From Actinomycetota bacterium (GTDB lineage Bacteria > Actinomycetota > UBA4738 > HRBIN12): 64,000 nucleotides of DNA. The position numbers were made by a program, and so were the translations under genes. Where the stretch lies: NCBI GenBank assembly GCA_049587975.1, contig JBAVEY010000149.1:20728-84727 (forward strand), written 5' to 3'. The notes beneath the pieces are model-generated. The model was not told where the DNA came from. It saw nothing but the letters and a program-made list of their open reading frames with translations, and made no database searches. How positions within the stretch are numbered: the first letter of the stretch is position 1; each line of letters begins with the position of its first letter. Below are positions 1 to 64,000 of this stretch, in pieces.

Positions 1-1
1 C

Positions 2-1507
2 AAGGTCGGCGTCGTGGGGAGGAACGGCGCCGGCAAGACCAGCCTGCTGAACGTGATCGCCGGTGACGAGTCGCCGCTGGCCGGACGGGCCGTCGTCCGC
101 GGTCGCCTCGGCTACCTGCGACAGGAGCCGCGCGGGCGCATGGACGAGGAGCATGCCGCCCTCACACACGTGCTTGAGGCGCGCGGGCTCGAGGAGATGG
201 CCGAGCGCCTCGAGAAGTCCCGGCTCGCGATGGAGGAGCGCCCGAGCGAGACCAACGTCGGGCGCTTCACGCGGTTGGAGGAGCGGTACCGGGCCGCGGG
301 CGGGTACTCGGGCGAAGCCGAGGTGCGGCGGATCGCCGCCGGTCTCGGCCTCCCCGACGACCGATTGGGGCTCCCCGTGCGGGCGTTATCCGGTGGTGAG
401 CGGCGTCGGCTCGAGCTCACCCGGATCCTGTTCTCGGGCTCGGATCTCCTGCTGCTCGACGAGCCGACGAACCACTTGGACGGCGACGCGAAGGGCTGGC
501 TGATGCGCTTCCTCGCGGCGTATCGTGGGGTCCTCGTCGTGGTGAGCCACGACCTCGCACTGCTCGACGTCGCGATCACGCGCATCCTGCACCTGGATCG
601 CGACGGCATCGTCCAGTACCGGGGGACGTACGCCGAGTACCGCGCAGCTCGACGGGCCGATGAGACGCGGCTCGGTGCGGTGGCCGGTCGTCAGCGAGCA
701 GAGGTGCGACGGCTGAAGACGCTCGCCGATTCGATGCGTGGACAGACGGTGAAGCGGGCCCGCAAGGCGAAGGCTCTCGACAGCCGCGTCCGCAAGCTGG
801 AGGAGCGGTTGGTCGAGGCGCCGACGCATGAACGCGGTGTGCGCTACCGGTTCGCCGAACCACCGCGCGCGGGCGCGTTGGTGATCGAGGCGGAGGGACT
901 GACGAAGGGGTTCGGCGGGCCGGCCGTCTTCGCGGACCTCGGGTTCCACGTGGCTCGAGGCGAGCGCCTCCTGATCATGGGGTTGAACGGAGCCGGCAAG
1001 ACGACCCTGCTCAAGATCCTCGCCGACGTCCTCGAGGCCGACGCGGGGTCGGTCCGACTCGGTCACGGCGTCTCCCTCGGCTATTACGCGCAGGAGCACG
1101 AGGGGATCAGGGACGGCGAGTCGGTGCTCGCGCACGTCCGGGCCGAGTCCATGGAGGCGTCGGACCAAGATCTCCGTCGTCTCCTCGGGATGTTCGGGCT
1201 CACCGGGCGCGTCGCCTTCCAGGACGCGGGGACCCTCTCGGGCGGCGAGAAGACCAAGCTCGCGCTCGCACAGCTGGTGGCGGGGCGACGGAATCTCGTC
1301 CTGCTCGACGAGCCCACGAACAACCTCGACCCGCCGTCTCGGACCGCGGTGGCGGAGGCCCTGGCCGGCTGGTCGGGCTCGATGGTGCTCGTGAGCCATG
1401 ACGTCGGGTTCGTCCGGGCCCTCGCCCCCCACAAGGTCCTCATGATGCCCGAGGGCGAGCTCGCGCTCTGGGACGACGATCTCCTCGAGCTCGTCGCGCT
1501 CGCCTGA
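2..1507 (+). CDS. ABC-F family ATPase with two ABC domains (EttA/Uup-like); 5' end lies outside the window
   Basis: Two Walker A motifs (GRNGAGKTSLL and GLNGAGKTTLL), two LSGGE signature motifs, and an inter-domain linker with a charged coiled region. The ORF is open to the window edge. Confidence 0.8.
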   Translation, partial: KVGVVGRNGAGKTSLLNVIAGDESPLAGRAVVRGRLGYLRQEPRGRMDEEHAALTHVLEARGLEEMAERLEKSRLAMEERPSETNVGRFTRLEERYRAAGGYSGEAEVRRIAAGLGLPDDRLGLPVRALSGGERRRLELTRILFSGSDLLLLDEPTNHLDGDAKGWLMRFLAAYRGVLVVVSHDLALLDVAITRILHLDRDGIVQYRGTYAEYRAARRADETRLGAVAGRQRAEVRRLKTLADSMRGQTVKRARKAKALDSRVRKLEERLVEAPTHERGVRYRFAEPPRAGALVIEAEGLTKGFGGPAVFADLGFHVARGERLLIMGLNGAGKTTLLKILADVLEADAGSVRLGHGVSLGYYAQEHEGIRDGESVLAHVRAESMEASDQDLRRLLGMFGLTGRVAFQDAGTLSGGEKTKLALAQLVAGRRNLVLLDEPTNNLDPPSRTAVAEALAGWSGSMVLVSHDVGFVRALAPHKVLMMPEGELALWDDDLLELVALA

Positions 1508-1576
1508 ACGGACGGATCGCTCCGCCGCGGGGACGGTCGATATGCTTCGCTCCGCCCGGCACGGTCGACCAAGGGG

Positions 1577-3256
1577 ATGTGTTCGATGACAGCGAACGGC
1601 ACCGCCGACCTCGCCTTCGTGAACGGCGACGTCTACACCGTCGACGCCTCCAGACGTTGGGCGAGCGCCGTCGCGGTCTCGGAAGGCGCGATCGTCGCGG
1701 TGGGCACCGAGGCGGAGATCCACACCGCGATCGGCACGAGCACCGATGTGATCGACCTCCGGGGGCGGATGCTCCTGCCGGGGTTCCAGGACGCCCACGT
1801 CCATCCTCCCTCGAGCGGGTTCGAGATGTTGCACTGCAACCTGTCCGAGGCGTACTCGATCGAGGGATACGAGCGGATCGTCGCCGGGTATGCCTCGGAT
1901 CACCCCGACGACGACCCGTGGATCGTCGGCGGGGGTTGGTCGATGGACGTCTTCCCGTCCGGCAACCCGCCGAAGGATGTGCTCGACCGCGTCGTGGCGG
2001 ACCGTCCCGTCTACCTGTTCAGCCGCGACGGTCACAGCGTCTGGGTGAACTCGCGCGCGCTCGAGATCGCGGGCGTCACGCGGGAGACGCCGGATCCGTC
2101 CGACGGCTGGATCGTCCGCGACGTCCACGGCGAGCCGGCGGGCACGCTCCACGAGGGGGCTCACCGGTTGGTCGAGCGACATGTCCCGCAACCGACCACG
2201 TCCGAGTGGATCGAGGGGCTGCGCGCGGCACAGCGACACCTGCATTCGCTCGGGATCACCGCATGGCAGGACGCGATCGTGGGCGGGAGCACGCCGACGC
2301 TCGACGCATACCTGGCGTTCGCCGGATCGGGGGAGCTGACCGCTCGTGTAGTGGGCGCGCTGTGGTGGGACCGAGACCGGGGACTAGAGCAGATCGAAGA
2401 CCTGGTCCAGGCCCGCGCGCGCGGTCGGGTCGGCCGGTTCGTGGCGACCAGCGTGAAGATCATGCAGGACGGCGTGATCGAGAATCACACGGCCGCGGTG
2501 CTCGAGCCCTACCTGGATGCGGACGGGAGCCCGACGGATAACCGCGGACGGTCGTTCGTCGACGCCGAGGAGCTGAAGGCGTGCGTGACGCGGCTGGACT
2601 CAGAGGGGTTCCAGGTGCACGTGCATGCGATCGGGGAACGGGGGGTGCGCGAGGCGCTGGACGCGTTCGAGGCCGCCCGGACCGCGAACGGTCCCAACGA
2701 CCTTCGCCATCACATCGCGCACATCCAGGTGGTCCATCCCGACGACATCCCGCGCTTCCGCGCGCTCGGCGTGGTGGCGAACGCGCAGCCGCTGTGGGCG
2801 GTCAACGAGGGGCAGATGCTCCACCTCACGATCCCGTTCCTGGGACCCGAGCGGTCCGGGTGGCAGTACCCGTTCGGGAGCCTCCTGCGCTCGGGTGCGG
2901 TGCTCGCGATGGGGAGCGACTGGTCCGTCTCGAGCGCGAACCCGCTCTGGGAGATGCACGTGGCCGTGAACCGCACCGCGCCGAGCGCCTACGAGTACGG
3001 CGGAGGCACCGGCGACCCCTTCCTGCCGGAGGAGCGCATCGATCTGCCGGCGGCGATCGCCGGCTTCACGATCAACAGCGCCTACGTGAACCATCTCGAC
3101 GAGCTCACCGGGTCGATCGAGGTGGGGAAGCGCGCCGACCTCGTCGTGCTCGACCGCAACGTGTTCGCCCATCCCGCGGAGGAGATCGCGGACGCCCGGG
3201 TTGTGCTCACCCTGGTCGACGGGGAGCGCGTGTTCGACGCCGAGGCGGTCGAATGA
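1577..3256 (+). CDS. Metal-dependent amidohydrolase (amidohydrolase-3-like)
   Basis: Motif GFQDAHVHP, a later HVHAIGERG motif and a C-terminal GSDWSV motif are typical of the metal-dependent amidohydrolase superfamily. Length is 559 aa. Confidence 0.7.
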   Translation: MCSMTANGTADLAFVNGDVYTVDASRRWASAVAVSEGAIVAVGTEAEIHTAIGTSTDVIDLRGRMLLPGFQDAHVHPPSSGFEMLHCNLSEAYSIEGYERIVAGYASDHPDDDPWIVGGGWSMDVFPSGNPPKDVLDRVVADRPVYLFSRDGHSVWVNSRALEIAGVTRETPDPSDGWIVRDVHGEPAGTLHEGAHRLVERHVPQPTTSEWIEGLRAAQRHLHSLGITAWQDAIVGGSTPTLDAYLAFAGSGELTARVVGALWWDRDRGLEQIEDLVQARARGRVGRFVATSVKIMQDGVIENHTAAVLEPYLDADGSPTDNRGRSFVDAEELKACVTRLDSEGFQVHVHAIGERGVREALDAFEAARTANGPNDLRHHIAHIQVVHPDDIPRFRALGVVANAQPLWAVNEGQMLHLTIPFLGPERSGWQYPFGSLLRSGAVLAMGSDWSVSSANPLWEMHVAVNRTAPSAYEYGGGTGDPFLPEERIDLPAAIAGFTINSAYVNHLDELTGSIEVGKRADLVVLDRNVFAHPAEEIADARVVLTLVDGERVFDAEAVE

Positions 3257-3378
3257 GCCGTTCGGACCGCTGACCAGCGGTCATGGCGGCTCGTTGCCAC
3301 GGGTCCGGGGCCGCCGCACGATGGCCGCGGCCCGAACGCGGGCCGGACCATCCCGTGCACGACCGAGGAGGCCCCGTC

Positions 3379-4530
3379 ATGGCGTTCGACATGAGTCAGG
3401 TCCAGCGTGGCGCTCGCAACCGCCGCACGCCGTACCACGAGGCGGCGCAGCGCTACGACCCGAAGGGCTACACGGTCTACAACCACATGTACTTCCCCAT
3501 CCGGTTCGACTCGTTCGAGGCCGAGTTCGACACGCTGCTGAACGCGGTCACCCTGTGGGACGTCTCGGTCGAGCGGTGCCTGGAGATCGGTGGGCCCGAC
3601 GGTTTCCGCTTCGCGCAGCTGCTGACGCCTCGGGACCTGTCGAGGTGCGCCGTGGGTCAAGGCAAGTACGTGCTCATCTGCGACAGCGACGGCGGGATCG
3701 TGAACGACCCGGTCCTCACGCGGATGGACGAGAACACCTTCTGGTTCGCGCTGGCCTCCTCGGACGCGCTGCTGTTCGCTCGGGGCCTGAAGAACGCGTA
3801 CCCGGACCTCGACGTGACGATCCGCGAGGCGGACGTCGCCCCGCTCCAGGTCCAGGGGCCTCGGTCCAAGGACCTGATGGCCAAGCTGCTCGGCCCCGAG
3901 ATCCTCGACCTCCGTTACTACTTCTGGACCGAGGCCAAGATCGCCGGCGCGCCGGTCGTCGTCACGAGGACCGGATGGACGTCAGAGATCGGCTACGAGG
4001 TCTATCTGACCGATACCACCAAGGGCGCAGAGGTGTACGAGGCGATCATGGACGCCGGGCAGGAGTTCGGGATCCGGCCGACCGGACCCAGCGACATCCG
4101 GCGCATCGAGGGCGCGATCTTCAACTGGGGCGCCGACATGACGTACGAGAACAATCCGCTGGAGATGGGCCTCGAGCGCCTCGTCGACTGGGACCTGTCC
4201 GATGACGCCGCTATCTCGATGGCCGCGCTCCGCGCGATCAAGGAGCACGGCGTGCGCAGGCGCATCAACGGCCTGGAGCTCGACGGCGAGCCGTTCCCCG
4301 AGCTCAACAACGTCAAGTGGCCGGTCGTGGACGGCGGGGACGAGATCGGCACGGTGACCTCGGCGATCTACTCGCCGCGGCTCGCGCGCAACATCGGGTT
4401 CGCGTGGCTCCCGGAGGAACGGTCGAAGCTCGGCGAGGGGGTCACGGTCCAGACGGAGTGGGGTCCGCGGGGCGCGACGGTGGTGGAGATGCCGTTCGTC
4501 GACCCGAACAAGCAGATCCCGGTCTCCTAG
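3379..4530 (+). CDS. GcvT-family aminomethyltransferase-like protein, probably a THF-dependent (de)methylase; paralog 1
   Basis: ATG at 3379 is preceded by a GAGGAGG Shine-Dalgarno. The protein shows GcvT-fold hallmarks (YNHMYFP, VxLWDVSVER, RTGWTSEIGYEVY, and a C-terminal barrel ending WLP). It is a paralog of the next gene. Confidence 0.7.
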   Translation: MAFDMSQVQRGARNRRTPYHEAAQRYDPKGYTVYNHMYFPIRFDSFEAEFDTLLNAVTLWDVSVERCLEIGGPDGFRFAQLLTPRDLSRCAVGQGKYVLICDSDGGIVNDPVLTRMDENTFWFALASSDALLFARGLKNAYPDLDVTIREADVAPLQVQGPRSKDLMAKLLGPEILDLRYYFWTEAKIAGAPVVVTRTGWTSEIGYEVYLTDTTKGAEVYEAIMDAGQEFGIRPTGPSDIRRIEGAIFNWGADMTYENNPLEMGLERLVDWDLSDDAAISMAALRAIKEHGVRRRINGLELDGEPFPELNNVKWPVVDGGDEIGTVTSAIYSPRLARNIGFAWLPEERSKLGEGVTVQTEWGPRGATVVEMPFVDPNKQIPVS

Positions 4531-4679
4531 CCGCTCGCGGCATCGAACCTGAAGCACTGTTCAGGCCGGATCCCGCCTCTTCGGCGACGGACCGGCTTGC
4601 GGCGGGTCCGAGTCTGAACCATGATTCAACCTCAGGATGCGGGACCCGCCCGCAGGCTCGAAGGGAGACGTGCCCCGAT

Positions 4680-5861
4680 ATGGCCAACGAACGGCAGGAG
4701 ATGCTCGAGCAAAGTGCGACGATCTACTTCGGACCGTGGTACCGGCGTTCGCCGTTCTTCGAGGCCACGCGCCGAGCGGGGTGCACGGCCTACGACGTCT
4801 ACAACCACATGCTGCTGCCTGCCTACTTCGACGACCCGGACACGGAGTACTGGGCCCTGCTGAACGACGTCACGGTCTGGGACGTGGCGGTCGAGCGGAC
4901 GGTCGAGATCTCCGGGACGGACGCCGACCGGTTCGTGGACTCCCTCACCTGCAGGGACCTCACGAAGTGCGCGGTCAAGCAGGGCAAGTACATGATCGTG
5001 ACCGCGCCCGACGGCGGGATCGTCAACGACCCCGTCCTGCTCCACGTGGGGGAGAACCGGTGGTGGATGCAGCTCGCCGACTCGGACGCGGGCCTGTACG
5101 CGCTCGGGGCCGCGTCGCGGGCCAACCTGGACGTCGAGGTGTCGTACCCCCACGCCTACCCGATCCAGGTGCAGGGAGCGAAGGCCGCCAAGACGGTCGA
5201 GAAGCTGATCGGTCCCGCCGTCTACGACCTCAGGTACTACTGGTGCGACTGGTTCGACATCGGGGACATCCCCGTACTCATCAGCCGGACCGGGTGGACG
5301 GCGGTCCAGGGCTTCGAGATCAACCTGCTCGATCCCGCCCGTGGCGACGATCTATGGAACGCGGTCTTCGGGGCGGGCGAGGAGTTCGCGATCCGGCCGG
5401 TCGCGCCCGTGGAAGCACGCCGGATCGAGGCGGGGATCATGAACTACAACTCGGACATGACGCACGAGGACACGCCGTTGCACATCATGGGACTCGAGCA
5501 CCTGGTCGAGGATCAGCCGCAGGACTACACGGGCAAGGCGTCGCTCGAGGCGATCAGGGCGGCGGGGGTCGACCGCAAGCTCGTCGGGATCGAGTGGTCG
5601 GGCGACGAGCTGAAGGCCGAGTTGTCGTGGTTCTGGCCGGTGATCCGCGACGGCGGGCAGGTCGGCCGGGTGACCGACGCGGTGTGGTCCCCACGGCTGG
5701 AGAAGAACATCGGCTACGCGTGGGTGCCGATCGATCTCGCCCAGCCGGGCACGAGGATCGACGTGGAGTCCGAGCACGGGCAGATCACGGTCACGACGGC
5801 GTCGATCCCGTTCATCGATGCTCGCAAGGAGGTCCCGGCGGCGTCCCTGCGCGGGGCGTAG
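4680..5861 (+). CDS. GcvT-family aminomethyltransferase-like protein; paralog 2
   Basis: Start is MANERQEML. The motifs YNHMLLP, VTVWDVAVER and RTGWTAVQGFEIN match those of the upstream gene, so this is a tandem paralog. Confidence 0.7.
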   Translation: MANERQEMLEQSATIYFGPWYRRSPFFEATRRAGCTAYDVYNHMLLPAYFDDPDTEYWALLNDVTVWDVAVERTVEISGTDADRFVDSLTCRDLTKCAVKQGKYMIVTAPDGGIVNDPVLLHVGENRWWMQLADSDAGLYALGAASRANLDVEVSYPHAYPIQVQGAKAAKTVEKLIGPAVYDLRYYWCDWFDIGDIPVLISRTGWTAVQGFEINLLDPARGDDLWNAVFGAGEEFAIRPVAPVEARRIEAGIMNYNSDMTHEDTPLHIMGLEHLVEDQPQDYTGKASLEAIRAAGVDRKLVGIEWSGDELKAELSWFWPVIRDGGQVGRVTDAVWSPRLEKNIGYAWVPIDLAQPGTRIDVESEHGQITVTTASIPFIDARKEVPAASLRGA

Positions 5862-5904
5862 GGTTCGGCTCGGGCGATCCCGGGGTTCGACGAGGGGAGT
5901 TCCG

Positions 5905-6336
5905 ATGGAGGGAACCAGGCTCGACCGACGGCCGCCCGAGACGGCGCCTGCGACCAAGGGCTTCCACCGGGCCCTCCTGCTCCTCGAGCGCGTCACGAAG
6001 CAGACCGTGTGGGATTGCCGCATGTGCGGTCAGTGCATCCTGCACTCGACGGGGTTGTCCTGCCCGATGCGCTGCCCCAAGAACCTGCGGAACGGCCCGT
6101 GCGGCGGCACGCTGTTGAACGGCAACTGCGAGGTCCTCCCCGAGATGAAGTGCGTGTGGGTCTCCGCCTGGGAGGACGCGCAGCGGCTCCCGCTGTGGCG
6201 CGACCACATCCGACATGTCGAGCCGCCGGTCGACTGGCGGCTCCAGGGCACGTCGTCGTGGGAGAACCTCGTGACCGGGCGGGACCGGCGGTTCCCAGCC
6301 GGGTGGACCGAACCGAAGGCCGGATCCTCCGCGTGA
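5905..6336 (+). CDS. MetV-like small Cys-rich protein (MTHFR C-terminal-like zinc-ribbon domain), probable partner subunit of MetF
   Basis: ATG at 5905 follows a GAGGGGAG Shine-Dalgarno. The Cys pattern CRMCGQCIL..LSCPMRCPKNLRNGPCGG is characteristic of the MTHFR_C/MetV domain. It sits immediately upstream of metF. Confidence 0.55.
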   Translation: MEGTRLDRRPPETAPATKGFHRALLLLERVTKQTVWDCRMCGQCILHSTGLSCPMRCPKNLRNGPCGGTLLNGNCEVLPEMKCVWVSAWEDAQRLPLWRDHIRHVEPPVDWRLQGTSSWENLVTGRDRRFPAGWTEPKAGSSA

Positions 6337-6346
6337 CGCCCGGGTC

Positions 6347-7294
6347 ATGACGGAGCGGGCTCCATACAGCGAGCTCCACCGCTTGCTCCTGGCCGGGGAG
6401 TTCGTCGTCACGGCCGAGATGCAGACGAGCGACTCGGCCGATCCCGCTCACGTGATCGGTCTCGCCGAGACCCTCAAGAGCACCGTGGACGCGGTGAACT
6501 GCACCGACAACAGCGCGGCCCACGCGCACATCTCGGCGATGGCCGCCGCGCGCCTCCTGATCGAGGACGGCCTCGAACCCGTGATGCAGTTCGTCTGCCG
6601 GGACCGGAACCGGCTCGCGCTCCAGGCGGACCTGCTCGGCGCGGCCGCCCTCGGCGTCCGCAACGTCGTGTGCATGACCGGCGACGACGTGAGCGCCGGC
6701 GACCACCCGGAGACCAAGCCCATCTATGACATCGACTCGGTTCACCTGATCCGGACGGCCAGGCTCATGCGGGACGAGGGGACCTACCTGTCCGGACGGG
6801 GCCTCACCCACGCACCCGGATTCCTGATCGGCGCGGTCGAGAACCCGTTCGCGCCGCCCCTTCGGTTCCGGCCCATGCGGCTGGGGACGAAGATCGAGGC
6901 CGGGGCCGAGTTCATCCAGACGCAGATCTGCTTCAACCTGGAGAGGATGCGGATCTTCATGGCCCGGTGCGGCGAGCTGGGGCTGCTCGACCACGTCTGG
7001 GTGCTAGCGGGGGTGTTCGTGCCGAGCTCGGCGTCGGGGACCCGGTACCTGCGCGACCACGTGCCCGGCGTGGACGTCCCGGGCGAGGTGATCGAGCGCA
7101 TGGACGGTGTCCCGCGCGAGCGTCAGAAGGAGGAGGGCATCCGGATCGCGCTCGAGGTCGTGGAGGCGGTGCGGCAGATCCCGGGGGTGTCGGGGATCCA
7201 CCTGATGACCATCAACCACGAGGAGGCGATCCCGAAGGTGGTCGAGGGGGCCGGCTTGCTGCCACGCCCCGTCGCCGCGGGCCCGGTCCCGTGA
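6347..7294 (+). CDS. metF: 5,10-methylenetetrahydrofolate reductase (MetF family)
   Basis: TIM-barrel MTHFR features are present: VTAEM near the N-terminus, NCTDN, and a QFVCRDRNR-like region. Length is 315 aa. Confidence 0.8.
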   Translation: MTERAPYSELHRLLLAGEFVVTAEMQTSDSADPAHVIGLAETLKSTVDAVNCTDNSAAHAHISAMAAARLLIEDGLEPVMQFVCRDRNRLALQADLLGAAALGVRNVVCMTGDDVSAGDHPETKPIYDIDSVHLIRTARLMRDEGTYLSGRGLTHAPGFLIGAVENPFAPPLRFRPMRLGTKIEAGAEFIQTQICFNLERMRIFMARCGELGLLDHVWVLAGVFVPSSASGTRYLRDHVPGVDVPGEVIERMDGVPRERQKEEGIRIALEVVEAVRQIPGVSGIHLMTINHEEAIPKVVEGAGLLPRPVAAGPVP

Positions 7295-7398
7295 CCCTTT
7301 CGCGCAGCCCCTGCGCCGCTCTCGTGACGTTCCCCGCGACTGGGTGAACGTCCGGGCGCCGGGTGTCGAATGCCGGCTGAACCCGACAGACTGGAGCC

Positions 7399-8508
7399 AT
7401 GACCATGAGGCGTGCCCTCCTCGCGCTCGGCGCCGTAGCGGCGTTGGCGCTGTCCGCGTGCACCACGGGAAACACCAACACCACGCAACCCCAGATGAAC
7501 GGCTCTCCGGCGGCCAATTTCCCCTCCTCTCAGCCGATGCTCTCGAGCGGCAAGGATGCCGTCGTGAACGTGGTACACAGCGTCCTGCCGGCGGTCGTGA
7601 ACGTCGTCGTCGACACCGGCGCCGGTCAAGGGGAGGGCACGGGGTTCATCGTGCGCTCGGACGGCATCATCGTGACGAACTACCACGTGGTCGAGAACGC
7701 CTCGAAGGTTACGGTGCTGACGTCGGCGGACGACCCCGTTCAGTACGACGCGCGGGTGATCGGGGGCGACGTGGGGGCTGACCTGGCGGTTCTGGACATC
7801 GATGCCAGCGACCTGCCGACCGTGACGCTCGGCGACTCGGATGCCCTGCAGCTGGGGCAGCGCGTCGTCGCGGTGGGATACGCCCTCGGCCTCGAGGGCG
7901 GCCCCTCGGTGACCGCGGGGATCGTCTCCTCGCTGACGCGGCAGATCGACGTCCAGGACAGGGGATGTCCCGTCTCGGAGTGTGGCGCCGATCAGACGCG
8001 CGTCTACGACCACGTGATCCAGACCGATGCGGCCATCAACCCTGGGAACTCCGGTGGACCGCTGCTCAACATGGACGGGCAGGTCGTCGGGATCAACTCG
8101 GCGGGTGCGAACCAGGCCGAGAACATCGGGTTCGCGATCCAGATCGATTCGGTCAAGCCGACGATCTTCCAGGCCGCCGAGCACCCGTCACAGCCCGTGG
8201 CGTTCATGGGGATCAGCTCCGGCCCGGCCTCCGACCCGCAGGTCCAGTTCCAGTTCGCTCCGCCCGTGGATCAGGGCGCTGTCATCGTCGATGTCGTGGG
8301 CGGCGGCCCCGCCGACGACGCGGGGATCGTCGTCGGTGACACCATCGTGCGGTTCGACGGCCGGACGGTGACCGACTCCGAACAGCTCGGCGGGCTGATC
8401 CATTCGCATCGGCCAGGCGACGAGGTCAGCGTAGGGATCGTCCACGCCGATGGTTCCCAGGACGAGGTCACGGTCACGCTGGGCGTGAACCCGGTCCCGA
8501 CCGCCTGA
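7399..8508 (+). CDS. HtrA/DegP-like trypsin-family serine protease with PDZ domain; lipoprotein
   Basis: A signal peptide with lipobox LALSAC is followed by a trypsin-like core (TNYHVV, GNSGGPLLN) and a C-terminal PDZ-like segment. Confidence 0.8.
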   Translation: MTMRRALLALGAVAALALSACTTGNTNTTQPQMNGSPAANFPSSQPMLSSGKDAVVNVVHSVLPAVVNVVVDTGAGQGEGTGFIVRSDGIIVTNYHVVENASKVTVLTSADDPVQYDARVIGGDVGADLAVLDIDASDLPTVTLGDSDALQLGQRVVAVGYALGLEGGPSVTAGIVSSLTRQIDVQDRGCPVSECGADQTRVYDHVIQTDAAINPGNSGGPLLNMDGQVVGINSAGANQAENIGFAIQIDSVKPTIFQAAEHPSQPVAFMGISSGPASDPQVQFQFAPPVDQGAVIVDVVGGGPADDAGIVVGDTIVRFDGRTVTDSEQLGGLIHSHRPGDEVSVGIVHADGSQDEVTVTLGVNPVPTA

Positions 8509-8556
8509 TCCAGAGCGTGGCGGCCCCTGCCCCGGTGGTGCGCTAGCCTGACCTGC

Positions 8557-9759
8557 GTGAAGGTGAGGCTCCGCAACCCCGACCGGGAGGTCGAGCTCGC
8601 CGGCGGTCGCAAGATCCACGACGTCCTCGGTGAGCTGGGCATCAACCCCGACACCGTGCTCGTGATCCGCGAGCGCGAGCTGCTCACGCGCGAGGACCGC
8701 GTCGCGGAGGCCGACGTCATCGAGGTCCGACCGGTGATCAGCGGCGGCGCCCGCGTCGAGAACCGGATGAAGTGCCGGCGCTGCAAGGCGCCGGCGGTGG
8801 TCGAGATCCGCCGGCACAACGCGGCCTTCTGCGCCGACTGCTTCCTGCGCCACGTGCGCGAGCAGGTCAGACGGGCGATCGGGGCGCACGACATGTTCGT
8901 GGCATCCGACCGGATCCTCGTAGCGGTCTCCGGCGGCAAGGACTCGCTCGCGCTCTGGGACGTGCTGCTCGAACTCGGCTACCGGGCGGATGGACTCTAC
9001 CTGGGCCTCGGGATCGGCGAGTACTCGGACCGGTCGCACGACCTCGCGGCGACGTTCGCCCGCGAGCGCGGCGCCCATCTCGTCGAGGTGGATCTTGCCC
9101 GCGACTACGGGTTCGACGTCCCAACCGCCGGACGCAAGGGCTCGCGCTCGACGTGCGCGGTCTGCGGCCTATCCAAGCGGTACGTCTTCAACCGGACCGC
9201 TCGCGAGGGCGGGTACGACGTGATCGCGACGGGCCACAACCTGGACGACGAGGCGGCCACGCTCCTCGGGAACACCTTGCGGTGGCAGACCGACTACATC
9301 GCGCGCCAGTCCCCGGTGCTCCCCGCGGAGGAGGGGTTCGCCCGCAAGGTCAAGCCCTTGTACCGCCTGTCGGAGCTCGAGACCGCCGCGTTCGCGTTCC
9401 TGCGCGGGATCGACTACGTGGTCGAGGAGTGCCCGCTGGTCGGCGGGAACACGCAGCTCCGCTACAAGGAGGCCATGAACCAGCTCGAGTCGACCTCTCC
9501 GGGAACCAAGGCGCAGTTCCTCTTCGGCTACCTCGAGCGCGCCGCCCCGCTCTTCGCGACACAGGACGACGTGCGGCTCGTCGGGTGCGAACGCTGCGGC
9601 CAGCCGACCACCGGTCGTTTCTGTGCCTTCTGCCGCGCGCAGGCCCAGATCCTGGGCGAGCGGCTCGAGGCGCCCCGGGACGCAGGTGATCGCGAGACGG
9701 CCGCGCAGCTTTCCGAGGAGGTCCTTCCCGTCGAGATCTTCGGGGCGGCCAACCGGTGA
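8557..9759 (+). CDS. Fusion of a ThiS/MoaD/TtuB-like beta-grasp domain (internal GG at about residues 63-64) to a TtuA/NcsA-like PP-loop tRNA thiolase
   Basis: GTG at 8557. The first ~64 residues end ...VIEVRPVISGG and read straight through a 6-aa linker (ARVENR) with no stop. They are followed by an N-terminal zinc finger (CRRCKAP..CADC), the PP-loop SGGKDS, a central CAVCG and a C-terminal zinc finger (CERCG..CAFC), as in TtuA. Confidence 0.65.
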   Translation: MKVRLRNPDREVELAGGRKIHDVLGELGINPDTVLVIRERELLTREDRVAEADVIEVRPVISGGARVENRMKCRRCKAPAVVEIRRHNAAFCADCFLRHVREQVRRAIGAHDMFVASDRILVAVSGGKDSLALWDVLLELGYRADGLYLGLGIGEYSDRSHDLAATFARERGAHLVEVDLARDYGFDVPTAGRKGSRSTCAVCGLSKRYVFNRTAREGGYDVIATGHNLDDEAATLLGNTLRWQTDYIARQSPVLPAEEGFARKVKPLYRLSELETAAFAFLRGIDYVVEECPLVGGNTQLRYKEAMNQLESTSPGTKAQFLFGYLERAAPLFATQDDVRLVGCERCGQPTTGRFCAFCRAQAQILGERLEAPRDAGDRETAAQLSEEVLPVEIFGAANR

Positions 9760-10532
9760 TCGGACCCTTCGAGGCGGGCGAGAAGATCCTGTTGGTGGAT
9801 CAGCGGGACCGCAGGTACCTGCTCACGCTCCAACACGGCGTGACCTGGCACTCGCACGGCGGTGGGCTGCCGCACGACCTGCTGATCGGGTCCGCCGAGG
9901 GCACCCTGGTGCACTCGGCGACCGGGATGGCCTTCCGGGCGTTCCGCCCGCGGATGGCCGACTTCGTGCTGAAGATGCCGCGGGGCGCGCAGGTCGTCTA
10001 CCCGAAGGACGTGGGCGCGATCCTGGTCGGTGCCGACGTCTTCCCCGGATCGCGGGTCCTGGAAGCGGGGACGGGTTCGGGCTCGCTGACGCTCGCCTTG
10101 TGCCGCGCGACCGGCCCCGAGGGCCGGGTCGTCTCCTATGACCTCCGACCCGAGTTCCAGGCCGGTGCCGCCCGGAACATCGAGTCGTTCTTCGGGAAGA
10201 TGCCCGACTGGCTCGAGCTCCGCGGCGGCGACGTCCGCGAGATCGCCGGGAGCGGCGAGATCTTCGACCGCGCGATCTTGGACCTGCCGGAGCCCTGGGC
10301 GATGCTCGAGCCGCTCGCGAGCGCCCTGCCCGCGGGAGCGATCGTGTGCGGGTACCTGCCCACGACCAACCAGGTGCAGGAGCTGGTACTCGCGTTGGGA
10401 CGCAACGGGTACGAGCATCTGGAGACCTTCGAGGTGCTGCACCGGTCCTGGCATGTGACGGCCCGGAGCGTCCGGCCGGATCAGCGCATGGTCGCGCACA
10501 CGGGGTTCATCACCTTGGCTCGTCGCATCTGA
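9756..10532 (+). CDS. trmI: tRNA (adenine58-N1)-methyltransferase TrmI
   Basis: The SAM-methyltransferase fold has the motifs VLEAGTGSGSLT and an ILDLPEPW-like region. Its position directly upstream of arc matches Rv2118c-like synteny. The start is GTGA-coupled to the upstream gene. Confidence 0.8.
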   Translation: MIGPFEAGEKILLVDQRDRRYLLTLQHGVTWHSHGGGLPHDLLIGSAEGTLVHSATGMAFRAFRPRMADFVLKMPRGAQVVYPKDVGAILVGADVFPGSRVLEAGTGSGSLTLALCRATGPEGRVVSYDLRPEFQAGAARNIESFFGKMPDWLELRGGDVREIAGSGEIFDRAILDLPEPWAMLEPLASALPAGAIVCGYLPTTNQVQELVLALGRNGYEHLETFEVLHRSWHVTARSVRPDQRMVAHTGFITLARRI

Positions 10533-10656
10533 CAGGCCTCAGGTAAGGCGTCCGAGCGGCCGACAACCGTATCCATAGGCCAGAAGACGTCCCCCGAACC
10601 TCACCGATCGAGGGCGGGGCCGGGGGTATGCTTCCGCACCGCGGGAGGTGAAGGAG

Positions 10657-12408
10657 ATGCCGGAGCCGGATCCACGCGAACAACAGGAACAGCACGAGAA
10701 GCAGGTCCACGAACTGCAGACGCAGGTCCGCTTCCTCGAGGACGAGGTCTCGCTGCTGCGACGCCGGCTCACGAACGCTCCCCGTCAGGTCAAGCTGCTC
10801 GAGGACAAGCTCCTCGAGGCTCGGTCGGATCTCTCCCGCGCGCTCGGCCAGAACGAGAAGCTCGCCGGCACCCTGCAGGCCGAGAAGGAGCGGATCGAAG
10901 GGCTGCGTGAGGAGGTCGAGAAGCTGAGCCAGCCCCCCGCGTCATTCGGCGTGTACCTGACGTCCAACGACGACGGCTCGGTGGACGTGTTCACGGCGGG
11001 GCGCAAGATGCGGGTCAACGTCTCGCCGGACGTGGAGGCCGACCGGCTGCATAAGGGCGCCGAGGTGATCCTGAACGAGGCCCTGAACGTCGTGGACGTG
11101 CTCACGCCCGATCGGGCCGGGGAGGTCGTGAAGGTCAAGGACCGGCTCGGCGACGATCGCGTGATCGTGGTCGGCCGTGGCGACGAGGAGCTCGTCGCCA
11201 CGCTCGGGACGTCGTTGTTGGGAGAGCAGATCCGCGCGGGGGACCCCCTCCTGATCGACCCCCGGTCCAACGTGGCGCTCGAGAAGCTGCCGAAGGAAGA
11301 GGTCGAGGAACTGGTTCTCGAAGAGGTCCCCGACGTCTCCTACGAGGACATCGGCGGACTCGAGGGCCAGATCGAGGCGATCCGTGACGCGGTGGAGCTG
11401 CCCTTCCTGTACGCGGAGCTCTTCCAGGAGCACCAGCTCGAGGCGCCGAAGGGCGTGCTGCTGTACGGGCCGCCGGGGTGCGGCAAGACCCTGATCGCCA
11501 AGGCCGTGGCGAAGTCGTTGGCCGACAAGGTGCGGGAGCGCACAGGACGCCAGGACGCGCACTCGTACTTCCTCAACATCAAGGGGCCCGAGCTGCTGAA
11601 CAAGTACGTGGGCGAGACCGAGCGCCAGATCCGTCAGATCTTCCAGCGGGCGAAGGAACGGAGCGAGGAGGGCCTGCCGGTCATCGTGTTCTTCGACGAG
11701 ATGGACTCGATCTTCCGGACCCGCGGCACGGGGATCTCGAGCGACGTGGAGTCGACGATCGTGCCCCAACTCCTGTCGGAGCTCGACGGGGTCGAGACCC
11801 TGAAGAACGTGATCGTGATCGGCGCGTCGAACCGCGAGGACCTGATCGATCCCGCGATCCTGCGCCCCGGGCGCCTCGACGTGAAGATCAAGATCGAGCG
11901 CCCCGACGCCGCCCAGGCGGGCGACATCATGGGGAAGTACCTCAACCCTTCCGTGCCGATCCACCCCGAGGACGTGGCCCGCGCCAACGGCGACCTGAAC
12001 ACCGCGACCAAGCGGATGATCCAATCCACGGTGGACCGGATGTACTCGGAGGCGGAGGACAACCGGTTCCTGGAGGTGACCTACGCGAGCGGCGACAAGG
12101 AGATCCTGTACTTCAAGGACTTCAACTCGGGCGCGATGATCGAGAACATCGTGCGCCGCGCGAAGAAGGAGGCGATCAAGCGCTTCCTGTCGACGGGCGA
12201 GAAGGGGATCAAGGCCGAGGACCTGACGCACGCGATCCGAGACGAGTTCAAGGAGAACGAGGATCTGCCGAACACGACGAACCCCGATGACTGGGCGCGG
12301 ATCTCGGGTAAGAAGGGCGAGCGGATCGTGTACGTCCGGACCCTCCTCGGCGACGGGGACGGCGAGGGCAGGCAGGTCGAGCGGGTCAGCGCCGGCCAGT
12401 ACCTGTAA
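10657..12408 (+). CDS. arc: Proteasome-associated AAA+ ATPase ARC/Mpa
   Basis: There is an N-terminal coiled coil, Walker A GPPGCGKT, Walker [11 protein letters not shown] and the C-terminal docking motif GQYL. An alternative GTG start lies at 10648. Confidence 0.9.
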
Positions 12409-12417
12409 GGTCCCGAG

Positions 12418-13902
12418 ATGGCCATCGCGAAGGTCATCGGTACCGAGACCGAGTACGGCATCTCCGCGGTGGCGTCGCCCGAGTTCAATCCGGTCATCTC
12501 GTCGTCGTTGCTGATCAGCACCTACGCGGGGGCGCTGCGTCGGATCCGGTGGGACTACGAGCAGGAGTCTCCGCTCCGCGACGCGCGAGGCTTCGAGCCG
12601 GTCCAGCTCCGGGAACCGTCGGAAGAGGACCTCGGGCTGGCGAACGTGATCTTGCCGAACGGCGCGCGGTACTACGTCGACCACGCCCATCCCGAGTACT
12701 CCACCCCCGAGTGCGCGACCCCGCGGGCCCTCGTGATCCACGACAAGGCCGGCGAGCGTGTGCTCGAGCGGTCGCTCGAGGAGGTCCACCGGACGATGCC
12801 GGGCGGTCCTCGGCTCGCCGTCTACAAGAACAACAGCGACGGCAAGGGCAACTCCTACGGGACGCACGAGAACTACCTCGTCGACCGCCGGGTGCCCTTC
12901 GGGAGCCTCGTCTCCGGGCTCACCCCGTTCTTCGTGAGCCGCCAGATCTTCTGCGGCGCCGGCAAGCTCGGGGGAGAGGCGGCGTGGGACGAGCGCTCGC
13001 GCGACCGCTACCAGCTCACGCAGCGCGCCGACTTCTTCGAGGCCGAGGTTGGCTTGGAGACGACGCTCAAGCGCCCGATCATCAACACCCGCGACGAGCC
13101 GCACGCCGACCCCGAGAAGTACCGGCGGCTGCACGTGATCATCGGCGACGCGAACCTGTGCGAGGTCGCGACGCTGTTGAAGCTCGGGACGACCTCGCTG
13201 GTCCTCAAGCTGATCGAGGACGACGACGTCCCCGATCTGACCCTCGCGTCGCCGGTGCCGTCCCTGCACGACGTGTCGCGCGATCTCACCTGCACCGGGC
13301 TCATCCGTCTCGCGGACGGCCGGAAGCTCACGGCGGTGCAGATGCAGTGGGAGTACCTCGAGCGGGCGAGGAAGTACGTCGAACAGGAGGACACCACCGC
13401 CGACAACCTCGAGGTGCTCGAGCGCTGGGAGGCCGTCCTGACGGCGCTCGAGGACGACCCGATGCAGCTGTCGCGTGAGCTCGACTGGGTCGCGAAGTAC
13501 CGGCTGCTCGACGGCTATCGCGAACGTGACGGCCTGGACTGGTCCGATGCCAGGTTGCGGCTGATCGACCTCCAGTACCACGACGTCCGTCGCGACAAGG
13601 GCCTCTACCACCGGCTCGTCGCCACCGGGCAGGTGGAGCGGCTCGTCTCCGACGAGGACGTGGAGCGAGCGATCATGGAGCCACCGGAGGATACGCGCGC
13701 CTATTTCCGAGGGCGCTGCATCGCCCGGTACCCCGACTCGATCGCCGCCGCGTCGTGGGACTCGATCATCTTCGACACCGGCGCGGACGCGCTCCAGCGC
13801 GTGCCGATGCGCGAACCCCTCCGAGGGACCAAGGAGCACGTCGACGGGGTCCTGGCGCGGGCCGGCGACGCGGGCGAGCTCGTCGAGCTGCTCCGGTCGT
13901 AG
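12418..13902 (+). CDS. dop: Pup deamidase/depupylase Dop
   Basis: This is a PafA/Dop-family protein (GTETEYG at the N-terminus) located between arc and pup. Confidence 0.9.
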   Translation: MAIAKVIGTETEYGISAVASPEFNPVISSSLLISTYAGALRRIRWDYEQESPLRDARGFEPVQLREPSEEDLGLANVILPNGARYYVDHAHPEYSTPECATPRALVIHDKAGERVLERSLEEVHRTMPGGPRLAVYKNNSDGKGNSYGTHENYLVDRRVPFGSLVSGLTPFFVSRQIFCGAGKLGGEAAWDERSRDRYQLTQRADFFEAEVGLETTLKRPIINTRDEPHADPEKYRRLHVIIGDANLCEVATLLKLGTTSLVLKLIEDDDVPDLTLASPVPSLHDVSRDLTCTGLIRLADGRKLTAVQMQWEYLERARKYVEQEDTTADNLEVLERWEAVLTALEDDPMQLSRELDWVAKYRLLDGYRERDGLDWSDARLRLIDLQYHDVRRDKGLYHRLVATGQVERLVSDEDVERAIMEPPEDTRAYFRGRCIARYPDSIAAASWDSIIFDTGADALQRVPMREPLRGTKEHVDGVLARAGDAGELVELLRS

Positions 13903-14025
13903 CGTTCGGCGCGGGTAGAATCGCGGGACCTGGCGGCGCCGGATCGAGCGCGGCGGTGAGCGTGCCGGTCGTAGGTGGAGTCGGACGTGCCAGGCGGACG
14001 TGCCGGGCGGACGTAAGGAGCGGCC

Positions 14026-14226
14026 GTGCCTCAGGAGCAGGAGCAGAAGAAGACCCAGAAGCGATCCGGCGGCGGCTCGGATGACGAGGCCGGCCAGGTC
14101 TCCTCGGCCGCCAAGGGCGAGAAGCTGAAGGAGGAGATGGACGACATCCTCGACGAGATCGACTCCGTCCTGGAGGAGAACGCCGAGGAATTCGTCAAGT
14201 CGTACGTCCAGAAGGGCGGCGAATGA
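14026..14226 (+). CDS. pup: Prokaryotic ubiquitin-like protein Pup (PupE variant, C-terminal GGE)
   Basis: 66 aa, intrinsically disordered and acidic, with a C-terminal ...[13 protein letters not shown]. The stop codon overlaps the prcB start (ATGA). Confidence 0.9.
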
Positions 14227-15029
14227 CCGCGGGTCCACCGTCCCCGCCCGAAGCCTCGGGCGGACCGATCGGCGCGAACCCGAGCTTCTTCGATCTCGTG
14301 CGGACGAGTCGTCCCGAGACCCTGCCGTCGGCGCCCGGAACCTCCGACGTCGTGGCGCCGCACGGGACGACCGTGGTCGCGCTCAAGTTCGCCTCGGGTG
14401 TCGTGTTCGGAGGCGACCGGCGCGCCACGGAGGGCTTCTCGATCGCCGACGAGAAGATGGAGAAGGTCTTCGCGGCGGACGACTTCTCCGTGATCGCGAT
14501 CGCCGGCGCCGCGGGCCAGGCCATCGAGATCGTCAAGCTGTTCCAGCTCGAGCTCGAGCACTACGAGAAGATCACGGGGGACCGCCTGTCGCTGGAAGGC
14601 AAGGCGAACCGGCTCGCGCAGATGATCCGAGGGAACCTGCCGATGGCGATCCAGGGCCTGGTCGTGGTCCCGCTGTTCGGCGGCTTCGACGAGCGCCGCG
14701 CGGAGGGCCGGATCTTCTACTACGACGCCACCGGCGGTCGGTGGGAGGAGGATGACTTCCACGCGACCGGGTCGGGCGGGCGTCCCGCCAAGAGCTCCTT
14801 GAAGAAGCGCTGGCGTGCGGGTCTGGATCGCGCCGAGGCCCTGCAGGTCGCCGTCGAGGCGCTGGTGGACGCGTCGCAGGAGGATGCCGCGACCGGGGGC
14901 CCCGACCCGACACGCGGGATCTTCCCGACCGTGGTCGCGGTGACATCCGGGGGAGCGGAGACGGTCGGGGACGACGAGCTGCGGACTGCGTACGACGGCG
15001 TCGTCGCACGCGGTGGTGGATCCGCATGA
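14223..15029 (+). CDS. prcB: 20S proteasome beta subunit PrcB
   Basis: The propeptide is followed by the HG|TTVVAL active-site Thr1 context. Confidence 0.9.
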
Positions 15030-15712
15030 GCTTCATGCCCTACGTGCCGCCCGAGCAGCTGATGAAGGATCGGTCCGACTTCGCGCACAAGGGGATCGCG
15101 CGAGGGAAGTCGGTCGTCGGCCTCGAGTACGCGGGCGGCGTCCTGTTCATCGCGGAGAACCCGAGTGCCACGCTGCACAAGATCAGCGAGATCTACGACC
15201 GGATCGCGTTCGCCGGCGTCGGCAAGTACAGTGAGTTCGAGGACCTGCGCATCAGCGGGGTGCGCCATGCCGACCTGCGGGGCTACTCGTACGGGCGAGA
15301 CGACGTGCGCGCCCGGGATCTCGCGAACGCCTACTCGCAGGCCCTGTCGACGATCTTCACCCAGCAGATGAAGCCGTACGAGGTCGAGATCTTGGTGGGC
15401 GAGGTGGGCGAGGGATCCGGGGGCAACGAAATCTACCACGTCTTGTTCGACGGGACGGTGACCGACGAGCACGAGCACGTCGCGATCGGCGGCCACGCGG
15501 AGGAGCTTTCGAGCGCGGTGCAGGCGGCGTTCGAGCCCGGCTGGGACCTGTCGACGGCGGTCCGGGAGGCCGTGAGGGCCCTGTCGACCGCCGAGGGCCG
15601 TGAGATCGTGGCCGAGCAGGTGGAGGCGGGGGTCCTCGACCGGGCGCGTGCGCAGCGCCGGAAGTTCCGCCGCCTGTCCGAGGACGAGGTGGCGCAGATC
15701 CTCGCCGGCTGA
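15026..15712 (+). CDS. prcA: 20S proteasome alpha subunit PrcA
   Basis: Alpha-subunit family protein immediately downstream of prcB, with an ATGA overlap. Confidence 0.9.
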   Translation: MSFMPYVPPEQLMKDRSDFAHKGIARGKSVVGLEYAGGVLFIAENPSATLHKISEIYDRIAFAGVGKYSEFEDLRISGVRHADLRGYSYGRDDVRARDLANAYSQALSTIFTQQMKPYEVEILVGEVGEGSGGNEIYHVLFDGTVTDEHEHVAIGGHAEELSSAVQAAFEPGWDLSTAVREAVRALSTAEGREIVAEQVEAGVLDRARAQRRKFRRLSEDEVAQILAG

Positions 15713-15752
15713 GGCTCCACCCCTTCGTGGGGGTGGGGCCTAGACTCGATGC

Positions 15753-17111
15753 GTGGAGCGACGCATCTTCGGGCTCGAGAACGAGTACGGCGTCACCTGC
15801 ACCTTCCGCGGGCAACGACGCCTGTCCCCCGACGAGGTGGCCCGGTACCTGTTCCGCCGGGTCGTGCACTGGGGTCGGTCCTCGAACGTGTTCCTCGAGA
15901 ACGGCGCCCGCCTCTACCTGGACGTGGGTTCACACCCCGAATACGCGACGCCCGAGTGCGATCGGATCTCGGACCTCGTCGCCCACGACAAGGCGGGGGA
16001 GCGGATCCTCGAGGCCCTCCTGGCGGCCGCTGAGGTCCGCCTCCACGAGGAAGGCATCAGCGGCCAGGTCTACCTGTTCAAGAACAACACCGACTCGGCG
16101 GGCAATTCGTACGGCTGCCACGAGAACTACCTGGTGGCTCGGCAGGGCGAGTTCGCGCGGATGGCCGACCTGCTGATCCCGTACTTCGTCACCAGGCAGA
16201 TCTGGTGCGGTGCCGGCAAGGTCCTGCACGGTCCTCGGGGAGCGGTGTTCTGCATCGCGCAGCGGGCCGAGCACATCTGGGAGGGCGTATCGTCCGCTAC
16301 GACCCGCTCGCGGCCGATCATCAACACGCGCGACGAACCGCACGCCGACGCCGAGCGCTTCCGCCGTCTGCACGTGATCGTCGGGGACTCGAACATGTCG
16401 GAGTTCAGCTCGTGGATGAAGGTCGGGATCACCGATCTCGTTCTTCGGATGGTCGAGGCCAACACGGTGATGCGCGACCTCACGCTCGAGAACCCCATCC
16501 GGGCGATCCGGGAGATCAGCCACGACGTCACGTGCCGCAAGAAGGTGCGTCTCGCGAACGGTCGCGAGCTCTCCGCGATCGAGGTCCAGGAGGAGTACTA
16601 CGAGCGCACCGAACGCTTCCTCGAACGTCGGGGCCCGGACCCGCAGGCCAAGCAGCTCCTGCAGGAGTGGCGCGAGGCCCTCGACGCGCTGCTCCTCCAG
16701 GAGCCGCACCGGCTCCTCCGCAAGGTCGACTGGGTAGCCAAGCAACAGCTGATCGAGACCTACCGCGAGCGCCATCAGCTCCCACTGTCGCACCCGCGAG
16801 TCGCCCTGCTCGATCTCGCGTACCACGACGTCAACCGCACCCGCGGCCTCTACTACGTGCTCGAACGCGCGGGCAAGATGGAGCGGACCGTGGCGGAGAA
16901 GGAGATCCAGCGCGCGATGCGTGAACCTCCGCAGACGACGCGGGCGAAGCTCCGCGGGGACTTCATCCGTCACGCGAAGCAGAAACGCCGTGACTACACG
17001 GTCGACTGGGTGCACCTGAAGCTCAACGACCAGGCGCAGCGCACGGTGCTGTGCAAGGACCCGTTCCGCAGCGTGGACGAGCGCGTCGAGCAGCTGATCG
17101 CCCACATGTAG
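15753..17111 (+). CDS. pafA: Pup--protein ligase PafA
   Basis: PafA/Dop family ([16 protein letters not shown]); paralogous to dop. Confidence 0.9.
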
Positions 17112-17191
17112 GTGGCGTGGTCCGACGGCCGAGCGCGCGAACCTGGCCGACCTGTCCGCGTTCGTCGACGCGCCGGTCCGCTAGGCGAGGT

Positions 17192-18310
17192 TCAGCCGGC
17201 GCCCCGTCGCCAGCGAGCCGATCCGGCGGCCATCCTGCCCGCCAGGACGCCCGCGGCACCCGCGGCCAGGAAGAACACCGGGTCGTCCGACGTCGTCCGA
17301 CCCATCGACACGACGTCGACGCCCGCGCGGTCGAGCTCGTCGAGGGCGGGCCGGCCATCCGCCTCGACGAGTTGATGCCGGTCCTCGAGCCGGCGTCCCC
17401 TGAGCGCGCCCCACACGAGGTCGCGTTCGGGTCCCTCGAGGATCGGGACGGCGACGTTGGCCGCCACCGTGCACACGCGATCCAAGATGGTCAGCGAGTG
17501 GTGGGACACGCCGCGGTGCCGCTCCCGGCCGTCGGCGAAGGAGATCCTGAGCGCCGCAACGGGACGGCCCCCCAGGGTGGTGGCCGCGTTCAGGGCGTGG
17601 CCGCTGGTGAGCGCGCTCACGCCCCAGGTGGTGTCGGTGCCGAGGTTCCCGGGGCCATCGGCCACGATGACGACGTCCGCGCCCACCAGCTCGACCGCGG
17701 CCAGCAGACCCGTCCAGATCGTGACGGCCTCCAGGTTCCCCCCGAAGGCCTGTCCACACGTGATGAAGCCGTCGAGCAGCTCGGCCGCCCGAAGACGCGG
17801 CACCAGGTTCGAGAGCCGCCCGGCCAGGGCGGCGCCGTCGGTCATCACGTACGCGATCGTCGCGGCGCCGGCCGCGCGCGCGCCCGCGGCGATCGGCCCG
17901 ACCATCGAATGCAGTGGCGCGCAGACGACCGGTGCCCCTCGCAGGCCCGTCGACCCCTCGATCGTCTCCCGATCGGACTCCTCGACGCTCTCGACGGCGG
18001 TCTGCAGGGGCGTGTAACGAGCCTTCATGATGCGTCCGGGATGGCTCGGGTCGACGGGAGCCTGGTCCCGCACGGCGACGACCAGGTGGAACCCGCCCGT
18101 CCCAAGGTCGAGGGCGACCCCGGTCGTGTTCAGCAGGACGCGGTCACCGGGTCCGACGGGCCCGGTGAGGTCGGTGAAGGCGACCGCCGGGGAGGTATCG
18201 GCCCGGTCGTCGTCCACGTCCACGTCGAGTTCGAGGACGCCCGGACGCTCGGACCGCACGCCCCGGACGGTGGCGTGACGCAGGCGCACCCCCGAACGGC
18301 CCGGCGACAT
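17192..18310 (-). CDS. Conserved hypothetical protein, convergent to pafA
   Basis: 372-aa ORF on the strand opposite pafA and pafB. It has no recognisable catalytic motifs and is Gly/Ala-rich. Confidence 0.45.
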   Translation of the reverse strand: MSPGRSGVRLRHATVRGVRSERPGVLELDVDVDDDRADTSPAVAFTDLTGPVGPGDRVLLNTTGVALDLGTGGFHLVVAVRDQAPVDPSHPGRIMKARYTPLQTAVESVEESDRETIEGSTGLRGAPVVCAPLHSMVGPIAAGARAAGAATIAYVMTDGAALAGRLSNLVPRLRAAELLDGFITCGQAFGGNLEAVTIWTGLLAAVELVGADVVIVADGPGNLGTDTTWGVSALTSGHALNAATTLGGRPVAALRISFADGRERHRGVSHHSLTILDRVCTVAANVAVPILEGPERDLVWGALRGRRLEDRHQLVEADGRPALDELDRAGVDVVSMGRTTSDDPVFFLAAGAAGVLAGRMAAGSARWRRGAG

Positions 18311-18333
18311 GGCGGAAGTATGATGCCGCCGCC

Positions 18334-19275
18334 ATGCACCCGCTCGAACGCCTGGTGAACCTGGTCGCCCTGCTGCTCGAGTCGCGGACGCCGCTCACCT
18401 TCGACCAGATCCGCGGCAAGCTCGCCGAGGGGTACGGCCACGAGGACGCCTCCTCGGCCAAGCGCATGTTCGAGCGGGACAAGGACGTGCTCCGGGACAT
18501 CGGGGTCCCGATCGAGGTGGTCGCGACCGACGCGTGGGACGTGGAGCACGGCTACGCGATCGACAAGCAGCGCTACTACCTGCCCGACATCGCGTTCGCC
18601 CCGGAAGAGCTCTCGGCCTTGTTCATCGCGGTCCGCTCGGCCGGCGACATCTCCGCCGAGGACGCCGTCCGCAAGCTGCTGTCCGGGGCCGATCGGGGGA
18701 TCCTCGCCGGTCTCGGACCTCCGGCGCTCGGCGGGGAGACCGACCCCAACCTCTCGAGGGCGGCGGAGGCCGTCGCCGGCAGCGGCCGCGTCCGTTTCTC
18801 CTACCGGACCTCGCGCGGGGAGCGCTCGGACCGCACCGTCGACGCCTTCGGCCTCGCCGTCCGGGGCGGCCACTGGTACCTCGTCGGCATGGATCGCGAC
18901 CGTGGGGAGATCCGGTCGTTCCGCCTGTCCCGGGTCTCCGGCGACGTCGAGATCGTGGGGGAGGGGACCGAGCCGCCGCCGGGGTTCCGCGCCGCCGACC
19001 ACGTTCAGGCCGGACCGTGGGGGCCGGGCGAGGCCGAGACCACCGCCACGATCGCGTTCGCTCCCGACGTCGCCTGGTGGGCAACCAACGGCGTCGCGGG
19101 CGCCGAGACCGTGCGGACGCGAGGCGACGGTTGGGTCGAGGCGCGCGTGCCGTGGTCGCCGGGAGAGCAGCTCGTCTCGTGGGTCCTGTCGTTCGGGCCG
19201 GACGCCGAGGTCGTGGAGCCGCAGGAGCTGCGCCAGGAGATCGTCGGCCGGCTCGAGGGGCTCCTTGCCTCCTGA
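18334..19275 (+). CDS. pafB: WYL-domain transcriptional regulator PafB
   Basis: N-terminal HTH (LERLVNLVALLLESRTPLTFDQI), then WYL and WCX regions. It lies immediately downstream of pafA, as in the pafABC operon. Confidence 0.8.
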   Translation: MHPLERLVNLVALLLESRTPLTFDQIRGKLAEGYGHEDASSAKRMFERDKDVLRDIGVPIEVVATDAWDVEHGYAIDKQRYYLPDIAFAPEELSALFIAVRSAGDISAEDAVRKLLSGADRGILAGLGPPALGGETDPNLSRAAEAVAGSGRVRFSYRTSRGERSDRTVDAFGLAVRGGHWYLVGMDRDRGEIRSFRLSRVSGDVEIVGEGTEPPPGFRAADHVQAGPWGPGEAETTATIAFAPDVAWWATNGVAGAETVRTRGDGWVEARVPWSPGEQLVSWVLSFGPDAEVVEPQELRQEIVGRLEGLLAS

Positions 19276-19348
19276 GGCCTCCGGGCGTGCGGGTCCCCCT
19301 CGGAAGGCCCCAGAGAAGGCCTCCGAGCGCCTTCGCCGGCTCCTGACG

Positions 19349-20257
19349 GTGGTTCCGTACCTGGTGCGGAACCAGGGGACCGGGGTGAGCGACGCCGCGG
19401 CCTTGTTCGGGATGTCCGAGCCCGAGCTCCTGGCCGATCTCGACCTCCTGTTCGTGTCCGGACTGCCGCCCTACGGCCCCGGCGACCTGATCGACGTCGA
19501 CATCCAGGATGGCCGCGTCTGGATCGGCATGGCCGACTACTTCGGGCGGCCGCTCCGCCTCACCCGGAGCGAGGCGCTGGCGATCTACCTCCGGGGCACC
19601 GCGCTCGCCGGGGCGCCCGGCTTCGAGGAAGCCCCCGCGTTGTCCTCGGCCCTCGCCAAGCTGGCGCAGGCGCTCGGCCCCGAGGCCCTCGGCGAACTAC
19701 CCGAGCGCGTCGGCGCGATCGGGGACGAACGGACCTCCGATACGCTCGGCGAGCTGCGCCGCGCCGCGGCCGAACGGGAACGGCTTCGCGTCGAGTACTA
19801 CGCCGCGTCAGGGGCCGAGACCACCCAGCGGGAGATCGACCCCGAGGAGATCTTCTTCGCGATCGGTAACTGGTACATCGCGGCGTGGGACCACCGCTCG
19901 GACTCCGAGCGGCTGTTCCGGGCCGACCGGATCCGTGCCACCACCCGAACCGGGAAGCGGTTCGAGCCACGGGGCCTGCAGGGCGCCGGCCGACCCCTGT
20001 ACGCGCCCGGGCAGGACGACGTCCGGGTGATCCTCCGGCTCGGGCCGGAAGCACGGTGGGTTGCCGAGTACTACGAGACCGTCCGGGAGGCCGAGCTCGA
20101 CGACGGACGCCTCGAGGTCGAGCTCCCGGCCGGCCGGCTCGAATGGCTCGAGCGCCTGCTGCTGCGCCTGTGGCCCGATGCCGAGGTCGTGGCTCCCCCT
20201 GAGCTGAACGGTCGGGTCCGCGAGCTCGCGGGGCGGACGCGGGCACGGTACGCGTAA
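19349..20257 (+). CDS. pafC: WYL-domain transcriptional regulator PafC
   Basis: Paralog of pafB (HTH LRRLLTVVPYL..., WYL region). The first in-frame canonical start after the pafB stop is GTG at 19349. The HTH appears to begin upstream, so the true start may be non-canonical or may overlap pafB. Confidence 0.65.
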   Translation: MVPYLVRNQGTGVSDAAALFGMSEPELLADLDLLFVSGLPPYGPGDLIDVDIQDGRVWIGMADYFGRPLRLTRSEALAIYLRGTALAGAPGFEEAPALSSALAKLAQALGPEALGELPERVGAIGDERTSDTLGELRRAAAERERLRVEYYAASGAETTQREIDPEEIFFAIGNWYIAAWDHRSDSERLFRADRIRATTRTGKRFEPRGLQGAGRPLYAPGQDDVRVILRLGPEARWVAEYYETVREAELDDGRLEVELPAGRLEWLERLLLRLWPDAEVVAPPELNGRVRELAGRTRARYA

Positions 20258-20299
20258 AGGGTCGCGGCCTGGCGCTCGGGACTCAAGCGTCGAGCGTCC

Positions 20300-20686
20300 G
20301 TGTCCGATATTCCAGGTGTTATGACGACGATCCGGACCACATGCCCCCGCTGCGGAGAGGTCGACATGGGACCGGAGTCGATCCTGCTTCAGGTCCTGCG
20401 TGGCGGACGCGAGGGCACCTACCGGTTCGACTGCCCGACCTGCATGGAGCCCGTCGAGAAGCGCGCGGACCGCAAGATCGTTGCCCTTCTCGTCTCGGCC
20501 GGTGTGGACGTCTCCGGACGACCCTCCGGGGGTACCGCCGAGTTGTTCGATTCCGAGGCCGAGATCCCCGAGGACCCCCGTGGGCCACTGCCGCCCGGTC
20601 CGGCGTTCTCGATCGACGACGTGATCGACTTCCACTTCAAGCTCGAGGACGAACGCTACATCGCGCAGTTCCTGGCCGCGCAGTAG
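20300..20686 (+). CDS. Hypothetical zinc-ribbon protein
   Basis: N-terminal CPRCG..17..CPTC four-Cys ribbon, Pro-rich middle region and a conserved-looking C-terminus. Confidence 0.4.
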   Translation: MSDIPGVMTTIRTTCPRCGEVDMGPESILLQVLRGGREGTYRFDCPTCMEPVEKRADRKIVALLVSAGVDVSGRPSGGTAELFDSEAEIPEDPRGPLPPGPAFSIDDVIDFHFKLEDERYIAQFLAAQ

Positions 20687-20728
20687 ACCCGCCAAGCCCC
20701 CGTCCCGCACCTCGGTTAGCATCCAAGC

Positions 20729-20950
20729 ATGACCACGACCGCTCTCGTGTGGCTCGTCGTCGGCCTCGTGTCGCTCATCGCGGTGTCGGCCGTCCTGGTC
20801 GCCCTGGTCCGGCACCTCTTCGTGCTCGGGCGGGCGGCCGGCCGGTTCCGCGACGAGGTCGGGCCCCTCGCGCAGGAGATCGGGGGGCTCGCGGACACGG
20901 CCTCGAGCCGATCTCTGCGTCTACCCCACGGGTCGAGGTCCGACCCCTGA
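20729..20950 (+). CDS. Small single-pass membrane protein (hypothetical)
   Basis: 73 aa with one strong transmembrane helix (ALVWLVVGLVSLIAVSAVLVALV). Confidence 0.3.
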   Translation: MTTTALVWLVVGLVSLIAVSAVLVALVRHLFVLGRAAGRFRDEVGPLAQEIGGLADTASSRSLRLPHGSRSDP

Positions 20951-21047
20951 GCCCAGGCGGCGGTACGATGCCCCTCGCGGGGGCCTCCCGCCCCAGGATC
21001 GACCAGCCGGAACGTCACGCGGAGCCCCGCCAGGAGCGCACGACGAG

Positions 21048-21587
21048 ATGCTGAACATCGGTCCGCAGGAACTCCTGGTCATCCTGGTCATCGCCCTGCT
21101 CGTGGTCGGGCCTCAGCGACTGCCCGAACTGGGCCGCTCGATCGGCCGGGGCCTACGCGAGCTCCGCAAGGCCCAGGACGAGGTCAAGCGGACGATCTCG
21201 GTCAACCTGGACGACGAGCCGCCGAACGGCAGCTCGAGGAGACCCGCGTCCGAGCCGACGGTCTCCGGTCCGGCTCCGGCCGGCTCCCGGGAGGCCACGC
21301 CGCCGGCCGTGGCGGCCGACCCGCCCCCGACCGCGTCGGAGCCGCTCCCCGCGAGCGAGGTGCGCGAGATCTCCCGCTCGCTCGGACGGAGCCTCTCGGA
21401 GCTTCGTCGAGCCAAGGAGGAGGTTCAGCGGTCGTTCCGGGTCGATCTGTCCGGGCCCACCAAGAGGCCGCCGCCTCCGGCCCCACCGACGCCACGGCGG
21501 GAGTCACCGCGATCGTCGGCGCCGCCGAAGGGGCCGGAGTCGGGTGAGGTCCCCGACGCGACGTCCGACGGGCCCGCCACCGGCTGA
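21048..21587 (+). CDS. tatA: Twin-arginine translocase TatA/E-family protein with long Pro-rich C-terminal tail
   Basis: N-terminal motif MLNIGPQELLVILVIALLVVGPQRLPELGRSIGRGLRELRKA is the TatA TM-plus-amphipathic-helix signature. The gene sits upstream of tatC. Confidence 0.8.
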   Translation: MLNIGPQELLVILVIALLVVGPQRLPELGRSIGRGLRELRKAQDEVKRTISVNLDDEPPNGSSRRPASEPTVSGPAPAGSREATPPAVAADPPPTASEPLPASEVREISRSLGRSLSELRRAKEEVQRSFRVDLSGPTKRPPPPAPPTPRRESPRSSAPPKGPESGEVPDATSDGPATG

Positions 21588-21598
21588 GCGGGCGTGCG

Positions 21599-22381
21599 AT
21601 GAAGCTGATCCCGGATCGTCTCCGGCGGCGTTCGGAGCCGGAACCCGACGGCACGATGACGCTGGTCGATCACCTGTCCGAGCTGCGGTACCGGCTGATC
21701 GTCTCGATCGCCGCGATCGCCGTCGGGGCCCTCGTCGGGTGGTTCCTGTTCGACCGCGTGATCGATCTGCTCCTGAACCCCTACTGCGACTACTGGCGGA
21801 CCGTGCCGCGGGGCATGCGGGCCACGCGCGACTGCGCGCTGTTCTTCTCGGGGGCGCTCGAACCGCTCGTGATCAAGCTGAAGCTGGTCGCGTTCCTCGG
21901 ACTGTTCATCGCGCTGCCGGTGGTGTTGTACGAGCTGTGGGCATTCGTCGTGCCGGGCCTCACCAGGCGCGAACGTCGGATGGCCATCCCGTTCGTCCTG
22001 AGCTCGATGGCGCTGTTCGTCCTGGGCGCCCTGGTCGCGTACTGGACCCTGCCCAAGGCGCTGAACTTCCTCCTGGGCTTCGCGGGGAGCCAGTTCGCGC
22101 CCCTGCTCACGGCCGACCGCTTCCTGACCTTCGTGATGCTGGTCGCGCTCTCGTTCGGGCTCGCGTTCGAGTTCCCGATCGCCCTCATGTTCCTGCTCCT
22201 GGCCGGGGTCGTGACCACCAGGCAGCTCCGGGACTGGCGCCGGGGGGCGATCTTGTTCATCGCGGTCTTCGCGGCCATCATCACGCCGAGCTCGGACCCC
22301 TACACGATGCTCGCGATGACGATCCCCATGGTGCTGTTCTACGAAGCCGCTATCATCATCGGCCGACTCCTGAAGCGCTAG
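21599..22381 (+). CDS. tatC: Twin-arginine translocase subunit TatC
   Basis: Six transmembrane segments with TatC motifs (LSELRYRL, conserved PGL, FxxPI). Confidence 0.9.
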   Translation: MKLIPDRLRRRSEPEPDGTMTLVDHLSELRYRLIVSIAAIAVGALVGWFLFDRVIDLLLNPYCDYWRTVPRGMRATRDCALFFSGALEPLVIKLKLVAFLGLFIALPVVLYELWAFVVPGLTRRERRMAIPFVLSSMALFVLGALVAYWTLPKALNFLLGFAGSQFAPLLTADRFLTFVMLVALSFGLAFEFPIALMFLLLAGVVTTRQLRDWRRGAILFIAVFAAIITPSSDPYTMLAMTIPMVLFYEAAIIIGRLLKR

Positions 22382-22392
22382 GTGGATCTGGC

Positions 22393-23139
22393 ATGGCGAT
22401 CAAAGGGAAGAGCAAGGGCAGGAGCGCGAAGGCCGTCACCCGAGGGCCGAAGCCCGTCTATCAACCCGTCAAGAAGCCGCTGCTCGCCAGGCACGAGTTC
22501 TGGCTGGTGATCGCGACCATCCTGGGCGTGATGATCGTCGTCGGTCTGGTCGCCGGGTTCATCGCCGAGCGCAACTCGAGCGCGCAGGACGACCTCGAGC
22601 AGCGCATGCGGGCCACGATGAACACGTACACGGGCCAGATCGACCCGATCCTGACGACGATCGGCCAGGCTCGACCGCCGTCGAGCTTCGACGTGTTCAC
22701 GGATCTGGCCACGGCGGTCTCGAGCCTCGAGGCCGAGACCCCGGAGGCGCCCGCCGATCCGCAGGCCCTGAAGCAGACGGCCTCCGACACGGTGACGTCG
22801 GCCAAGACCGCCCTCGAGGCCCTCCAGGCGATCGACGAGACCGTCCTGATCCGGGACAAGGGGTTCTCGCAGGCCTTCGTCCTGTACGTGATCAACTCGA
22901 AGGAGAACTTCGTCAGGGCGATGGTCCTGTACCGGGAGGCCGCGCAGCTGCTCGAGGTTGCGGCCGACGCTCAAGGTACCGAGCGAGCGGCACTCGCCGC
23001 CCGCGCGAAGGGGATCTCGAACGCCGCCAAGGGGACCTTCGACCGTGGCTACGCCGATTACGTCGAGGCGCGTACCGAGGCGGGCGTGTTCACGCCGGCC
23101 GCGCCGGGGGGGCTCCCCACCCCGACCGGGGCCTCATGA
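22393..23139 (+). CDS. Membrane-anchored hypothetical protein
   Basis: A basic N-terminus is followed by one transmembrane helix (FWLVIATILGVMIVVGLVAGFI) and an Ala-rich extracytoplasmic helical domain. Confidence 0.5.
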   Translation: MAIKGKSKGRSAKAVTRGPKPVYQPVKKPLLARHEFWLVIATILGVMIVVGLVAGFIAERNSSAQDDLEQRMRATMNTYTGQIDPILTTIGQARPPSSFDVFTDLATAVSSLEAETPEAPADPQALKQTASDTVTSAKTALEALQAIDETVLIRDKGFSQAFVLYVINSKENFVRAMVLYREAAQLLEVAADAQGTERAALAARAKGISNAAKGTFDRGYADYVEARTEAGVFTPAAPGGLPTPTGAS

Positions 23140-23870
23140 CCGACGGGCTCCTCCTGCTCCACGCCTGGCCGATCGATGCCCGGATGTGGCAGCAGCAGCT
23201 CGCCGCGCTGCCGGACGGTCTGCCCGTGGCCGCCCCCCATCTGCCGGGGTTCGGCGGCGCCGAGCCGGCGGGCCACGTCATGACGATGCGCGCGGCCGCC
23301 GAGCGGTCCCTGGCGGCGATGGGGGAGGCCGGACTCGACCGGGCGGTGGTGTGCGGCCTGTCGATGGGCGGGTACGTGGCGTTCGAGATCTGGCGGCGGG
23401 CGAGCGACCGGGTGCTCGGGCTCGTGCTGGCCAACACGCGCGCCGTGGCGGATGTGCCCGCGGCCGCCGAGGCGCGGCGAACGCTCGCCGAGCGGCTGCG
23501 AGCGGACGGCAACGTCGTCGCCGACGAGCCGCCGCCGCTGCTGTCGGAGGCTGCGCCACAGGAGCTCCGGGAGCGGGTCCACGGATGGATCCGGGAGCAG
23601 ACACCGGACGCGATCGCCGCGGCGCTGCTCGGGATGGCGGAGCGACCCGACTCGACGGGAGATCTCGCGAGCATCCGGGTTCCAACCCTCATCCTCACGT
23701 CGACCGAGGACCGCATGATCGCTCCCGAGGTCTCGGCCGAGATGGCCGGCCTCATCCCGCGGGGACGTCTCGAGACGATCGAGGGCGCCGGGCACCTGTC
23801 GAACCTCGAGGCGCCCGAGGCGTTCGACGCGGCGCTGCTCGAGCACCTGGCCGCCTGCGGCATCGGCTGA
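23136..23870 (+). CDS. Alpha/beta-hydrolase fold protein
   Basis: The nucleophile elbow GLSMGG and a C-terminal GAGHL motif are present. The start overlaps the upstream gene (ATGA). Confidence 0.75.
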   Translation: MTDGLLLLHAWPIDARMWQQQLAALPDGLPVAAPHLPGFGGAEPAGHVMTMRAAAERSLAAMGEAGLDRAVVCGLSMGGYVAFEIWRRASDRVLGLVLANTRAVADVPAAAEARRTLAERLRADGNVVADEPPPLLSEAAPQELRERVHGWIREQTPDAIAAALLGMAERPDSTGDLASIRVPTLILTSTEDRMIAPEVSAEMAGLIPRGRLETIEGAGHLSNLEAPEAFDAALLEHLAACGIG

Positions 23871-23924
23871 GCCCTCGCCGCCCCGCGTCCCGAGGTTGGG
23901 GAAGGCGCCCGTAGACTCGGGTCC

Positions 23925-26579
23925 GTGACCGATCCCGCGCGGTTCGCCGCCCAGTACCCATTCGCGCTCGACGGGTTCCAGATGCGCGCCATCGAGGCGC
24001 TCGACGTGGGCGAGTCCGTGCTGGTCGCCGCCCCGACCGGTTCGGGCAAGACCGTGGTGGCCGAGTTCGCCGTCGATCGCGCGATCGCGCGGGACGGCAA
24101 GTGCTTCTACACGACGCCGCTGAAGGCGCTGTCGAACCAGAAGTTCGGCGACCTCGTCGCGCGGCTCGGGGCGGCCAAGGTCGGGCTCCTCACCGGCGAC
24201 AACGCGATCAACGGGGACGCCCCGGTGGTGGTTATGACGACCGAGGTCCTCCGCAACATGCTGTACGAGCGCAGCGACGCGCTCGACGGCCTCGTCACGG
24301 TGGTGATGGACGAGGTGCACTACCTCCAGGACCCGTACCGGGGGGGTGTGTGGGAGGAGGTCCTGATCCACCTGCCGCTGTCGATCTCGGTCGTGTGCCT
24401 GTCGGCCACGATCTCGAACGCGGAGGAGTTCGGGGAGTGGATCGGCACGCTGCGGGGTCCGACCCGCGTCGTGATCGAGGAGAAGCGGCCGGTGCCGCTC
24501 GAACACCATTACCTGGTCGGGCACGACCTGCACCCGATGCACGTCGAGCAGGACGGGCAGCTCATCCCCAATCCGTACGTCGTCTCCCTCGACCGTCAGG
24601 AGGTGCGATACAAGACCTACTATCGGCGAGGGTCCGGGACGGCCCAGCACCAGCGGATCGCGAGGCCACGAGAGGGGCATCGCCGCGCCTTCGTCCCCCG
24701 CCGCGAGGACGTGGTCGAGGTGCTGTCCGACCAAGGGCTGCTGCCCGCGATCTACTTCGTGTTCAGCCGCGCCGGGTGTGCGCGCAGCGTCGAGTGGCTC
24801 ATGGGGGCGGGCGTCCGGCTGACGACGAGCGAAGAGGGCGTCCGGATCCGCACGTTCGCCGAGATGCGCGCCGCCTGGATGGAGGAGGAGGATCTGAAGA
24901 CCCTCGGCTTCTACGACTTCCAGGACGCCCTCGCCGCTGGCATCGCCGCCCACCACGCGGGGATGCTCCCGGTGTTCAAGGAGACGGTGGAGGAGTTGTT
25001 CGAGGCCGGGCTGGTGCGGGTCGTGTTCGCCACCGAGACCCTGTCGCTCGGGATCAACATGCCGGCGAGGTCGGTCGTGATCGAGGATCTGTGGAAGTTC
25101 CAGGGCGAGCGGCATGAGCTGCTCACACCTGGCGAATACACGCAGCTGACGGGACGCGCGGGGAGGCGTGGGATCGACGAGCTCGGGCACGCGGTGGTCG
25201 TGGTCCAGCGCAACGTCCCGTTCGAACGGGTGGCGTCGCTCGCGTCAACCAGGACCTACGAGCTCACGTCCTCGTTCCGGCCCTCGTACAACATGGCGGT
25301 GAACCTCGTGCGCAACTACACGCGAGACGAGGCTCACCACCTGTTGAACTCCTCTTTCGCACAGTTCCTCGCCGACCGCGGCGTGGTCACGCTCGAGCGC
25401 GAGCTCGAACGCGACCGGTCCCAGCTCACCGGCGTCCGAGACCAGATGCGGTGCCACCTGGGGGACTTCGCCGAGTACTGGGTGCTGCGGGAGAAGGCCA
25501 CGAGCGTGCGCGACGAGTTCCGCAAGGGCCGGGAGCGTACGCGAGGCGACGCGATCCGGCAGGCCCTCGCGTCGCTGCGCCCCGGCGACGTGATCTTCGT
25601 CCCGCGGGCTCGGCGGCGAGGTCTCGCGGTGGTCCTCTCCAGCCGTGAGGGACGGCCGACCGTGCTCGCGCAGGACCGGAAGTTCTTCCGCCTGTCGGCC
25701 AGGGATTTCCAGGATGCACCCGCGGTCCTGTCGAAGATCCCGCTCCCACGATCAGGGAGCGTTCGGAGCGCGCGGTACCGTCGCGATCTGGCGGCCAAGC
25801 TCGTCGCGCTCGATGTCCGTCCTCCCCGCAAGACGCGAGCGGCCATGGACGCACGGGTGGAGCGCGAGGCCGCGCGGTTCGAGCGCCAGGCGGAGTCTCA
25901 CCCGTGCCATGCGTGCCCCGACCGGCCGGCCCACGAGCGCTGGGCGACCCGCAGCTCCCAGATCGAGCAGCAGATCCGGGGGCTGGAGCGGCGGATCCGA
26001 ACTCGCACCGAGACCCTGGCCCGGCAGTTCGAACGGGTGCTGGCCGTCCTCGAGGAGCTGGGATACGTGCGCGCGTTCGCGATCGAGCCGAAGGGCCGCG
26101 GACTCGCGCGGATCTACGGCGAGGGCGACATCCTGATGGCGGAGGCGCTGGACGAGGGGCTGCTCGACGGGCTCGAGCCGTCCGAGGTGGCGGCGGTCGT
26201 CTCGACGATCGTGTACGAGTCGCGCGAGCGCAACCCGAGGACCGCCGAGATGCCGACACCGGCGTCGGCCGAGCGCTACCGCAGGTTCCAGGGGCTCTGG
26301 CGTCGGATCCGCGAAGCCGAGGACCGTCACCAGGTCGAGCTGTGCCGCGAGCTCGACGAGGGGTTCGCGGCGCCGATCCACCGGTGGGCCGCGGGCGAGG
26401 CCCTGGAGGACGTCCTGCGCGAGACGGACATGTCGCCGGGCGACTTCGTCCGGACCTGCAAGCAGGTGCTCGACCTGCTCCGTCAGATCGAGGACGTGGC
26501 GGCAGGAGAGATCTCGGCGGTGGTGCGGCGCGCACGGGACGCCGTGAACCGCGGGGTCGTCGCCTATACGGGGGTGTGA
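23925..26579 (+). CDS. helY: Ski2-like DEAD/DEAH-box RNA helicase HelY
   Basis: Helicase motifs APTGSGKT, DEVH, SAT and QxxGRAGRRG are present, with a C-terminal DSHCT-like region. Its position downstream of tatC matches helY synteny. Confidence 0.85.
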   Translation: MTDPARFAAQYPFALDGFQMRAIEALDVGESVLVAAPTGSGKTVVAEFAVDRAIARDGKCFYTTPLKALSNQKFGDLVARLGAAKVGLLTGDNAINGDAPVVVMTTEVLRNMLYERSDALDGLVTVVMDEVHYLQDPYRGGVWEEVLIHLPLSISVVCLSATISNAEEFGEWIGTLRGPTRVVIEEKRPVPLEHHYLVGHDLHPMHVEQDGQLIPNPYVVSLDRQEVRYKTYYRRGSGTAQHQRIARPREGHRRAFVPRREDVVEVLSDQGLLPAIYFVFSRAGCARSVEWLMGAGVRLTTSEEGVRIRTFAEMRAAWMEEEDLKTLGFYDFQDALAAGIAAHHAGMLPVFKETVEELFEAGLVRVVFATETLSLGINMPARSVVIEDLWKFQGERHELLTPGEYTQLTGRAGRRGIDELGHAVVVVQRNVPFERVASLASTRTYELTSSFRPSYNMAVNLVRNYTRDEAHHLLNSSFAQFLADRGVVTLERELERDRSQLTGVRDQMRCHLGDFAEYWVLREKATSVRDEFRKGRERTRGDAIRQALASLRPGDVIFVPRARRRGLAVVLSSREGRPTVLAQDRKFFRLSARDFQDAPAVLSKIPLPRSGSVRSARYRRDLAAKLVALDVRPPRKTRAAMDARVEREAARFERQAESHPCHACPDRPAHERWATRSSQIEQQIRGLERRIRTRTETLARQFERVLAVLEELGYVRAFAIEPKGRGLARIYGEGDILMAEALDEGLLDGLEPSEVAAVVSTIVYESRERNPRTAEMPTPASAERYRRFQGLWRRIREAEDRHQVELCRELDEGFAAPIHRWAAGEALEDVLRETDMSPGDFVRTCKQVLDLLRQIEDVAAGEISAVVRRARDAVNRGVVAYTGV

Positions 26580-26615
26580 ACGGCCGGCCGGCGCGCGCGC
26601 GGGCCCCGAAGTAGG

Positions 26616-27554
26616 ATGCGCGCGATGTCGACGCCGTACGGACCGCTCACCGTCATCGTGAACCCGCACGCGGGCCGGCGCCACGTGGGCGACGAGATCC
26701 CGGAGCTCCAACGGACGCTGCAGTCACGGGGCCTGCCCTACCGGCTGTTCCGGACCGAGGGCCGCGGCGACGCCACCAGGTTCGCCCAGGAAGCGCTCGG
26801 TTCCGGCGGACGGTTCGTGGTCGCCGTCGGCGGCGACGGGACGGTGCACGAGGTCGTGAACGGCATGTTCGACGACGAGGGCAAGCCCATCGTGCCGGAT
26901 CCGGTCCTGGGCGTCGTGGCGGCCGGGAGCGGCTGCGACTTCGTCCGGACCTTCGGGCTCCCGGGCGACGCGACCCGCGCGTGCCACCACCTCGCCGGCG
27001 ACAACACCTACCCGCTCGACGTCGGGAAGATCACGTACACGACGTCCGCCGGCGACCGCGCGACCCGGTACTTCGTGAACGTCGCGGAGGCCGGCCTCGG
27101 CGCGGCCGTGGCCGCGCGCGCCGAACGCATGTCGCCGAGGTTCGGCCAGTCGAAGTACTTCGTCGGCTTCTGGCTCGAGCTCCCGAGGTTCCGTCTCGCG
27201 AACGTGCGGGTGCAGGCCGACCGGAAGACGTACGAGGGCCCCGCCTTCCTCGTCGTGGTCGGGAACGGGCAGTACTACGGGGGCGGCATGAAGATCTCGC
27301 CCCGCTCGTACCCCGGCGACGGGGTCCTGGACGTGCTCGTGTTCAAGGGCCCGAAATCCGACTCGTTCACGATGATCCCGAGGATCTATCGGGGCGAGCA
27401 CATCCCGCACGATCACGTCGAGGAGCTCCGTGTGAAGCACGAGCTCGTGATCGAGGCGGACCGTCCCCTGCCGCTCGAATCGGACGGCGAGGTGCTCGGG
27501 ACCACCCCCGCGACCATCGAGATCGTCGCCCAACCGATCCAGATGAAGCTATGA
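26616..27554 (+). CDS. Diacylglycerol/lipid kinase catalytic-domain protein (DAGK_cat, YegS/BmrU-like)
   Basis: The motifs VAVGGDGTVHEVVNG and a GSGCDF-like segment are typical of lipid kinases. Confidence 0.7.
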   Translation: MRAMSTPYGPLTVIVNPHAGRRHVGDEIPELQRTLQSRGLPYRLFRTEGRGDATRFAQEALGSGGRFVVAVGGDGTVHEVVNGMFDDEGKPIVPDPVLGVVAAGSGCDFVRTFGLPGDATRACHHLAGDNTYPLDVGKITYTTSAGDRATRYFVNVAEAGLGAAVAARAERMSPRFGQSKYFVGFWLELPRFRLANVRVQADRKTYEGPAFLVVVGNGQYYGGGMKISPRSYPGDGVLDVLVFKGPKSDSFTMIPRIYRGEHIPHDHVEELRVKHELVIEADRPLPLESDGEVLGTTPATIEIVAQPIQMKL

Positions 27555-28651
27555 ACGCCGAGCGCTATGCGGAGCGACGGCGCCGGGTCACGGAGGCCTT
27601 CGAGGATGTCGGGCTCGCCGGGCTCCTCGTGTCGCCGGGGCCCGATCTCGCGTACCTGACGGGCCACGCGCCGATGCCGCTCGAGCGTCTCACGCTGCTC
27701 ATGCTCATTTCGGGCCGAGATCCCGTGTTCGTGGTCCCGACGCTCGAGCGGCCGCTCGCCGCCTCGGCCGTGGGGGCCTCGGGCCTGGAGGTCCTGGACT
27801 GGCGCGACGGGGCGGACGACCCGTACGAGCTCGTGGGCGGGCTGCTCGGGCCGGGCCGGTACGCCGTGACGGACCGGACCTGGGCCTCGCACCTACTCGC
27901 GCTGGAAGAGGCCGCCACCGGTCGCGGTTTCGTCGCCGCCGGGACGGCCCTGCCGCTCCTGCGCGCCGTGAAGGACGCGGACGAGATCGAGCGGCTCAGG
28001 GCCGCGGGGCGGGCGGCCGACGGCGCGTTCGACGACGTGGTCGCGTTGCCGTTCGCGGGGCGCACCGAGGCCGAGATCTCCCTCGAACTCGATCGCCTTC
28101 TCCGCGAGCACGGCCATCAGCGCGTCGATTTCGCCGTGGTGGGTTCGGGGCCCAACGCCGCGTCGAGCCACCACGTGCCGGGGGAGCGACGCCTCGAACC
28201 GGGAGACGCGGTGGTGATGGACTTCGGCGGCGTTCGGGACGACTACTGCTCCGATATCACGAGGACGGTGTTCGTCGGCGCAGCCTCGGACGAGCAACGG
28301 GAGGTCTACGGGATCGTCCGCGCGGCCCAGCAGGCGGCGTTCGAGGCCGTCCGGCCGGGGGTTCTCGCCCAAGAGGTCGACCGGGCCGCGCGCGGGGTCA
28401 TCGCCGACGCCGGCTACGGGGACCGGTTCGTGCACCGCACGGGGCACGGGATCGGGCTCGAGGTCCACGAGCCCCCGTACATCGTCGAGGGCAACGAGAC
28501 TCCGCTCGCGGCCGGCATGGCCTTCTCGGACGAGCCGGGGATCTACCTCGAGGGTCGGTTCGGGGTCCGGATCGAGGATCAGGTCGCGGTCACCGCCGAC
28601 GGGGCCGAGCGGTTGAACGAGGCCAGCCGCGATCTGACCGTCGTGGCCTGA
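27551..28651 (+). CDS. M24-family Xaa-Pro aminopeptidase
   Basis: Creatinase-like N-terminal domain plus the pita-bread fold with metal ligands (D..D..H..E..E; HRTGHGIGLEVHE). The start overlaps the upstream stop (ATGA). Confidence 0.8.
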   Translation: MNAERYAERRRRVTEAFEDVGLAGLLVSPGPDLAYLTGHAPMPLERLTLLMLISGRDPVFVVPTLERPLAASAVGASGLEVLDWRDGADDPYELVGGLLGPGRYAVTDRTWASHLLALEEAATGRGFVAAGTALPLLRAVKDADEIERLRAAGRAADGAFDDVVALPFAGRTEAEISLELDRLLREHGHQRVDFAVVGSGPNAASSHHVPGERRLEPGDAVVMDFGGVRDDYCSDITRTVFVGAASDEQREVYGIVRAAQQAAFEAVRPGVLAQEVDRAARGVIADAGYGDRFVHRTGHGIGLEVHEPPYIVEGNETPLAAGMAFSDEPGIYLEGRFGVRIEDQVAVTADGAERLNEASRDLTVVA

Positions 28652-28673
28652 CGATCCGGTCTCGGGGTCGCGG

Positions 28674-30062
28674 CTAGACGCGGGGGCGGACCTTCGTCCC
28701 TTCGGGCGTGTCCATCACCTCGAGGCCCATCGCCTGGAGCCGGTCGCGGATCTCGTCGCTCCTCGCGAAGTCCTTGGCGGCCCGCGCCGCGTCGCGCTCG
28801 GCCACGAGCGCGAGGACCTCCGCGGTCGGCTCGAATCCCTCGCGGGCCTCGCGCTCCAGGTCGAGGCCCAAGATCTCGTCCCAGGAGGCGAGCAGGCCGT
28901 ACTTCTCGGCGTCGGGGACGGCCGCGCCCACGGTCTCGTTCAGCACGACGAGCGCCCGGGGCAGGTCGAGATCGTCGGCGACGGCCGCGCGGAACCTCGC
29001 GTCCAGCGCCTTCGCGGCTTCCGAGCGTTGCTCGGTCCCCGGCGCCCAGCTCGCCATCCGGCGGCGGAGGTCGGCCAGCCGCCGATGCTGACCCTCGAGC
29101 GCCTCCCAGCTGAAGTCCATCTCGCTCCGGTACCGGGTGCCGAAGCAGAGCAGCCGGTACGCGAGCGGGTCGACGCCCTGCTCGGCGAGGTCGGTGACGC
29201 GGTAGATGTTCTTCGCTGACTTCGCCATCTTCTGGCCGCTCATCTGCAGGAACCCGCCGTGCACCCAGGTCGTGACCACCTGGTGCCCCACCGCCGCCTC
29301 GGACTGCGCGATCTCGTCCTCGTGGTGCGGGAACTTGTTGTCGTTGCCACCCGTGTGGATGTCGAACCGGTCGCCGAGGTGCTTCATGGACATCGCCGAG
29401 CACTCGATGTGCCACCCGGGGTAGCCGTCGCCCCACGGGCTCGGCCAGCGCAGGGCGCGGTTGGGGCCGGCCTTCTTCCACAGGGCGAAGTCCTCGGGAT
29501 GCCGCTTGGCCGGGTCGACCGCCACCTCCTGCCGGTGGCCGGCACGGAGCTGGTCGAGCGTGTTGCCCGAGAGCTTGCCGTAGCCGGGGAACGTGGTGAC
29601 GTCGTAGTAGACGGTGCCGTCGACCTCGTACGCGTGACCCTTCTCGAGCAGCGTCTGGATCACCTTGATCATGTCCTCGATGTGGTCGGTGGCGCGCGGG
29701 TACAGGTCGGCCGGCTCGATCCCGACGAGCTCTGCGTCGTGGTGGAAAGCATCCGTGTACTTCTGCGCGATCTCGAACGCCGACAGGCCCTCGTCGGCCT
29801 CGGCGAGCTCCATCTTGTCCCTGCCGGTGTCCGAGACCTCGTCCGTCATGTGTCCGACGTCGGTGATGTTCATGATCCAATGGACCGCGAACCCCTCGAA
29901 CCGGAGCGCGCGACGGATCAGGTCCCCGAGCATGAACGAGCGCATGTTCCCGATGTGGATGTAGCGGTAGACCGTGGGGCCGCACGAGTAGATCTTCACC
30001 GTCTCCCCGTCGACCGGGGAGACGTCGTGCAGCTCGCGCGTGAGGGAGTCGTACAGGCGCAC
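28674..30062 (-). CDS. Class-I cysteine--tRNA ligase family enzyme; synteny with the Pup-proteasome locus suggests mycothiol ligase MshC, alternatively CysS
   Basis: HIGN (HIGH-like) and KMAKS (KMSKS-like) motifs, Zn-binding Cys residues and the CysRS core are present. The gene lies at the edge of the arc-containing block, as mshC does in mycobacteria. Confidence 0.75.
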
Positions 30063-30102
30063 CGTCTCGCAAGCATAGCGTCGGGGTCCGCGAGGTCGGT
30101 CG

Positions 30103-31938
30103 CTACGCCGGCGGCGGAGCGTCCGGACGCGGCGGGGGCGGCCGGTGGCCGTTGCCGCCGCCGGGCCGCCCGTTCCCCTCGGGTTCGAAACCGCTCCCGT
30201 CGTCCGCGCCCGTCACCGGGACCTCGATCGGCTCGCGCTCGCCGAGCTCGGCCATGAGCACCTCGATCTCGTCGCCGACGAGCTCCTCCCGTTCGAAGAG
30301 GGCATCGCGGACGCCCTCGACCACGTGGCGCTTCTTGAGCAGGAGGTTGCGGACGTTGTCGCGGCAGTCGTTCAAGATCGCGTCGATCTCCTTGCGGCGA
30401 TCGCCGTCCGAGAGCACGACCCCGATCGGATCCATCTCGCCGTACGGCCCGGGCCCCGAGGCCGCGGCCGAGATCAGGCTGCGCCCCATCCCGTACACGC
30501 CCACGTACGCCGCCGCGTTGCGGGTCGCGTTCACGAGATCCGATGACGGCCCCGAGGTCGTCTGGCCGTACCAGATCTCCTCGGCCACCAGGCCGGCGAG
30601 CGAGACCTGGATGCGTGCCAGCAGCTGCTTCTGGGTCCGAAGGAACATCTCCTCGATCTCCTGCGTGGAGACCAGGCCGAGCGCCGACTCGCGCTTCTGG
30701 ATCGTGATGACCTGGATCTGCAGCTCCTCGCGTTCCAGCGCGTACGAGGCGACCGCGTGGGCGCCCTCGTGGACCGCGACCATCGCCTTCTCGCGGGGCG
30801 AGTACTTGACCGGCTGCTTGAGCCCGATCTCCTCGCTCAGCTTCGCCTGCCACAGGTCGTCCCAGCGCAGCGCGTCACGCCCGTCCTGGAGCGCGAACAG
30901 CAGGGCCTCGTTCACGATGTTCTTGAGAGATGCCGGCGAGTAGCCGACGGTCATGCGCGAGAGCTTCGGGTAGTCGATCGGCTCGTGCCGCACCTTGGCC
31001 AGGTAGTACTCGAGGATGTCCTGGCGCCCCTCCGCGTCGGGCAGGCCGACGTGGATCTTGCGGTCGAACCGACCGGGCCGGATCAGCGCCGGATCCAGGG
31101 TGGACGCGCGGTTGGTCGCCCCGATCACGAGGATGTTGTAGAAGGGCACCTTCGGCTTGGCGCGGAACGCGATCCGCCGCACGTGACGCCACAGACCCCG
31201 TGGCACCGTGAAGCCGTCCATCTGCACGAGCAGCTCGTTGATCACGCCCATCCCGCCGCCGCCGTTCATGCCGGCGCCCATGAAGATCCGGTCCGTCGCG
31301 CGATCGCCTGCGGTGCGGTCCGTCGACACCGCGCCTCGCGAACCGACCGCGTCGATCTCGTCGATGAAGATCACGGACCCGCCGTACTTGTCCGACATCA
31401 CGCGGCCCTTCTTGAACAGCTTGCGAACCTTCAGGTTCCCGATGCCCATGAACATGTTCGCGAAGCCGGAGCCCGTGGCGAACAGGAACGGCACGCCGGA
31501 GGCGCCCGCGATCGCCTTGGCCATCAACGTCTTCCCGGTGCCCGGCGGACCCTCGAACAGGATGCCGTGCGGCGGGTAGCCGCCCATCTGCTTGAAGTCC
31601 TTGAAGCCCTCGAAGACGCGGAGGACCTCCTTGGTCGACTCCACGGCGGCGGGCTGCCCTCGCACGTCGTCGAACGACGTGTCGTACTCGTTCGGGTAGA
31701 TCACATAGTCGTTGCCGCGCGACAGGAACCAGAACAGCGCGCCGAACTGCAGGATGATGAAGAAGACCAGGATCAGTGCCTGCAGCATGAAGGGCCGCAG
31801 CTGGGTGACCACGAGCGAGGGGTTGCTGAGCGATTGGCTGGGGGACAACCCCATGAAGAGCCAGGCCGCGAACATGTAGATCGCGAGCACCCACGCCGCG
31901 CGCTTGAGCCAGCGGCCGTACCGGCGGTACTCATCCAT
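30103..31938 (-). CDS. Divergent FtsH-family membrane AAA+ zinc metalloprotease
   Basis: Two N-terminal transmembrane helices flank a short loop. The AAA module (GPPGTGKTL; Walker B IFIDEIDA) carries an unusual insertion. The M41 peptidase domain has HEGAH (HExxH) and a downstream ...AEEIWYG...SSDL region. Confidence 0.7.
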   Translation of the reverse strand: MDEYRRYGRWLKRAAWVLAIYMFAAWLFMGLSPSQSLSNPSLVVTQLRPFMLQALILVFFIILQFGALFWFLSRGNDYVIYPNEYDTSFDDVRGQPAAVESTKEVLRVFEGFKDFKQMGGYPPHGILFEGPPGTGKTLMAKAIAGASGVPFLFATGSGFANMFMGIGNLKVRKLFKKGRVMSDKYGGSVIFIDEIDAVGSRGAVSTDRTAGDRATDRIFMGAGMNGGGGMGVINELLVQMDGFTVPRGLWRHVRRIAFRAKPKVPFYNILVIGATNRASTLDPALIRPGRFDRKIHVGLPDAEGRQDILEYYLAKVRHEPIDYPKLSRMTVGYSPASLKNIVNEALLFALQDGRDALRWDDLWQAKLSEEIGLKQPVKYSPREKAMVAVHEGAHAVASYALEREELQIQVITIQKRESALGLVSTQEIEEMFLRTQKQLLARIQVSLAGLVAEEIWYGQTTSGPSSDLVNATRNAAAYVGVYGMGRSLISAAASGPGPYGEMDPIGVVLSDGDRRKEIDAILNDCRDNVRNLLLKKRHVVEGVRDALFEREELVGDEIEVLMAELGEREPIEVPVTGADDGSGFEPEGNGRPGGGNGHRPPPPRPDAPPPA

Positions 31939-32015
31939 GGCGATCGACCTCCCGGGCTGCGGTCGTTCGCCCGAGTCTACGCCGAGACCCCGGCGCCCGC
32001 CGCTAGGCTCCTGCC

Positions 32016-32630
32016 GTGCCGCGGGACCCGTTCGTCGAGCTCGAGGATGCCCGCAGGAGCGTGCTCGCGGAGGCCGAGCGGTTCGTCGACGAGCTCGAGC
32101 CCGCCCTGGGCGAGAGCCTGCGGGCCGGGTTCGCGCGGCTCAAGGTCGCCCAGGCCGACGCGGCGGGGCGGCTCGGCCAGGAGAGCCAGGCGGCCCTCGA
32201 ACGTGCGGTGGACCGGGCGATCGATCTCGGCGTGACCGAGGTGATCGGGCGGCTGCGCTCGCCCGAGCTCTGGCTGGCGCCGCTCACCGCGCCCGACCTG
32301 CCGCCGCGGACCGACCCGGCTCGCCCGCTCGGGATGCCCGAGTGGGTCGCGCGGCTGGGGCGCTCGGTACGCGAACGCCCATCGCTCGGCGCGCTCGACG
32401 ACATGTCCAACCGCATCTGGGTCGCGGTCTCCGCGGCCGCCAAGCCGCTCGATCCGGTGCTCAAGGAGTTCGGGTTCCGGCCGGAGCGCCGGCGTCTGGG
32501 CGGGGGCAGCTTCGGCGTGGCGGCGCGGACGTTGCCACAGCTCGATCCGAGCGGCGGGCTGGGGCGCCGGTGGAAGCGGTACCGCGCCGCGTACGAACGT
32601 CTCGTCGCGCTCGCCGCCGCGGACCTCTAG
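32016..32630 (+). CDS. Hypothetical protein
   Basis: 204-aa ORF with no recognisable motifs, convergent with the Lrp gene. Confidence 0.35.
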   Translation: MPRDPFVELEDARRSVLAEAERFVDELEPALGESLRAGFARLKVAQADAAGRLGQESQAALERAVDRAIDLGVTEVIGRLRSPELWLAPLTAPDLPPRTDPARPLGMPEWVARLGRSVRERPSLGALDDMSNRIWVAVSAAAKPLDPVLKEFGFRPERRRLGGGSFGVAARTLPQLDPSGGLGRRWKRYRAAYERLVALAAADL

Positions 32631-33088
32631 GTCGGAGCGCTCGGACCCGGACCGAGTGGGCGCCCCTCGAACGGCACGGAGAGCACGACCGTCGTCGTGG
32701 TGTTCACCTCGGCCTTCTCGCGGAGCGTTCGGATCAGGTCCTCCAGCGCGGTGGGGGTGCGTACCCGCACCTTCAAGATGTAGTTGGCCTCGCCCGCCAC
32801 GCTCAGGCAGTCGACGACCTCGGTGAAGTCCCGCACGCGTTCGGGCAGGTCGTCGGCCTGCGTGGGATCGAACGGCGTCACGGCGATCAGCGCAGTGACG
32901 AACAGCCCGAGCGCCTCGGGGTCGACGATCGCTCGGTAGCCGCGGATCGCGCCGCTCCGTTCGAGCTTGCGGACGCGGTCGTGGACGGAGGAGGCGGAGA
33001 GGCCGGCGCGACGGCCGATGTCGGCATAGGTCGCCCGGGCGTCCTCTTGGAGCGCCGCGATGATCTCAAGATCGCGCTCGTCCACCAC
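32627..33088 (-). CDS. Lrp/AsnC-family transcriptional regulator
   Basis: An N-terminal HTH (DERDLEIIAALQEDARATYADIGRRAGLSASSVHDRVRKLERSGAI) is followed by a RAM/ACT-like C-terminal domain. Confidence 0.8.
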   Translation of the reverse strand: MVDERDLEIIAALQEDARATYADIGRRAGLSASSVHDRVRKLERSGAIRGYRAIVDPEALGLFVTALIAVTPFDPTQADDLPERVRDFTEVVDCLSVAGEANYILKVRVRTPTALEDLIRTLREKAEVNTTTTVVLSVPFEGRPLGPGPSAPT

Positions 33089-33246
33089 CCGCGTATCGTA
33101 CGGCGCTCCACGTGGCCGAGCCTGTGGAGCCGCGACGGCCCACGTCGCGAACCCCGGGGCGGCCGATTCCCGCGAGCCGCTGATCGATGTACAACGTACC
33201 GGTAGTACCGGACGCGGCTCGACCTCCTCGGAGCCGGGGAGGACAC

Positions 33247-33924
33247 GTGGTCGCGACGGCGTTGGTTCCGCGCGTGCGGTTCGTCTGCGTCCGACGCGCG
33301 GGGGTCGAACGGCGCTTCGCGGTGCTCGACGCCCAGGCCCGCGAACGCTACGTCGAGCTGGTCGCGGGCGCGGCCGAAGCGATCGAGGCCCTCCTCTCGC
33401 CGGCCGTGATCGCGAACCGGGTCGCGTCCTGGCGCCTGGATCCGCCCGAGCTCCGGCTGCGACCGTGGCGGCTCGAACGCCGGGTGTTCGCCGCGCGGTT
33501 GGGGAGCCTCGCCTCGCGGCGGGGCGCCATCGCGTTCGCCGACGTCCGGCGGTGCTACGCGTCGATCTCGCCCGCGACGGTGGGGCGGACGCTCCAGCTG
33601 GCCGGCAGCCCGAACGCGGAGGAGGTCGAGAGGTTCCTCGCCGAGCTCCAGCCCTTCGGCGTCCGCGGGCTTCCCGTCGGTCCCGACGGGTCGGCCGTGC
33701 TCGCGAACGCCGTCCTCGCCCCGGTCGACCGGGCGCTGCGGGACTCGGGGATCGAACACCTGCGCTGGGTGGACGACGTGGTCCTGCGCGGCACCGACCC
33801 GCAGGCCGCCGTGACCGTGTTCCGGCACGCGCTCGCCGAGCTCGGCCTGCGGCCGAACGAGCGCAAGACCCGACTCGTCCTCGACCCCGCGTCGCTGCGG
33901 GGATCGGTGTCCGCCGGGCGGTAA
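33247..33924 (+). CDS. Compact reverse-transcriptase-domain protein (fingers/palm only; no thumb or accessory domain)
   Basis: RT motifs are present in order: motif A AIAFADVRRCYASI, motif B' GLPVGPDGSAVLANAVLAPVD, motif C RWVDDVVL (a YxDD variant) and motif 6/7 LGLRPNERKTRLV. GTG at 33247 is preceded by GGGGAGGA; an alternative ATG lies at 33187. Confidence 0.55.
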   Translation: MVATALVPRVRFVCVRRAGVERRFAVLDAQARERYVELVAGAAEAIEALLSPAVIANRVASWRLDPPELRLRPWRLERRVFAARLGSLASRRGAIAFADVRRCYASISPATVGRTLQLAGSPNAEEVERFLAELQPFGVRGLPVGPDGSAVLANAVLAPVDRALRDSGIEHLRWVDDVVLRGTDPQAAVTVFRHALAELGLRPNERKTRLVLDPASLRGSVSAGR

Positions 33925-33971
33925 CCGGGTCGGAGGGGTCGCGGCGTCGCCTGGGCTAAGCTCGCTCGACG

Positions 33972-35483
33972 ATGAAGACGCTGTACCGTGCTTCGCGCGT
34001 CCACACTCTCTCCTACCCGGCGTTGGGGGAGTGGGTGTTGGTCGACGGGCGCCACGTCGAGCGCGTGGGAACGGGCGACATCCCGGGGGCCGACCGCGTC
34101 GTTGACCTGCCCGGGACGACGATCCTGCCCGGCTTCATCGACACCCACGTTCACCTCACGGGCACCGGCGTGCACCACCAGGCGCCCGAGCTCGGTTCGG
34201 TGTCCTCGGCCGCGGATCTGCTCGCCGCCGTGCGCGAGATCGCGGCGGGCCGACAGGGCCCGGTCTACCTCCACGGCTGGGACGAATCGGGGTGGCCGGA
34301 TCGCACCCTGCCGACGCTCCATGAGCTGGATGCGGTGACCGACCGGCCCCTGGGGCTCTCGCGCGTCGACGGGCACCTGGTCCTCGTCAACACCGCGGCC
34401 CTGCAGGCGACCGAAGCGGGCCGTGAGCGCGGGGTCGAGACCGACGCCGCCGGCGCGCCGGACGGGCGGCTCACCGCCGCGGCGGGGCAGGTCGCGAAGC
34501 GATGGTTCTCGACCAACCTGTCCGAGCACGACGTGGAGGAGCTGCAGCTGGAAGGCGCGAGCCTGGCCGTCGCGCACGGTGTCACGACGATCCACGAGAT
34601 GTCGATGCCGGCCGATCGCGGCATGCGCGACCTCGAGATCCTCCTCGCGCACCGCACCCGGCTGCCCCTCGACGTAGTGAGCTACGTCGCGACGACGGAC
34701 CTGTCCACGGTGATGGATCTCGGACTGCCTCGGATCGGCGGGGACCTTCCCGTGGACGGCTCGATCGGGGCCCGGACGGCGTTCGTGTCCGGAGGGTTCG
34801 TCGACCGGGACGGCGGTCCCCGCGGATACTTCGGGGACGACGAGCTCGCCCAGTTCTTTCACGACGGCCATCTCGCCGGGCTGCAGGTCGGCGTCCACGC
34901 GATCGGTGATGCCGCGGTCGAACAGGTCGTCGGGACATGGGAGCGGGTGTATCAGTCGCTCGACTCGCGGCAGCGTCGGCACTTCCGGGCCCGACGCCAT
35001 CGCATCGAGCACTTCGAGATGGCGAGCCTCGACGTGATCGAGCGCGCCGCGATGCTCGGCCTCGCGATCAGCGTGCAACCGACGTTCGACGCCCGGTGGG
35101 GCTTTCCCGGCAGCCTGTACGAACAGAGCCTGGGCCCCGATCGGGCCGCGTCGATGAACCGCTTCCGTGACCTCCTCAGCCGCGGGATGGAGCTCGGAGC
35201 GGGCTCGGACTCGCCGATCACCACGATCGACCCGCTCGTGGGCGTGTCGGCGTTCGAGGGTCACCATGACCCGTCGCAGCGGCTCGGTCGGGAGGAAGCG
35301 GTGCGGGTGTTCACCCTGGGGAGCGCCCGGCTCGCGCATCAGGAAGACAAGAAGGGGAGCCTGGAGCCGGGCAAGCACGCGGACTTCGCCGTGTACGAGG
35401 TCGACCCGCTCGAGACACCCTCGCTCGAGGGCCTGCGACCGATCCTCACGGTGAGCCTCGGTCGCGACGTGTACGCCGCGTGA
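33972..35483 (+). CDS. Metal-dependent amidohydrolase (amidohydrolase-3-like), paralogous in family to 1577..3256
   Basis: Motifs GFIDTHVHLTG, GVHAIGD and a GSDSPI-like segment are present. It lies 48 nt downstream of the RT-like ORF. Confidence 0.7.
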   Translation: MKTLYRASRVHTLSYPALGEWVLVDGRHVERVGTGDIPGADRVVDLPGTTILPGFIDTHVHLTGTGVHHQAPELGSVSSAADLLAAVREIAAGRQGPVYLHGWDESGWPDRTLPTLHELDAVTDRPLGLSRVDGHLVLVNTAALQATEAGRERGVETDAAGAPDGRLTAAAGQVAKRWFSTNLSEHDVEELQLEGASLAVAHGVTTIHEMSMPADRGMRDLEILLAHRTRLPLDVVSYVATTDLSTVMDLGLPRIGGDLPVDGSIGARTAFVSGGFVDRDGGPRGYFGDDELAQFFHDGHLAGLQVGVHAIGDAAVEQVVGTWERVYQSLDSRQRRHFRARRHRIEHFEMASLDVIERAAMLGLAISVQPTFDARWGFPGSLYEQSLGPDRAASMNRFRDLLSRGMELGAGSDSPITTIDPLVGVSAFEGHHDPSQRLGREEAVRVFTLGSARLAHQEDKKGSLEPGKHADFAVYEVDPLETPSLEGLRPILTVSLGRDVYAA

Positions 35484-35559
35484 CACCAGCGCGTTTGACA
35501 CGGCGGTGTCCCGGCGTAGTATCCGGCGTTGCGTCGGCCGCTCCGGCGGTGGGCGCATG

Positions 35560-35629
35560 GAGGACCCAAGAGGCTGAGTAGAGAACGCGGCGCCCCGGCG
35601 CCGCGGCCCCAAAGGTCTCTTGGGTCCTC
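35560..35629 (+). other. Long GC-rich hairpin (13-bp outer stem with nested palindrome) between amidohydrolase and DUF4193-like gene
   Basis: gaggacccaagag...ctcttgggtcctc are perfectly complementary arms, and the interior cgcggcgcc-cc-ggcgccgcg is itself palindromic. No U-tract follows. Confidence 0.4.
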
Positions 35630-35819
35630 ATCTCGTGCCAACCCGACGATCTCCTCCCGCCGACGAGCACGACCCGTGCCTGATGGTGAGCCGTGCGACC
35701 TAGCTCGGTTCGGCGGCCGCGACGGGAATGAATCGGCTCCGCGCGGCGTTGTGGCCGCGGAGCACTTGCCAGGAAGATGCGCGGCAGTACAATCCCCCGG
35801 CCGAAAAGAGGGACCGCAG

Positions 35820-36173
35820 GTGGAAGACCTCGAGGACACGCTCGAAGACGAAGAGGTCGACGAGGAGGGTGCCGAGCCCGACACCGCGGACGAGGACGCC
35901 CCGGCGACCCCGCCGGCGGCCGCGGCGGCCGGCGACGAGGACGTGGAATCGATCCAGGACATCCTCGTCAAGCAGGAGGCTCGCTCCGAGGAAGCCGAGG
36001 AGACCGAGGAGGAATCGGTCCTGACGCTGTCGCGTGAGGAGCGCCTCGAGCCCCTCGCTGTCAAAGTCGTGCCCCCCCAGCCGACCGAGTTCATCTGCTC
36101 CAACTGCTACCTGGTCAAGCACCGGAGCCAGCTGAAGGACAAGGCGAAGATGCTCTGCCGGGATTGCGCCTGA
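35820..36173 (+). CDS. DUF4193-like acidic protein with C-terminal zinc ribbon
   Basis: GTG at 35820 follows a GAGGGA Shine-Dalgarno. A highly acidic N-terminal half is followed by C-terminal FICSNCYLVKHRSQL...LCRDCA. Confidence 0.55.
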   Translation: MEDLEDTLEDEEVDEEGAEPDTADEDAPATPPAAAAAGDEDVESIQDILVKQEARSEEAEETEEESVLTLSREERLEPLAVKVVPPQPTEFICSNCYLVKHRSQLKDKAKMLCRDCA

Positions 36174-38407
36174 GCCCCAGCGGGCTCCGGCTCCCGTACG
36201 CCATCCTGATCGCCGCGGCTGCGGGCGCGGTCTTGTCCCTCGCCTTCCCGCCGGCGGGGATCTGGCCGCTGGTGTTCGTCGCCCCGATCCCGCTGCTCTG
36301 GCTCGTGCGTGGCTCGCGACCCGGTCGGGCGGCCCTCTGCGGGTTCGCGTTCGGCTTCGTGTACTTCGGCGCGCTCCTGTACTGGATCCTTCTGTTCGGC
36401 GAACTCGGATGGGCCTCCCTGGTCATGATGTCGGCCGGGTTCATGGCGGCCTTCGGCGCCCTGGCGCCCGCCGTGTGGCATCGGGACCACCCGCTGCTGG
36501 GCACCCTGGGACTCGCGAGCCTGTGGACCATCATCGAGTGGCTCCGGGGGATGATCCCGCTCGGCGGGTTCGGCTGGGGACAGCTCGGGGTGACCCAGGT
36601 GGATGCGCCGGCGCTGCCGCTCGCGTCGATCGGCGGGGTCTGGGCGCTGTCGTTCTGCGTGATCATGGTGTCGGGCTTGCTGCTGCTCGCGGCGGAGCGG
36701 TGGGGGGGCGGTCGCCGGTCGAGAGCGCTCGCGTTCGCGGGGTGTGCGATCGCCCTGGCCGTCGTTCCCGCGGCCATCCCCGTACCGGTCGCGAACGGGC
36801 GCGACATCGACGTCGCGACCATCCAGGTCGACGTCGGGTCGGTCCAGGACCTCGTCGGTGCCGAGGAGGACCTGGCCGTCGCACGGCTGAACATCGACCG
36901 GCACCTCGCGCTCGCGCAGGACCCGCCAGACCTGGTCGTGTGGGGGGAGGGCGCCCTGGATCCCGGGGTGACGAACGATCCGGCGGCGATGGGGGAGGTG
37001 AGCGACGCGGTCGCCTCGGTCGGAGCGCCCACGATCGCCGGAGCCGTGATCGACGACCCTGACGGCACGGAGCACACGGCCACGCTTGCCTTCGACGGGA
37101 CCGGCGCGGTCGTGGATCGCTACGAGAAGGTGAAGCTGGTCCCGTTCGGCGAGTACGTGCCCTTCCGGGACGAGCTCGGCTGGATCTCGGCGATCGACCA
37201 GATCCCGGTGGACCGGACGCCGGGCGACGCGGTCACGCTGATCTCGCTGCCGGGCCTCCCCCCGATCGGGACCCCCATCTGCTACGAGAACAGCTTCCCC
37301 TCGATCGACAGGGAGATGACGCGCGAGGGCGCCGGTTTCCTGACGGTCGTGATCAACAACGCCTCGTACGGACGCACGGCCGCGTCCGAGCAACACCTGC
37401 AGATGAGCCGGCTCCGGGCGGTGGAGAACGCGCGATGGGTGGTGCACGCGGCGGTCTCGGGCATCAGCGCCTTCATCGACGAGGAGGGCCACGTCGTGGA
37501 TTCGCGTGGCCTGTTCGAACCGGCCACCATGCGGGCGATGGTCCGTACGTCGGATCGCCGAACCGTCTACACGCGGCTGGGGGACTGGGTGCCATGGGGC
37601 TCGGTCCTGCTGGTCCTCGGCCTCCTCGCGCTCCCACGGGGACGGCGAGGGCCCCTCCGGCGACCGGGGCCGCTGCCCGAGCGCCCGAGGACCCTGGTCA
37701 TCCTCCCCACCTACAACGAGCGCGCCACGATCGAGGCCGTGCTCGACGGGCTCGCCGCCGTGGGGCCCGAACTGGACGTCCTCGTGGTCGACGACGGTTC
37801 TCCCGACGGCACGGGCGAGGTCGTCCGGACGCGCTCGGGGTCCGATCCGCACGTCCATCTGGTCGAGCGGCCACGCAAGTCCGGGCTCGCGAGCGCGTAC
37901 GCGGTCGGGTTCGAACGCGCGATCTCGCAGGGGTACGACCTGGCCGTCGAGATGGACTCGGACCTGTCGCACCGGCCCCAGGAGCTGTCGAGGCTCCTGG
38001 AAGCCGCGGGACGGCACCACCTGGTGATCGGGAGCCGGTATGTCCCGGGCGGCTCGGTCACGAACTGGAGCCGATCCCGCCTGGCGCTCTCGAGAGCCGG
38101 GAACCTCTACACGAGGTTCTGCCTGGGGTTCGGCATCCACGACGCCACGAGCGGATTCCGCGTCTATCGGCGCGAGGCGCTCGAGGAGGTCGCCGCGGCC
38201 CCGATCCGCTCGGACGGCTACGGCTTCCAGATCGAGCTCGTCTACCGCGCGTGGAACCGCGGCCTGTCGGTCGGCGAGGCGCCCATCTCGTTCAGAGAGC
38301 GTGAGCACGGCCAGTCGAAGATCAGCCGTCGCATCGTGGTGGAGGCGCTCTGGCTCGTCACCCTGTGGGGCTTGCGGGCCCGGTTCCGGCCCCCGCCGGA
38401 GCTCTGA
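36164..38407 (+). CDS. Fused apolipoprotein N-acyltransferase (Lnt, CN-hydrolase) and polyprenol-phosphate mannose synthase (Ppm1, GT2)
   Basis: The N-terminal polytopic membrane region plus a CN-hydrolase domain (E..K..C triad region around CYENSFP) is followed by a GT2 dolichol-phosphate mannosyltransferase-like domain (LVILPTYNER, VVDDGSPDGT, DSDLSH). This is the same two-domain architecture as M. tuberculosis Ppm1. A TTG start at 36164 overlaps the upstream stop. Confidence 0.8.
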   Translation: MRLSPSGLRLPYAILIAAAAGAVLSLAFPPAGIWPLVFVAPIPLLWLVRGSRPGRAALCGFAFGFVYFGALLYWILLFGELGWASLVMMSAGFMAAFGALAPAVWHRDHPLLGTLGLASLWTIIEWLRGMIPLGGFGWGQLGVTQVDAPALPLASIGGVWALSFCVIMVSGLLLLAAERWGGGRRSRALAFAGCAIALAVVPAAIPVPVANGRDIDVATIQVDVGSVQDLVGAEEDLAVARLNIDRHLALAQDPPDLVVWGEGALDPGVTNDPAAMGEVSDAVASVGAPTIAGAVIDDPDGTEHTATLAFDGTGAVVDRYEKVKLVPFGEYVPFRDELGWISAIDQIPVDRTPGDAVTLISLPGLPPIGTPICYENSFPSIDREMTREGAGFLTVVINNASYGRTAASEQHLQMSRLRAVENARWVVHAAVSGISAFIDEEGHVVDSRGLFEPATMRAMVRTSDRRTVYTRLGDWVPWGSVLLVLGLLALPRGRRGPLRRPGPLPERPRTLVILPTYNERATIEAVLDGLAAVGPELDVLVVDDGSPDGTGEVVRTRSGSDPHVHLVERPRKSGLASAYAVGFERAISQGYDLAVEMDSDLSHRPQELSRLLEAAGRHHLVIGSRYVPGGSVTNWSRSRLALSRAGNLYTRFCLGFGIHDATSGFRVYRREALEEVAAAPIRSDGYGFQIELVYRAWNRGLSVGEAPISFREREHGQSKISRRIVVEALWLVTLWGLRARFRPPPEL

Positions 38408-38723
38408 TTCCACCAGGCGAGACGCCGGGAACGTACGTTATGACAAGTTCATTGTTATCCTCACACTCACCCACCCCGATCTACCAACCCAACCCCTCGG
38501 CCAAGGCCCAACCGACCCCCGTCCGGGTTGCCCTTCGAGGCAGTGGCCCTACACTCTGCGCGTCCAGCCTGGGGCGGCTGTGGCGTACATCGAAGGGCTT
38601 ACGACACGCACCGACCTTCGGCCGATGATGTAGCCCAAACCGGGGTCGTACCATCGCCATGACGGGGACCCGAGGTGTCCCCCGGTTGTTTCAACCGACA
38701 ACGGCTAAGGGGAGGTACGACAC

Positions 38724-39437
38724 ATGAACCGCGAGCAGGAACGTGTCAAACGGAGCAGGCGCCTCACGACGGCCGGGTTGATCGGCGTGACCGCCGGGAC
38801 GCTTCTCATGATGGCCTGGGCAGTATTCCCCAATGCCGCGTTCGCGGACGACACCTTCACATGGGGGGGCCAGGGCTTCCCGAACGCGACGTGCGACGCC
38901 GCGACCGCTCAGACCATGCTGTGGATCTTCAACGACAACGGGTCGGCGGTTCCGACGTCGCTCACGATCAACGGCCAGGTGCAGAGCGGTTCGTGGGTGC
39001 AGAAAGGCGGCGGGACGCACCAGTTCATCGCGACCGTGAACGGGACGAACTTCCCGCCGACGACGGCGTCGGTCACCTTCACCGGTAGCCTGGGTTCGAA
39101 CACGGTGCTGACCCTATCGGGATGCAATGAGGGGCAGACGACGACCACGCCACCGACGACGACCACGCCACCGACGACGACCACGCCACCTGGTGGAACC
39201 ACAACCACCACCACCACCACTAGCCCGACCGTCGCTCCGACGACGGTGCGGCCGAGCAAGAGCGACACCGAAACCGTGTCCCCCACAACGGTCCGGCCGG
39301 GCAAACTCGCCTTCACCGGGTTTGAGGACGTCGTGCCGATCGGGACGCTGGCCCTCACGCTCATGACGACGGGCTCCGGGCTTCTGTGGGCGGGCGCTCG
39401 CCGCCGCCGCTCGAACGACTCGGAGGACGACAGCTAG
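38724..39437 (+). CDS. Secreted cell-wall-anchored protein with Thr/Pro repeats and LAXTG sortase signal
   Basis: A signal peptide is followed by a ~130-aa domain, TTTTPPTTTTPP repeats, LAFTG, a hydrophobic segment and an RRRR tail. This is a class-E sortase substrate pattern. Confidence 0.7.
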   Translation: MNREQERVKRSRRLTTAGLIGVTAGTLLMMAWAVFPNAAFADDTFTWGGQGFPNATCDAATAQTMLWIFNDNGSAVPTSLTINGQVQSGSWVQKGGGTHQFIATVNGTNFPPTTASVTFTGSLGSNTVLTLSGCNEGQTTTTPPTTTTPPTTTTPPGGTTTTTTTTSPTVAPTTVRPSKSDTETVSPTTVRPGKLAFTGFEDVVPIGTLALTLMTTGSGLLWAGARRRRSNDSEDDS

Positions 39438-39460
39438 GTCAGTCAGGTTGGGAGGAGCAA

Positions 39461-39495
39461 CGAAGGGGCCTCGATGAACGATCGAGGCCCCTTCG
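39461..39495. terminator. Bidirectional intrinsic-terminator-like hairpin between convergent genes
   Basis: cgaaggggcctcgat-gaac-gatcgaggccccttcg is a perfect 15-bp stem with a 4-5 nt loop, followed by attTgTgaTT. It lies between the + gene ending at 39437 and the - gene ending at 39582. Confidence 0.5.
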
Positions 39496-39581
39496 ATTTG
39501 TGATTCCCCCTCCGTGCAGTCTGAGGGAGATGGCGAGAAGACCCGGGGGTTGCCCCGGGTCTTCTCCAGGTCTCCAGACTC

Positions 39582-40070
39582 CTAGCCGTAGAAGATCACG
39601 GTGATCCAGATGCGATCGTCGGAGTGCACGATGCCGACGGCCGCGTGCTCGTAGACCCTGCGTAGGATGTTCTTGCGATGGTCGGTGCTCGCCATGAACG
39701 CGTCCTCCAGGCTGTCGAGGGACCCACCGACGCCGACGTTCTCCCCGCCCAGCTCCCACCGGTAGCCCTCGAGCGCGTCGCGGAGCTGATCTGCCGTCGA
39801 ATGGAAGATGAAGCCTTTGTGAGCCATGGCCTGGCTGTGTGACTTTGCGTAGCGGGCCAGGCGGTCGGCGAAGGACAGAGCGCTTCGATCGTGAGTGGCG
39901 CGGTCGTGGTTGGTCAGTGCCAGCATGTATCGCCGGGGCCCGACCTTCTCCCCCATCGCCGTGCCACCCGCCGCTCCCACGAACAGCAGCACCGACACGA
40001 AGACGGCCAGGAGTCCTGCGAGCCCCCGGCCGCTGGTACTTCGCGCGACCATGTCGAACCCCCGACTCAC
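39582..40070 (-). CDS. CAP/SCP/PR-1 (YkwD-like) domain secreted protein, paralog A
   Basis: An N-terminal signal/TM segment is followed by a CAP-domain core (HSQAMA..GFIFHS, ENVGVG, YEHAAVGIV) and a C-terminal ...VIFYG. It is a paralog of 44201..44746. Confidence 0.65.
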   Translation of the reverse strand: MSRGFDMVARSTSGRGLAGLLAVFVSVLLFVGAAGGTAMGEKVGPRRYMLALTNHDRATHDRSALSFADRLARYAKSHSQAMAHKGFIFHSTADQLRDALEGYRWELGGENVGVGGSLDSLEDAFMASTDHRKNILRRVYEHAAVGIVHSDDRIWITVIFYG

Positions 40071-40369
40071 GGGTCCCGGAAGGGGATCGAGCCCGCGGGC
40101 TCGAATCCTTCGGCAGCCCGGCCACCTCCCTCCCGACTTCGAGGGGCCCGAAGCCCTTGCGACCCACCGTCGGCGGCGGTTTGCGCTTGTCGGGACCGAC
40201 CCGGTTGTGTCGTGGGTCTGTATCGGTCACTTCATAGGGCTGCTTGAGGACCGTGCCGCCAACGATGGCTAGCTCAGCTAGCCGAGTGGGGCCGGCCCGC
40301 CTCCCTCTGCGAACGGCGCGGGTCGGCAGGCGTCCTGCCGACGGAGCCGGCGGGGTTCTGGACGCTGGG

Positions 40370-41788
40370 CTACCAGCGCAGGATCAGGTGGCGGGCGGCC
40401 CTGGCCTCGTCGAGGCGGCGTACCGGCGTCGTGACCGGGGCCTCGTGGAGCAGGTCCGGGTCCTCGTGGGCCTCCCGATGGGCCCGGACCAGCGCATCGG
40501 CGAACGCGTCGAGCGACTCCATGGTCTCGGTCTCGGTCGGTTCCACCATCATGGCTTCCTCGACCACCAACGGGAAGTAGACGGTCGAAGGGTGGTACCC
40601 GAGATCGATCAACCGTTTGGCGACGTCCATCGCCCGGATCCCGGTCGCCTCCTTGAGTGGCCGAGCCGTCGCCACGAATTCGTGCATCGGCCGCCCGTCG
40701 GGATAGGCGAGCGGGAACGCGTCCTTGACGCGCTCCGCCAGGTAGTTCGCGTTCAGCACGGCGCGCTCGGCGACCTCCCTCAGCCCGTCCCGGCCGTGCA
40801 GGAACACATACGCATAGGCGCGAACGAGGACCGCGAAGTTGCCGAGGAACCCGTGCATCCGGCCGATCGAGTCCGGCGCGTCGTGGTCGAGACGGAACGC
40901 GCCGCCTTCGTCGCGTTCGACCCGCGGTACCGGCAGGAAGGGCACCAGAGCCTCGGTCACGCCGACGGGCCCCGCGCCCGGCCCTCCCCCGCCGTGCGGC
41001 GTCGCGAAGGTCTTGTGCGTGTTGATGTGGACGATGTCGAAGCCCATGTCGCCCGGCCGGCATCGGCCGAGGATCGCATTCAGGTTCGCGCCGTCGTAGT
41101 AGACGAGGCCCCCGATCCGGTGAACGGCCTCCGTCACGCGCTCGATCTCCTCCTCGAACATCCCTAGCGTGTTGGGGTTCGTGAGCATCAGGCCGGCGAC
41201 GTCCTCGTCGATCAGCTTCTCGAGCGCCGACACGTCGACCAGGCCGCGTGCGTCGCTCGGGACGTGGAGCGCCTCGTAGCCGGCCAGTCGGACGCTGGCG
41301 GGGTTGGTCCCATGCGCGGAGTCCGGGATCGCGACCCGGCGGCGCTGCTGCCCCTGCCGCTCGTGGTGGGCGCGCATGATGAGCAGGCCGGTGAGCTCGC
41401 CGCAGGCGCCGGCGGGCGGCTGCAGGGTCGCCCGCGCCATCCCGGTGATCTCGCACAGCGCACGCTCGAGCCGCCACAGGAGCTCGAGCGACCCCTGGAC
41501 CGAGTGGTCGGGCTGCTGTGGGTGGGCACGCTGGAACCCGGGGAGCTGGGCCACGTTCTCCGCGATCTTCGGGTTGTACTTCATCGAGCACGACCCCAGC
41601 GGGTAGAAGCCCGTATCCACTCCGTAGTTGAGCTGCGACAGACGCGTGTAGTGGCTCACGAGGTCCCGCTCGGCGATCTCCGGCAGGCCTGCCGGTGCTC
41701 GTCGAGCCTGCTCCGCTGACACGGCCACCTCCGGGACGTCGAGCTCGGGCAGGTTGAAGGCACGGCGACCAGGCCGGGACAGGTCCAT
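40370..41788 (-). CDS. gcvPB: Glycine dehydrogenase (decarboxylating) subunit 2, GcvPB
   Basis: This is a PLP-dependent P-protein C-terminal-half homolog. The start was chosen at MDLSRPG (41788); the longer ORF-track N-terminal extension is Arg/Gly-rich and was rejected. Confidence 0.85.
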   Translation of the reverse strand: MDLSRPGRRAFNLPELDVPEVAVSAEQARRAPAGLPEIAERDLVSHYTRLSQLNYGVDTGFYPLGSCSMKYNPKIAENVAQLPGFQRAHPQQPDHSVQGSLELLWRLERALCEITGMARATLQPPAGACGELTGLLIMRAHHERQGQQRRRVAIPDSAHGTNPASVRLAGYEALHVPSDARGLVDVSALEKLIDEDVAGLMLTNPNTLGMFEEEIERVTEAVHRIGGLVYYDGANLNAILGRCRPGDMGFDIVHINTHKTFATPHGGGGPGAGPVGVTEALVPFLPVPRVERDEGGAFRLDHDAPDSIGRMHGFLGNFAVLVRAYAYVFLHGRDGLREVAERAVLNANYLAERVKDAFPLAYPDGRPMHEFVATARPLKEATGIRAMDVAKRLIDLGYHPSTVYFPLVVEEAMMVEPTETETMESLDAFADALVRAHREAHEDPDLLHEAPVTTPVRRLDEARAARHLILRW

Positions 41789-41877
41789 GAGCGTCCCCTG
41801 CCGATCCGGCGGACCACCCACGCGCACGGGAGCCCCGACGCGCGGCGCCGGGTCGCCGGTCGGGGGCGCGGCGTCGC

Positions 41878-43203
41878 TCACGCGAGCACCTCCTTCATCG
41901 CCATCGCGAGACCGTCGATCTCCTCGCGCGACCGGCGTTCGGTCACGGCGACCAGGAGCGCGTAGCCATCGGCGTCCGGGAGCGGCACGCCGGCCAGGTA
42001 CCCGCGTTCGAGGAGCGCGTCGCGGACCTCGTCGGCCGGGCGCGGCAGCCGGACCGGGAACTCCTTGAAGAAGGGCGCGCGCCCGAACAGCGGCTCGACC
42101 CCCGGAACGTCGCACAGGCGATCGGCGGCGTAGGCAGCCTTCGAGGCACACTGCCGTCCGAGCTCCTCGAGCCCACGCGGCCCGAGCCATCCGAGGTACA
42201 CGGTCGCGGCGATCGCCATGAGCGTCTGGTTCGTGCAGATGTTCGACGTCGCTTTCTCACGACGGATGTGCTGTTCCCGCGCCTGGAGCGTGAGGACGTA
42301 TCCCGTGCGCCCGTCCACGTCGCGGGTCTCACCCACGATCCGACCCGGGAGCCGCCGGACGTCATCCAGACGGGTCGCGATCACACCGAGGTAGGGGCCC
42401 CCGTGGTTCAGGTGGTTTCCGAGCACCTGCCCCTCGGCCACCGCGATGTCGGCCCGCAGCTCTCCGGGCGGCGCGAGCACCCCGAGCGAGAGGGGGTCGA
42501 ACACCTGGATCGCCCGGGCACCGCCGGCGTGCGCCGCACCGAACAGGTCGCGAGCGGGCTCGAGCAGGCCGTACGCGTTCGGGTGTTGGACGATCACGCA
42601 CGCGACGTCGTCGGTCACCGCGGGCGCACCCCCTCGGCCCTCGTCCGTCGCGAAGGTCTCTGGCTCGTACCCCGCTCCCCTGCCGTAGGTCCGGAGCGTC
42701 TCGAGGTACCGGCGGTCGACCCCATCGCTCACCAGGACGCGGTCGCGTCCGGGCGAGGAACGCGCGAGGTTCACGGCCTCCGCGAGGGCCGTGGCGCCGT
42801 CGTACAGGGACGCGTTCGAGACCTCGAGGCCGGTGAGCTCGCAGATCATCGACTGGTACTCGAACAGGGCCTGGAGCACGCCCTGGGAGAGCTCGGGCTG
42901 GTAGGGCGTGTACGACGTGTAGAACTCGGAGCGGCCGGCGAGGGCCCAGACGACGGCGGGCACGAAGTGGTCGTACGCGCCCGCCCCGGCGAAGCAGACC
43001 GCGTCCTCCGCGGAGCGGTTCCGGCCGGCGAGCGCCTTCAGGTCGGCGAGGATCTCCATCTCCGAGACGCCCTCGGGGACGTCCAGGGGCCGGTCCAGGC
43101 GAACGGTTTCGGGGATCCGGTCGAACAGCTCATCGACGCTCGACAGGCCGATGGCCCGGAGCATCTGGTCGACGTCGTCGTCCGTGTGCGGCGCGAACCT
43201 CAT
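41878..43203 (-). CDS. gcvPA: Glycine dehydrogenase (decarboxylating) subunit 1, GcvPA
   Basis: P-protein N-terminal-half homolog immediately upstream of gcvPB. Confidence 0.85.
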   Translation of the reverse strand: MRFAPHTDDDVDQMLRAIGLSSVDELFDRIPETVRLDRPLDVPEGVSEMEILADLKALAGRNRSAEDAVCFAGAGAYDHFVPAVVWALAGRSEFYTSYTPYQPELSQGVLQALFEYQSMICELTGLEVSNASLYDGATALAEAVNLARSSPGRDRVLVSDGVDRRYLETLRTYGRGAGYEPETFATDEGRGGAPAVTDDVACVIVQHPNAYGLLEPARDLFGAAHAGGARAIQVFDPLSLGVLAPPGELRADIAVAEGQVLGNHLNHGGPYLGVIATRLDDVRRLPGRIVGETRDVDGRTGYVLTLQAREQHIRREKATSNICTNQTLMAIAATVYLGWLGPRGLEELGRQCASKAAYAADRLCDVPGVEPLFGRAPFFKEFPVRLPRPADEVRDALLERGYLAGVPLPDADGYALLVAVTERRSREEIDGLAMAMKEVLA

Positions 43204-43240
43204 GCCGGATGCTGAGTCTAGCCGGAAGGCGCCGCGGGCC

Positions 43241-43612
43241 TCAGCCCGAGACGTCCTCGAGCCCGTACTTCGAGACCAGGGAGAGGTAGTCGCGCTGGTA
43301 GAAGATCTTGCAGTTCACGCCCGGGTACAGCTCGCGCAGACGTCGGACCTTCCGGTTCTTCTTGGTGACGAGCCGCTGGTTGAGCGTCGTGATCTCGATG
43401 TAGAGGTCGTACATGGGCAGGTAGAAATCCGGCGTGAAGCGTTGCACGACGTTGCCGTCCCGGTCCCATTCGAGATCGAACGACGTCGGCTCGTACGCCC
43501 ACTCGATCTGGTAGAAGTCCAGCAGCTGGGCGAACTGGCGCTCGCTGGCGTGCGCGAACCGAACGGTGTCGCTCGGCAGGGCCGGGGTCTCGGCCGCCGC
43601 GCCCTCCGTCAC
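43241..43612 (-). CDS. Hypothetical protein, translationally coupled (GTGA) to upstream MerR regulator; locally low GC
   Basis: GTG at 43612 overlaps the MerR stop. The protein is 123 aa and rich in aromatic residues (FYQIEWAYEPTSFDLEWDRDGNVVQRFTPDFYLPMYDLYIEI). Confidence 0.45.
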   Translation of the reverse strand: MTEGAAAETPALPSDTVRFAHASERQFAQLLDFYQIEWAYEPTSFDLEWDRDGNVVQRFTPDFYLPMYDLYIEITTLNQRLVTKKNRKVRRLRELYPGVNCKIFYQRDYLSLVSKYGLEDVSG

Positions 43613-44061
43613 GCGCCTCCGGCCGCCCGGGCGCTTCGACCCTTCTTCCCGGCGTTCTTGGCCAGAGTCCCCTCGAGGTCCGTCCATACCTTGTCGACCG
43701 CGATCGCGAAGACCCCCTGCCCGCTCGCCAGCAGGTCCACGACCGCCTCGGGGGACTCCACCTGATAGATACGGTGGCCGTCCGACACGAGGGTCGTGCC
43801 GAGGGCGGGTTGATCCAGGCCCCGCAGGGTCTTCATCGCCTTGCGCACCTGCTGGAGGTTCACGCCGCTGTCGAGCATCCGCTTGATCAATCGCAGCATC
43901 GCGAGGTCCTGGAACGAGTACAACCGCTGGGACCCCGAGCCCTTGGCGTCCTTGACCGAAGGCCTGACCAGGCCCGTCCGGGCCCAGTAGTCGAGCTGTC
44001 GGTAGGTGATCCCGACGATGTTGCAGACCTCGGGGACGCGATATCCCTGCTCAGCCATCAC
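43609..44061 (-). CDS. MerR-family transcriptional regulator
   Basis: N-terminal MerR HTH: YRVPEVCNIVGITYRQLDYWARTGLV. Confidence 0.75.
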   Translation of the reverse strand: MMAEQGYRVPEVCNIVGITYRQLDYWARTGLVRPSVKDAKGSGSQRLYSFQDLAMLRLIKRMLDSGVNLQQVRKAMKTLRGLDQPALGTTLVSDGHRIYQVESPEAVVDLLASGQGVFAIAVDKVWTDLEGTLAKNAGKKGRSARAAGGA

Positions 44062-44200
44062 AACTCCGTAATTACGCGGGCGTCGGCAGCCTAGGACCGG
44101 GCTCCCACGTTGTCAATCACCCCGCCTTCGTCCCCCTCGTGGGCTGTAGGCCGGATATCCCATGGCGCTCGGAGGTTTCGACCTAGGGTGACTTGGGGAC

Positions 44201-44746
44201 ATGACGGGCGCGCGATCAGACGCTAGCGTGCGCCATTCGCACGGGCATGCGAGGGGGGTGTTGTGGATGGGAACGCGCACGAGCATGCGACGATGGACCG
44301 TCGTCCTCACGCTCTCGATGACCCTGCTGCTCCAGGTGGTCTCGGCATCGATCGCCTCCGCAGGAGATGGATACGGAGCCACGCTCCTTCGGCTTGTGAA
44401 CGCGACCCGCGACAGTCACGACCTCCATACGCTTCGGGTCGACACGTCGCTCACGAGGGACGCGATGCGCCACACGCGTCGCATGATCGACGAGAACGCG
44501 ATCTACGATCCGCGCAACCTGACGAAGATCCTCCGGGACGAACCGTGGGAGGACGTCGGCGCGAGCGCCGTCGGATGCGCCAGCAGCCTCCGGGCCCTGC
44601 ATCGAGCCTTCATGCATGACGCGGTGCATCGCGACATCCTCCTGAACCCCAAGCTGCGACGGATCGGGATCGGCGTGGTGAAGGTCGACGCGAGGAACGC
44701 CTGCGGACGACACTGGTTCTGGGCGACGGAACTGTTCTACGGATAG
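44201..44746 (+). CDS. CAP/SCP/PR-1 (YkwD-like) domain secreted protein, paralog B
   Basis: A signal peptide (MRRWTVVLTLSMTLLLQVVSASIASA) is followed by a CAP core and a C-terminal ...ELFYG. The true start is probably an internal Met (44266 or 44284). Confidence 0.6.
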   Translation: MTGARSDASVRHSHGHARGVLWMGTRTSMRRWTVVLTLSMTLLLQVVSASIASAGDGYGATLLRLVNATRDSHDLHTLRVDTSLTRDAMRHTRRMIDENAIYDPRNLTKILRDEPWEDVGASAVGCASSLRALHRAFMHDAVHRDILLNPKLRRIGIGVVKVDARNACGRHWFWATELFYG

Positions 44747-44750
44747 CGAG

Positions 44751-45251
44751 CTACTCGAAGTCCTCGGGCGTCACGTTCTCGAGGAACTCTCGGAACTCCT
44801 GTAGCTGCTTCTCCTCCTCCTCACCATCTGCCGGGATGAGGATCGAGGCCTCCTCCAGCACGTCTTCGTTCGCGAAGATCTTGCACCCGAGACGGACGGC
44901 GAGCGCGATCGCGTCCGAAGGTCGGGAGGAGATCTCGAAGCTGGAACCGTTGCGCCGCAATCCGATCACGGCGTGGAACACGCCGTCGCGGAGTTCGGTG
45001 ATCGTGATGCTCGTGACCTGCACGGACATCTCATCGAGGATGTTCTTGAGCAGGTCGTGGGTCATCGGACGCGGCGTGACCAGACCCTGCTGTCCGATCG
45101 CGATCGCCTGCGCCTCGGACTGACCGATCCAGATCGGCAGGAACCGCTCGCCTTCGGCCTCTCGAAGCAGGACGATGGGCGAGTTCGACGGGAACTCGAT
45201 CCTGACGCCGGCAACGGTCATCTCGATCATCGGACCCAACCGACCGTACAC
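44751..45251 (-). CDS. Bifunctional nuclease (BFN/DUF151) family protein
   Basis: DUF151 motifs are present (IVLLREAEGERFLPIWIGQSEAQAIA, HDLL..IL). The start may instead be the internal Met at 45230. Confidence 0.65.
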   Translation of the reverse strand: MYGRLGPMIEMTVAGVRIEFPSNSPIVLLREAEGERFLPIWIGQSEAQAIAIGQQGLVTPRPMTHDLLKNILDEMSVQVTSITITELRDGVFHAVIGLRRNGSSFEISSRPSDAIALAVRLGCKIFANEDVLEEASILIPADGEEEEKQLQEFREFLENVTPEDFE

Positions 45252-45304
45252 CGGCCTCCAAGGACCGGCAACCTAGTCCTTCGGCGTCCGCCGTCGCACG
45301 TCGA

Positions 45305-45901
45305 CTAGCCCTCGGCGGGCACGGATCCCACGTCCGGCAGGTACGGGAGCAGCAGATCCGGATCGGTCCGGAGCGCGTCCATGTCGTGCACGGCCAGGAT
45401 GTCGGGCACGTTGCGGAACCGCTCCTCGAAGTCCAACCCGTACCCGACGACGAACTCGTCCGGGCAGTCGAACCCGCGGTACCGGATCTGGAGCGGGACG
45501 ATCCGCCGGACGCTCTTGTCCAGGAGCGCGCACACCTCGACCGACTTCGGCTCTCGCGACTCGAGCACCGAGATCAGGTACGACAGGGTCAGGCCCGTAT
45601 CGACGATGTCCTCGACCACGACGACGTCGCGGCCGCCGATGTCGTGATCGAGGTCCTTGACGATGCGCACACGACCGAGCGACTCCGTCGCGCCGCCGTA
45701 CCGGGAGATGGACATGTAGTCGATCGCGAGCGGGAGCGCGATCTCCCGCATCAGGTCGGCGAGGAACACGGAGCCGCCCTTGAGGACCGAGATCAAGACG
45801 GGCGCGCGCCCCTCATAGTCCCCGGTGATGGTGCGGCCAAGCTCCTCGATCCGCCGGCGGATGTCCTCGCGCCCGAACTCGACGCTGACGACGTCCGACA
45901 C
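45305..45901 (-). CDS. hpt: Hypoxanthine-guanine phosphoribosyltransferase
   Basis: PRPP-binding motif VVVVEDIVDTGLT is present. The start was set at GTG 45901 (VSDVVSV...) to avoid overlap with the upstream gene. Confidence 0.8.
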   Translation of the reverse strand: MSDVVSVEFGREDIRRRIEELGRTITGDYEGRAPVLISVLKGGSVFLADLMREIALPLAIDYMSISRYGGATESLGRVRIVKDLDHDIGGRDVVVVEDIVDTGLTLSYLISVLESREPKSVEVCALLDKSVRRIVPLQIRYRGFDCPDEFVVGYGLDFEERFRNVPDILAVHDMDALRTDPDLLLPYLPDVGSVPAEG

Positions 45902-45923
45902 CGCCGCCGATGCTAGCAGCCGC

Positions 45924-47204
45924 CTAGCCGAACAACGCGTCGAGCACGGCCCCACCGGCGTCCACCAGGGCCCCGGCGGCCCGCGTCCACCAGGCGCCGG
46001 GCTCCGGTGGCGGCGGGGCGGGCACCCCCGTCACGACCAGCGGCACCTGTCCGAGGACCCGGCCCCCCGCCGACACCAGGACCACGCCGATCTCCTCCCC
46101 GCGCGCGGGTGGATACGCAACGCGGTCCTCGAGGGCGACCTCGGTGGACACCGTCGCGTCGATGGGCGCGAGACCCCGCAGCGCCGCCCCCGCGCCGACG
46201 GACACGGGGTGTCCCTCGACCTCGACGCTACCGAGCTCCTGCCCCGCCCGGACCAGCGCGCGGCGCTCGAACGCGTCGAACCCGTAGTTCAGGAGCGCGG
46301 CCGCGTCCGAGAAGGGTTCGCCCGGCTCGTCGAGGACGACGGCGACGAGCCGCTCATCGCCGCGCTCGGCGGCGGCCACCAGGCAGAAGCCGGCCGGGCT
46401 CGTGAACCCGGTCTTCACCCCGATCGCACCGGGGTACAGCCAGAGCAGGACGTTGCGGTTCTGGACGATGCGCGGCTCGGCGTCGAGCGACTCCACCGTG
46501 TGGAACCGCGTGGCGACCACGCTCGCGAAGCCCCGGCTCCGGTACGCGGCTCGGGTGAGCCGGACGAGGTCGGCGGCCGACGAGTACCCGGTGTCGTCCA
46601 GCCCATTGGGCGAGGCGAACATCGTGTGCGTCATCCCGAGCTGCCGGGCGCGGGCGTTCATCTCGTCGACGAACGCCTCCACCGAGCCCGCCACGTGCTC
46701 CGCCAGGGCCAGCGCGGCGTCGTTGGCGGACTGGAGCAGGAGGGCGTACAGGAGCTCGTCGACCCGGATCCGCTCCCCCGCCTCGAGGCCGAGCCCCGAG
46801 ATCCCGGACACCTGTCCGCTCGCCGCGTTCTCGCTCACGGTGACCACGTCGGTGGGGTCGGCGCTCTCCACCACGAGCAGCGCGGTCATGATCTTCGTCA
46901 CGCTCGCGATCGGCCGCCGCTCGTTTCCGTCGAGGGCGAACAGCACCTGTCCCGTGTCGAGATCTGCGAGGACGGCCGACCCCGCGTGGACCTCGGGGGG
47001 TTCGGTCGTAGGAACCGGCGTCCGCAGGGTCGAAGGGAACGGGGACGGGCTCGTCTCCCCGTTCGGCTGCACGACCGGCGTGGGGGGCGGCGGTGAGGGC
47101 GCGGGGGTCTGCGCTCGGGCGACCCCGAGCGACAGGGCGAGGGTCGATGCGGCCGCCCCGACGCAGAGCGAGGCCGCCCGCCGGCGCGCCGGCGGACGGC
47201 TCAC
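45924..47204 (-). CDS. D-alanyl-D-alanine carboxypeptidase (low-molecular-weight PBP)
   Basis: A signal peptide is followed by the SxxK motif SVTKIMT, an SxN-like motif and a KTG motif (VKTGFT). Confidence 0.8.
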   Translation of the reverse strand: MSRPPARRRAASLCVGAAASTLALSLGVARAQTPAPSPPPPTPVVQPNGETSPSPFPSTLRTPVPTTEPPEVHAGSAVLADLDTGQVLFALDGNERRPIASVTKIMTALLVVESADPTDVVTVSENAASGQVSGISGLGLEAGERIRVDELLYALLLQSANDAALALAEHVAGSVEAFVDEMNARARQLGMTHTMFASPNGLDDTGYSSAADLVRLTRAAYRSRGFASVVATRFHTVESLDAEPRIVQNRNVLLWLYPGAIGVKTGFTSPAGFCLVAAAERGDERLVAVVLDEPGEPFSDAAALLNYGFDAFERRALVRAGQELGSVEVEGHPVSVGAGAALRGLAPIDATVSTEVALEDRVAYPPARGEEIGVVLVSAGGRVLGQVPLVVTGVPAPPPPEPGAWWTRAAGALVDAGGAVLDALFG

Positions 47205-47905
47205 GCGAGGTGTTGCCGGAGGTTGGTGCGCAGCCGCGCCTGCTTCAGCTTGCGCGAGGCCCGGGCGAGCTCCGTGAGCGAGGCGGTCGCGGTCCTGCGA
47301 GCATCGGGATTCCGCTGGCGGAGCTGGGGCATCACGATCGTCTCGAAGAACGCGGCCTCACGCTCCTCGAAGTGCTTGTACATCGTCAGGTGCCGCGGCT
47401 CGACGCCGAAGCGGAAGAAGTCCTTGACGATCGACAGCACGATGTAGTCGTCTCCGTCGAAGTACCGGGCGCCCTCCGGACCTCGCTCCTTCACGAGTCC
47501 GTACGACTCGAGCTCCCGGATGCGATCGCGATCGATCCCCGTAGCCGCGCTCATCTCCTCGATCGACATCTGCAGACCGGTCGGCGCCTCCGCGAGCTCC
47601 TCGTCGGGTTCGGTCTCGACGGGCTCGACCTGACCGTCGACGACCTGGCCGTCCAACGTGTCGTGTTCGAGCAGCCGGTCCTTGATCACCTTGAGCGGCA
47701 GGTACTCGTCCCGCTGCATCCGCAGGATCGACCGGAGTCGGTCGACGTCCTTCTCGTAGAACTTGCGGTACCCCGACGGTGTGCGCTCGGGCTCGATCAG
47801 GCCCTCGGACTCGAGGAACCGGATCTTGCTGATCGTGATGTCGGGGAACTCCGTCTTCACCGACACCAGGACCTCACCGATCGATTGGTAGTTGCGGGTC
47901 GCCAC
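47201..47905 (-). CDS. MerR-family regulator (Rv1828-like)
   Basis: N-terminal HTH (YQSIGEVLVSVKTEFPDITISKIRFLESEGLIEP) and an acidic C-terminal domain. It sits next to the FHA gene, as in the garA neighbourhood. Confidence 0.7.
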   Translation of the reverse strand: MATRNYQSIGEVLVSVKTEFPDITISKIRFLESEGLIEPERTPSGYRKFYEKDVDRLRSILRMQRDEYLPLKVIKDRLLEHDTLDGQVVDGQVEPVETEPDEELAEAPTGLQMSIEEMSAATGIDRDRIRELESYGLVKERGPEGARYFDGDDYIVLSIVKDFFRFGVEPRHLTMYKHFEEREAAFFETIVMPQLRQRNPDARRTATASLTELARASRKLKQARLRTNLRQHLA

Positions 47906-47909
47906 GTCC

Positions 47910-48365
47910 TCACTCCCCCACGAAGAACACGAGCCGGAAGCGGCCGATCTGGACCTCGTCGTGGGCAGCGAGCTTGGTCACCTCGACCCGCTCGCGGTTC
48001 ACGTAGGTGCCGTTCATGCTCCCGAGATCGTGGATGTAGAACCCGTCGGGGTGGCGACGGATCTCCGCGTGCTTGCGGCTCACGCTGATGTCGTCGAGGA
48101 AAACGTCGCTCTCGGGGTTGCGGCCGGTGCTGGTGACCTCTCCCTCGATCATGAACGTCGATCCGGCGTTGGGCCCATGCTTGACCAACAGGAGAGCCTG
48201 ACCGGCCTTGAGCTCGTCCTCCGGGAAGGGGAACTCCTCCGGACCCTCCGTTTCGATCTCGACCGGGCTGAGGCCGAGGGTGGTCTCCTCCTGCAGGACA
48301 GCGCCGCAGTTCGCGCAGTAGCGCGCCTCGTCCTTGTTCGGATGTCCACAGCGGGTGCAGTACAC
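47910..48365 (-). CDS. FHA-domain protein (GarA/OdhI-like) with N-terminal zinc ribbon
   Basis: CTRCGHPN..CANCG ribbon, then an EETTLG segment, then an FHA core (GRNPESDVFLDDISVSRKHAEI...GSMNGTYVN). Confidence 0.7.
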   Translation of the reverse strand: MYCTRCGHPNKDEARYCANCGAVLQEETTLGLSPVEIETEGPEEFPFPEDELKAGQALLLVKHGPNAGSTFMIEGEVTSTGRNPESDVFLDDISVSRKHAEIRRHPDGFYIHDLGSMNGTYVNRERVEVTKLAAHDEVQIGRFRLVFFVGE

Positions 48366-48399
48366 GCTCGACTCCCCGTTGCCCTCGTCTCACCTCGAC

Positions 48400-48860
48400 G
48401 GTCGGGTTCGAAAGGGTCGACCTCGACCTCGAGACCCACTCGAACCTATCGCCGATGGAGCACAGGGTCAACCGGAACCGAGGCGAAGACGAGCCGGTGG
48501 TCGACGGTTCCGGGTCTGAGATCCGATGGGTCGGGTGCAAGGGTCGATGGCAGGGAGACCCTGGGTTCCAGGGTGGACGCAGGGGACGTTCGACGACCGG
48601 TGAGCCTGCACCTCGACACCCGATCTGGATCAGCCGAACCTCGGGTCGACGTCGCCTCGCACGGCGAAACCTGGACGTGGACGGGCGACGCGGGTCGACC
48701 TCGCCTCCCGCGATCATCCGATCTCCGGGCCACGTCGAGACCACGTCCCGGCCACCGGATGCCGGCGAGCCGTCGACCCTCAGGGTTCGGTCCGCCGCCT
48801 CCTCGACAGGTGGAGCTTCGCGGTCGATACAACCGGAGACTTCGGCCGGAGACTTCGAGT
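48400..48860. repeat. About 500-nt noncoding leader/intergenic region with multiple GGTCGAC/GTCGAC palindromic motifs and a short tandem 13-mer
   Basis: At least seven (G)GTCGA(C) cores occur near 48409, 48419, 48500, 48555, 48643, 48693, 48770 and 48822. A tandem ccggagacttcg x2 lies at 48833-48859. No convincing ORF is present. Confidence 0.4.
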
Positions 48861-48869
48861 GGAGCGGCC

Positions 48870-49262
48870 TCAGGCGTCCTGCTGCTCGACGAACGCTCGA
48901 TACGCCGCGGCGTCCATCAGGCCGTCGAGCGCGGCGGGATCCTCCACGTCCAGCAGGACCAGCCACCCGTCCCCGTAGGGCTGCTCGTTCACGAGCTCGG
49001 GACGTTCCTGCAGCAGCGGGTTGCGTTCGGCGACGGTGCCCGTCACCGGGGCGAACACATCCGAGACCGACTTGGTCGACTCGACCTCGCTGAAGGGTTG
49101 GTTCGCGGTCACGGCCGTACCTTCGTCGGGCACGTCGACGTACACGACGTCGCCGAGCGCATCCTGGGCGAAGTCGGTGATGCCGACCCGGATCCGGTTC
49201 GAGCCTTCGTCGCGCGCCCACTCGTGTTCGGCGGTGTACCGGAGGTCGTCCGGGAACTCCAT
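48870..49262 (-). CDS. gcvH: Glycine cleavage system H protein
   Basis: Lipoyl-lysine motif ESTKSV; 130 aa. Confidence 0.9.
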   Translation of the reverse strand: MEFPDDLRYTAEHEWARDEGSNRIRVGITDFAQDALGDVVYVDVPDEGTAVTANQPFSEVESTKSVSDVFAPVTGTVAERNPLLQERPELVNEQPYGDGWLVLLDVEDPAALDGLMDAAAYRAFVEQQDA

Positions 49263-49334
49263 GCTGTCTCCTCGTCGTGGCGGGCCGGATGCAGGCTGGA
49301 ACCTAGCACGTCGGCCGGGAGGCTTCGCCGGCCA

Positions 49335-49934
49335 TCAGGCGGAGGGGTCGGCGGCTCGGTCCGACGGCCTTCGCCAGGCACGACGGAGGTCCCCCACGTA
49401 CAGGGCGGTCGCGACGTAGTACTCGACGATGCCGGCTACGAAGATGGCCCAGCCGCAGGCCAGAGCGGCCGGCGCGAGCGCGTAGCCGAGGGTCCCCCAC
49501 GCGATGCACGCGATCGCCGCCATCAGCGCGAACGTCGCGACCTTGCCCAGGTACCGGACCTCGATCCGGGCTCGACGCTTCGAGAGCAGCACGAGCCCGG
49601 CGACCAGCACCGCCACGTCGCGGAGCAGGATGAGCAGCGCCGCCCACAGCGGGAACGCGTCGCGGACGACGAGCGCGATCAACCCGGCCGCGATCGCCAG
49701 ACGATCGGCCACGGGGTCCAACACCTTGCCGAGCTCCGAAACCTGGCCGGTCGCTCGGGCGATCGCCCCGTCGACCCAGTCGGTGGCCAGCACGACCACG
49801 AAGAGGGCGAGACCCGCCTCAGTAGTGTCGGGATCGACGATCAGGGTCACGAAGACCGGGATGAGTGCGATCCGGAGGAACGAGAGGAGGTTCGGGATCG
49901 TGAGGATGCGGTCGGTATCGGCCGGCGCCACCAT
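49335..49934 (-). CDS. CDP-alcohol phosphatidyltransferase (PgsA-like)
   Basis: The CDP-alcohol phosphatidyltransferase motif D..DG..AR...G..LD...D is present (DWVDGAIARATGQVSELGKVLDPVAD). Confidence 0.8.
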   Translation of the reverse strand: MVAPADTDRILTIPNLLSFLRIALIPVFVTLIVDPDTTEAGLALFVVVLATDWVDGAIARATGQVSELGKVLDPVADRLAIAAGLIALVVRDAFPLWAALLILLRDVAVLVAGLVLLSKRRARIEVRYLGKVATFALMAAIACIAWGTLGYALAPAALACGWAIFVAGIVEYYVATALYVGDLRRAWRRPSDRAADPSA

Positions 49935-49955
49935 GGCGCGGCGAACGTATCACCC

Positions 49956-50032
49956 GGTCGGGCCGGCGGGATTCGAACCCGCGACCTCCTGACCCCCAGT
50001 CAGACGCGCTAACCAAGCTGCGCCACGGCCCG
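49956..50032 (-). tRNA. tRNA-Pro (anticodon GGG)
   Basis: Hand-folded cloverleaf: acceptor stem CGGGCCG/CGGCCCG, D-arm GCGC-AGCTTGGTTA-GCGC, anticodon stem TCTGA/TCAGG with loop CTGGGGG, and T-arm GCGGG-TTCGAAT-CCCGC. Discriminator is A; CCA is not encoded. Confidence 0.8.
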
Positions 50033-50054
50033 TGGGAGGAGTCTACCCCCGGGC

Positions 50055-51356
50055 TCAGCGGGGCCGGCGTCGGCCCTGGCGGAACCGCACGCCGATGGGC
50101 ACGCCATCGAGGTCCAGGGCGCGTCGCAGCCGACCCTCGAGGAACCGCTGGTAGCTGGCCGAGGGCGGTCCGGAGCCGAACAGGACGAAGCGCGGAGGGC
50201 CCGCCGCGACCTGCGTCGCGTAGCGGTACCGGACGCCGCCGGGAGCCTGCTGCTCGGCCTGCGCGGCGGCGACGACCTCGTTCACGCGGGCGGTCGGGGC
50301 GCGGCTGGTCCACGCCTCGTACACGTGCTGCAGGACCGCCGGGAGGCGGTGGACGCCGGTGCCGGCGATCGCCGAGGTCCGGAGCATGGGCGCACGCGCG
50401 TACGGGGAAAGCAGCTCGGTCAGCTCCTTGAAGGCCCGGTCTCGCTCCTCGACGAGGTCCCACTTGTTGGCCACGACGGCGAGCCCGCGACCGACCTCCA
50501 TCACGCGCGCCGCGATGCGCTTGTCCTCCCCCGCGAACCCTTGCGAGGCGTCGAGGACGAGCAGGGCGACATGCGCGCGCTCGATCGCGCGTTCCGCGCG
50601 CAGGAAGCTGTAGTACTCGACGCCCTGGGCCTTGGATGGACGGCGGAACCCCGCCGTGTCCACGAAGCGCACCGGACCGTCCGGCCACTCGACGAGGGCG
50701 TCCACGGCGTCGCGCGTGGTTCCCGCCTCCTCGTACACGACGGAGCGCTCCTCCCGTACGAGACGGTTGAACAGGCTGGACTTGCCGACGTTCGGTCGCC
50801 CGACGATCGCGAACCGCGGCTCCTCCGCCTCCTCGGCCTCGGCGGAAGGCTCCTCGGGCAACAAGGCCACGAGCCGATCCAGGAGGTCGCCAGAGCCTCG
50901 CCCATGCAGGGCCGAGACCGGCACCGGATCCCCGAGGCCGAACGCGTGGAAGGCCGCGACCTCCGCCTCATCCCGCTCCGAGTCGACCTTGTTCACGACG
51001 ACCAGGACCGGCACCTTCGCTCGGCGGAGGCGCCGAGCGAGGATCGCGTCCTCCTCGACGGGCCCCGTCTGGACGTCGACCACCAGCAACACGACGTCGG
51101 CCGTCCCGACCGCCCGTTCCGCCTGGTCGGACACCAACGCCTCGATCCCCGTCGCCCCGTGCGCGAACCCACCCGTGTCGACCAACCTGAGGGTTCGACC
51201 CCTCCAGGTCGCCTCGAGCTCGACCCGGTCGCGGGTCACGCCGGGCATCTCGTGGGCGATCGCCTCGCGCGAGCCGAACAGCCGGTTCACGAGCGTCGAC
51301 TTGCCCACGTTCTGGCGGCCGACCACGGCCACGGCGGGCGCGCTCGTCGGGCTCAC
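50055..51356 (-). CDS. der: Ribosome-associated GTPase Der/EngA
   Basis: Two tandem GTPase domains (GRQNVGKST and GRPNVGKSS) plus a KH-like C-terminus. Confidence 0.9.
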   Translation of the reverse strand: MSPTSAPAVAVVGRQNVGKSTLVNRLFGSREAIAHEMPGVTRDRVELEATWRGRTLRLVDTGGFAHGATGIEALVSDQAERAVGTADVVLLVVDVQTGPVEEDAILARRLRRAKVPVLVVVNKVDSERDEAEVAAFHAFGLGDPVPVSALHGRGSGDLLDRLVALLPEEPSAEAEEAEEPRFAIVGRPNVGKSSLFNRLVREERSVVYEEAGTTRDAVDALVEWPDGPVRFVDTAGFRRPSKAQGVEYYSFLRAERAIERAHVALLVLDASQGFAGEDKRIAARVMEVGRGLAVVANKWDLVEERDRAFKELTELLSPYARAPMLRTSAIAGTGVHRLPAVLQHVYEAWTSRAPTARVNEVVAAAQAEQQAPGGVRYRYATQVAAGPPRFVLFGSGPPSASYQRFLEGRLRRALDLDGVPIGVRFRQGRRRPR

Positions 51357-52000
51357 GCCAGCCCGCGGTCGCGTACGAGCTCCAGCGCGCGCTCGGCGAC
51401 CTCGTCGGGTGTGAGCTCCGTGGTATCCAGGACCACCGCGTCGGACGCCGGCACGAAGGGGTTCGTCCGCGCATCCAGGCGGTCCCGCGACCCGAGCGCC
51501 TCGGCGACCCGCTCGCGGTCGCCATCACGCTCGAACGCCCGGCGATCCACCCGCTCCTCGGGATGCGCCTGCAGGAACAGCTTGAGCGGCGCGTCGGGCA
51601 CCACCACCGCGCCGATGTCGCGCCCCTCCATCACGGCACCGGCGGCGGCCAGGCGTTGCTGCTCCGCCCGGAGCACGGCCCGAACCTCGGGGTGACGCGA
51701 AACCGAGGAGACGCTCGACTCGACCTGCGGGGACGTGAGATCGGCCTCCGGCGCCCGTCCGTCGATCGTGAGTTCGGGAGGGCGAACGCTCGAGTCGAGG
51801 TCGAACCGGAGGCCGCGCGCCAGTCGCTCGAGCGCACCCGCCTCGTCGGGCGAGACGCCGTCGCGATAGGCCCTCAGGGCGAGGGCGCGATACATCAGCC
51901 CCGTGTTCACGTAGGGAAGGCCGAGCTCGGCCGCGAGGCGTCGCGCGAGCGTGCTCTTGCCGGTGCCAGCCGCCCCGTCGATCGCGATGACCGGCCTCAA
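51353..52000 (-). CDS. cmk: Cytidylate kinase
   Basis: P-loop IAIDGAAGTGKST and an NTGLMYRA-like motif. Confidence 0.9.
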   Translation of the reverse strand: MRPVIAIDGAAGTGKSTLARRLAAELGLPYVNTGLMYRALALRAYRDGVSPDEAGALERLARGLRFDLDSSVRPPELTIDGRAPEADLTSPQVESSVSSVSRHPEVRAVLRAEQQRLAAAGAVMEGRDIGAVVVPDAPLKLFLQAHPEERVDRRAFERDGDRERVAEALGSRDRLDARTNPFVPASDAVVLDTTELTPDEVAERALELVRDRGLA

Positions 52001-53373
52001 CCCTCCACCTCGATCCGCGCGCCGAGCGCGCGCATCGTTGGCACGAACCCCGGGAACGAGACCTCGACCGCCTCGATGCCATCGATCGAGACAGGACCCT
52101 TGGCGGCGAGCGCCGACACCACGGCCGCCATCGCCATGCGGTGGTCGCCGTGTGCATCGACCTCGCCTCCAACCAGACCCCCACCGCCAACGATCAGGTC
52201 GTCTCCGACGATCTCGGCTCCGCCTCCCAGCGAGCGGAGCGTGACCACCGCTGCGGCGAGGCGATCGCTTTCCTTCACGCGAAGCTCGGCCGCGCCCTCG
52301 AACCGTGTCTGATCCGTCGCGTGCGCGGCGAGCAGCGCGAGCATCGGCACCTCGTCGATCACGAGCGGGAGCTCGTCCGCCCCGACGACGGTCCCCAGCA
52401 GGGCGCCCCCCGGCCCGACCTCGAGGGACCCGACCGGCTCCCCGAGCTCCTCGCCCCCGGTCGCGGTTCGGACCGCGACCCCCATCCGCTCGAGGACCCG
52501 CAGGAAGGTCGTACGTGTCGGGTTCAGCCCGACATCGTCGATCACCAGGGCCTTCCCGGAAAGGACGGCGGCGGCGACCAGGAACGCGGCCGAGGAGACG
52601 TCGCCCGGGACCTCCGCCGAGAATCCGCCGTGCTGGAACGCTCGGACCGTCGCCCGGCCGGGCTCGAAGGAGACGGGCGCGCCGAGCCGGGCCAGTCCCC
52701 GTTCGGTGTGATCGCGGGTGGCGGCGGGCTCGAGCACGGTGGTCTCCCCCCGGGCCGCCACTCCGGCCAGCAGGACGGCACCCTTCACCTGGGCGCTCGG
52801 GACCGTGGTCCGATGCTCGATCCCGTTGAGCGCTCCCCCCCGCACCGCGACCGGGGCGCGCCCATCGGTCGTACTGACCTCGGCGCCCATCGCCCGCAGC
52901 GGCCGGGCGACACGTTCCATCGGCCTGCCGGTGAGGCTCGGGTCGCCCTGCAGGACCGTCTCGAACGGCGTGGACGCGACGACCCCCGCCAGCAGGCGCA
53001 TCGTCGTGCCCGAGTTCGCGCAGTTCAACGGTCCCTTCGAGGGGTGAAGCGCACGTCGACCTCGGCCCTCGATCACCAGCCCTCGACCCCGAGGTCGAGG
53101 GTCGTTCGTCGTGGAACGGTCACCGTTCGCCTCCGCAGCGGGGTTCGAAGCCCAACCCTCGAGTGCAACGCCAGCCTCGGTGGGCGCGATCTCGGCCAGG
53201 CAGCTCGCCGTCGCCCTGACGTCAAGGGACGCGGGGAGGCCCCGGAGCTCGCTCCGGCCGAGCCCGGTGGTCGCGAGGATCAACCATCGATGCGAGATCG
53301 ACTTGTCACCGGGCACGCTGGCTCGACCTCCCTCGATGCCGCCGGGGTGGACGATCGCGCGCACGCCGGTCAT
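51997..53373 (-). CDS. aroA: 3-phosphoshikimate 1-carboxyvinyltransferase (EPSP synthase)
   Basis: N-terminal VPGDKSISHR motif is present. The start was set at ATG 53373 (MTGVRAI); the ~330-aa upstream extension in the ORF track is a high-GC artefact. Confidence 0.85.
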   Translation of the reverse strand: MTGVRAIVHPGGIEGGRASVPGDKSISHRWLILATTGLGRSELRGLPASLDVRATASCLAEIAPTEAGVALEGWASNPAAEANGDRSTTNDPRPRGRGLVIEGRGRRALHPSKGPLNCANSGTTMRLLAGVVASTPFETVLQGDPSLTGRPMERVARPLRAMGAEVSTTDGRAPVAVRGGALNGIEHRTTVPSAQVKGAVLLAGVAARGETTVLEPAATRDHTERGLARLGAPVSFEPGRATVRAFQHGGFSAEVPGDVSSAAFLVAAAVLSGKALVIDDVGLNPTRTTFLRVLERMGVAVRTATGGEELGEPVGSLEVGPGGALLGTVVGADELPLVIDEVPMLALLAAHATDQTRFEGAAELRVKESDRLAAAVVTLRSLGGGAEIVGDDLIVGGGGLVGGEVDAHGDHRMAMAAVVSALAAKGPVSIDGIEAVEVSFPGFVPTMRALGARIEVEG

Positions 53374-54464
53374 GCCAGCCGCAGGGGCTCGAACCAGCGG
53401 GCACGCAGCGCCCTCTCGGCGTCCTCGGCCGCGTCGGCTGCCACCGTGAGGTGCACCGTCCCACGCCCTCCCTCGGGTGAGTGCACGATCTGGAGGTCCT
53501 CGATGTTGACGCCCGCCTCGCTCATCGTCGAGGTCACCTCCGCGAGGACGCCGGGGCGATCGGGAACCGGCACCTGCAGGACCGCGACGCCCGCCTTCAC
53601 CTGCGGCTTCGCGGCGAGCGACAGCCGTGCGCGCTTGGCGTCGCCGAACGCACGCTCGACCCCATCGGCGTCCCCCGCACCGATCAGGCTCCGGAGCCGG
53701 GAGAGCCGGTCCACGTACAGGTCGATCGCGCGGGCGATCGCGTCGGCGTTCGCGAGCAGGATGTCGCTCCACAGGCGCGGGCTCGAGGCGGCGAGGCGCG
53801 TCAGATCCCGGAACCCCCCGGCGGCGAGGAGCAGGATCTCGGGTTCCCCCGCCTCCTCGGCGGCCGCTAGGCCCATCAACGACGTCGACGCGACCTGCGG
53901 CAGGTGGCTCACCACCGCGACCAGCCGGTCGTGGCGTTCGGGCTCCATGGGCGTCGGACGGGCGCCGACCTTCTCTACCCACGCCGCCACGCGGGCCAGG
54001 GTCGCCTCCGGGACCGACGGGGCCGGGCAGAGCACCCAGACCGCGCCATCGAGCACGGCCGCCGACGCGTGATCGGGCCCCGATCGCTCCGAGCCCCCCA
54101 TCGGGTGCCCCCCCACGAAGCGTTCGGCATGCGCCGGATCGGCATCCCGGCCGACCTCGTCCATCACCTGAGACTTCACGCTCCCCACGTCCGTCACGAT
54201 GGCCTCGGGCACGAGGCGCAGGACCTCCGCCACCAGGCGGCCCAGCGACGGGATCGGCGTGCAGACGAAGACCAGCGTCGCGCCTCGCACGCACCCCTGG
54301 AGCGTCGACGACGGGGTGAGCCCCGAGCGCTCGGCCGCCCGGGCCAGTGCCCACGGGTCGATGTCGAACCCGCGGACCGACTCCCCCGCCCGGACCGCGG
54401 CCATCGCGATCGAGGTGCCGATCAGCCCGGTCCCGACGACCGCGACGCGCTCAGCCGAGGTCAT
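53370..54464 (-). CDS. tyrA: Prephenate dehydrogenase with C-terminal ACT domain
   Basis: Rossmann motif VAVVGTGLIG, a PDH core, and a C-terminal ACT domain (VLQVPVPDRPGVLAEVTS). Start at ATG 54464. Confidence 0.8.
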   Translation of the reverse strand: MTSAERVAVVGTGLIGTSIAMAAVRAGESVRGFDIDPWALARAAERSGLTPSSTLQGCVRGATLVFVCTPIPSLGRLVAEVLRLVPEAIVTDVGSVKSQVMDEVGRDADPAHAERFVGGHPMGGSERSGPDHASAAVLDGAVWVLCPAPSVPEATLARVAAWVEKVGARPTPMEPERHDRLVAVVSHLPQVASTSLMGLAAAEEAGEPEILLLAAGGFRDLTRLAASSPRLWSDILLANADAIARAIDLYVDRLSRLRSLIGAGDADGVERAFGDAKRARLSLAAKPQVKAGVAVLQVPVPDRPGVLAEVTSTMSEAGVNIEDLQIVHSPEGGRGTVHLTVAADAAEDAERALRARWFEPLRLA

Positions 54465-54822
54465 CGCGCAGCGTCTCCGCGCCGTCGAGGTACACGTGCT
54501 TGACCTCGCCGACCCCGCGCGGGGTATGGAACTGGAGGAGGACACGGATCACCGCTCGCATCGACCCAGCGACCGGGATCTCCTGCGCGCAGAGCAGCGG
54601 CACGCGGCCGAGGCCCATGCGCCGCGCCGCCTCGGCCGGGAACACCGACCGCAGGTCGTCCGTCACGGTGAAGAAGACGCTCACGATGTCCTCGGGCGCG
54701 ACCTCGTTGCCCTCCAGCATCAGGCCGAGGAGGCGTTCGGTCGCCGTCAGGACCGAGGAGACGGTGTCCTGATCGACCCGGATCGCCCCGCGCGCCGCCC
54801 GTACCCTGATCTCGCCCACCAC
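54451..54822 (-). CDS. aroH: Monofunctional chorismate mutase, AroH class
   Basis: N-terminal IRVRAARGAI..DT matches the VRAIRGAT signature of AroH-type chorismate mutases. About 120 aa. Confidence 0.65.
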   Translation of the reverse strand: MVGEIRVRAARGAIRVDQDTVSSVLTATERLLGLMLEGNEVAPEDIVSVFFTVTDDLRSVFPAEAARRMGLGRVPLLCAQEIPVAGSMRAVIRVLLQFHTPRGVGEVKHVYLDGAETLRDDLG

Positions 54823-54898
54823 GCCTCCGCCGCACCGATGTCGCGCGAAAGGCTACAGGGCGGGCTCGTTCACGGTCGGACGCGACGACCGAAGGGCG

Positions 54899-55636
54899 TC
54901 AGAGACCGGCGACGCGGTACAGCGCGCGCAGGTCATCGGGCTCGAGCTCCCGGACGTCGCCGGGGCGGAGCCGTCCCAGGCGGATCGGTCCGACCCGCAC
55001 ACGGACCAGGCGGCGCACCGGCAGGCCGACGGCGTCGAGCATCTTGCGGACCTCGCGCTTGCGTCCCTCGACCATCACCAGCCTGACCCCACCTCGACCG
55101 CTCGCGCCGCCCCGGCCGCCCACGCCGCCGGCCGAGCGTGCGTCGACCGCCTTCGCGATCCCGTCGTCGAGCTCCACGCCTCGACGCAGCCGCGACAGCT
55201 GGCGGTTCGACGGTGGACGGTCCACCTCTGCCAGGTACTCCTTCTCGATCGCGTACCTCGGATGCGTCAGTCGATGCGAGAGCTCGCCGTCGTTCGACAG
55301 CAGCAGGAGCCCCTCGGTGTCACGGTCCAGCCGTCCCACGGGGAACACGTGGACGCCCTTGGGGAGGAAGTTGGTGAGATCGCGTTCGGCGTGCGGGTCC
55401 CGCATCGTGGTGGTCACGCCGCGCGGCTTGTGCAGAGCGAACGTCCGCAGCTCGGGATCGACGTTGACCTTCGCGCCGTCGACGCGCACCTGGTCCGTCG
55501 AGGGGTCGACGCGGTCCCCGAGCGTCGCCTCACGCCCGTTGATCCGCACGCGCCCCGCAGCGATCAGCTCCTCGCACGCGCGCCGCGACCCGAACCCGGC
55601 GCGGGCGAGCGCACGTTGGAGGCGCTCGACCGGCAT
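54899..55636 (-). CDS. rluB: Pseudouridine synthase, RsuA/RluB family
   Basis: S4 domain (RLQRALARAGFGSRRACEELIAAGRVRING) plus a catalytic Asp in GRLDRDTEGLLLLSNDG. Confidence 0.8.
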   Translation of the reverse strand: MPVERLQRALARAGFGSRRACEELIAAGRVRINGREATLGDRVDPSTDQVRVDGAKVNVDPELRTFALHKPRGVTTTMRDPHAERDLTNFLPKGVHVFPVGRLDRDTEGLLLLSNDGELSHRLTHPRYAIEKEYLAEVDRPPSNRQLSRLRRGVELDDGIAKAVDARSAGGVGGRGGASGRGGVRLVMVEGRKREVRKMLDAVGLPVRRLVRVRVGPIRLGRLRPGDVRELEPDDLRALYRVAGL

Positions 55637-55642
55637 CCGACG

Positions 55643-56206
55643 TCAGTCGGTGCCGGCCGTCTCGGCCTCCACGTCCCCTGCGCCCGCCCGTAGGAGCGGC
55701 GCGAGCGGAGGGAGGGCCGACAGGGAGGGCAACCCCAGCCGTTCGAGGAACTCGGGGGTCGTCCCGTACAGCACCGGCCGGCCCGGCGTCTCCTCGCGGC
55801 CGACCTCGGCCACGAGTCCGCGGTCCACCAGCGCGCGGAGGACCCCTTCGGAGTTCACCCCGCGGACGCCCGAGATCTGGTGACGCGTGACGGGCTGCTT
55901 GTACGCGACGATCGAAAGGGTCTCCAGCGCGGCCTTGGTCAACCGCGTGTGACGGGACGCGAGCACGTACTGCTCGACGACCGGCGCGGCCTCGGGGTGG
56001 GTCGTCAGGCGCCATCCGCCCCCGACGCTTCGGAGCGTGACCCCGGCGCCTCGCTCCTCGTACCCGCGCGCGAGCTCCTCGCACAGCCCATCGATCGTCG
56101 CCCGGTCGGCGCCCAGGGCTTGCGCGAGCACCGCGGAGGTCACGGGCTCGTCCGAGATGAAGAGCAGGGCCTCGAGCGAGCGGAGCGACGACGCACGCTG
56201 GCTCAC
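55643..56206 (-). CDS. scpB: Segregation and condensation protein B
   Basis: Winged-helix repeats (LEALLFISDEPV...). The GTG start at 56206 overlaps the scpA stop (GTGA). Confidence 0.8.
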   Translation of the reverse strand: MSQRASSLRSLEALLFISDEPVTSAVLAQALGADRATIDGLCEELARGYEERGAGVTLRSVGGGWRLTTHPEAAPVVEQYVLASRHTRLTKAALETLSIVAYKQPVTRHQISGVRGVNSEGVLRALVDRGLVAEVGREETPGRPVLYGTTPEFLERLGLPSLSALPPLAPLLRAGAGDVEAETAGTD

Positions 56207-56937
56207 GCGGCCTCCCCCTCCCACCGCACATCGATCTCGCCGAACGTCTCCGCCTGGGCGAGGTCGACCTTGCCCTCCCTGTAGAGCTCGAGCAGCGCGA
56301 GGAACCGCACGACGATCTGGATCCGCTCGTCGCAGTCGGCGACCAGATCGCGGAACGACGCCTGCCCCAGACGCCCGAGGTGATCTCGGACCGCCTCGAC
56401 GGCCTCGGCCATGGTGTAGCGGATCGGGGTCACGTGCGACAGGTCCAGGAGCGGCGGTGGCCGGAGTACCACCGCGGCGATCCGCGCGAGGTCGTCCGCC
56501 GTCATGCCTTCGAGCACGTCGGGGTACAGGTGCGCGAACTCGGCCGGCGGACCCGCCTCCCGCGGGAAGCGCAGGGCCTCCTCGTCGAGCAGGTTCGCTA
56601 CCTCGGTTGCGACGGTCCGGAACGCGGCGAGCTCGATCGATCGCGCATATGCGACGTCGGGCGAGACGCCGAGGAGGTCCTCCTCGTCCACGACCTCGTG
56701 CCGAGGCATCAGCCGGCCCACCTTCAGCTCCAGCAGGATCGCGCACACGGCGAGGAACCACGTCGCCTCCTCGAGCGACCAACCCTCCGCCTCCTTCGAG
56801 TGCGCGATGAAGCCTTCGGTCACCGTCGCGATCGGCACGTCGCACACGTCGACCTTCTGCTCCAGGATCAGGTCGGCGAGCACCTTGAACGGGCCGGTGA
56901 AGATCGGCAGCTCGACCGCGAATGCGCCCTCGGTCAT
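56203..56937 (-). CDS. scpA: Segregation and condensation protein A
   Basis: ScpA family; start region LPIFTGPFKVLADLILEQKVDV. Confidence 0.85.
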   Translation of the reverse strand: MTEGAFAVELPIFTGPFKVLADLILEQKVDVCDVPIATVTEGFIAHSKEAEGWSLEEATWFLAVCAILLELKVGRLMPRHEVVDEEDLLGVSPDVAYARSIELAAFRTVATEVANLLDEEALRFPREAGPPAEFAHLYPDVLEGMTADDLARIAAVVLRPPPLLDLSHVTPIRYTMAEAVEAVRDHLGRLGQASFRDLVADCDERIQIVVRFLALLELYREGKVDLAQAETFGEIDVRWEGEAA

Positions 56938-56947
56938 CCGAGCCCCC

Positions 56948-57988
56948 TCACCCGAAGCTCATCGCGGAGCGCACGGCCTTCATCGTCTCGTCCACCACGG
57001 GGGCGACCTTGGCGTGGCCCTTGCCGAGGATCGTCTCGACGACGTCCGGCGTCTCGAACAGTTCCGCGCGGCGCGCGCGGAAGTCCGCGAAGAACGGCAC
57101 GATGCGATCGGCGAGGTTCACCTTGCAGTCGACGCACCCGAGCGCGCCGGTGCGACAGTTCTCGTCCGTCCACTCGACGATGTCCGGCGAGAACAGCTGG
57201 TGCAGCGAGAAGATCGGGCAGATCTCGGGTCGGCCAGGATCCCCGCGGCGGACCTTCTGTGGATCGGTCACGTACATCCGGACGCGCTCGCGGATCGTCG
57301 CCTCGTCGTCGCGCAGGTCGATCGTGTTGCCGTAGGACTTGCTCATCTTCCGCGCGTCGGAGCCGGGCACCGAAGGCGCGTGCGAGAGCAGGGCGCGCGG
57401 CTCGACCAGGACCTCGCCGTACATCCGGTTGAAGCGACGGACGATCTCGCGTGAGAGTTCGAGGTGCGCCACCTGGTCCTCGCCCACGGGGACGAGCTCG
57501 CCCTTCACGATCGTGATGTCGACGGTCTGGATCAGCGGGTACCCGAGGAGGCCGTAGCTCGCCACGTCGCGCTCGGTCATGTCGCGCAGGCGTTCCTTGT
57601 ACGTGGGGACGCGCTCGAGCCAGCCGAGCGGTGTGATCATGCCGAGGAGGAGCTCGAGCTCCGCAACCTCCTTCACGTCGGACTGGCGGTAGAACGTGGT
57701 GCGCTCCGGGTCAACGCCGGCCGCGAGCAGCTCGAGCACGATCGAGCGCACGTTCTCCGGGAGCTCCTCGGTGCGTTCGGCGTGCGAGGTGAGCATGTGC
57801 CAGTCGGCGACGAAGTAGAACGCCTCATGGTCCTCCTGCAGCCTGACCAGGTTCGTGATGTTTCCGAACCAGTGACCGATGTGCAGGGGCCCGGTCGGAC
57901 GGAACCCCGTGAGGACGCGGCCGTCGGCGTCTGCGGGGGCGATCGCGCCGCCCCGCGGTCCGTGCTCCTCGAGTGGGTTCGCGCTCAC
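56948..57988 (-). CDS. trpS: Tryptophan--tRNA ligase
   Basis: Class-I HIGH motif (PTGPLHIGH) and KMSKS motif (KMSKSYGN). Confidence 0.9.
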   Translation of the reverse strand: MSANPLEEHGPRGGAIAPADADGRVLTGFRPTGPLHIGHWFGNITNLVRLQEDHEAFYFVADWHMLTSHAERTEELPENVRSIVLELLAAGVDPERTTFYRQSDVKEVAELELLLGMITPLGWLERVPTYKERLRDMTERDVASYGLLGYPLIQTVDITIVKGELVPVGEDQVAHLELSREIVRRFNRMYGEVLVEPRALLSHAPSVPGSDARKMSKSYGNTIDLRDDEATIRERVRMYVTDPQKVRRGDPGRPEICPIFSLHQLFSPDIVEWTDENCRTGALGCVDCKVNLADRIVPFFADFRARRAELFETPDVVETILGKGHAKVAPVVDETMKAVRSAMSFG

Positions 57989-58033
57989 GATGCGGCCGAT
58001 GATAGCGCCCGGGAAGCTCGGGTCCGGGAGCCC

Positions 58034-58678
58034 TCAGAAGCAGTCGCTGCCGGCGGCGAGGGTGCAGGCCAGATTCGCGAACGCCTTCACGATCGATAGC
58101 AGCGGGCCGGACAGGATGAAGAAGATCACGAGGACGAACAGCACCAGGTACTGCTCGAGGTTCACGAACACCTCGCGGGGCCGGGGCGGCAGGAAGGGCG
58201 CCAGGAGCTTCGCGCCGTCCAAGCCCGGCACCGGCATCAGCTGGAACCCGAACATGAACGCGTTCACGATGAGCCACGCGAACGCGAAGGTCGCGAGCTC
58301 GCCGGTGACGCCGGCCCGGATGAGGAGGCCCGCGGGGATCGCGAGGGCGATGTTCGCGAGCAGCCCCGCGAGGACGACGTACGCCTGATCGCGCCTCGGG
58401 TTCTTGAAGTACGAGGGATCGACCGGCAGCGGCTTGGCGTAGGCGAACACCGGCAGGAGCAACTCCCCGCGCGCGGCGACGAGGACCAGCGCGAGCGCCG
58501 GCAGGATCAGCGAACCGAAGGGGTCGATCAGTGGCTTGAGGCTCAGGCTCAGTCGGCCCCAGCGTTTCGGCGTCGGGTCGCCCAACCGGACTGCGACGAA
58601 CGCGTGCGCGTACTCGTGCAGGACGAGCGCGGGCACGAGCGAGATGCCGAGGTATGCGGCGAACTTGAGGTTCTCCAC
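58034..58678 (-). CDS. M50-family site-2 protease-like membrane metalloprotease
   Basis: HEYAH (HExxH) lies in the first transmembrane helix; the protein is polytopic with an LDG motif. Confidence 0.7.
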   Translation of the reverse strand: MENLKFAAYLGISLVPALVLHEYAHAFVAVRLGDPTPKRWGRLSLSLKPLIDPFGSLILPALALVLVAARGELLLPVFAYAKPLPVDPSYFKNPRRDQAYVVLAGLLANIALAIPAGLLIRAGVTGELATFAFAWLIVNAFMFGFQLMPVPGLDGAKLLAPFLPPRPREVFVNLEQYLVLFVLVIFFILSGPLLSIVKAFANLACTLAAGSDCF

Positions 58679-59986
58679 CTACCCGTGCCACCCGTAGACG
58701 AGCGGTGGCGGCTCGACCGGCCCGTCCGTGAGCGTCATCGCAGCAGCGACGCGTTGGACGCACGCCCGGGCGTCCTGGTCGGTGCGGGCGTGCACGTGGC
58801 CGAGCTCCTGACCGCGCTCGATCCGATCCCCGATCTTGGGGAGGAAGACGATGCCGACGGCCGGGTCGATCGTGTCGCCCTTCTTCCTCCTCCAGGCACC
58901 GAGCTCGCCGCTCGCGCGGCCGAGGGCCTCCGTGTCGACGGCAGCGAGCACGCCGGCGGCTTCGGACACGATCGCACGGCGGACGGGCGCAGCCGGGAGC
59001 ACACCTTCCGGATCGTCCACGACCCGAGGCTCGCCCCCTTGCGCCTGGACCATCCGGCGGAAGGCCTCGAGCGCCTCGCCCGAATCCAGGACCGATGCGG
59101 CGCGGGCGCGCCCTTCCCCCATCGGGACGCCCGACAACCGTGAGACGGCCTCGCCGGCGAACATCACCGAGGCATCGCGCAACCGTCCCCGCAGCTCGCC
59201 CCGCAGCAGCCGAACCGCCTCAACGATCTCGAGGGCGTTGCCGATCGCCTCGCCCAAGGGCTGCGACATGTCCGTCACGGCGGCCCGGGTCGGGCGCCCC
59301 CAATCTCGCGCGAGTGCGGCGAACGTCTTGGCGAGCTCGACGGCGTCCTCGACGGTCTTCATGAAGGCTCCGTTGCCAGCCTTCACGTCGAGCAGGATGA
59401 GGTCGCTGCCGACGGCGAGCTTCTTCGACATCACACTGGACGCGATGAGCGGCAACGATGGCACGGTAGCGGTCGCGTCCCGCAACGCGTACAGTGCGCC
59501 GTCCGCCGGCACGAAGTTGGCCGTCTGCGCCGCCACGGCCGAACCGACCTCCTCCACCTGCCGCTCGAACGCCGACGGTTCCAGGTCGGTCCGCAAGCCG
59601 GGGATCGACTCGAGCTTATCGAGCGTGCCGCCGGTGTGTTGCAGTCCTCGGCCAGACAGCTTCGCGACGGCGAGCCCGAGCGCCGCGGCGACGGGTGCGA
59701 ACACGAGCGTCACCCCATCGGCCACGCCGCCGGTCGAGTGCTTGTCCACTTTCGGGCGCGAGATGCCCGAGAGAGGGAATGTTTCCCCCGAGTCGACCAT
59801 CGCGCGCGTGAGTGCGAGCGTCTCCCCGGAGTCCAGTCCGTTCACGAACGCAGCCATCAGGAACGCCGAGGCCTGGTAGTCGGGGATCTCGCCACGGGCG
59901 TAGGAGAGGACGAACGCGCGCAGATCGTCAGCATCCAGACGTCGACCATCCCGCTTGGCGGCCAGGACGTCCCGAGGATCGATCAC
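58679..59986 (-). CDS. deoA: Thymidine/pyrimidine-nucleoside phosphorylase
   Basis: Motifs KHSTGGV and TGGTLDKLE are present. The start was set at GTG 59986 (VIDPRDV...); the ORF-track N-terminal extension is an artefact. Confidence 0.85.
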   Translation of the reverse strand: MIDPRDVLAAKRDGRRLDADDLRAFVLSYARGEIPDYQASAFLMAAFVNGLDSGETLALTRAMVDSGETFPLSGISRPKVDKHSTGGVADGVTLVFAPVAAALGLAVAKLSGRGLQHTGGTLDKLESIPGLRTDLEPSAFERQVEEVGSAVAAQTANFVPADGALYALRDATATVPSLPLIASSVMSKKLAVGSDLILLDVKAGNGAFMKTVEDAVELAKTFAALARDWGRPTRAAVTDMSQPLGEAIGNALEIVEAVRLLRGELRGRLRDASVMFAGEAVSRLSGVPMGEGRARAASVLDSGEALEAFRRMVQAQGGEPRVVDDPEGVLPAAPVRRAIVSEAAGVLAAVDTEALGRASGELGAWRRKKGDTIDPAVGIVFLPKIGDRIERGQELGHVHARTDQDARACVQRVAAAMTLTDGPVEPPPLVYGWHG

Positions 59987-61191
59987 AGCCCGATCTCCCC
60001 CGCGAAGCTCGAGCCCGCGAGGTCCCACGGGACGCCGAGCAGCTCGGCGGCCGTGGCCCCGAGATCCGCGTACGTGTCGCGGTCGCCCACGTCGTACGGT
60101 CCTGCCTCGAGGCCCGCGGCCAGCAGCGGCGTGCGCTCGCGCGAGTGGTCGGTCGACGGGGTGGTCGGGTCGCACCCGTGGTCGCCGGTCAGGAACAGGA
60201 CGCCGCCGTTCAGCGCGCCCACGAGCTCCGGGATCCGGCGGTCGAGCGCCTCGATCGCGAGCGCGTAGCCCCGTGGGTCGTTGCGGTGGCCGTACTTGCT
60301 GTCGAAGTCGACCAGGTTGCTGAACACGAGCGCGGGACCGGGACGTCGGAGGTACTCGCTCGTCAGATCGACGCCGTGGTCGTTCGTATCCGAGTAGCGG
60401 GCCTCGATGAGTCCCTGTTGCGCGAAGATGTCCTGGATCTTCCCGACCCCGTACACGGCGACGCCATGCTCGAGGCATCGGTCGAGCAGGGTCGGCCGCG
60501 GTGGAGGGACCGAGAAGTCCCGGCGTTCGGGACGCCGGACGAAGGCGCCGGGCTCGCCCGTGAACGGCCGAGCGATCACCCGGCCGACGTTGTGCGCGCC
60601 GGTGAGCAGGCGCCTCGCGACCCGGCACCACTCGTACAGGGTGGGGAGCGGGACGACGTCGGTATGGGTGGCGATCTGGAACACGGAGTCGCCGCTCGTG
60701 TAGACGATCGGCCTGCCGGTGCGCAGGTGCTCCTCCCCGAGCTCCGCGATGATCTCGGTCCCCGAGGCGGGAACGTTGCCGATGATCTCGCGACCGATCT
60801 GCGCCTGGAACGGCTTGATGACCTCGGGCGGGAACCCGTCCGGGTACAGCGGGAAGGGCTCGTGCAGGACGATGCCGGCCATCTCCCAGTGCCCCGTCGT
60901 GGTGTCCTTGCCGGCCGAGCGCTCGGTGAGCCGGCCGTGCGCGGAGCCGGGCGCCGCCACGGGTTCGACGCCTGCGATCGTCGTGAGCAGGCCGAGCCCG
61001 AGCGCCCCCAGGTTCGGCGCGTGCAGCCCACCCACCGCGGCGGCCGTGTTGGCCAGCGTGTCCGAACCCGCGTCATCGTAGGCCTCGGCATCGGGCGCAC
61101 CCCCGACGCCGAACGAGTCGCAGACCAAGATCAGGACGCGCGGGACCTTCGGCGTCCCGGCGTCGGCCGCCGTCACGTCAGCGGCCCTCAC
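59983..61191 (-). CDS. deoB: Phosphopentomutase
   Basis: Metal-binding motif VLILVCDSFGVGG near the N-terminus and a GDHGCDPT-like motif. The start could instead be the internal GTG near 61146. Confidence 0.85.
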   Translation of the reverse strand: MRAADVTAADAGTPKVPRVLILVCDSFGVGGAPDAEAYDDAGSDTLANTAAAVGGLHAPNLGALGLGLLTTIAGVEPVAAPGSAHGRLTERSAGKDTTTGHWEMAGIVLHEPFPLYPDGFPPEVIKPFQAQIGREIIGNVPASGTEIIAELGEEHLRTGRPIVYTSGDSVFQIATHTDVVPLPTLYEWCRVARRLLTGAHNVGRVIARPFTGEPGAFVRRPERRDFSVPPPRPTLLDRCLEHGVAVYGVGKIQDIFAQQGLIEARYSDTNDHGVDLTSEYLRRPGPALVFSNLVDFDSKYGHRNDPRGYALAIEALDRRIPELVGALNGGVLFLTGDHGCDPTTPSTDHSRERTPLLAAGLEAGPYDVGDRDTYADLGATAAELLGVPWDLAGSSFAGEIGL

Positions 61192-61534
61192 CCAGGTGCG
61201 CGCAGTCGATGCACAGGATCGCCCACGGCAGGGCTTCCAGACGCTCGATCGAGATCGGGTTGCCGCACCGCTCGCAGACGCCGTAGGTCCCGAGCTCCAT
61301 CTTCTTGAGGGCGCGCCCGACCCAGCGCTGGTTGGCCCGGAGGGCCTTCATCACCGAGATCAGCCGTGCGCGCTCGGCGGTCGAGTGCGCGCTGTCGGCG
61401 AACCCACGCTCGACGTCGATCGCGGCGTCGTCCGAATCGGGGTCGCCGCCCTGCTCGACGATCTCCTTGCGCAGGTTCTCGCGCTGCTCCTCGAGCGCCT
61501 CGCGGAGCTCGGCGAGCTTGGCCGGTTCGATCAC
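61178..61534 (-). CDS. DksA/TraR-family zinc-finger protein
   Basis: GTG at 61534 follows AGGAGGG. A coiled-coil region is followed by a C4 finger (CERCGNPI...CIDC). Confidence 0.7.
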   Translation of the reverse strand: MIEPAKLAELREALEEQRENLRKEIVEQGGDPDSDDAAIDVERGFADSAHSTAERARLISVMKALRANQRWVGRALKKMELGTYGVCERCGNPISIERLEALPWAILCIDCAHLGEGR

Positions 61535-62475
61535 GCGGAGTCCCTCCTCTTGGCGCGCGCCCGCGGGTGGGACGTGAAGTAGACCTCCCGCAGGTGTTCC
61601 TTCGACACCAGCGTATAGACCTGGGTGGTCGCCACGCTCGCGTGGCCGAGCAGCTCCTGGACCACCCGGACGTCGGCGCCGCCCTCGAGCAGGTGGGTCG
61701 CGAACGAGTGGCGGAACGTGTGCGGGCTCACCTTCTTGGTGATGCCGGCGCCGGCGACGTGCTGCTGCACGATCCCGGCGCACCCCTGTCGGGTCAGCCG
61801 TCCGCCCCGGAGGTTGAGGAACAGCGCCGAGCGCGAGCGTGCCGTCGCGATCTGCGGACGGACCCTGGTGAGGTAGGCGGAGATGGCATCGCGTGCGTAC
61901 CGGCCGATCGGCACGTCCCGCTCCTTGCCTCCCTTGCCGAGGACGCGGACGCTCCCCTCCACGACGTCGGCATCGTCCACGTCGAGGCCGACGAGCTCCG
62001 AGATCCGAAGACCGGCACCGTAGAGCGTCTCGAGCACCGCCCGGTCCCGCATCCCCTTGGCCGACCGATCCGGCTGCGCCAGCACCCGTGCCACGTCGTC
62101 CACCGAGAGTGGCTTGGGCAACGTGCGGGGCAGCTTCGGCCTGATGACCGCGGCCGTGGGGTCGCTCGAGATCTTGCCGTCACGGAGCAGGAACCGGTGG
62201 AACGCGCGGACCGAGGACAGCGCGCGCACCACCGAGGTGGCCCGGTACGGCTTGCCGTCGCCGTGGGTGGAGGCCGAGACGGCGGCGACGTGGGCGGCGA
62301 CGGCCCGATCGTCGACCCGACGCGCGTCCGTGATGCCCCTCGTGCGGAGGAACGACGCGTAGCGCTCGAGGTCACGCCGGTACGCGGCGATCGTGTGCCC
62401 GGAAAGGCCTCGCTCCACCGTCAGGTGATCGAGGAAGCGTTGGATCTGCTTGGCGAGCGCGTCTCGAGCCGGCAT
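61531..62475 (-). CDS. xerD: Tyrosine recombinase XerD
   Basis: Active-site region HTFRHSFATHLLEGGADVRVVQELLGHASVATTQVYTLV (R..H..R..Y). The start was set at ATG 62475. Confidence 0.85.
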   Translation of the reverse strand: MPARDALAKQIQRFLDHLTVERGLSGHTIAAYRRDLERYASFLRTRGITDARRVDDRAVAAHVAAVSASTHGDGKPYRATSVVRALSSVRAFHRFLLRDGKISSDPTAAVIRPKLPRTLPKPLSVDDVARVLAQPDRSAKGMRDRAVLETLYGAGLRISELVGLDVDDADVVEGSVRVLGKGGKERDVPIGRYARDAISAYLTRVRPQIATARSRSALFLNLRGGRLTRQGCAGIVQQHVAGAGITKKVSPHTFRHSFATHLLEGGADVRVVQELLGHASVATTQVYTLVSKEHLREVYFTSHPRARAKRRDSA

Positions 62476-62492
62476 CGGGCCCGTGGACGGAC

Positions 62493-63617
62493 TCAGTTCA
62501 GCCCGTCGACGACGGTCGATAGTGGCGTGAACGTCATCGAGTGGGCCTCGGCGACACCGGGCGTGGTGACCTCGCCCGCATACACGTTCACGCCGAGCGC
62601 GAGGGCGGGATCGGCCCGGACGGCGTCCTCGAGCCCCATGGTCGCGATGTCGATCGCGTATGGGAGCGTCACGTTCGTGAGCGCATAGGTCGAGGTGTTG
62701 GGGACGGCGCCCGGCATGTTCCCGACGCAGTAGTGGACCACGCCGTGCTGCACGTACGTCGGGTCCGAGTGCGTGGTCATGTGCGAGGTCTCCATGCATC
62801 CGCCCTGGTCGATCGCGATGTCGATCGCAACGGCGCCGGTCCGCATCGACGCGATCATCTCCTCGGTCACGAGCTTCGGGGTGCGGGCCCCCGGAACCAG
62901 CACCGAACCGATCACGACGTCGGCCTCACGGACGCGCTGTTCGAGCGTGAGCCGGTCCGACATCAGCGTCATGATCCGCCCCTTGTGGATCTGGTCGATG
63001 AACCGCAACCGGTCGAGGTTCTTGTCGACGACGATCACCTCGGCCTCCATGCCCACGGCGATCCATGCCGCGTTGGAACCCGCCATCCCGGCACCCAGCA
63101 CGAAGACCTTCGCGGGCCGGACGCCGGACACGCCGCCCATGAGGATCCCCCGTCCGCCGTACTCCTTCTCGAGCAGCCTGGCGGCGACGTGGGGCGCCAT
63201 CCGGCCCGCGATCTCGCTCATCGGGGCGAGCAGCGGCAGACCACCGTCGGCGGGCTGCACCGTCTCGTACGCGACGGCCGAGACCTTGCGGTCGACCAGC
63301 GCCCGCGTGAGCTCCCTGCTCGCCGCCAGGTGCAGATAGGTGAAGACGATCTGGCCCTCGCGCAGGTGCTCGAACTCCTGCGCGATCGGCTCCTTCACCT
63401 TCATGATCATGTCCGAGCTCGCCCAGACCTCGGCGGCCGTCGAGACGATCTCCGCGCCGGCCCGCTCGTAGCGCTGCTGGGGGATGTTCGAGCCGGACCC
63501 CGCGCCCTCCTCGATCAGGACCTGGTGACCGGCGGCCGTCAGCTCCCGCGCGCCTTCGGGGGTCAGGGCCACCCGGTACTCGTTGTCCTTGACCTCTTTG
63601 GGGACCCCGACGATCAC
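62493..63617 (-). CDS. ald: Alanine dehydrogenase
   Basis: AlaDH/PNT family; start MIVGVPKEVKDNEYRVALTP, and NAD-binding motif VLGAGMAG. Confidence 0.9.
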   Translation of the reverse strand: MIVGVPKEVKDNEYRVALTPEGARELTAAGHQVLIEEGAGSGSNIPQQRYERAGAEIVSTAAEVWASSDMIMKVKEPIAQEFEHLREGQIVFTYLHLAASRELTRALVDRKVSAVAYETVQPADGGLPLLAPMSEIAGRMAPHVAARLLEKEYGGRGILMGGVSGVRPAKVFVLGAGMAGSNAAWIAVGMEAEVIVVDKNLDRLRFIDQIHKGRIMTLMSDRLTLEQRVREADVVIGSVLVPGARTPKLVTEEMIASMRTGAVAIDIAIDQGGCMETSHMTTHSDPTYVQHGVVHYCVGNMPGAVPNTSTYALTNVTLPYAIDIATMGLEDAVRADPALALGVNVYAGEVTTPGVAEAHSMTFTPLSTVVDGLN

Positions 63618-63650
63618 GGCGCCGCCTCCCGGTCCAGATGGGGCCCCAGC

Positions 63651-64000
63651 CTACCCGGGCAGGACGACCGTCCGCTCGGCGGCCTGGTCGGCCAGGGTCT
63701 TCGCCGCGCCAACGAAGTCACGGAACAGCGGGTGCGGCCGCGTGGGCCGCGACCGCAGCTCGGGGTGGAACTGCCCGGCCATGAAGAACGGATGCTCCTC
63801 GAGCTCGATGATCTCGACCAAGCGGCCGTCGGGTGACAGCCCGGAAAACACCAGGCCCTGGCCGGACAGGGCCTCGTGGTACGCGGGGTTCACCTCGTAG
63901 CGGTGCCGGTGACGTTCGTACACGACCGGTTCGCCGTAGACGCGCTCGGCCCGGGTCCCCGGGACCACGTGGCACGGCTGGGCACCCAGGCGCATCGAGC
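63651..64000 (-). CDS. pyrG: CTP synthase, C-terminal glutamine amidotransferase part (5' end outside window)
   Basis: GATase C-terminus with [11 protein letters not shown] and a FMAGQFHPE-like motif. The ORF is open to the window edge. Confidence 0.85.

Follow-up and report, generated by a model that had tools for sequence, protein, structure and literature searches.

In Sphingobium SYK-6, a demethylase and MetF are arranged together in the ligM-metF-ligH cluster. As far as described, MetF is a single-subunit enzyme there, in the SAR11_1265-metF pair and in Methylobacterium CM4. At each of these loci a tetrahydrofolate (THF)-dependent methyl-transferring enzyme lies beside a methylene-THF reductase (MTHFR) for which oxidation of 5-methyl-THF to methylene-THF has been proposed; SAR11_1265 is a THF-methyltransferase, and MetF oxidises methyl-THF in the chloromethane (cmu) pathway of CM4 (PMC3160333). 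[quoted passage not shown] Enzymes of the MetFV type, such as the 2S form of the acetogen Clostridium ljungdahlii, occur mainly in anaerobes and are recognised by an NGPCGG motif, conserved cysteines and a metV gene directly upstream of metF (PMC8515935).

We analysed a locus in a 64-kb stretch of DNA from an Actinomycetota bacterium (the window), in which genes for an Amidohydro_3 protein, par1, par2, metV and metF follow one another in that order on the forward strand between 1577 and 7294. The features are as follows.

1577..3256, + strand: YtcJ-like metal-dependent amidohydrolase (Amidohydro_3; PF07969, E 1.3e-92)
3270..3322, + strand: putative par1 promoter/operator, with palindrome CTGACCAGCGGTCA (3270-3283), -35 TTGCCA (3294-3299) and -10 CACGAT (3317-3322)
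3379..4530, + strand: par1, DmdA-like THF-dependent methyltransferase candidate, 383 aa, GcvT fold (PF01571, E 1.8e-42; PF08669, E 2.3e-17)
4550..4628, + strand: putative par2 promoter/operator, with distal palindrome TGAAGCACTGTTCA (4550-4563), -35 TTGCGG (4597-4602) and -10 CATGAT (4620-4625)
4680..5861, + strand: par2, second DmdA-like paralog, 393 aa (PF01571, E 4e-33; PF08669, E 6.9e-16)
5905..6336, + strand: metV, small Fe-S subunit of a MetFV-type methylene-THF reductase, 143 aa (PF12225, DUF5981, 'MTHFR C-terminal', E 8.5e-26)
6347..7294, + strand: metF, catalytic (flavin) subunit of a MetFV-type methylene-THF reductase, 315 aa (PF02219, E 2.2e-31)
about 40370-41880, - strand: gcvPB
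41878-43203, - strand: gcvPA
inside 48870-49334, - strand: gcvH

The genes were found at or very near the positions given in a preliminary description of this DNA, with ORFs and Pfam matches in agreement. Its two paralogous GcvT-fold neighbours were likewise confirmed, as both carry PF01571 and PF08669 and they share 44% identity across 370 residues (E 4e-110).

The best NCBIfam model for both paralogs was DmdA (NF009133), at 332.8 bits for par1 and 297.6 bits for par2, each short of the equivalog cut-off of 410 bits. With the two NCBIfam GcvT models, whose cut-offs are 300 and 235.85 bits, the paralogs reached 179/150 and 157/125 bits; the LigM/DesA models gave 40-58 bits against 580/800, and the Tdm, SoxA and DMGO models scored clearly lower than DmdA on both proteins. 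Pelagibacter ubique DmdA (SAR11_0246, 3TFH) was also the closest solved structure by sequence (E 2.4e-69 for par1 and 9e-63 for par2), with 32-34% identity compared to 28-30% for Bacillus subtilis GcvT. An AF2 model of par1 (pLDDT 94.3) matched 3TFH with a TM-score of 0.92/0.95 and an rmsd of 1.6 A, whereas T-proteins reached a TM-score of 0.84-0.87 and LigM one of 0.70; LigM and DesA differ in length as well, at about 450-470 aa. The paralogs share the three-domain GcvT-like fold of DmdA, align with it over their full length and fall in the same length class (369 aa for DmdA). Where human GcvT has M56, Y197 and R233, whose roles are described in PMC9551070, both proteins have Glu, Trp and a residue other than Arg, as does DmdA, and Arg at the R233 position was found in 0 of 50 family members. 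The Trp at the Y197 position is a DMSP-specific residue according to PMC7487153. Both also have the VNDP motif of DmdA and retain equivalents of D101 and E204 of human GcvT; the signature residues of par1 are E65, N109-D110, W200, E207 and S238, and par2 has the same set apart from a V where GcvT has its Arg and F/N in GFEINL. The placement of the paralogs outside bona fide GcvT therefore held, since HMM scores, fold and signature residues all disagree with a T-protein. A phylogeny had been suggested in the preliminary description: in an unbootstrapped NJ tree the paralogs form a clade of their own within the DmdA-like superfamily, separate from DmdA, and they remain below the DmdA cut-off. 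They also differ from DmdA in forming a conserved tandem pair of putative function, in having no adjoining dmdB/C/D-like genes in the window, and in their host, a soil actinobacterium rather than a marine alphaproteobacterium.

An HMM check on the MetV-like ORF supported its earlier assignment to the MTHFR_C fold (PF12225, 89.9 bits versus a cut-off of 23). The ORF spans 5902/5905-6336 and most likely starts at the ATG at 5905, preceded by GAGGGGAG, which gives 143 aa, in line with the 143-146 aa called in relatives. MetV carries NGPCGG and eight cysteines that are invariant in 40 homologs, enough for two predicted [4Fe-4S] clusters. MetF, which among the NCBIfam models scores best with the MTHFR half of PRK08645 (194 bits), is of the PF02219/YitJ-C-terminal type and retains the residues that correspond to D120 and Q183 of the E. 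coli enzyme. With metV directly upstream of metF, the pair has all of the MetFV features described above. It differs from the acetogen enzymes in its shorter MetV (about 16 kDa versus 23.5 kDa), in a context other than a Wood-Ljungdahl cluster, and in a host whose relatives encode O2-dependent Rieske oxygenases beside the metVF locus; it differs from ligM-metF, SAR11_1265-metF and CM4 in that MetF is paired with an Fe-S subunit. Only 43 nt separate par2 from metV and 10 nt metV from metF, the latter two genes overlap in one relative (L088), and no terminator-like sites were found in window positions 1-9000. Next to the locus there is neither a transporter nor a regulator nor an additional C1-THF enzyme and, in contrast to the ligM-metF-ligH and cmu clusters, no folD, purU or fhs; no other metF was seen in the window. 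Because the paralogs lie outside GcvT, DmdA is their best relative and the MetV-like ORF agrees in both HMM and motif, a demethylase plus MTHFR logic, with its precedents elsewhere, is reasonable for this locus.

However, the proposal of a single cassette across 1577-7294 did not hold up. The par1 and par2 genes have separate conserved putative promoter/operator regions, and metV-metF lie close behind par2 only. The pattern CTGACYNNNGGTCA matched twice in the window (the par1 site and one site inside a tRNA gene; 0.04 expected by chance), 17 of the 19 TGACY-N3-GGTCA sites in 516 kb of relatives lay 97-182 nt ahead of par1, and the region upstream of par1 is alignable across 12 relatives. The two TGAA-N6-TTCA sites in the window both lie before par2 (0.08 expected by chance). 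The par2 -10 CATGAT sits inside a proximal palindrome, TGAACCATGATTCA (4615-4628), that every one of the 22 lineage loci keeps with two or fewer mismatches. TGAA-N6-TTCA occurs 26 times across 431 kb of relatives: 23 of these sites fall between par1 and par2, and three just upstream of a Rieske oxygenase gene, which thus shares the palindrome type of par2; the par1 palindrome is unlike it. A consensus promoter scan found no promoter, and it is the conservation of these sites that suggests promoter function and regulator binding.

Among related Actinomycetota MAGs (22 locus types), par1-par2 form a constant core, and par2 orthologs are 61-89% identical. The conserved neighbourhood that had been anticipated was thus found for the pair, but metVF is present in 14 of the 22 locus types and missing from 8 in which par1-par2 are still there. 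Since the 10 kb around par1 homologs from other phyla held no MetF/MTHFR gene either, the metVF linkage is restricted to one Actinomycetota lineage, with at least two losses there. In 8 of the 22 locus types the Rieske oxygenase gene lies beside par1/par2, and a Chloroflexia MAG and the P0125 contig have a gene of this type there as well. The protein of the relatives is nearest to Stc2 (3VCA) and CntA (6Y8J; E 4e-43) and scores 159-176 bits with the GbcA model (NF058607), far under the cut-off of 670; unlike these systems, it has no adjoining reductase partner. The par1-par2 pair persists wherever the Rieske gene is lost, and the window has neither this gene nor an oxidase adjoining par1/par2. 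In distant homologs, a gene for a CrtI/amine-oxidase-like FAD protein directly precedes the par-like gene, once with overlapping stop and start. The Rieske oxygenase and amine oxidase context of relatives points to N-methyl/betaine substrates over methoxy-aromatics.

We give an about even chance to the reading that par1 and par2 are onium-compound:THF methyltransferases making 5-methyl-THF, which MetVF interconverts with methylene-THF. Each would be a stand-alone DmdA-type enzyme acting on a small, positively charged sulfonium or quaternary-ammonium ('onium') compound, the methyl of which passes intact to N5 of THF. The two genes would be expressed from separate, differently regulated promoters, and so probably serve two different substrates or conditions. 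In one transcript with par2, metV-metF would encode a two-subunit MTHFR (MetF with flavin, MetV with its predicted clusters) converting between 5-methyl-THF and 5,10-methylene-THF. MetVF would most likely be oxidative here, so that the harvested methyl enters the C1 pool, and a non-pyridine-nucleotide acceptor would favour this direction. The lineage ancestor would have had the Stc2/CntA/GbcA-like Rieske N-demethylase upstream, since lost from the window's genome; such an ancestral gene, and the par2 palindrome type before it in three relatives, would favour betaine-type substrates. A soil actinobacterium would then possess two separately regulated DMSP-demethylase-like folate enzymes, one apparently co-transcribed with an Fe-S methylene-folate reductase, which hints at an uncharacterised methyl-harvesting route from osmolyte-like compounds.

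MetVF could, however, be nothing more than the MTHFR with which the cell makes methionine. It is plausible, if on balance unlikely, that MetVF is an ordinary reductive enzyme for methionine/SAM while par2, and possibly par1, salvage methyl groups as 5-methyl-THF passed directly to methionine synthase, the operon grouping two methyl-THF sources rather than forming a catabolic oxidation route. Characterised MetFV enzymes are physiologically reductases (PMC8515935), and both the lack of a second metF in the 64 kb of genome viewed and the lack of adjoining folD, purU and fhs fit this reading, as does Phaeobacter, in which DmdA is reported to feed DMSP-derived methyl into the methionine cycle. Against it, the absence of metVF from 8 locus types means that metVF is dispensable at this site, and the tie to a Rieske N-demethylase sharing the palindrome type looks catabolic.

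It is rather doubtful that par1/par2 are THF-dependent C1-capture proteins instead of methyltransferases, comparable to the GcvT-type domains in dimethylglycine oxidase (DMGO), sarcosine oxidase and TMAO demethylase. In that role they would trap, as 5,10-methylene-THF, the formaldehyde or iminium that another enzyme, a Rieske oxygenase or an FAD amine oxidase, releases by oxidative N-demethylation. The paralogs may form methylene-THF, because they conserve the Asp (D97 in E. coli, D101 in human GcvT) on which N10 chemistry depends in GcvT and DMGO, along with the folate Glu, and the Rieske and FAD protein genes of relatives and distant homologs would suit such a role. Yet the Asp is kept in DmdA too, the nearest solved enzyme by sequence and fold and a true methyltransferase, and the Tdm, SoxA and DMGO models score lower. 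In addition, the pair is retained in every lineage without the Rieske gene, the window has no adjacent oxidase, and par1 and par2 have their own putative promoters, that of par1 with a palindrome different from the Rieske one. A very improbable alternative is that one paralog is the lineage's glycine cleavage T-protein. As the preliminary description had it, gcvPA, gcvPB and gcvH lie away from the cassette, 35-45 kb distant, and a tblastn search of the 64 kb, for which GcvT of E. coli and of B. subtilis served as queries, found no GcvT-like ORF besides par1/par2. The pair is universally retained, with about 90% identity among the best 120 of 7994 database matches, in a housekeeping synteny block, and the D101 and E204 equivalents are there. 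However, both GcvT cut-offs are missed, neither protein has the GcvT-specific Arg or the canonical Met and Tyr, and the structure is nearer DmdA. Moreover, other Actinobacteria such as M. tuberculosis carry gcvT apart from gcvH and gcvP, and the gcvH-garA-MerR-nuclease-MerR-gcvP order of that species is presumably mirrored in the window.

The amidohydrolase had been proposed as a possible supplier of the methylated substrate; this part of the demethylation-cassette reading was not supported. The synteny of the amidohydrolase gene with par1 is confined to the Actinomycetota lineage and is the sole link, with no support for unit membership beyond it. The putative par1 promoter lies between the two genes, as do inserted genes in some relatives (L016-L019, L021, L024, L034 and L088). 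We therefore regard the amidohydrolase as an upstream neighbour; its best PDB matches are the uncharacterised hydrolases 3IGH/3ICJ. A second amidohydrolase paralog is encoded in the window at 33972-35483.

The locus consists of six co-directional genes, in a window of approximately 70% GC whose nearest relatives are soil MAGs labelled Actinomycetota:

14-1507, co-directional with par1: ABC-F ATPase (Pfam ABC_tran)
1577-3256, + strand: amidohydrolase (PF07969 Amidohydro_3)
3379-4530, + strand: par1, 383 aa (PF01571 and PF08669)
4680-5861, + strand: par2, 393 aa (PF01571 and PF08669)
5905-6336, + strand: MetV-like protein (PF12225, E 8.5e-26)
6347-7294, + strand: MetF (PF02219, E 2.2e-31)

Pfam matches and the 44% identity between par1 and par2 bear out the gene content given in the preliminary description, namely two paralogous GcvT-fold genes with a MetV-like gene, metF and an amidohydrolase. 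The glycine cleavage genes also lie away from par1 and par2, as had been stated, with gcvPA and gcvPB at 40.4-43.2 kb and gcvH at 48.9-49.3 kb, all on the opposite strand. No GcvT-like ORF other than par1 and par2 was found within the 64-kb window. Downstream of metF are HtrA, TtuA and TrmI, then the Pup-proteasome genes. This last block (10648-19275) is complete, comprising Mpa/ARC, Dop, Pup, the proteasome subunits and PafA. DUF3866 and a WYL/WCX (PafBC-like) regulator come next, a layout that fits an actinobacterial origin.

Both par1 and par2 gave their highest NCBIfam score with the DmdA model NF009133 (332.8 and 297.6 bits, respectively), and neither reached its equivalog cut-off of 410 bits. 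The GcvT models also scored below their cut-offs, at 178.9 and 150.2 bits for NF001567 (cut-off 300) and 156.9 and 125.2 bits for TIGR00528 (cut-off 235.85). Scores were lower again with the Tdm, SoxA, DesA and LigM models, the LigM/DesA models giving 40-58 bits against cut-offs of 580 and 800, respectively; par1 and par2 are also shorter than the LigM/DesA architecture of ~450-470 aa. The best PDB match by sequence, end to end, was P. ubique DmdA (3TFH) for both proteins (E 2.4e-69 for par1 and 9e-63 for par2). A search with the three-domain fold of the par1 AF2 model (pLDDT 94.3) likewise placed 3TFH first (TM 0.92/0.95, rmsd 1.6 Å), versus TM 0.84-0.87 for T-proteins and 0.70 for LigM, a comparison made with the par1 model. 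Pairwise identity is less decisive, at 34/32% (par1/par2) to DmdA vs. 30/28% to B. subtilis GcvT. In a neighbor-joining tree of 50%-identity representatives, built with no support values, par1 and par2 formed their own clade within a DmdA-like radiation and B. subtilis GcvT was a long outgroup branch. The proposed kinship with THF-dependent demethylases thus stands for DmdA, by best HMM score and fold, but falls for LigM/DesA.

In human GcvT, the canonical THF residues are M56, D101, Y197 and E204, with R233 specific to GcvT, and the D101N and D101A variants are inactive (PMC9551070). The sequence of PDB 3A8K (ETD97N) pins the catalytic Asp to the second D of GGVIDD, and the equivalents of both D101 and E204 are kept in par1, par2 and DmdA. 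A replacement of this Asp by Asn in par1 and par2 was considered and ruled out, since the D97N change in 3A8K marks the second D of the conserved DD; the R233, M56 and Y197 positions were used in its place. Here par1 and par2 depart from the canonical GcvT set: the M56 position is Glu and the Y197 position Trp, as in DmdA, and the R233 position is Ser in par1, Val in par2 and Asn in DmdA, with Arg in 0 of 50 family members. A Trp, W171 in the numbering of that study, has been called key for DMSP-specific interaction (PMC7487153). This DMSP-type Trp is present in both par1 and par2 (RTGWT) and in 33 of the 50 family members; 3TFH has SGW and GcvT has Y. Because the HMM scores, the fold and the M56, Y197 and R233 positions all side with DmdA over GcvT, we therefore regard par1 and par2 as DmdA-like in fold and in substrate/folate pocket, although not demonstrably DmdA.

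It follows from both the HMM cut-offs and these pocket positions that par1 and par2 fall outside bona fide GcvT, in line with the preliminary description, and the tree likewise sets them apart from B. subtilis GcvT. That one paralog is nevertheless the T-protein is very improbable. The gcvH-FHA-MerR-nuclease-MerR-gcvP order in the window mirrors that of M. tuberculosis Rv1826-Rv1832, where gcvT is unlinked, and so the absence of gcvT from the window is uninformative. The full gene order at 43609-49334 (- strand) is gcvH, FHA/zinc-ribbon (GarA-like), MerR, D-Ala-D-Ala carboxypeptidase, phosphoribosyltransferase, bifunctional nuclease, MerR, gcvPA and gcvPB, the P-protein being split into two subunits. 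Rfam found no glycine riboswitch in the whole window, the region 5' of gcvPA among it. It did find a c-di-GMP-I riboswitch at 40109-40195 (- strand; 42.1 bits, gathering score 35), directly 5' of a small CAP/SCP-domain ORF (39582-40070, - strand) just 3' of gcvPB. A second CAP-domain ORF (44201-44746, + strand) lies 4 kb from the first.

MTHFRs of the MetFV type have three marks: a MetV that bears the "MTHFR C-terminal" motif NGPCGG, Cys residues binding [4Fe-4S] (two clusters in the MetV of C. ljungdahlii and A. woodii, one in others), and metV directly 5' of metF, with overlap in some; such enzymes occur mainly in anaerobes (PMC8515935). As far as sequence can tell, MetV and MetF of the window are of this type on all three counts. 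The assignment of the small ORF as MetV-like was upheld by its match to PF12225 (89.9 bits, cut-off 23). The NGPCGG motif is N63-G64-P65-C66-G67-G68, invariant in 40 homologs, as are eight Cys residues (C38, C41, C44, C53, C57, C66, C75 and C83). The metV-metF gap is 10 nt in the window, with a 4-nt overlap in the related locus L088, and the two genes are paired in all 14 locus types that have them. MetF matches PF02219 at 109.7 bits (cut-off 24), and has the MTHFR half of PRK08645 as its best NCBIfam match. Of the E. coli folate-site residues, D120 and Q183 have conserved counterparts in MetF, and the alignment around E28 is not reliable. With 143 aa MetV is short; it matches no solved structure by sequence and gave a poor AF2 model (pLDDT 61, <50 in the Cys-rich part). 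Occurrence of MetV/MetF outside anaerobes could help with the question of the MetFV electron-exchange partner.

A one-genome-per-species scan yielded 80 loci, and further loci came from exact-protein look-ups; that of par1 itself matched no record. The order ABC-F, amidohydrolase, par1, par2, HtrA, TtuA is kept within one Actinomycetota lineage, in which par1-par2 is the constant core of the locus. A gene for a Rieske oxygenase, absent from the window, is found at some of these loci, giving four states among the 22 locus types:

Locus states in the lineage
metV-metF only: 9 locus types, the window among them
metV-metF, with the Rieske gene 5' of par1: 5 locus types
Rieske gene only: 3 locus types
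neither metV-metF nor the Rieske gene: 5 locus types

In an unbootstrapped neighbor-joining tree of par1 plus par2, loci with both metV-metF and the Rieske gene fall in three separate parts, which makes Rieske-par1-par2-metV-metF the probable ancestral arrangement. From it, metV-metF would have been lost at least two times, and at least three losses would have affected the Rieske gene. In the related locus L017, the metF match (13120-13895) is broken into two pieces that lie in different frames, as a frameshifted pseudogene or through an assembly error; if a pseudogene, it is a possible intermediate in the repeated loss of metV-metF.

In the search for a conserved neighborhood that the preliminary description had suggested, par1-par2 holds throughout the lineage, and the co-directional adjacency of par2 with metV-metF is kept in 14 of the 22 locus types. 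In the loci fetched from Chloroflexota, Gemmatimonadota and other phyla, the 10 kb to either side of par1 homologs contain no MetF, be it like that of the window or like that of E. coli, and the association of par1/par2 with metV-metF rests on a single lineage, with no independent recurrence encountered. The amidohydrolase is likewise absent from par1 contexts outside the lineage. Homologs of par1 at 54-76% identity occur with variable neighbors in Chloroflexota, Gaiellaceae, Gemmatimonadota, Bryobacterales, Burkholderiales and others. Neighbor clustering found no single conserved partner for these distant homologs, whose contexts include amine oxidase/CrtI-like proteins, aminotransferases, Tdm-like GcvT proteins and housekeeping genes. 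The Rieske protein is nearest Stc2 (stachydrine demethylase) and CntA (carnitine monooxygenase) (E ~4e-43), vs. 1e-28 or weaker for aromatic dioxygenases, and scores 159-176 bits on the GbcA model (cut-off 670). A Chloroflexia MAG (L026) has par1-par2-Rieske without MetV/MetF, and the contig of a par2-like protein (P0125) carries an amine-oxidase-like FAD protein, the GcvT-like gene and a Ring_hydroxyl_A gene. In Gaiellaceae loci L038-L041 (~10001-12330; also 2398-4029 in L039), a second GcvT-like gene lies 3' of a par1 homolog (~60% identity) and scores best on the model of the TMAO demethylase C-terminal domain (306 bits). One or two CrtI/amine-oxidase-like FAD proteins precede this pair, and the same FAD protein lies beside par1 homologs in several Gemmatimonadota.

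Ahead of par1 is the palindrome CTGACCAGCGGTCA (3270-3283), then TTGCCA-17 nt-CACGAT. This type of palindrome has one other occurrence in the window, inside a tRNA gene (0.04 expected by chance), and lies 97-182 nt 5' of par1 in 17 relatives. The only two TGAA-N6-TTCA sites in the 64 kb (0.08 expected) are ahead of par2, at 4550-4563 and 4615-4628; the proximal site, 4615-4628, has CATGAT inside it, spaced 17 nt from the TTGCGG that precedes it. Relatives carry 26 such sites in 431 kb, 23 of them within the par1-par2 spacer; the remaining three, in three relatives, are 49-85 nt 5' of the Rieske gene as perfect TGAAC-N4-GTTCA. The forms strongly conserved in relatives (loci L004-L091) are TGACY-N3-GGTCA for par1 and TGAAC-N4-GTTCA for par2 and the Rieske gene, which would imply two regulators. 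The GAAC-N4-GTTC core resembles the Gram-positive LexA box, with T instead of C as flanking base. No regulator gene is adjacent to the par1 and par2 palindromes; in L017, the amidohydrolase and par1 are separated by an inserted gene whose motifs suggest an antisense histidine kinase, and this gave no lead to one.

These conserved, palindrome-bearing spacers argue for three predicted transcription units. A consensus scan of 1-9000 found neither promoters nor terminator-like sites, the promoters proposed here resting on conservation, and 3150-6000 contains no riboswitch or other Rfam family even at E <= 1. Since the palindromes and putative promoters of par1 and par2 differ, par1 would be regulated apart from par2. 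The co-directional metV and metF most likely ride on the par2 transcript, given the spacing (par2-43 nt-metV-10 nt-metF) and the lack of a terminator-like site. A single cassette across 1577-7294, as originally envisaged, is not what this arrangement suggests.

Nor did the amidohydrolase prove to be a credible supplier of methylated substrate, since nothing functional ties it to par1/par2; that proposal, supported by synteny within the lineage and no more, was rejected. The protein is YtcJ-like within Amidohydro_3, and the solved structures closest to it belong to uncharacterised proteins; it lies 5' of the putative par1 promoter, and inserted genes split it from par1 in several relatives. A second Amidohydro_3 paralog is encoded elsewhere in the window (33972-35483, + strand). 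Between it and an AsnC/Lrp regulator (32627-33088, - strand) is a 245-aa ORF (33187-33924, + strand) with a weak reverse-transcriptase match (RVT_1, E 1.9e-7).

In the ligM-metF-ligH genes of Sphingobium SYK-6, an MTHFR is encoded beside an enzyme of THF-dependent methyl transfer. The same juxtaposition is seen in SAR11_1265-metF and in the chloromethane (cmu) pathway of Methylobacterium CM4 (PMC3160333), and the idea of a demethylase next to an MTHFR is thus already known. The likeness to these systems lies in the adjacent, co-directional par2-metV-metF. What appears to be new is a distinct DmdA-like clade kept as a conserved and putatively separately regulated pair; a predicted MetV/MetF Fe-S type reductase beside the methyl-transferring gene, in place of the MetF alone of known systems; and a soil actinobacterial host lineage, relatives of which encode O2-dependent oxygenases at the same locus.

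Our best reading, in which we place about even confidence, is that par1 and par2 transfer methyl groups to THF and MetV/MetF interconverts the products. DmdA converts DMSP and THF to MMPA and 5-methyl-THF. It transfers an intact methyl to N5 of THF (PMC5395565). In the same manner, par1 and par2 would move an intact methyl from a sulfonium or quaternary-ammonium compound onto N5 of THF, and MetV/MetF, probably working oxidatively, would then interconvert 5-methyl-THF and methylene-THF. Substrates of the betaine type are favored by the Rieske genes at related loci; DMSP and S-methylmethionine are possible. A more specific proposal, which we consider unlikely, is direct transfer to THF, by par1 and/or par2, of a methyl group from a quaternary-ammonium betaine such as glycine betaine, proline betaine or carnitine, coupled to an oxygen-tolerant MetV/MetF that would oxidize 5-methyl-THF as an Fe-S flavoenzyme using a non-pyridine-nucleotide acceptor. 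To our knowledge, direct methyl transfer to THF in the GcvT fold is so far limited to the sulfonium DMSP. If true, the betaine proposal would mean that soil bacteria have a widespread route of methyl harvesting which had gone unrecognised, and that MetFV-type MTHFRs have a physiological oxidative role in aerobes.

The opposite direction, with MetV/MetF as the reductive MTHFR of the cell and par2 as a methyl-salvage source for methionine, seems a low-probability alternative. As another alternative, par1/par2 would work as DMGO or Tdm do and capture, in the form of methylene-THF, the formaldehyde or iminium released by a partner oxidase. This would be compatible with the conserved Asp and with the oxidase neighbors; however, par1/par2 persist without any oxidase, and we consider capture rather improbable. 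Methyl transfer to THF by par1 and par2 remains our preferred reading.

Soil metagenomes are very rich in members of the par1 family, with at least 7994 matches among 8000 candidates scored and at least 480 clusters at 50% identity with E <= 1e-30. Its hosts include Actinomycetota, Chloroflexota, Gemmatimonadota, Bryobacterales and Burkholderiales. The automated label of these proteins is "glycine cleavage T protein", which the present evidence contradicts. In the literature searched, no member of the par1/par2 clade has an assigned substrate, and no characterised relative came up for the clade, for MetV+GcvT pairs, for DmdA in soil phyla or for MetV/MetF in aerobes. If the proteins of this clade are onium-compound methyltransferases, they would mark a sink of considerable size, so far unrecognised, through which osmolytes of plants and microbes enter soil C1 cycling. 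A 54%-identity par1 homolog (L073) was also found on contig VBMN01000060.1, binned as a Methanobacteriota archaeon, suggesting horizontal transfer or mis-binning.

Follow-up and report, generated by a model that had tools for sequence, protein, structure and literature searches.

An in-frame ttuB-ttuA fusion coupled to trmI in uncultured Actinomycetota, a possible carrier-enzyme precursor cleaved after an internal diglycine

Two open reading frames (ORFs), both on the plus strand, make up positions 8557 to 10532 of the window, i.e., the whole 64-kb stretch of DNA that was analysed (Table 1). In the first, which encodes 400 aa, a carrier segment ending in EVRPVISGG (aa 1–64) is followed by the residues ARVENR and then, from codon 71, by a sequence beginning MKCRRC. 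The second encodes a protein of 258 aa. An exact-sequence lookup of the 400-aa protein matched no record. Scans of positions 7200–10800 for promoters and terminators gave nothing over shuffled background, and an Rfam scan gave no match near the module.

Table 1. Features of the ttuB-ttuA-trmI module and of the genes downstream, with positions in the window
Feature	Position	Strand	Basis or remark
Fused ttuB-ttuA ORF	8557..9759	+	GTG start, 400 codons and stop; ORF list, domain matches, model
TtuB/ThiS-type beta-grasp sulfur-carrier domain, aa 1-64, ends RPVISGG	8557..8748	+	Pfam ThiS, 5ztb_E
Linker ARVENR, aa 65-70; predicted cleavage site G64/A65	8749..8766	+	pLDDT <50 at 63-67, cluster comparison
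TtuA core, aa 71-362	8767..9642	+	Alignment to T. thermophilus TtuA, 94-sequence alignment, Foldseek
N-terminal zinc finger C73/C76/C92/C95	8773-8841	+	Residue-by-residue alignment
PP-loop S125-GGKDS-130	8929-8946	+	Read from sequence
[4Fe-4S] ligands C200, C203, C292	9154-9156, 9163-9165, 9430-9432	+	Alignment to T. thermophilus TtuA
C-terminal zinc finger C344/C347/C356/C359	9586-9633	+	Residue-by-residue alignment
Poorly conserved C-terminal tail, aa 363-400	9643..9756	+	pLDDT, dN/dS 0.58
trmI, tRNA m1A58 methyltransferase	9756..10532	+	GTG start overlaps ttuA stop as GTGA; 258 aa
arc/mpa	10648-12408	+	Pfam; downstream context, outside module
dop	12418-13902	+	Pfam; downstream context, outside module
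pup, ends GGE	14026-14226	+	ORF; downstream context, outside module
prcB	14223-15029	+	Pfam; downstream context, outside module
prcA	15026-15712	+	Pfam; downstream context, outside module
pafA	15753-17111	+	Pfam; downstream context, outside module

A sequence-only reading of this DNA had taken the N-terminal segment for a beta-grasp carrier with a diglycine, and this assignment was borne out by the predicted fold and by matches to both ThiS and TtuB. Thus, the Pfam ThiS profile covered aa 9–64 up to its final position (76/76) with a score of 24.4 bits for the whole protein and 28.7 bits for the domain alone (cut-off 22.5), and in a PDB sequence search aa 3–64 aligned with residues 12–74 of TtuB (5ztb_E), the latter being the chain end (E 2.6e-12). 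The domain was modelled by AlphaFold2 as beta-beta-alpha-beta-beta-beta with pLDDT of 86–94, and Foldseek superimposed it on TtuB with a TM of 0.89 over 65 columns at 51% identity (5ztb_E) and an rmsd of 0.8 A over 58 columns (5gha_F). G63 and G64 (codons at 8743–8748) fall on the last Pfam ThiS position and on the last residue of TtuB, and RPVISGG was invariant across the fused clusters described below. As encoded, however, Gly64 precedes 336 further residues and has no free C-terminal carboxylate unless the protein is cleaved, and the N-terminal part was therefore classed as a TtuB-type domain or precursor rather than a mature carrier. Values of dN/dS in fused genes were 0.18 for TtuB, 0.16 for TtuA and 0.58 for the C-terminal tail, which indicates purifying selection on the TtuB domain and suggests that it is still functional.

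The remainder of the protein corresponds to a complete TtuA. Residues 71–362 aligned with residues 1–292 of Thermus thermophilus TtuA (E 1.9e-94, PDB sequence search), and Pfam placed TtuA_LIM_N on aa 72–97 (E 1.1e-10) and the PP-loop family on aa 120–290 (ATP_bind_3 match). The three cysteines C200, C203 and C292 correspond by alignment to C130, C133 and C222 of the T. thermophilus enzyme and were at least 90% conserved among 94 aligned sequences, in which the columns of the PP-loop SGGKDS were invariant or nearly so. Foldseek matched the model to TtuA (5ztb_B) with a TM of 0.91 and an rmsd of 1.4 A. NCBIfam NF049949 was by far the top-scoring model, with 113 bits for the NcsA model, although its 259.9 bits fell below the cut-off of 450; this is a Pyrococcus-type TtuA model, and the protein lies closer to the T. 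thermophilus enzyme. Specificity for 2-thiolation of U54 or m5U54 is probable for this part of the protein, given 51% identity to a characterised enzyme and the conserved coupling to trmI.

The AlphaFold2 model of the whole 400-aa protein had a mean pLDDT of 90.2 and a pTM of 0.86, with pLDDT below 50 confined to the linker (63–67) and the C-terminal tail; in the latter, mean pLDDT per 10-residue block dropped from 94 to 36 and residues 387–400 were below 50. With approximately 51% identity and matching folds for each part relative to the T. thermophilus TtuA-TtuB complex, both are close, intact homologues of the Thermus proteins. Pfam, PDB sequence and AlphaFold2/Foldseek results, including the alignments to TtuB and TtuA structures and to the ThiS profile, all agreed with the earlier description of a TtuB-type carrier that shares one reading frame with an entire TtuA.

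The ORF that follows was identified from its matches as TrmI, these being to Pfam GCD14 (E 2.2e-28) and TrmI-like_N (E 5.9e-16) and, as best PDB sequence matches, to M. tuberculosis Rv2118c (E 6.7e-63) and T. thermophilus TrmI (E 5.9e-45). As the sequence-only reading had proposed, trmI is coupled downstream of the fused gene; the pairing was kept across related loci, trmI being found 3' of ttuA in every related locus that reached past ttuA (approximately 50 of 55). The fused ttuB-ttuA gene is co-transcribed and translationally coupled with trmI. The conserved order of ttuA and trmI is consistent with the published finding that, in Thermus, m1A58 speeds sulfur transfer by TtuA (PMC6418473). 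No gene for TrmFO or TrmA was noted within the window.

The same fused architecture was noted in 27 other species-level metagenome-assembled genomes (MAGs), short-read assemblies among them, as well as in over 100 clusters of metagenomic proteins at 72–89% identity, all of approximately 400 aa. A sequencing or assembly indel that joined two ordinary genes in the window could in principle have produced such an ORF, and obvious frameshifts were seen in some related loci from long-read MAGs (L026, L053, L021 and L041). In L026 the frameshift lies within ttuB and the junction is that of a normal split pair. More than 100 clusters drawn from JGI, ENA, NCBI and Logan were fused in frame through 76 distinct linkers, every one of them in frame, many contig names among the 27 genomes (k141_, NODE_) were those of short-read assemblers, and the linkers of two related loci (L001 and L002) were nearly identical to that of the window. 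Since the same in-frame architecture recurs across independent assemblies, with no hidden stop or frameshift found, the chance of an artefact is negligible. The TtuB-TtuA fusion is real and is kept in a clade of uncultured Actinomycetota.

In close relatives, Acidimicrobiia included, ttuB and ttuA were separate genes; there, ttuB ended in Gly-Gly plus a tail of 0–10 aa, with a stop codon that overlapped the ttuA start as ATGA or GTGA. The nearest split relatives start ttuA at a GTG three codons upstream of the position of Met71, a start that the fusion destroyed. Downstream of the junction, the block AACCGGATGAAGTGCCG was common to split and fused genes. In a simple neighbour-joining tree, a single large clade of fused genes enclosed one split member (L032), and L024 fell among split genes as an independent fusion, while P0227 and P0201 represented a second, more distant fused lineage. 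From the GG-tailed ttuB overlapping ttuA in split relatives, the shared AACCGGATGAAGTGCCG block and the tree, the fusion is judged to be a derived and recurrent merger of frames, one that arises from an overlapping ttuB/ttuA pair when the stop/start overlap is slightly altered. The transition illustrates how two genes that overlap by 4 bases at stop and start, with the Gly-Gly codons serving also as the ribosome-binding site, can become a single fused one.

How TtuB and TtuA might be obtained from the fused gene was considered from the junction itself. Linkers in 119 fused clusters ranged from 1 to 12 aa (P0119, with GG-A-M-R-C, has one of the shortest), with the 76 distinct sequences already mentioned, yet the first residue past the diglycine was A, S or G in 117 of the 119 and was never Pro, as compared with 8.5% Pro at the remaining linker positions. 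This combination of free drift in the linker with constraint immediately past the GG makes the junction look like a cleavage site.

Two routes had been offered in the sequence-only reading, release at the GG and internal translation initiation at MKCRRC; the former is favoured by the comparison of fused with split genes and the latter is not. Were internal initiation at Met71 to make most of the free TtuA, the full-length protein would be a minor product or just the source of TtuB. Met71 corresponds by alignment to the first residue of standalone TtuAs and was kept in 112 of the 119 fused clusters, so that some internal initiation is possible. However, the Shine-Dalgarno (SD) sequence before the ttuA start was far weaker in fused than in split genes, median predicted anti-SD pairing being −5.0 kcal/mol (n = 28) for the former and −9.5 kcal/mol (n = 21) for the latter (Mann-Whitney p = 3e-7, uncorrected for shared ancestry, as are all of our fused-versus-split comparisons). 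A GGAG/GAGG motif preceded the ttuA start in 38% of split genes, where the Gly-Gly codons GGA-GGN themselves constitute the SD, and in none of the fused genes. In addition, seven of the 119 clusters had T, S, L or I in place of Met71, which was also lost in P0227 and similar sequences, the GTG start of the nearest split relatives has disappeared, and a TtuB made alongside an internally initiated TtuA would still have no free GG end. Internal initiation as the main source of TtuA is accordingly considered quite improbable. Decay of the SD before Met71, loss of Met71 in 7 of 119 clusters and the tails on split TtuBs together favour release at the GG. Because the 1–10 aa tails of unfused TtuBs would need trimming, a GG peptidase would be needed in this lineage in any case.

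The preferred reading is that the gene encodes a TtuB-TtuA precursor cleaved after the GG, as with MoaX and MoaD-MoaE, and we put its probability at roughly 0.65. According to this proposal, the ubiquitin-like sulfur carrier for 2-thiolation of tRNA U54 would be synthesised joined to the N-terminus of the enzyme that it serves, and a cytosolic peptidase, by analogy most likely of the JAMM/MPN+ type, would cut after Gly64 to yield equimolar TtuB-GG and TtuA. Adenylation and thiocarboxylation of TtuB would then fall, again by analogy, to an E1-like enzyme (TtuC or MoeZ type) with its gene in another part of the genome, after which TtuB-COSH would hand its sulfur to the unique iron of the TtuA [4Fe-4S] cluster and TtuA would adenylate and then thiolate U54 (or m5U54) of the T-loop. 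TrmI would add m1A58 to the same loop, a modification that speeds thiolation in Thermus. Published work indicates that the TtuB pathway runs via a C-terminal thiocarboxylate (PMC5372717) and that the unique Fe of TtuA is bound by TtuB through its free C-terminal end (PMC9821441). Likewise, cleavage is needed for activity of MoaX (PMC4326299), DRJAMM cuts a MoaD-MoaE fusion so as to expose the C-terminal Gly, and HvJAMM1 cuts linear SAMP fusions (PMC8832034).

Candidate genes for the processing and activation steps were not found in the window or related loci, and these steps therefore rest on analogy. Approximately 55 window ORFs were searched with Pfam, and none encoded a JAMM/MPN+, E1-like (ThiF/MoeB), rhodanese or cysteine desulfurase protein. 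When 706 ORFs, taken from the window together with the 55 related loci, were scanned for the JAMM motif, the sole matches were Dop and no JAMM protein was recovered. Two proteases encoded nearby were considered and set aside: the N-terminus of an HtrA-like protease upstream (7399–8508) reads like a lipoprotein signal peptide, so that this protein is probably exported, and an M50 peptidase that precedes ttuB in some loci is a membrane protein and is missing from that position in the window.

The absence of a peptidase or E1-like gene from the window and related loci would also fit a fusion that acts uncleaved, with TtuB retained for good as a part of TtuA that serves structure, docking or regulation and with sulfur reaching the Fe-S cluster from a sulfide or persulfide donor instead of a TtuB thiocarboxylate. 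TtuA enzymes from other organisms can take inorganic sulfide in vitro, so that a carrier-independent route is possible in principle, and the whole-chain pTM of 0.86 is also compatible with a permanently joined protein. Such a protein could mimic conjugates reported from Thermus, in which TtuB is covalently bound to TtuA (PMC5372717). An uncleaved function is nevertheless thought unlikely. The GG is invariant and is followed by A, S or G although the remaining linker drifts; close relatives switch between the fused and the split form, as is easily explained if the mature products are the same; and Gly64, when tied up in an amide bond, cannot be thiocarboxylated and has no free carboxylate with which to bind the unique Fe.

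The nearest known system is that of T. thermophilus TtuA/TtuB, which acts with TtuC, TtuD and IscS in formation of m5s2U54 (2-thioribothymidine) and for which structures are available (5GHA, 5ZTB); the T-loop network of TtuA, TtuB and TrmI has been described in thermophiles (PMC6418473, PMC5372717). Folds, PP-loop, the three Fe-S cysteines, both zinc fingers and the TtuB diglycine are shared at approximately 51% identity, and the connection with TrmI and m1A58, which is biochemical in Thermus, takes the form of a coupled operon in the window. In contrast, TtuB of Thermus is made on its own and terminates with the GG, whereas the GG of the window protein is internal, with TtuB N-terminal to TtuA, and ttuC-like or ttuD-like genes do not occur near the window module.

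A parallel in layout is provided by the fused molybdopterin synthases MoaX of M. tuberculosis and DR2607 (MoaD-MoaE) of Deinococcus radiodurans, in which a ThiS/MoaD-type carrier likewise precedes the enzyme that draws on its thiocarboxylate and the two meet at a GG. These proteins must be cleaved to be active, and the JAMM peptidase that cuts the Deinococcus fusion (dr_0402) is encoded elsewhere in the genome (PMC4326299, PMC8832034). Thus, a GG-cleaved fusion of carrier and enzyme is, as a principle, already established for MoaD-MoaE. The present protein differs in carrier subfamily and in partner, a PP-loop Fe-S tRNA thiolase as opposed to molybdopterin synthase, and in that its cleavage is predicted. 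No description of a natural TtuB-TtuA fusion was found in the searchable literature.

Eukaryotic ubiquitin, in its ribosomal-protein fusions and as polyubiquitin, is another N-terminal, linear beta-grasp fusion that a peptidase cuts after GG, and Pro just past the GG is not tolerated there. Ubiquitin, however, is not fused to the enzyme that employs it, and its role is protein tagging as opposed to sulfur transfer. Urm1 with Ncs6/Ncs2 in eukaryotes and SAMP2 with NcsA in archaea likewise combine a ubiquitin-like thiocarboxylate carrier with a PP-loop thiolase of the TtuA family, but these act on wobble U34 and are products of separate genes. The lineage studied here, which must expose the TtuB diglycine either from a short tail or from a full fusion, is predicted to possess a GG-specific peptidase and offers a natural test case for the maturation of bacterial ubiquitin-like sulfur carriers.

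The earlier suggestion of a thermotolerant host was not supported as stated. Relatives were, according to record titles, mostly soil and groundwater MAGs, and hosts of the window type are uncultured Actinomycetota, mostly from soil by the same titles, as opposed to established thermophiles such as Thermus. A nominal growth temperature of approximately 70 C, obtained from an IVYWREL value of 0.433, was set aside because the thermophile-like amino-acid composition is confounded by 70% GC and comes from 40 proteins only. The present locus extends the TtuA/TtuB/TrmI network, as a single coupled operon, to widespread uncultured soil Actinomycetota, which raises the question of what role U54 thiolation plays away from hot environments.

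The adjacent Pup-proteasome genes had also been singled out in the sequence-only reading, but only conserved synteny was seen and nothing found here ties TtuB to Pup. It is conceivable, as a highly speculative extension, that the precursor is a bacterial counterpart of ubiquitin-fusion precursors, that cleavage by a GG peptidase serves as a regulated checkpoint for s2U54 and m1A58 in non-thermophilic soil Actinomycetota, and that released TtuB may act as a protein modifier, in which case the proximity of Pup might be a functional link. A literature search for joint mention of Rv2118c and Rv2115c found nothing, and the matches from a TrmI protein search were all from the same clade, so that actinobacteria without ttuA were not represented among them. 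Rv2118c presumably lies near mpa in M. tuberculosis as well. Among the related loci, the order ttuBA-trmI-arc was conserved, and in all of them trmI was syntenic with arc, dop and prcBA.

The two plus-strand ORFs were arranged as the sequence-only reading had described, and translation of the first gave, in order, MKVRLRNPDREVELAGGRKIHDVLGELGINPDTVLVIRERELLTREDRVAEADVIEVRPVISGG, the linker ARVENR and MKCRRCKAPAVV... (see table). Among PDB sequences, T. thermophilus TtuB aligned through its final residue with aa 3-64 (E 2.6e-12), and residues 1-292 of T. thermophilus TtuA aligned end to end with aa 71-362 (E 1.9e-94), C200, C203 and C292 being the counterparts of the Thermus Fe-S ligands C130, C133 and C222. 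These cysteines, the SGGKDS PP-loop (125-130) and the two CxxC...CxxC zinc fingers, both of which were present, were invariant or nearly so in an alignment of 94 sequences. The top NCBIfam model was the TtuA equivalog, named for the Pyrococcus enzyme, at 259.9 bits against a cut-off of 450, with NcsA (113 bits) and TtcA (75 bits) well below.

Features of the window, with Pfam matches of the fused ORF numbered by residue
Feature	Position	Strand	Remarks
One-carbon gene cluster	3283-7294	+	
Fused ttuB-ttuA ORF	8557-9759	+	GTG start; 400 aa
ThiS match (Pfam)	aa 9-64		Reaches final profile position; score above gathering score
TtuA_LIM_N match (Pfam)	aa 72-97		
PP-loop family match (Pfam)	aa 120-290		
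trmI	9756-10532	+	258 aa; GTGA overlap with fused ORF
Pup ORF	14026-14226	+	C-terminus ...QKGGE, not GGQ
ORF with partial reverse-transcriptase (RVT_1) match	33187-33924	+	245 aa; E 1.9e-7; flanked by AsnC-type regulator and amidohydrolase
CAP/SCP-domain ORF	39582-40070	-	Riboswitch aptamer just upstream
c-di-GMP-I riboswitch aptamer (RF01051)	40109-40195	-	42.1 bits vs gathering 35; full model covered
One-carbon gene clusters	40370-43203, 48870-49262	-	
Weak M50-like ORF	58034-58678	-	Far from ttuBA

An AlphaFold2 model built from the 94-sequence alignment had a mean pLDDT of 90.2 and a pTM of 0.86, confidence being low only in the C-terminal tail and at residues 63-67, which span GG and the first part of the linker. 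The N-terminal domain (pLDDT 86-94) showed the order beta-beta-alpha-beta-beta-beta and was matched by Foldseek against the PDB to TtuB 5ztb_E (TM 0.89 over 65 columns, 51% identity) and to 5gha_F (rmsd 0.8 A), while the TtuA part matched 5ztb_B (TM 0.91, rmsd 1.4 A, 51% identity). Thus, the beta-grasp fold on which the earlier proposal had been staked was found by sequence, model and Foldseek alike. By sequence and predicted fold, both domains appear to pass as TtuB and TtuA family members, and the system would be expected to work like the Thermus TtuA/TtuB pathway. In one respect the carrier departs from Thermus TtuB: as encoded it has no free C-terminus, Gly64 being internal, and the N-terminal part is for this reason filed as a TtuB-type precursor domain.

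More than 100 clusters from a search of 5.8 billion proteins matched the fused ORF at 72-89% identity, nearly all of them 390-424 aa long with full query coverage, and their N-termini ran from an invariant RPVISGG through a linker to M[KR]CRRC. Source annotations of these proteins read only 'tRNA-5-methyluridine54 2-sulfurtransferase', 'TIGR00269 family' or 'ATP-binding protein', and full-text literature searches turned up no account of a TtuB-TtuA fusion in nature. Scanning a single genome for each species yielded 55 related loci, all from MAGs of uncultured Actinomycetota (by record titles mainly from soil and groundwater, one bin being from a hot spring), and 27 of these (L001-L025, L041 and L046) had ttuB and ttuA joined in frame like the window. 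The in-frame fusion is thus conserved and, as an observation, well supported. Its creation by assembly error is excluded, as the same fusion occurred in independent assemblies, many with contig names (k141_, NODE_) indicating short-read assemblers, and the linkers of L001 and L002 were almost identical to that of the window. The window itself had a GC content of 70% and an IVYWREL value of 0.433, nominally thermophile-like for an estimator that is biased at high GC and was applied to a small sample of 40 proteins.

Separate ttuB and ttuA genes were present in 21-22 of the remaining loci, comprising close relatives (69-81% identity; L026-L030, L032-L034, L037-L040) and Acidimicrobiia (56-63% identity; L042-L051), so that both states envisaged in the sequence-only reading, fusion kept or genes separated by a stop, occur in relatives. 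After GG, the split ttuB genes encoded a further 0-10 residues (e.g., SA, GAGT, GGR or ARAAALGRHS before the stop), with the stop immediately after GG in L049 only. The ttuB stop and the ttuA start overlapped in ATGA or GTGA, ttuA being in the +2 frame. Locus L026 was considered as fused and rejected, its junction being split with a frameshift inside ttuB. In DNA alignments a AACCGGATGAAGTGCCG block was common to split and fused junctions, and fused genes had GGGA, GCGA or GAGA where their nearest split relatives, L032 and L039, had the GTGA overlap, the frame changing in the variable stretch of the junction. Stop and start would be lost at once through a small indel in this overlap, and the ancestral state was probably that of separate genes. 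A neighbour-joining tree of the TtuA domain contained one large fused clade with split L032 inside it, while L024, fused separately, was placed among split genes; further fused sequences (P0227, P0201 and P0159) were more distant. The split/fused transition has therefore occurred more than once, the event count from a distance tree being approximate.

Linkers of 119 fused clusters, counted from GG up to the Met71 position, were 1-12 aa long, comprised 76 distinct sequences and were rich in G, R, A, N, S and P. The residue directly after GG was A, S or G in 117 of 119 clusters and Pro in none (0/119), with Pro at 8.5% of other linker positions. Among fused genes, dN/dS was 0.18 for TtuB, 0.16 for TtuA and 0.58 for the C-terminal tail, values which indicate that the TtuB domain is constrained as strongly as the enzyme. 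An uncleaved fusion, in which TtuB is a fixed domain and sulfide is used directly, leaves the constraints on GG and the next residue unexplained and is considered unlikely.

The internal ribosome-binding site had decayed in fused genes. Thus, median predicted pairing between the 16S anti-Shine-Dalgarno (SD) sequence and the 18 nt 5' of the ttuA start was -9.5 kcal/mol for split (n=21) versus -5.0 for fused genes (n=28; Mann-Whitney p = 3e-7, kinship ignored), and GGAG or GAGG preceded the ttuA start in 38% of split versus 0% of fused genes (kinship again ignored). The SD of split ttuA was formed by the ttuB Gly-Gly codons GGA GGN themselves (L027-L040, L043-L051), which in fused genes were mostly GGC GGC. 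This decay, together with the T, S, L or I that stands in place of Met71 in 7 of 119 clusters, argues against internal initiation there supplying most of the TtuA; such initiation would also leave TtuB unreleased, and we regard it as less probable still than the uncleaved fusion.

TtuB acts through a thiocarboxylate on its C-terminal glycine, made after adenylation by an E1-like enzyme (PMC5372717), and in a crystal complex the TtuA cluster has its unique iron coordinated by the TtuB C-terminus (PMC9821441). Neither role is open to an internal Gly64. Most likely, the fused product would be a precursor cut after GG, a mechanism consistent with the invariant GG, the small residue next to it and the drifting remainder of the linker, with strong purifying selection acting on the carrier, and also with the SD decay and the ease with which split and fused forms interchange. 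Nearly all split TtuBs of L027-L040 and L043-L051 carry 1-10 residues past GG and should likewise require C-terminal trimming; a peptidase removing such tails is therefore predicted throughout the lineage, and fusion would have been possible without a new factor. The processing and activation steps that we infer have parallels elsewhere: activity of M. tuberculosis MoaX requires cleavage (PMC4326299), a Deinococcus JAMM peptidase cuts a MoaD-MoaE fusion to expose the terminal Gly, linear SAMP fusions are substrates of HvJAMM1 (both PMC8832034) and the mycobacterial E1-rhodanese MoeZR works for several such carriers (PMC3227635). The principle of a carrier-enzyme fusion cleaved at GG is thus already known from molybdopterin synthase fusions, which parallel the present architecture, as do eukaryotic ubiquitin fusion precursors more loosely; for the TtuB-TtuA fusion, processing specific for GG is a clear prediction that can be tested.

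Scans of about 55 window ORFs and of the 55 related loci revealed no gene for a JAMM peptidase, an E1-like enzyme, a rhodanese or a desulfurase. Two other candidates for the processing enzyme were rejected, the upstream HtrA-like protease, which appears to be an exported lipoprotein, and an M50 peptidase of the site-2 protease family (~257 aa; Pfam E 1.5e-19), which is membrane-embedded. The latter is encoded after htrA and directly 5' of ttuB in L026, L027, L029, L033, L039 and L053, and no M50 gene lies between htrA and ttuB in the window.

Identification of the second ORF as TrmI was borne out by matches to GCD14 and TrmI-like_N (Pfam) and by its closest solved relatives, M. tuberculosis Rv2118c (E 6.7e-63) and T. 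thermophilus TrmI (E 5.9e-45). In all related loci extending beyond ttuA, Acidimicrobiia included, trmI lay directly 3' of ttuA (overlap or a few dozen bases), followed by arc/mpa. Given this adjacency and the finding that in Thermus m1A58 made by TrmI speeds sulfur transfer by TtuA (PMC6418473), the operon appears to encode two coupled modifications of one T-loop, as had been proposed. Depending on whether U54 is methylated, the thiolated product may be s2U54 and not m5s2U54.

The genes 3' of trmI were arc, dop, pup, prcB, prcA and pafA, in an order conserved across loci. The adjacency to Pup genes remarked on earlier is therefore real, while nothing in the window or related loci tied TtuB to pupylation. 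This proximity looks like inherited synteny of trmI, since M. tuberculosis Rv2118c (trmI) also lies close to mpa (Rv2115c). A Pup ending in GGE would need no deamidation before ligation.

In Acidimicrobiia, a candidate ORF of ~72 aa ending ...RVLGG, with no Pfam match, was conserved just 5' of ttuB (L043, 5775-5993; L044, L047, L048, L051). In L021 and L041 the usual ttuA stop was missing and the ttuA frame continued over trmI in a different frame, and one MAG contained the entire syntenic region twice (L026 and L053), with frameshifts in both copies; such features probably stem from long-read indel errors or a mixture of strains and have no biological meaning. Related loci share with the window a conserved arrangement 5' of htrA and ttuBA, made up of two GcvT-like aminomethyltransferase paralogues and an MTHFR gene accompanied by a separate ORF for the C-terminal domain, and glycine-cleavage P subunits and H protein were encoded elsewhere in the window.
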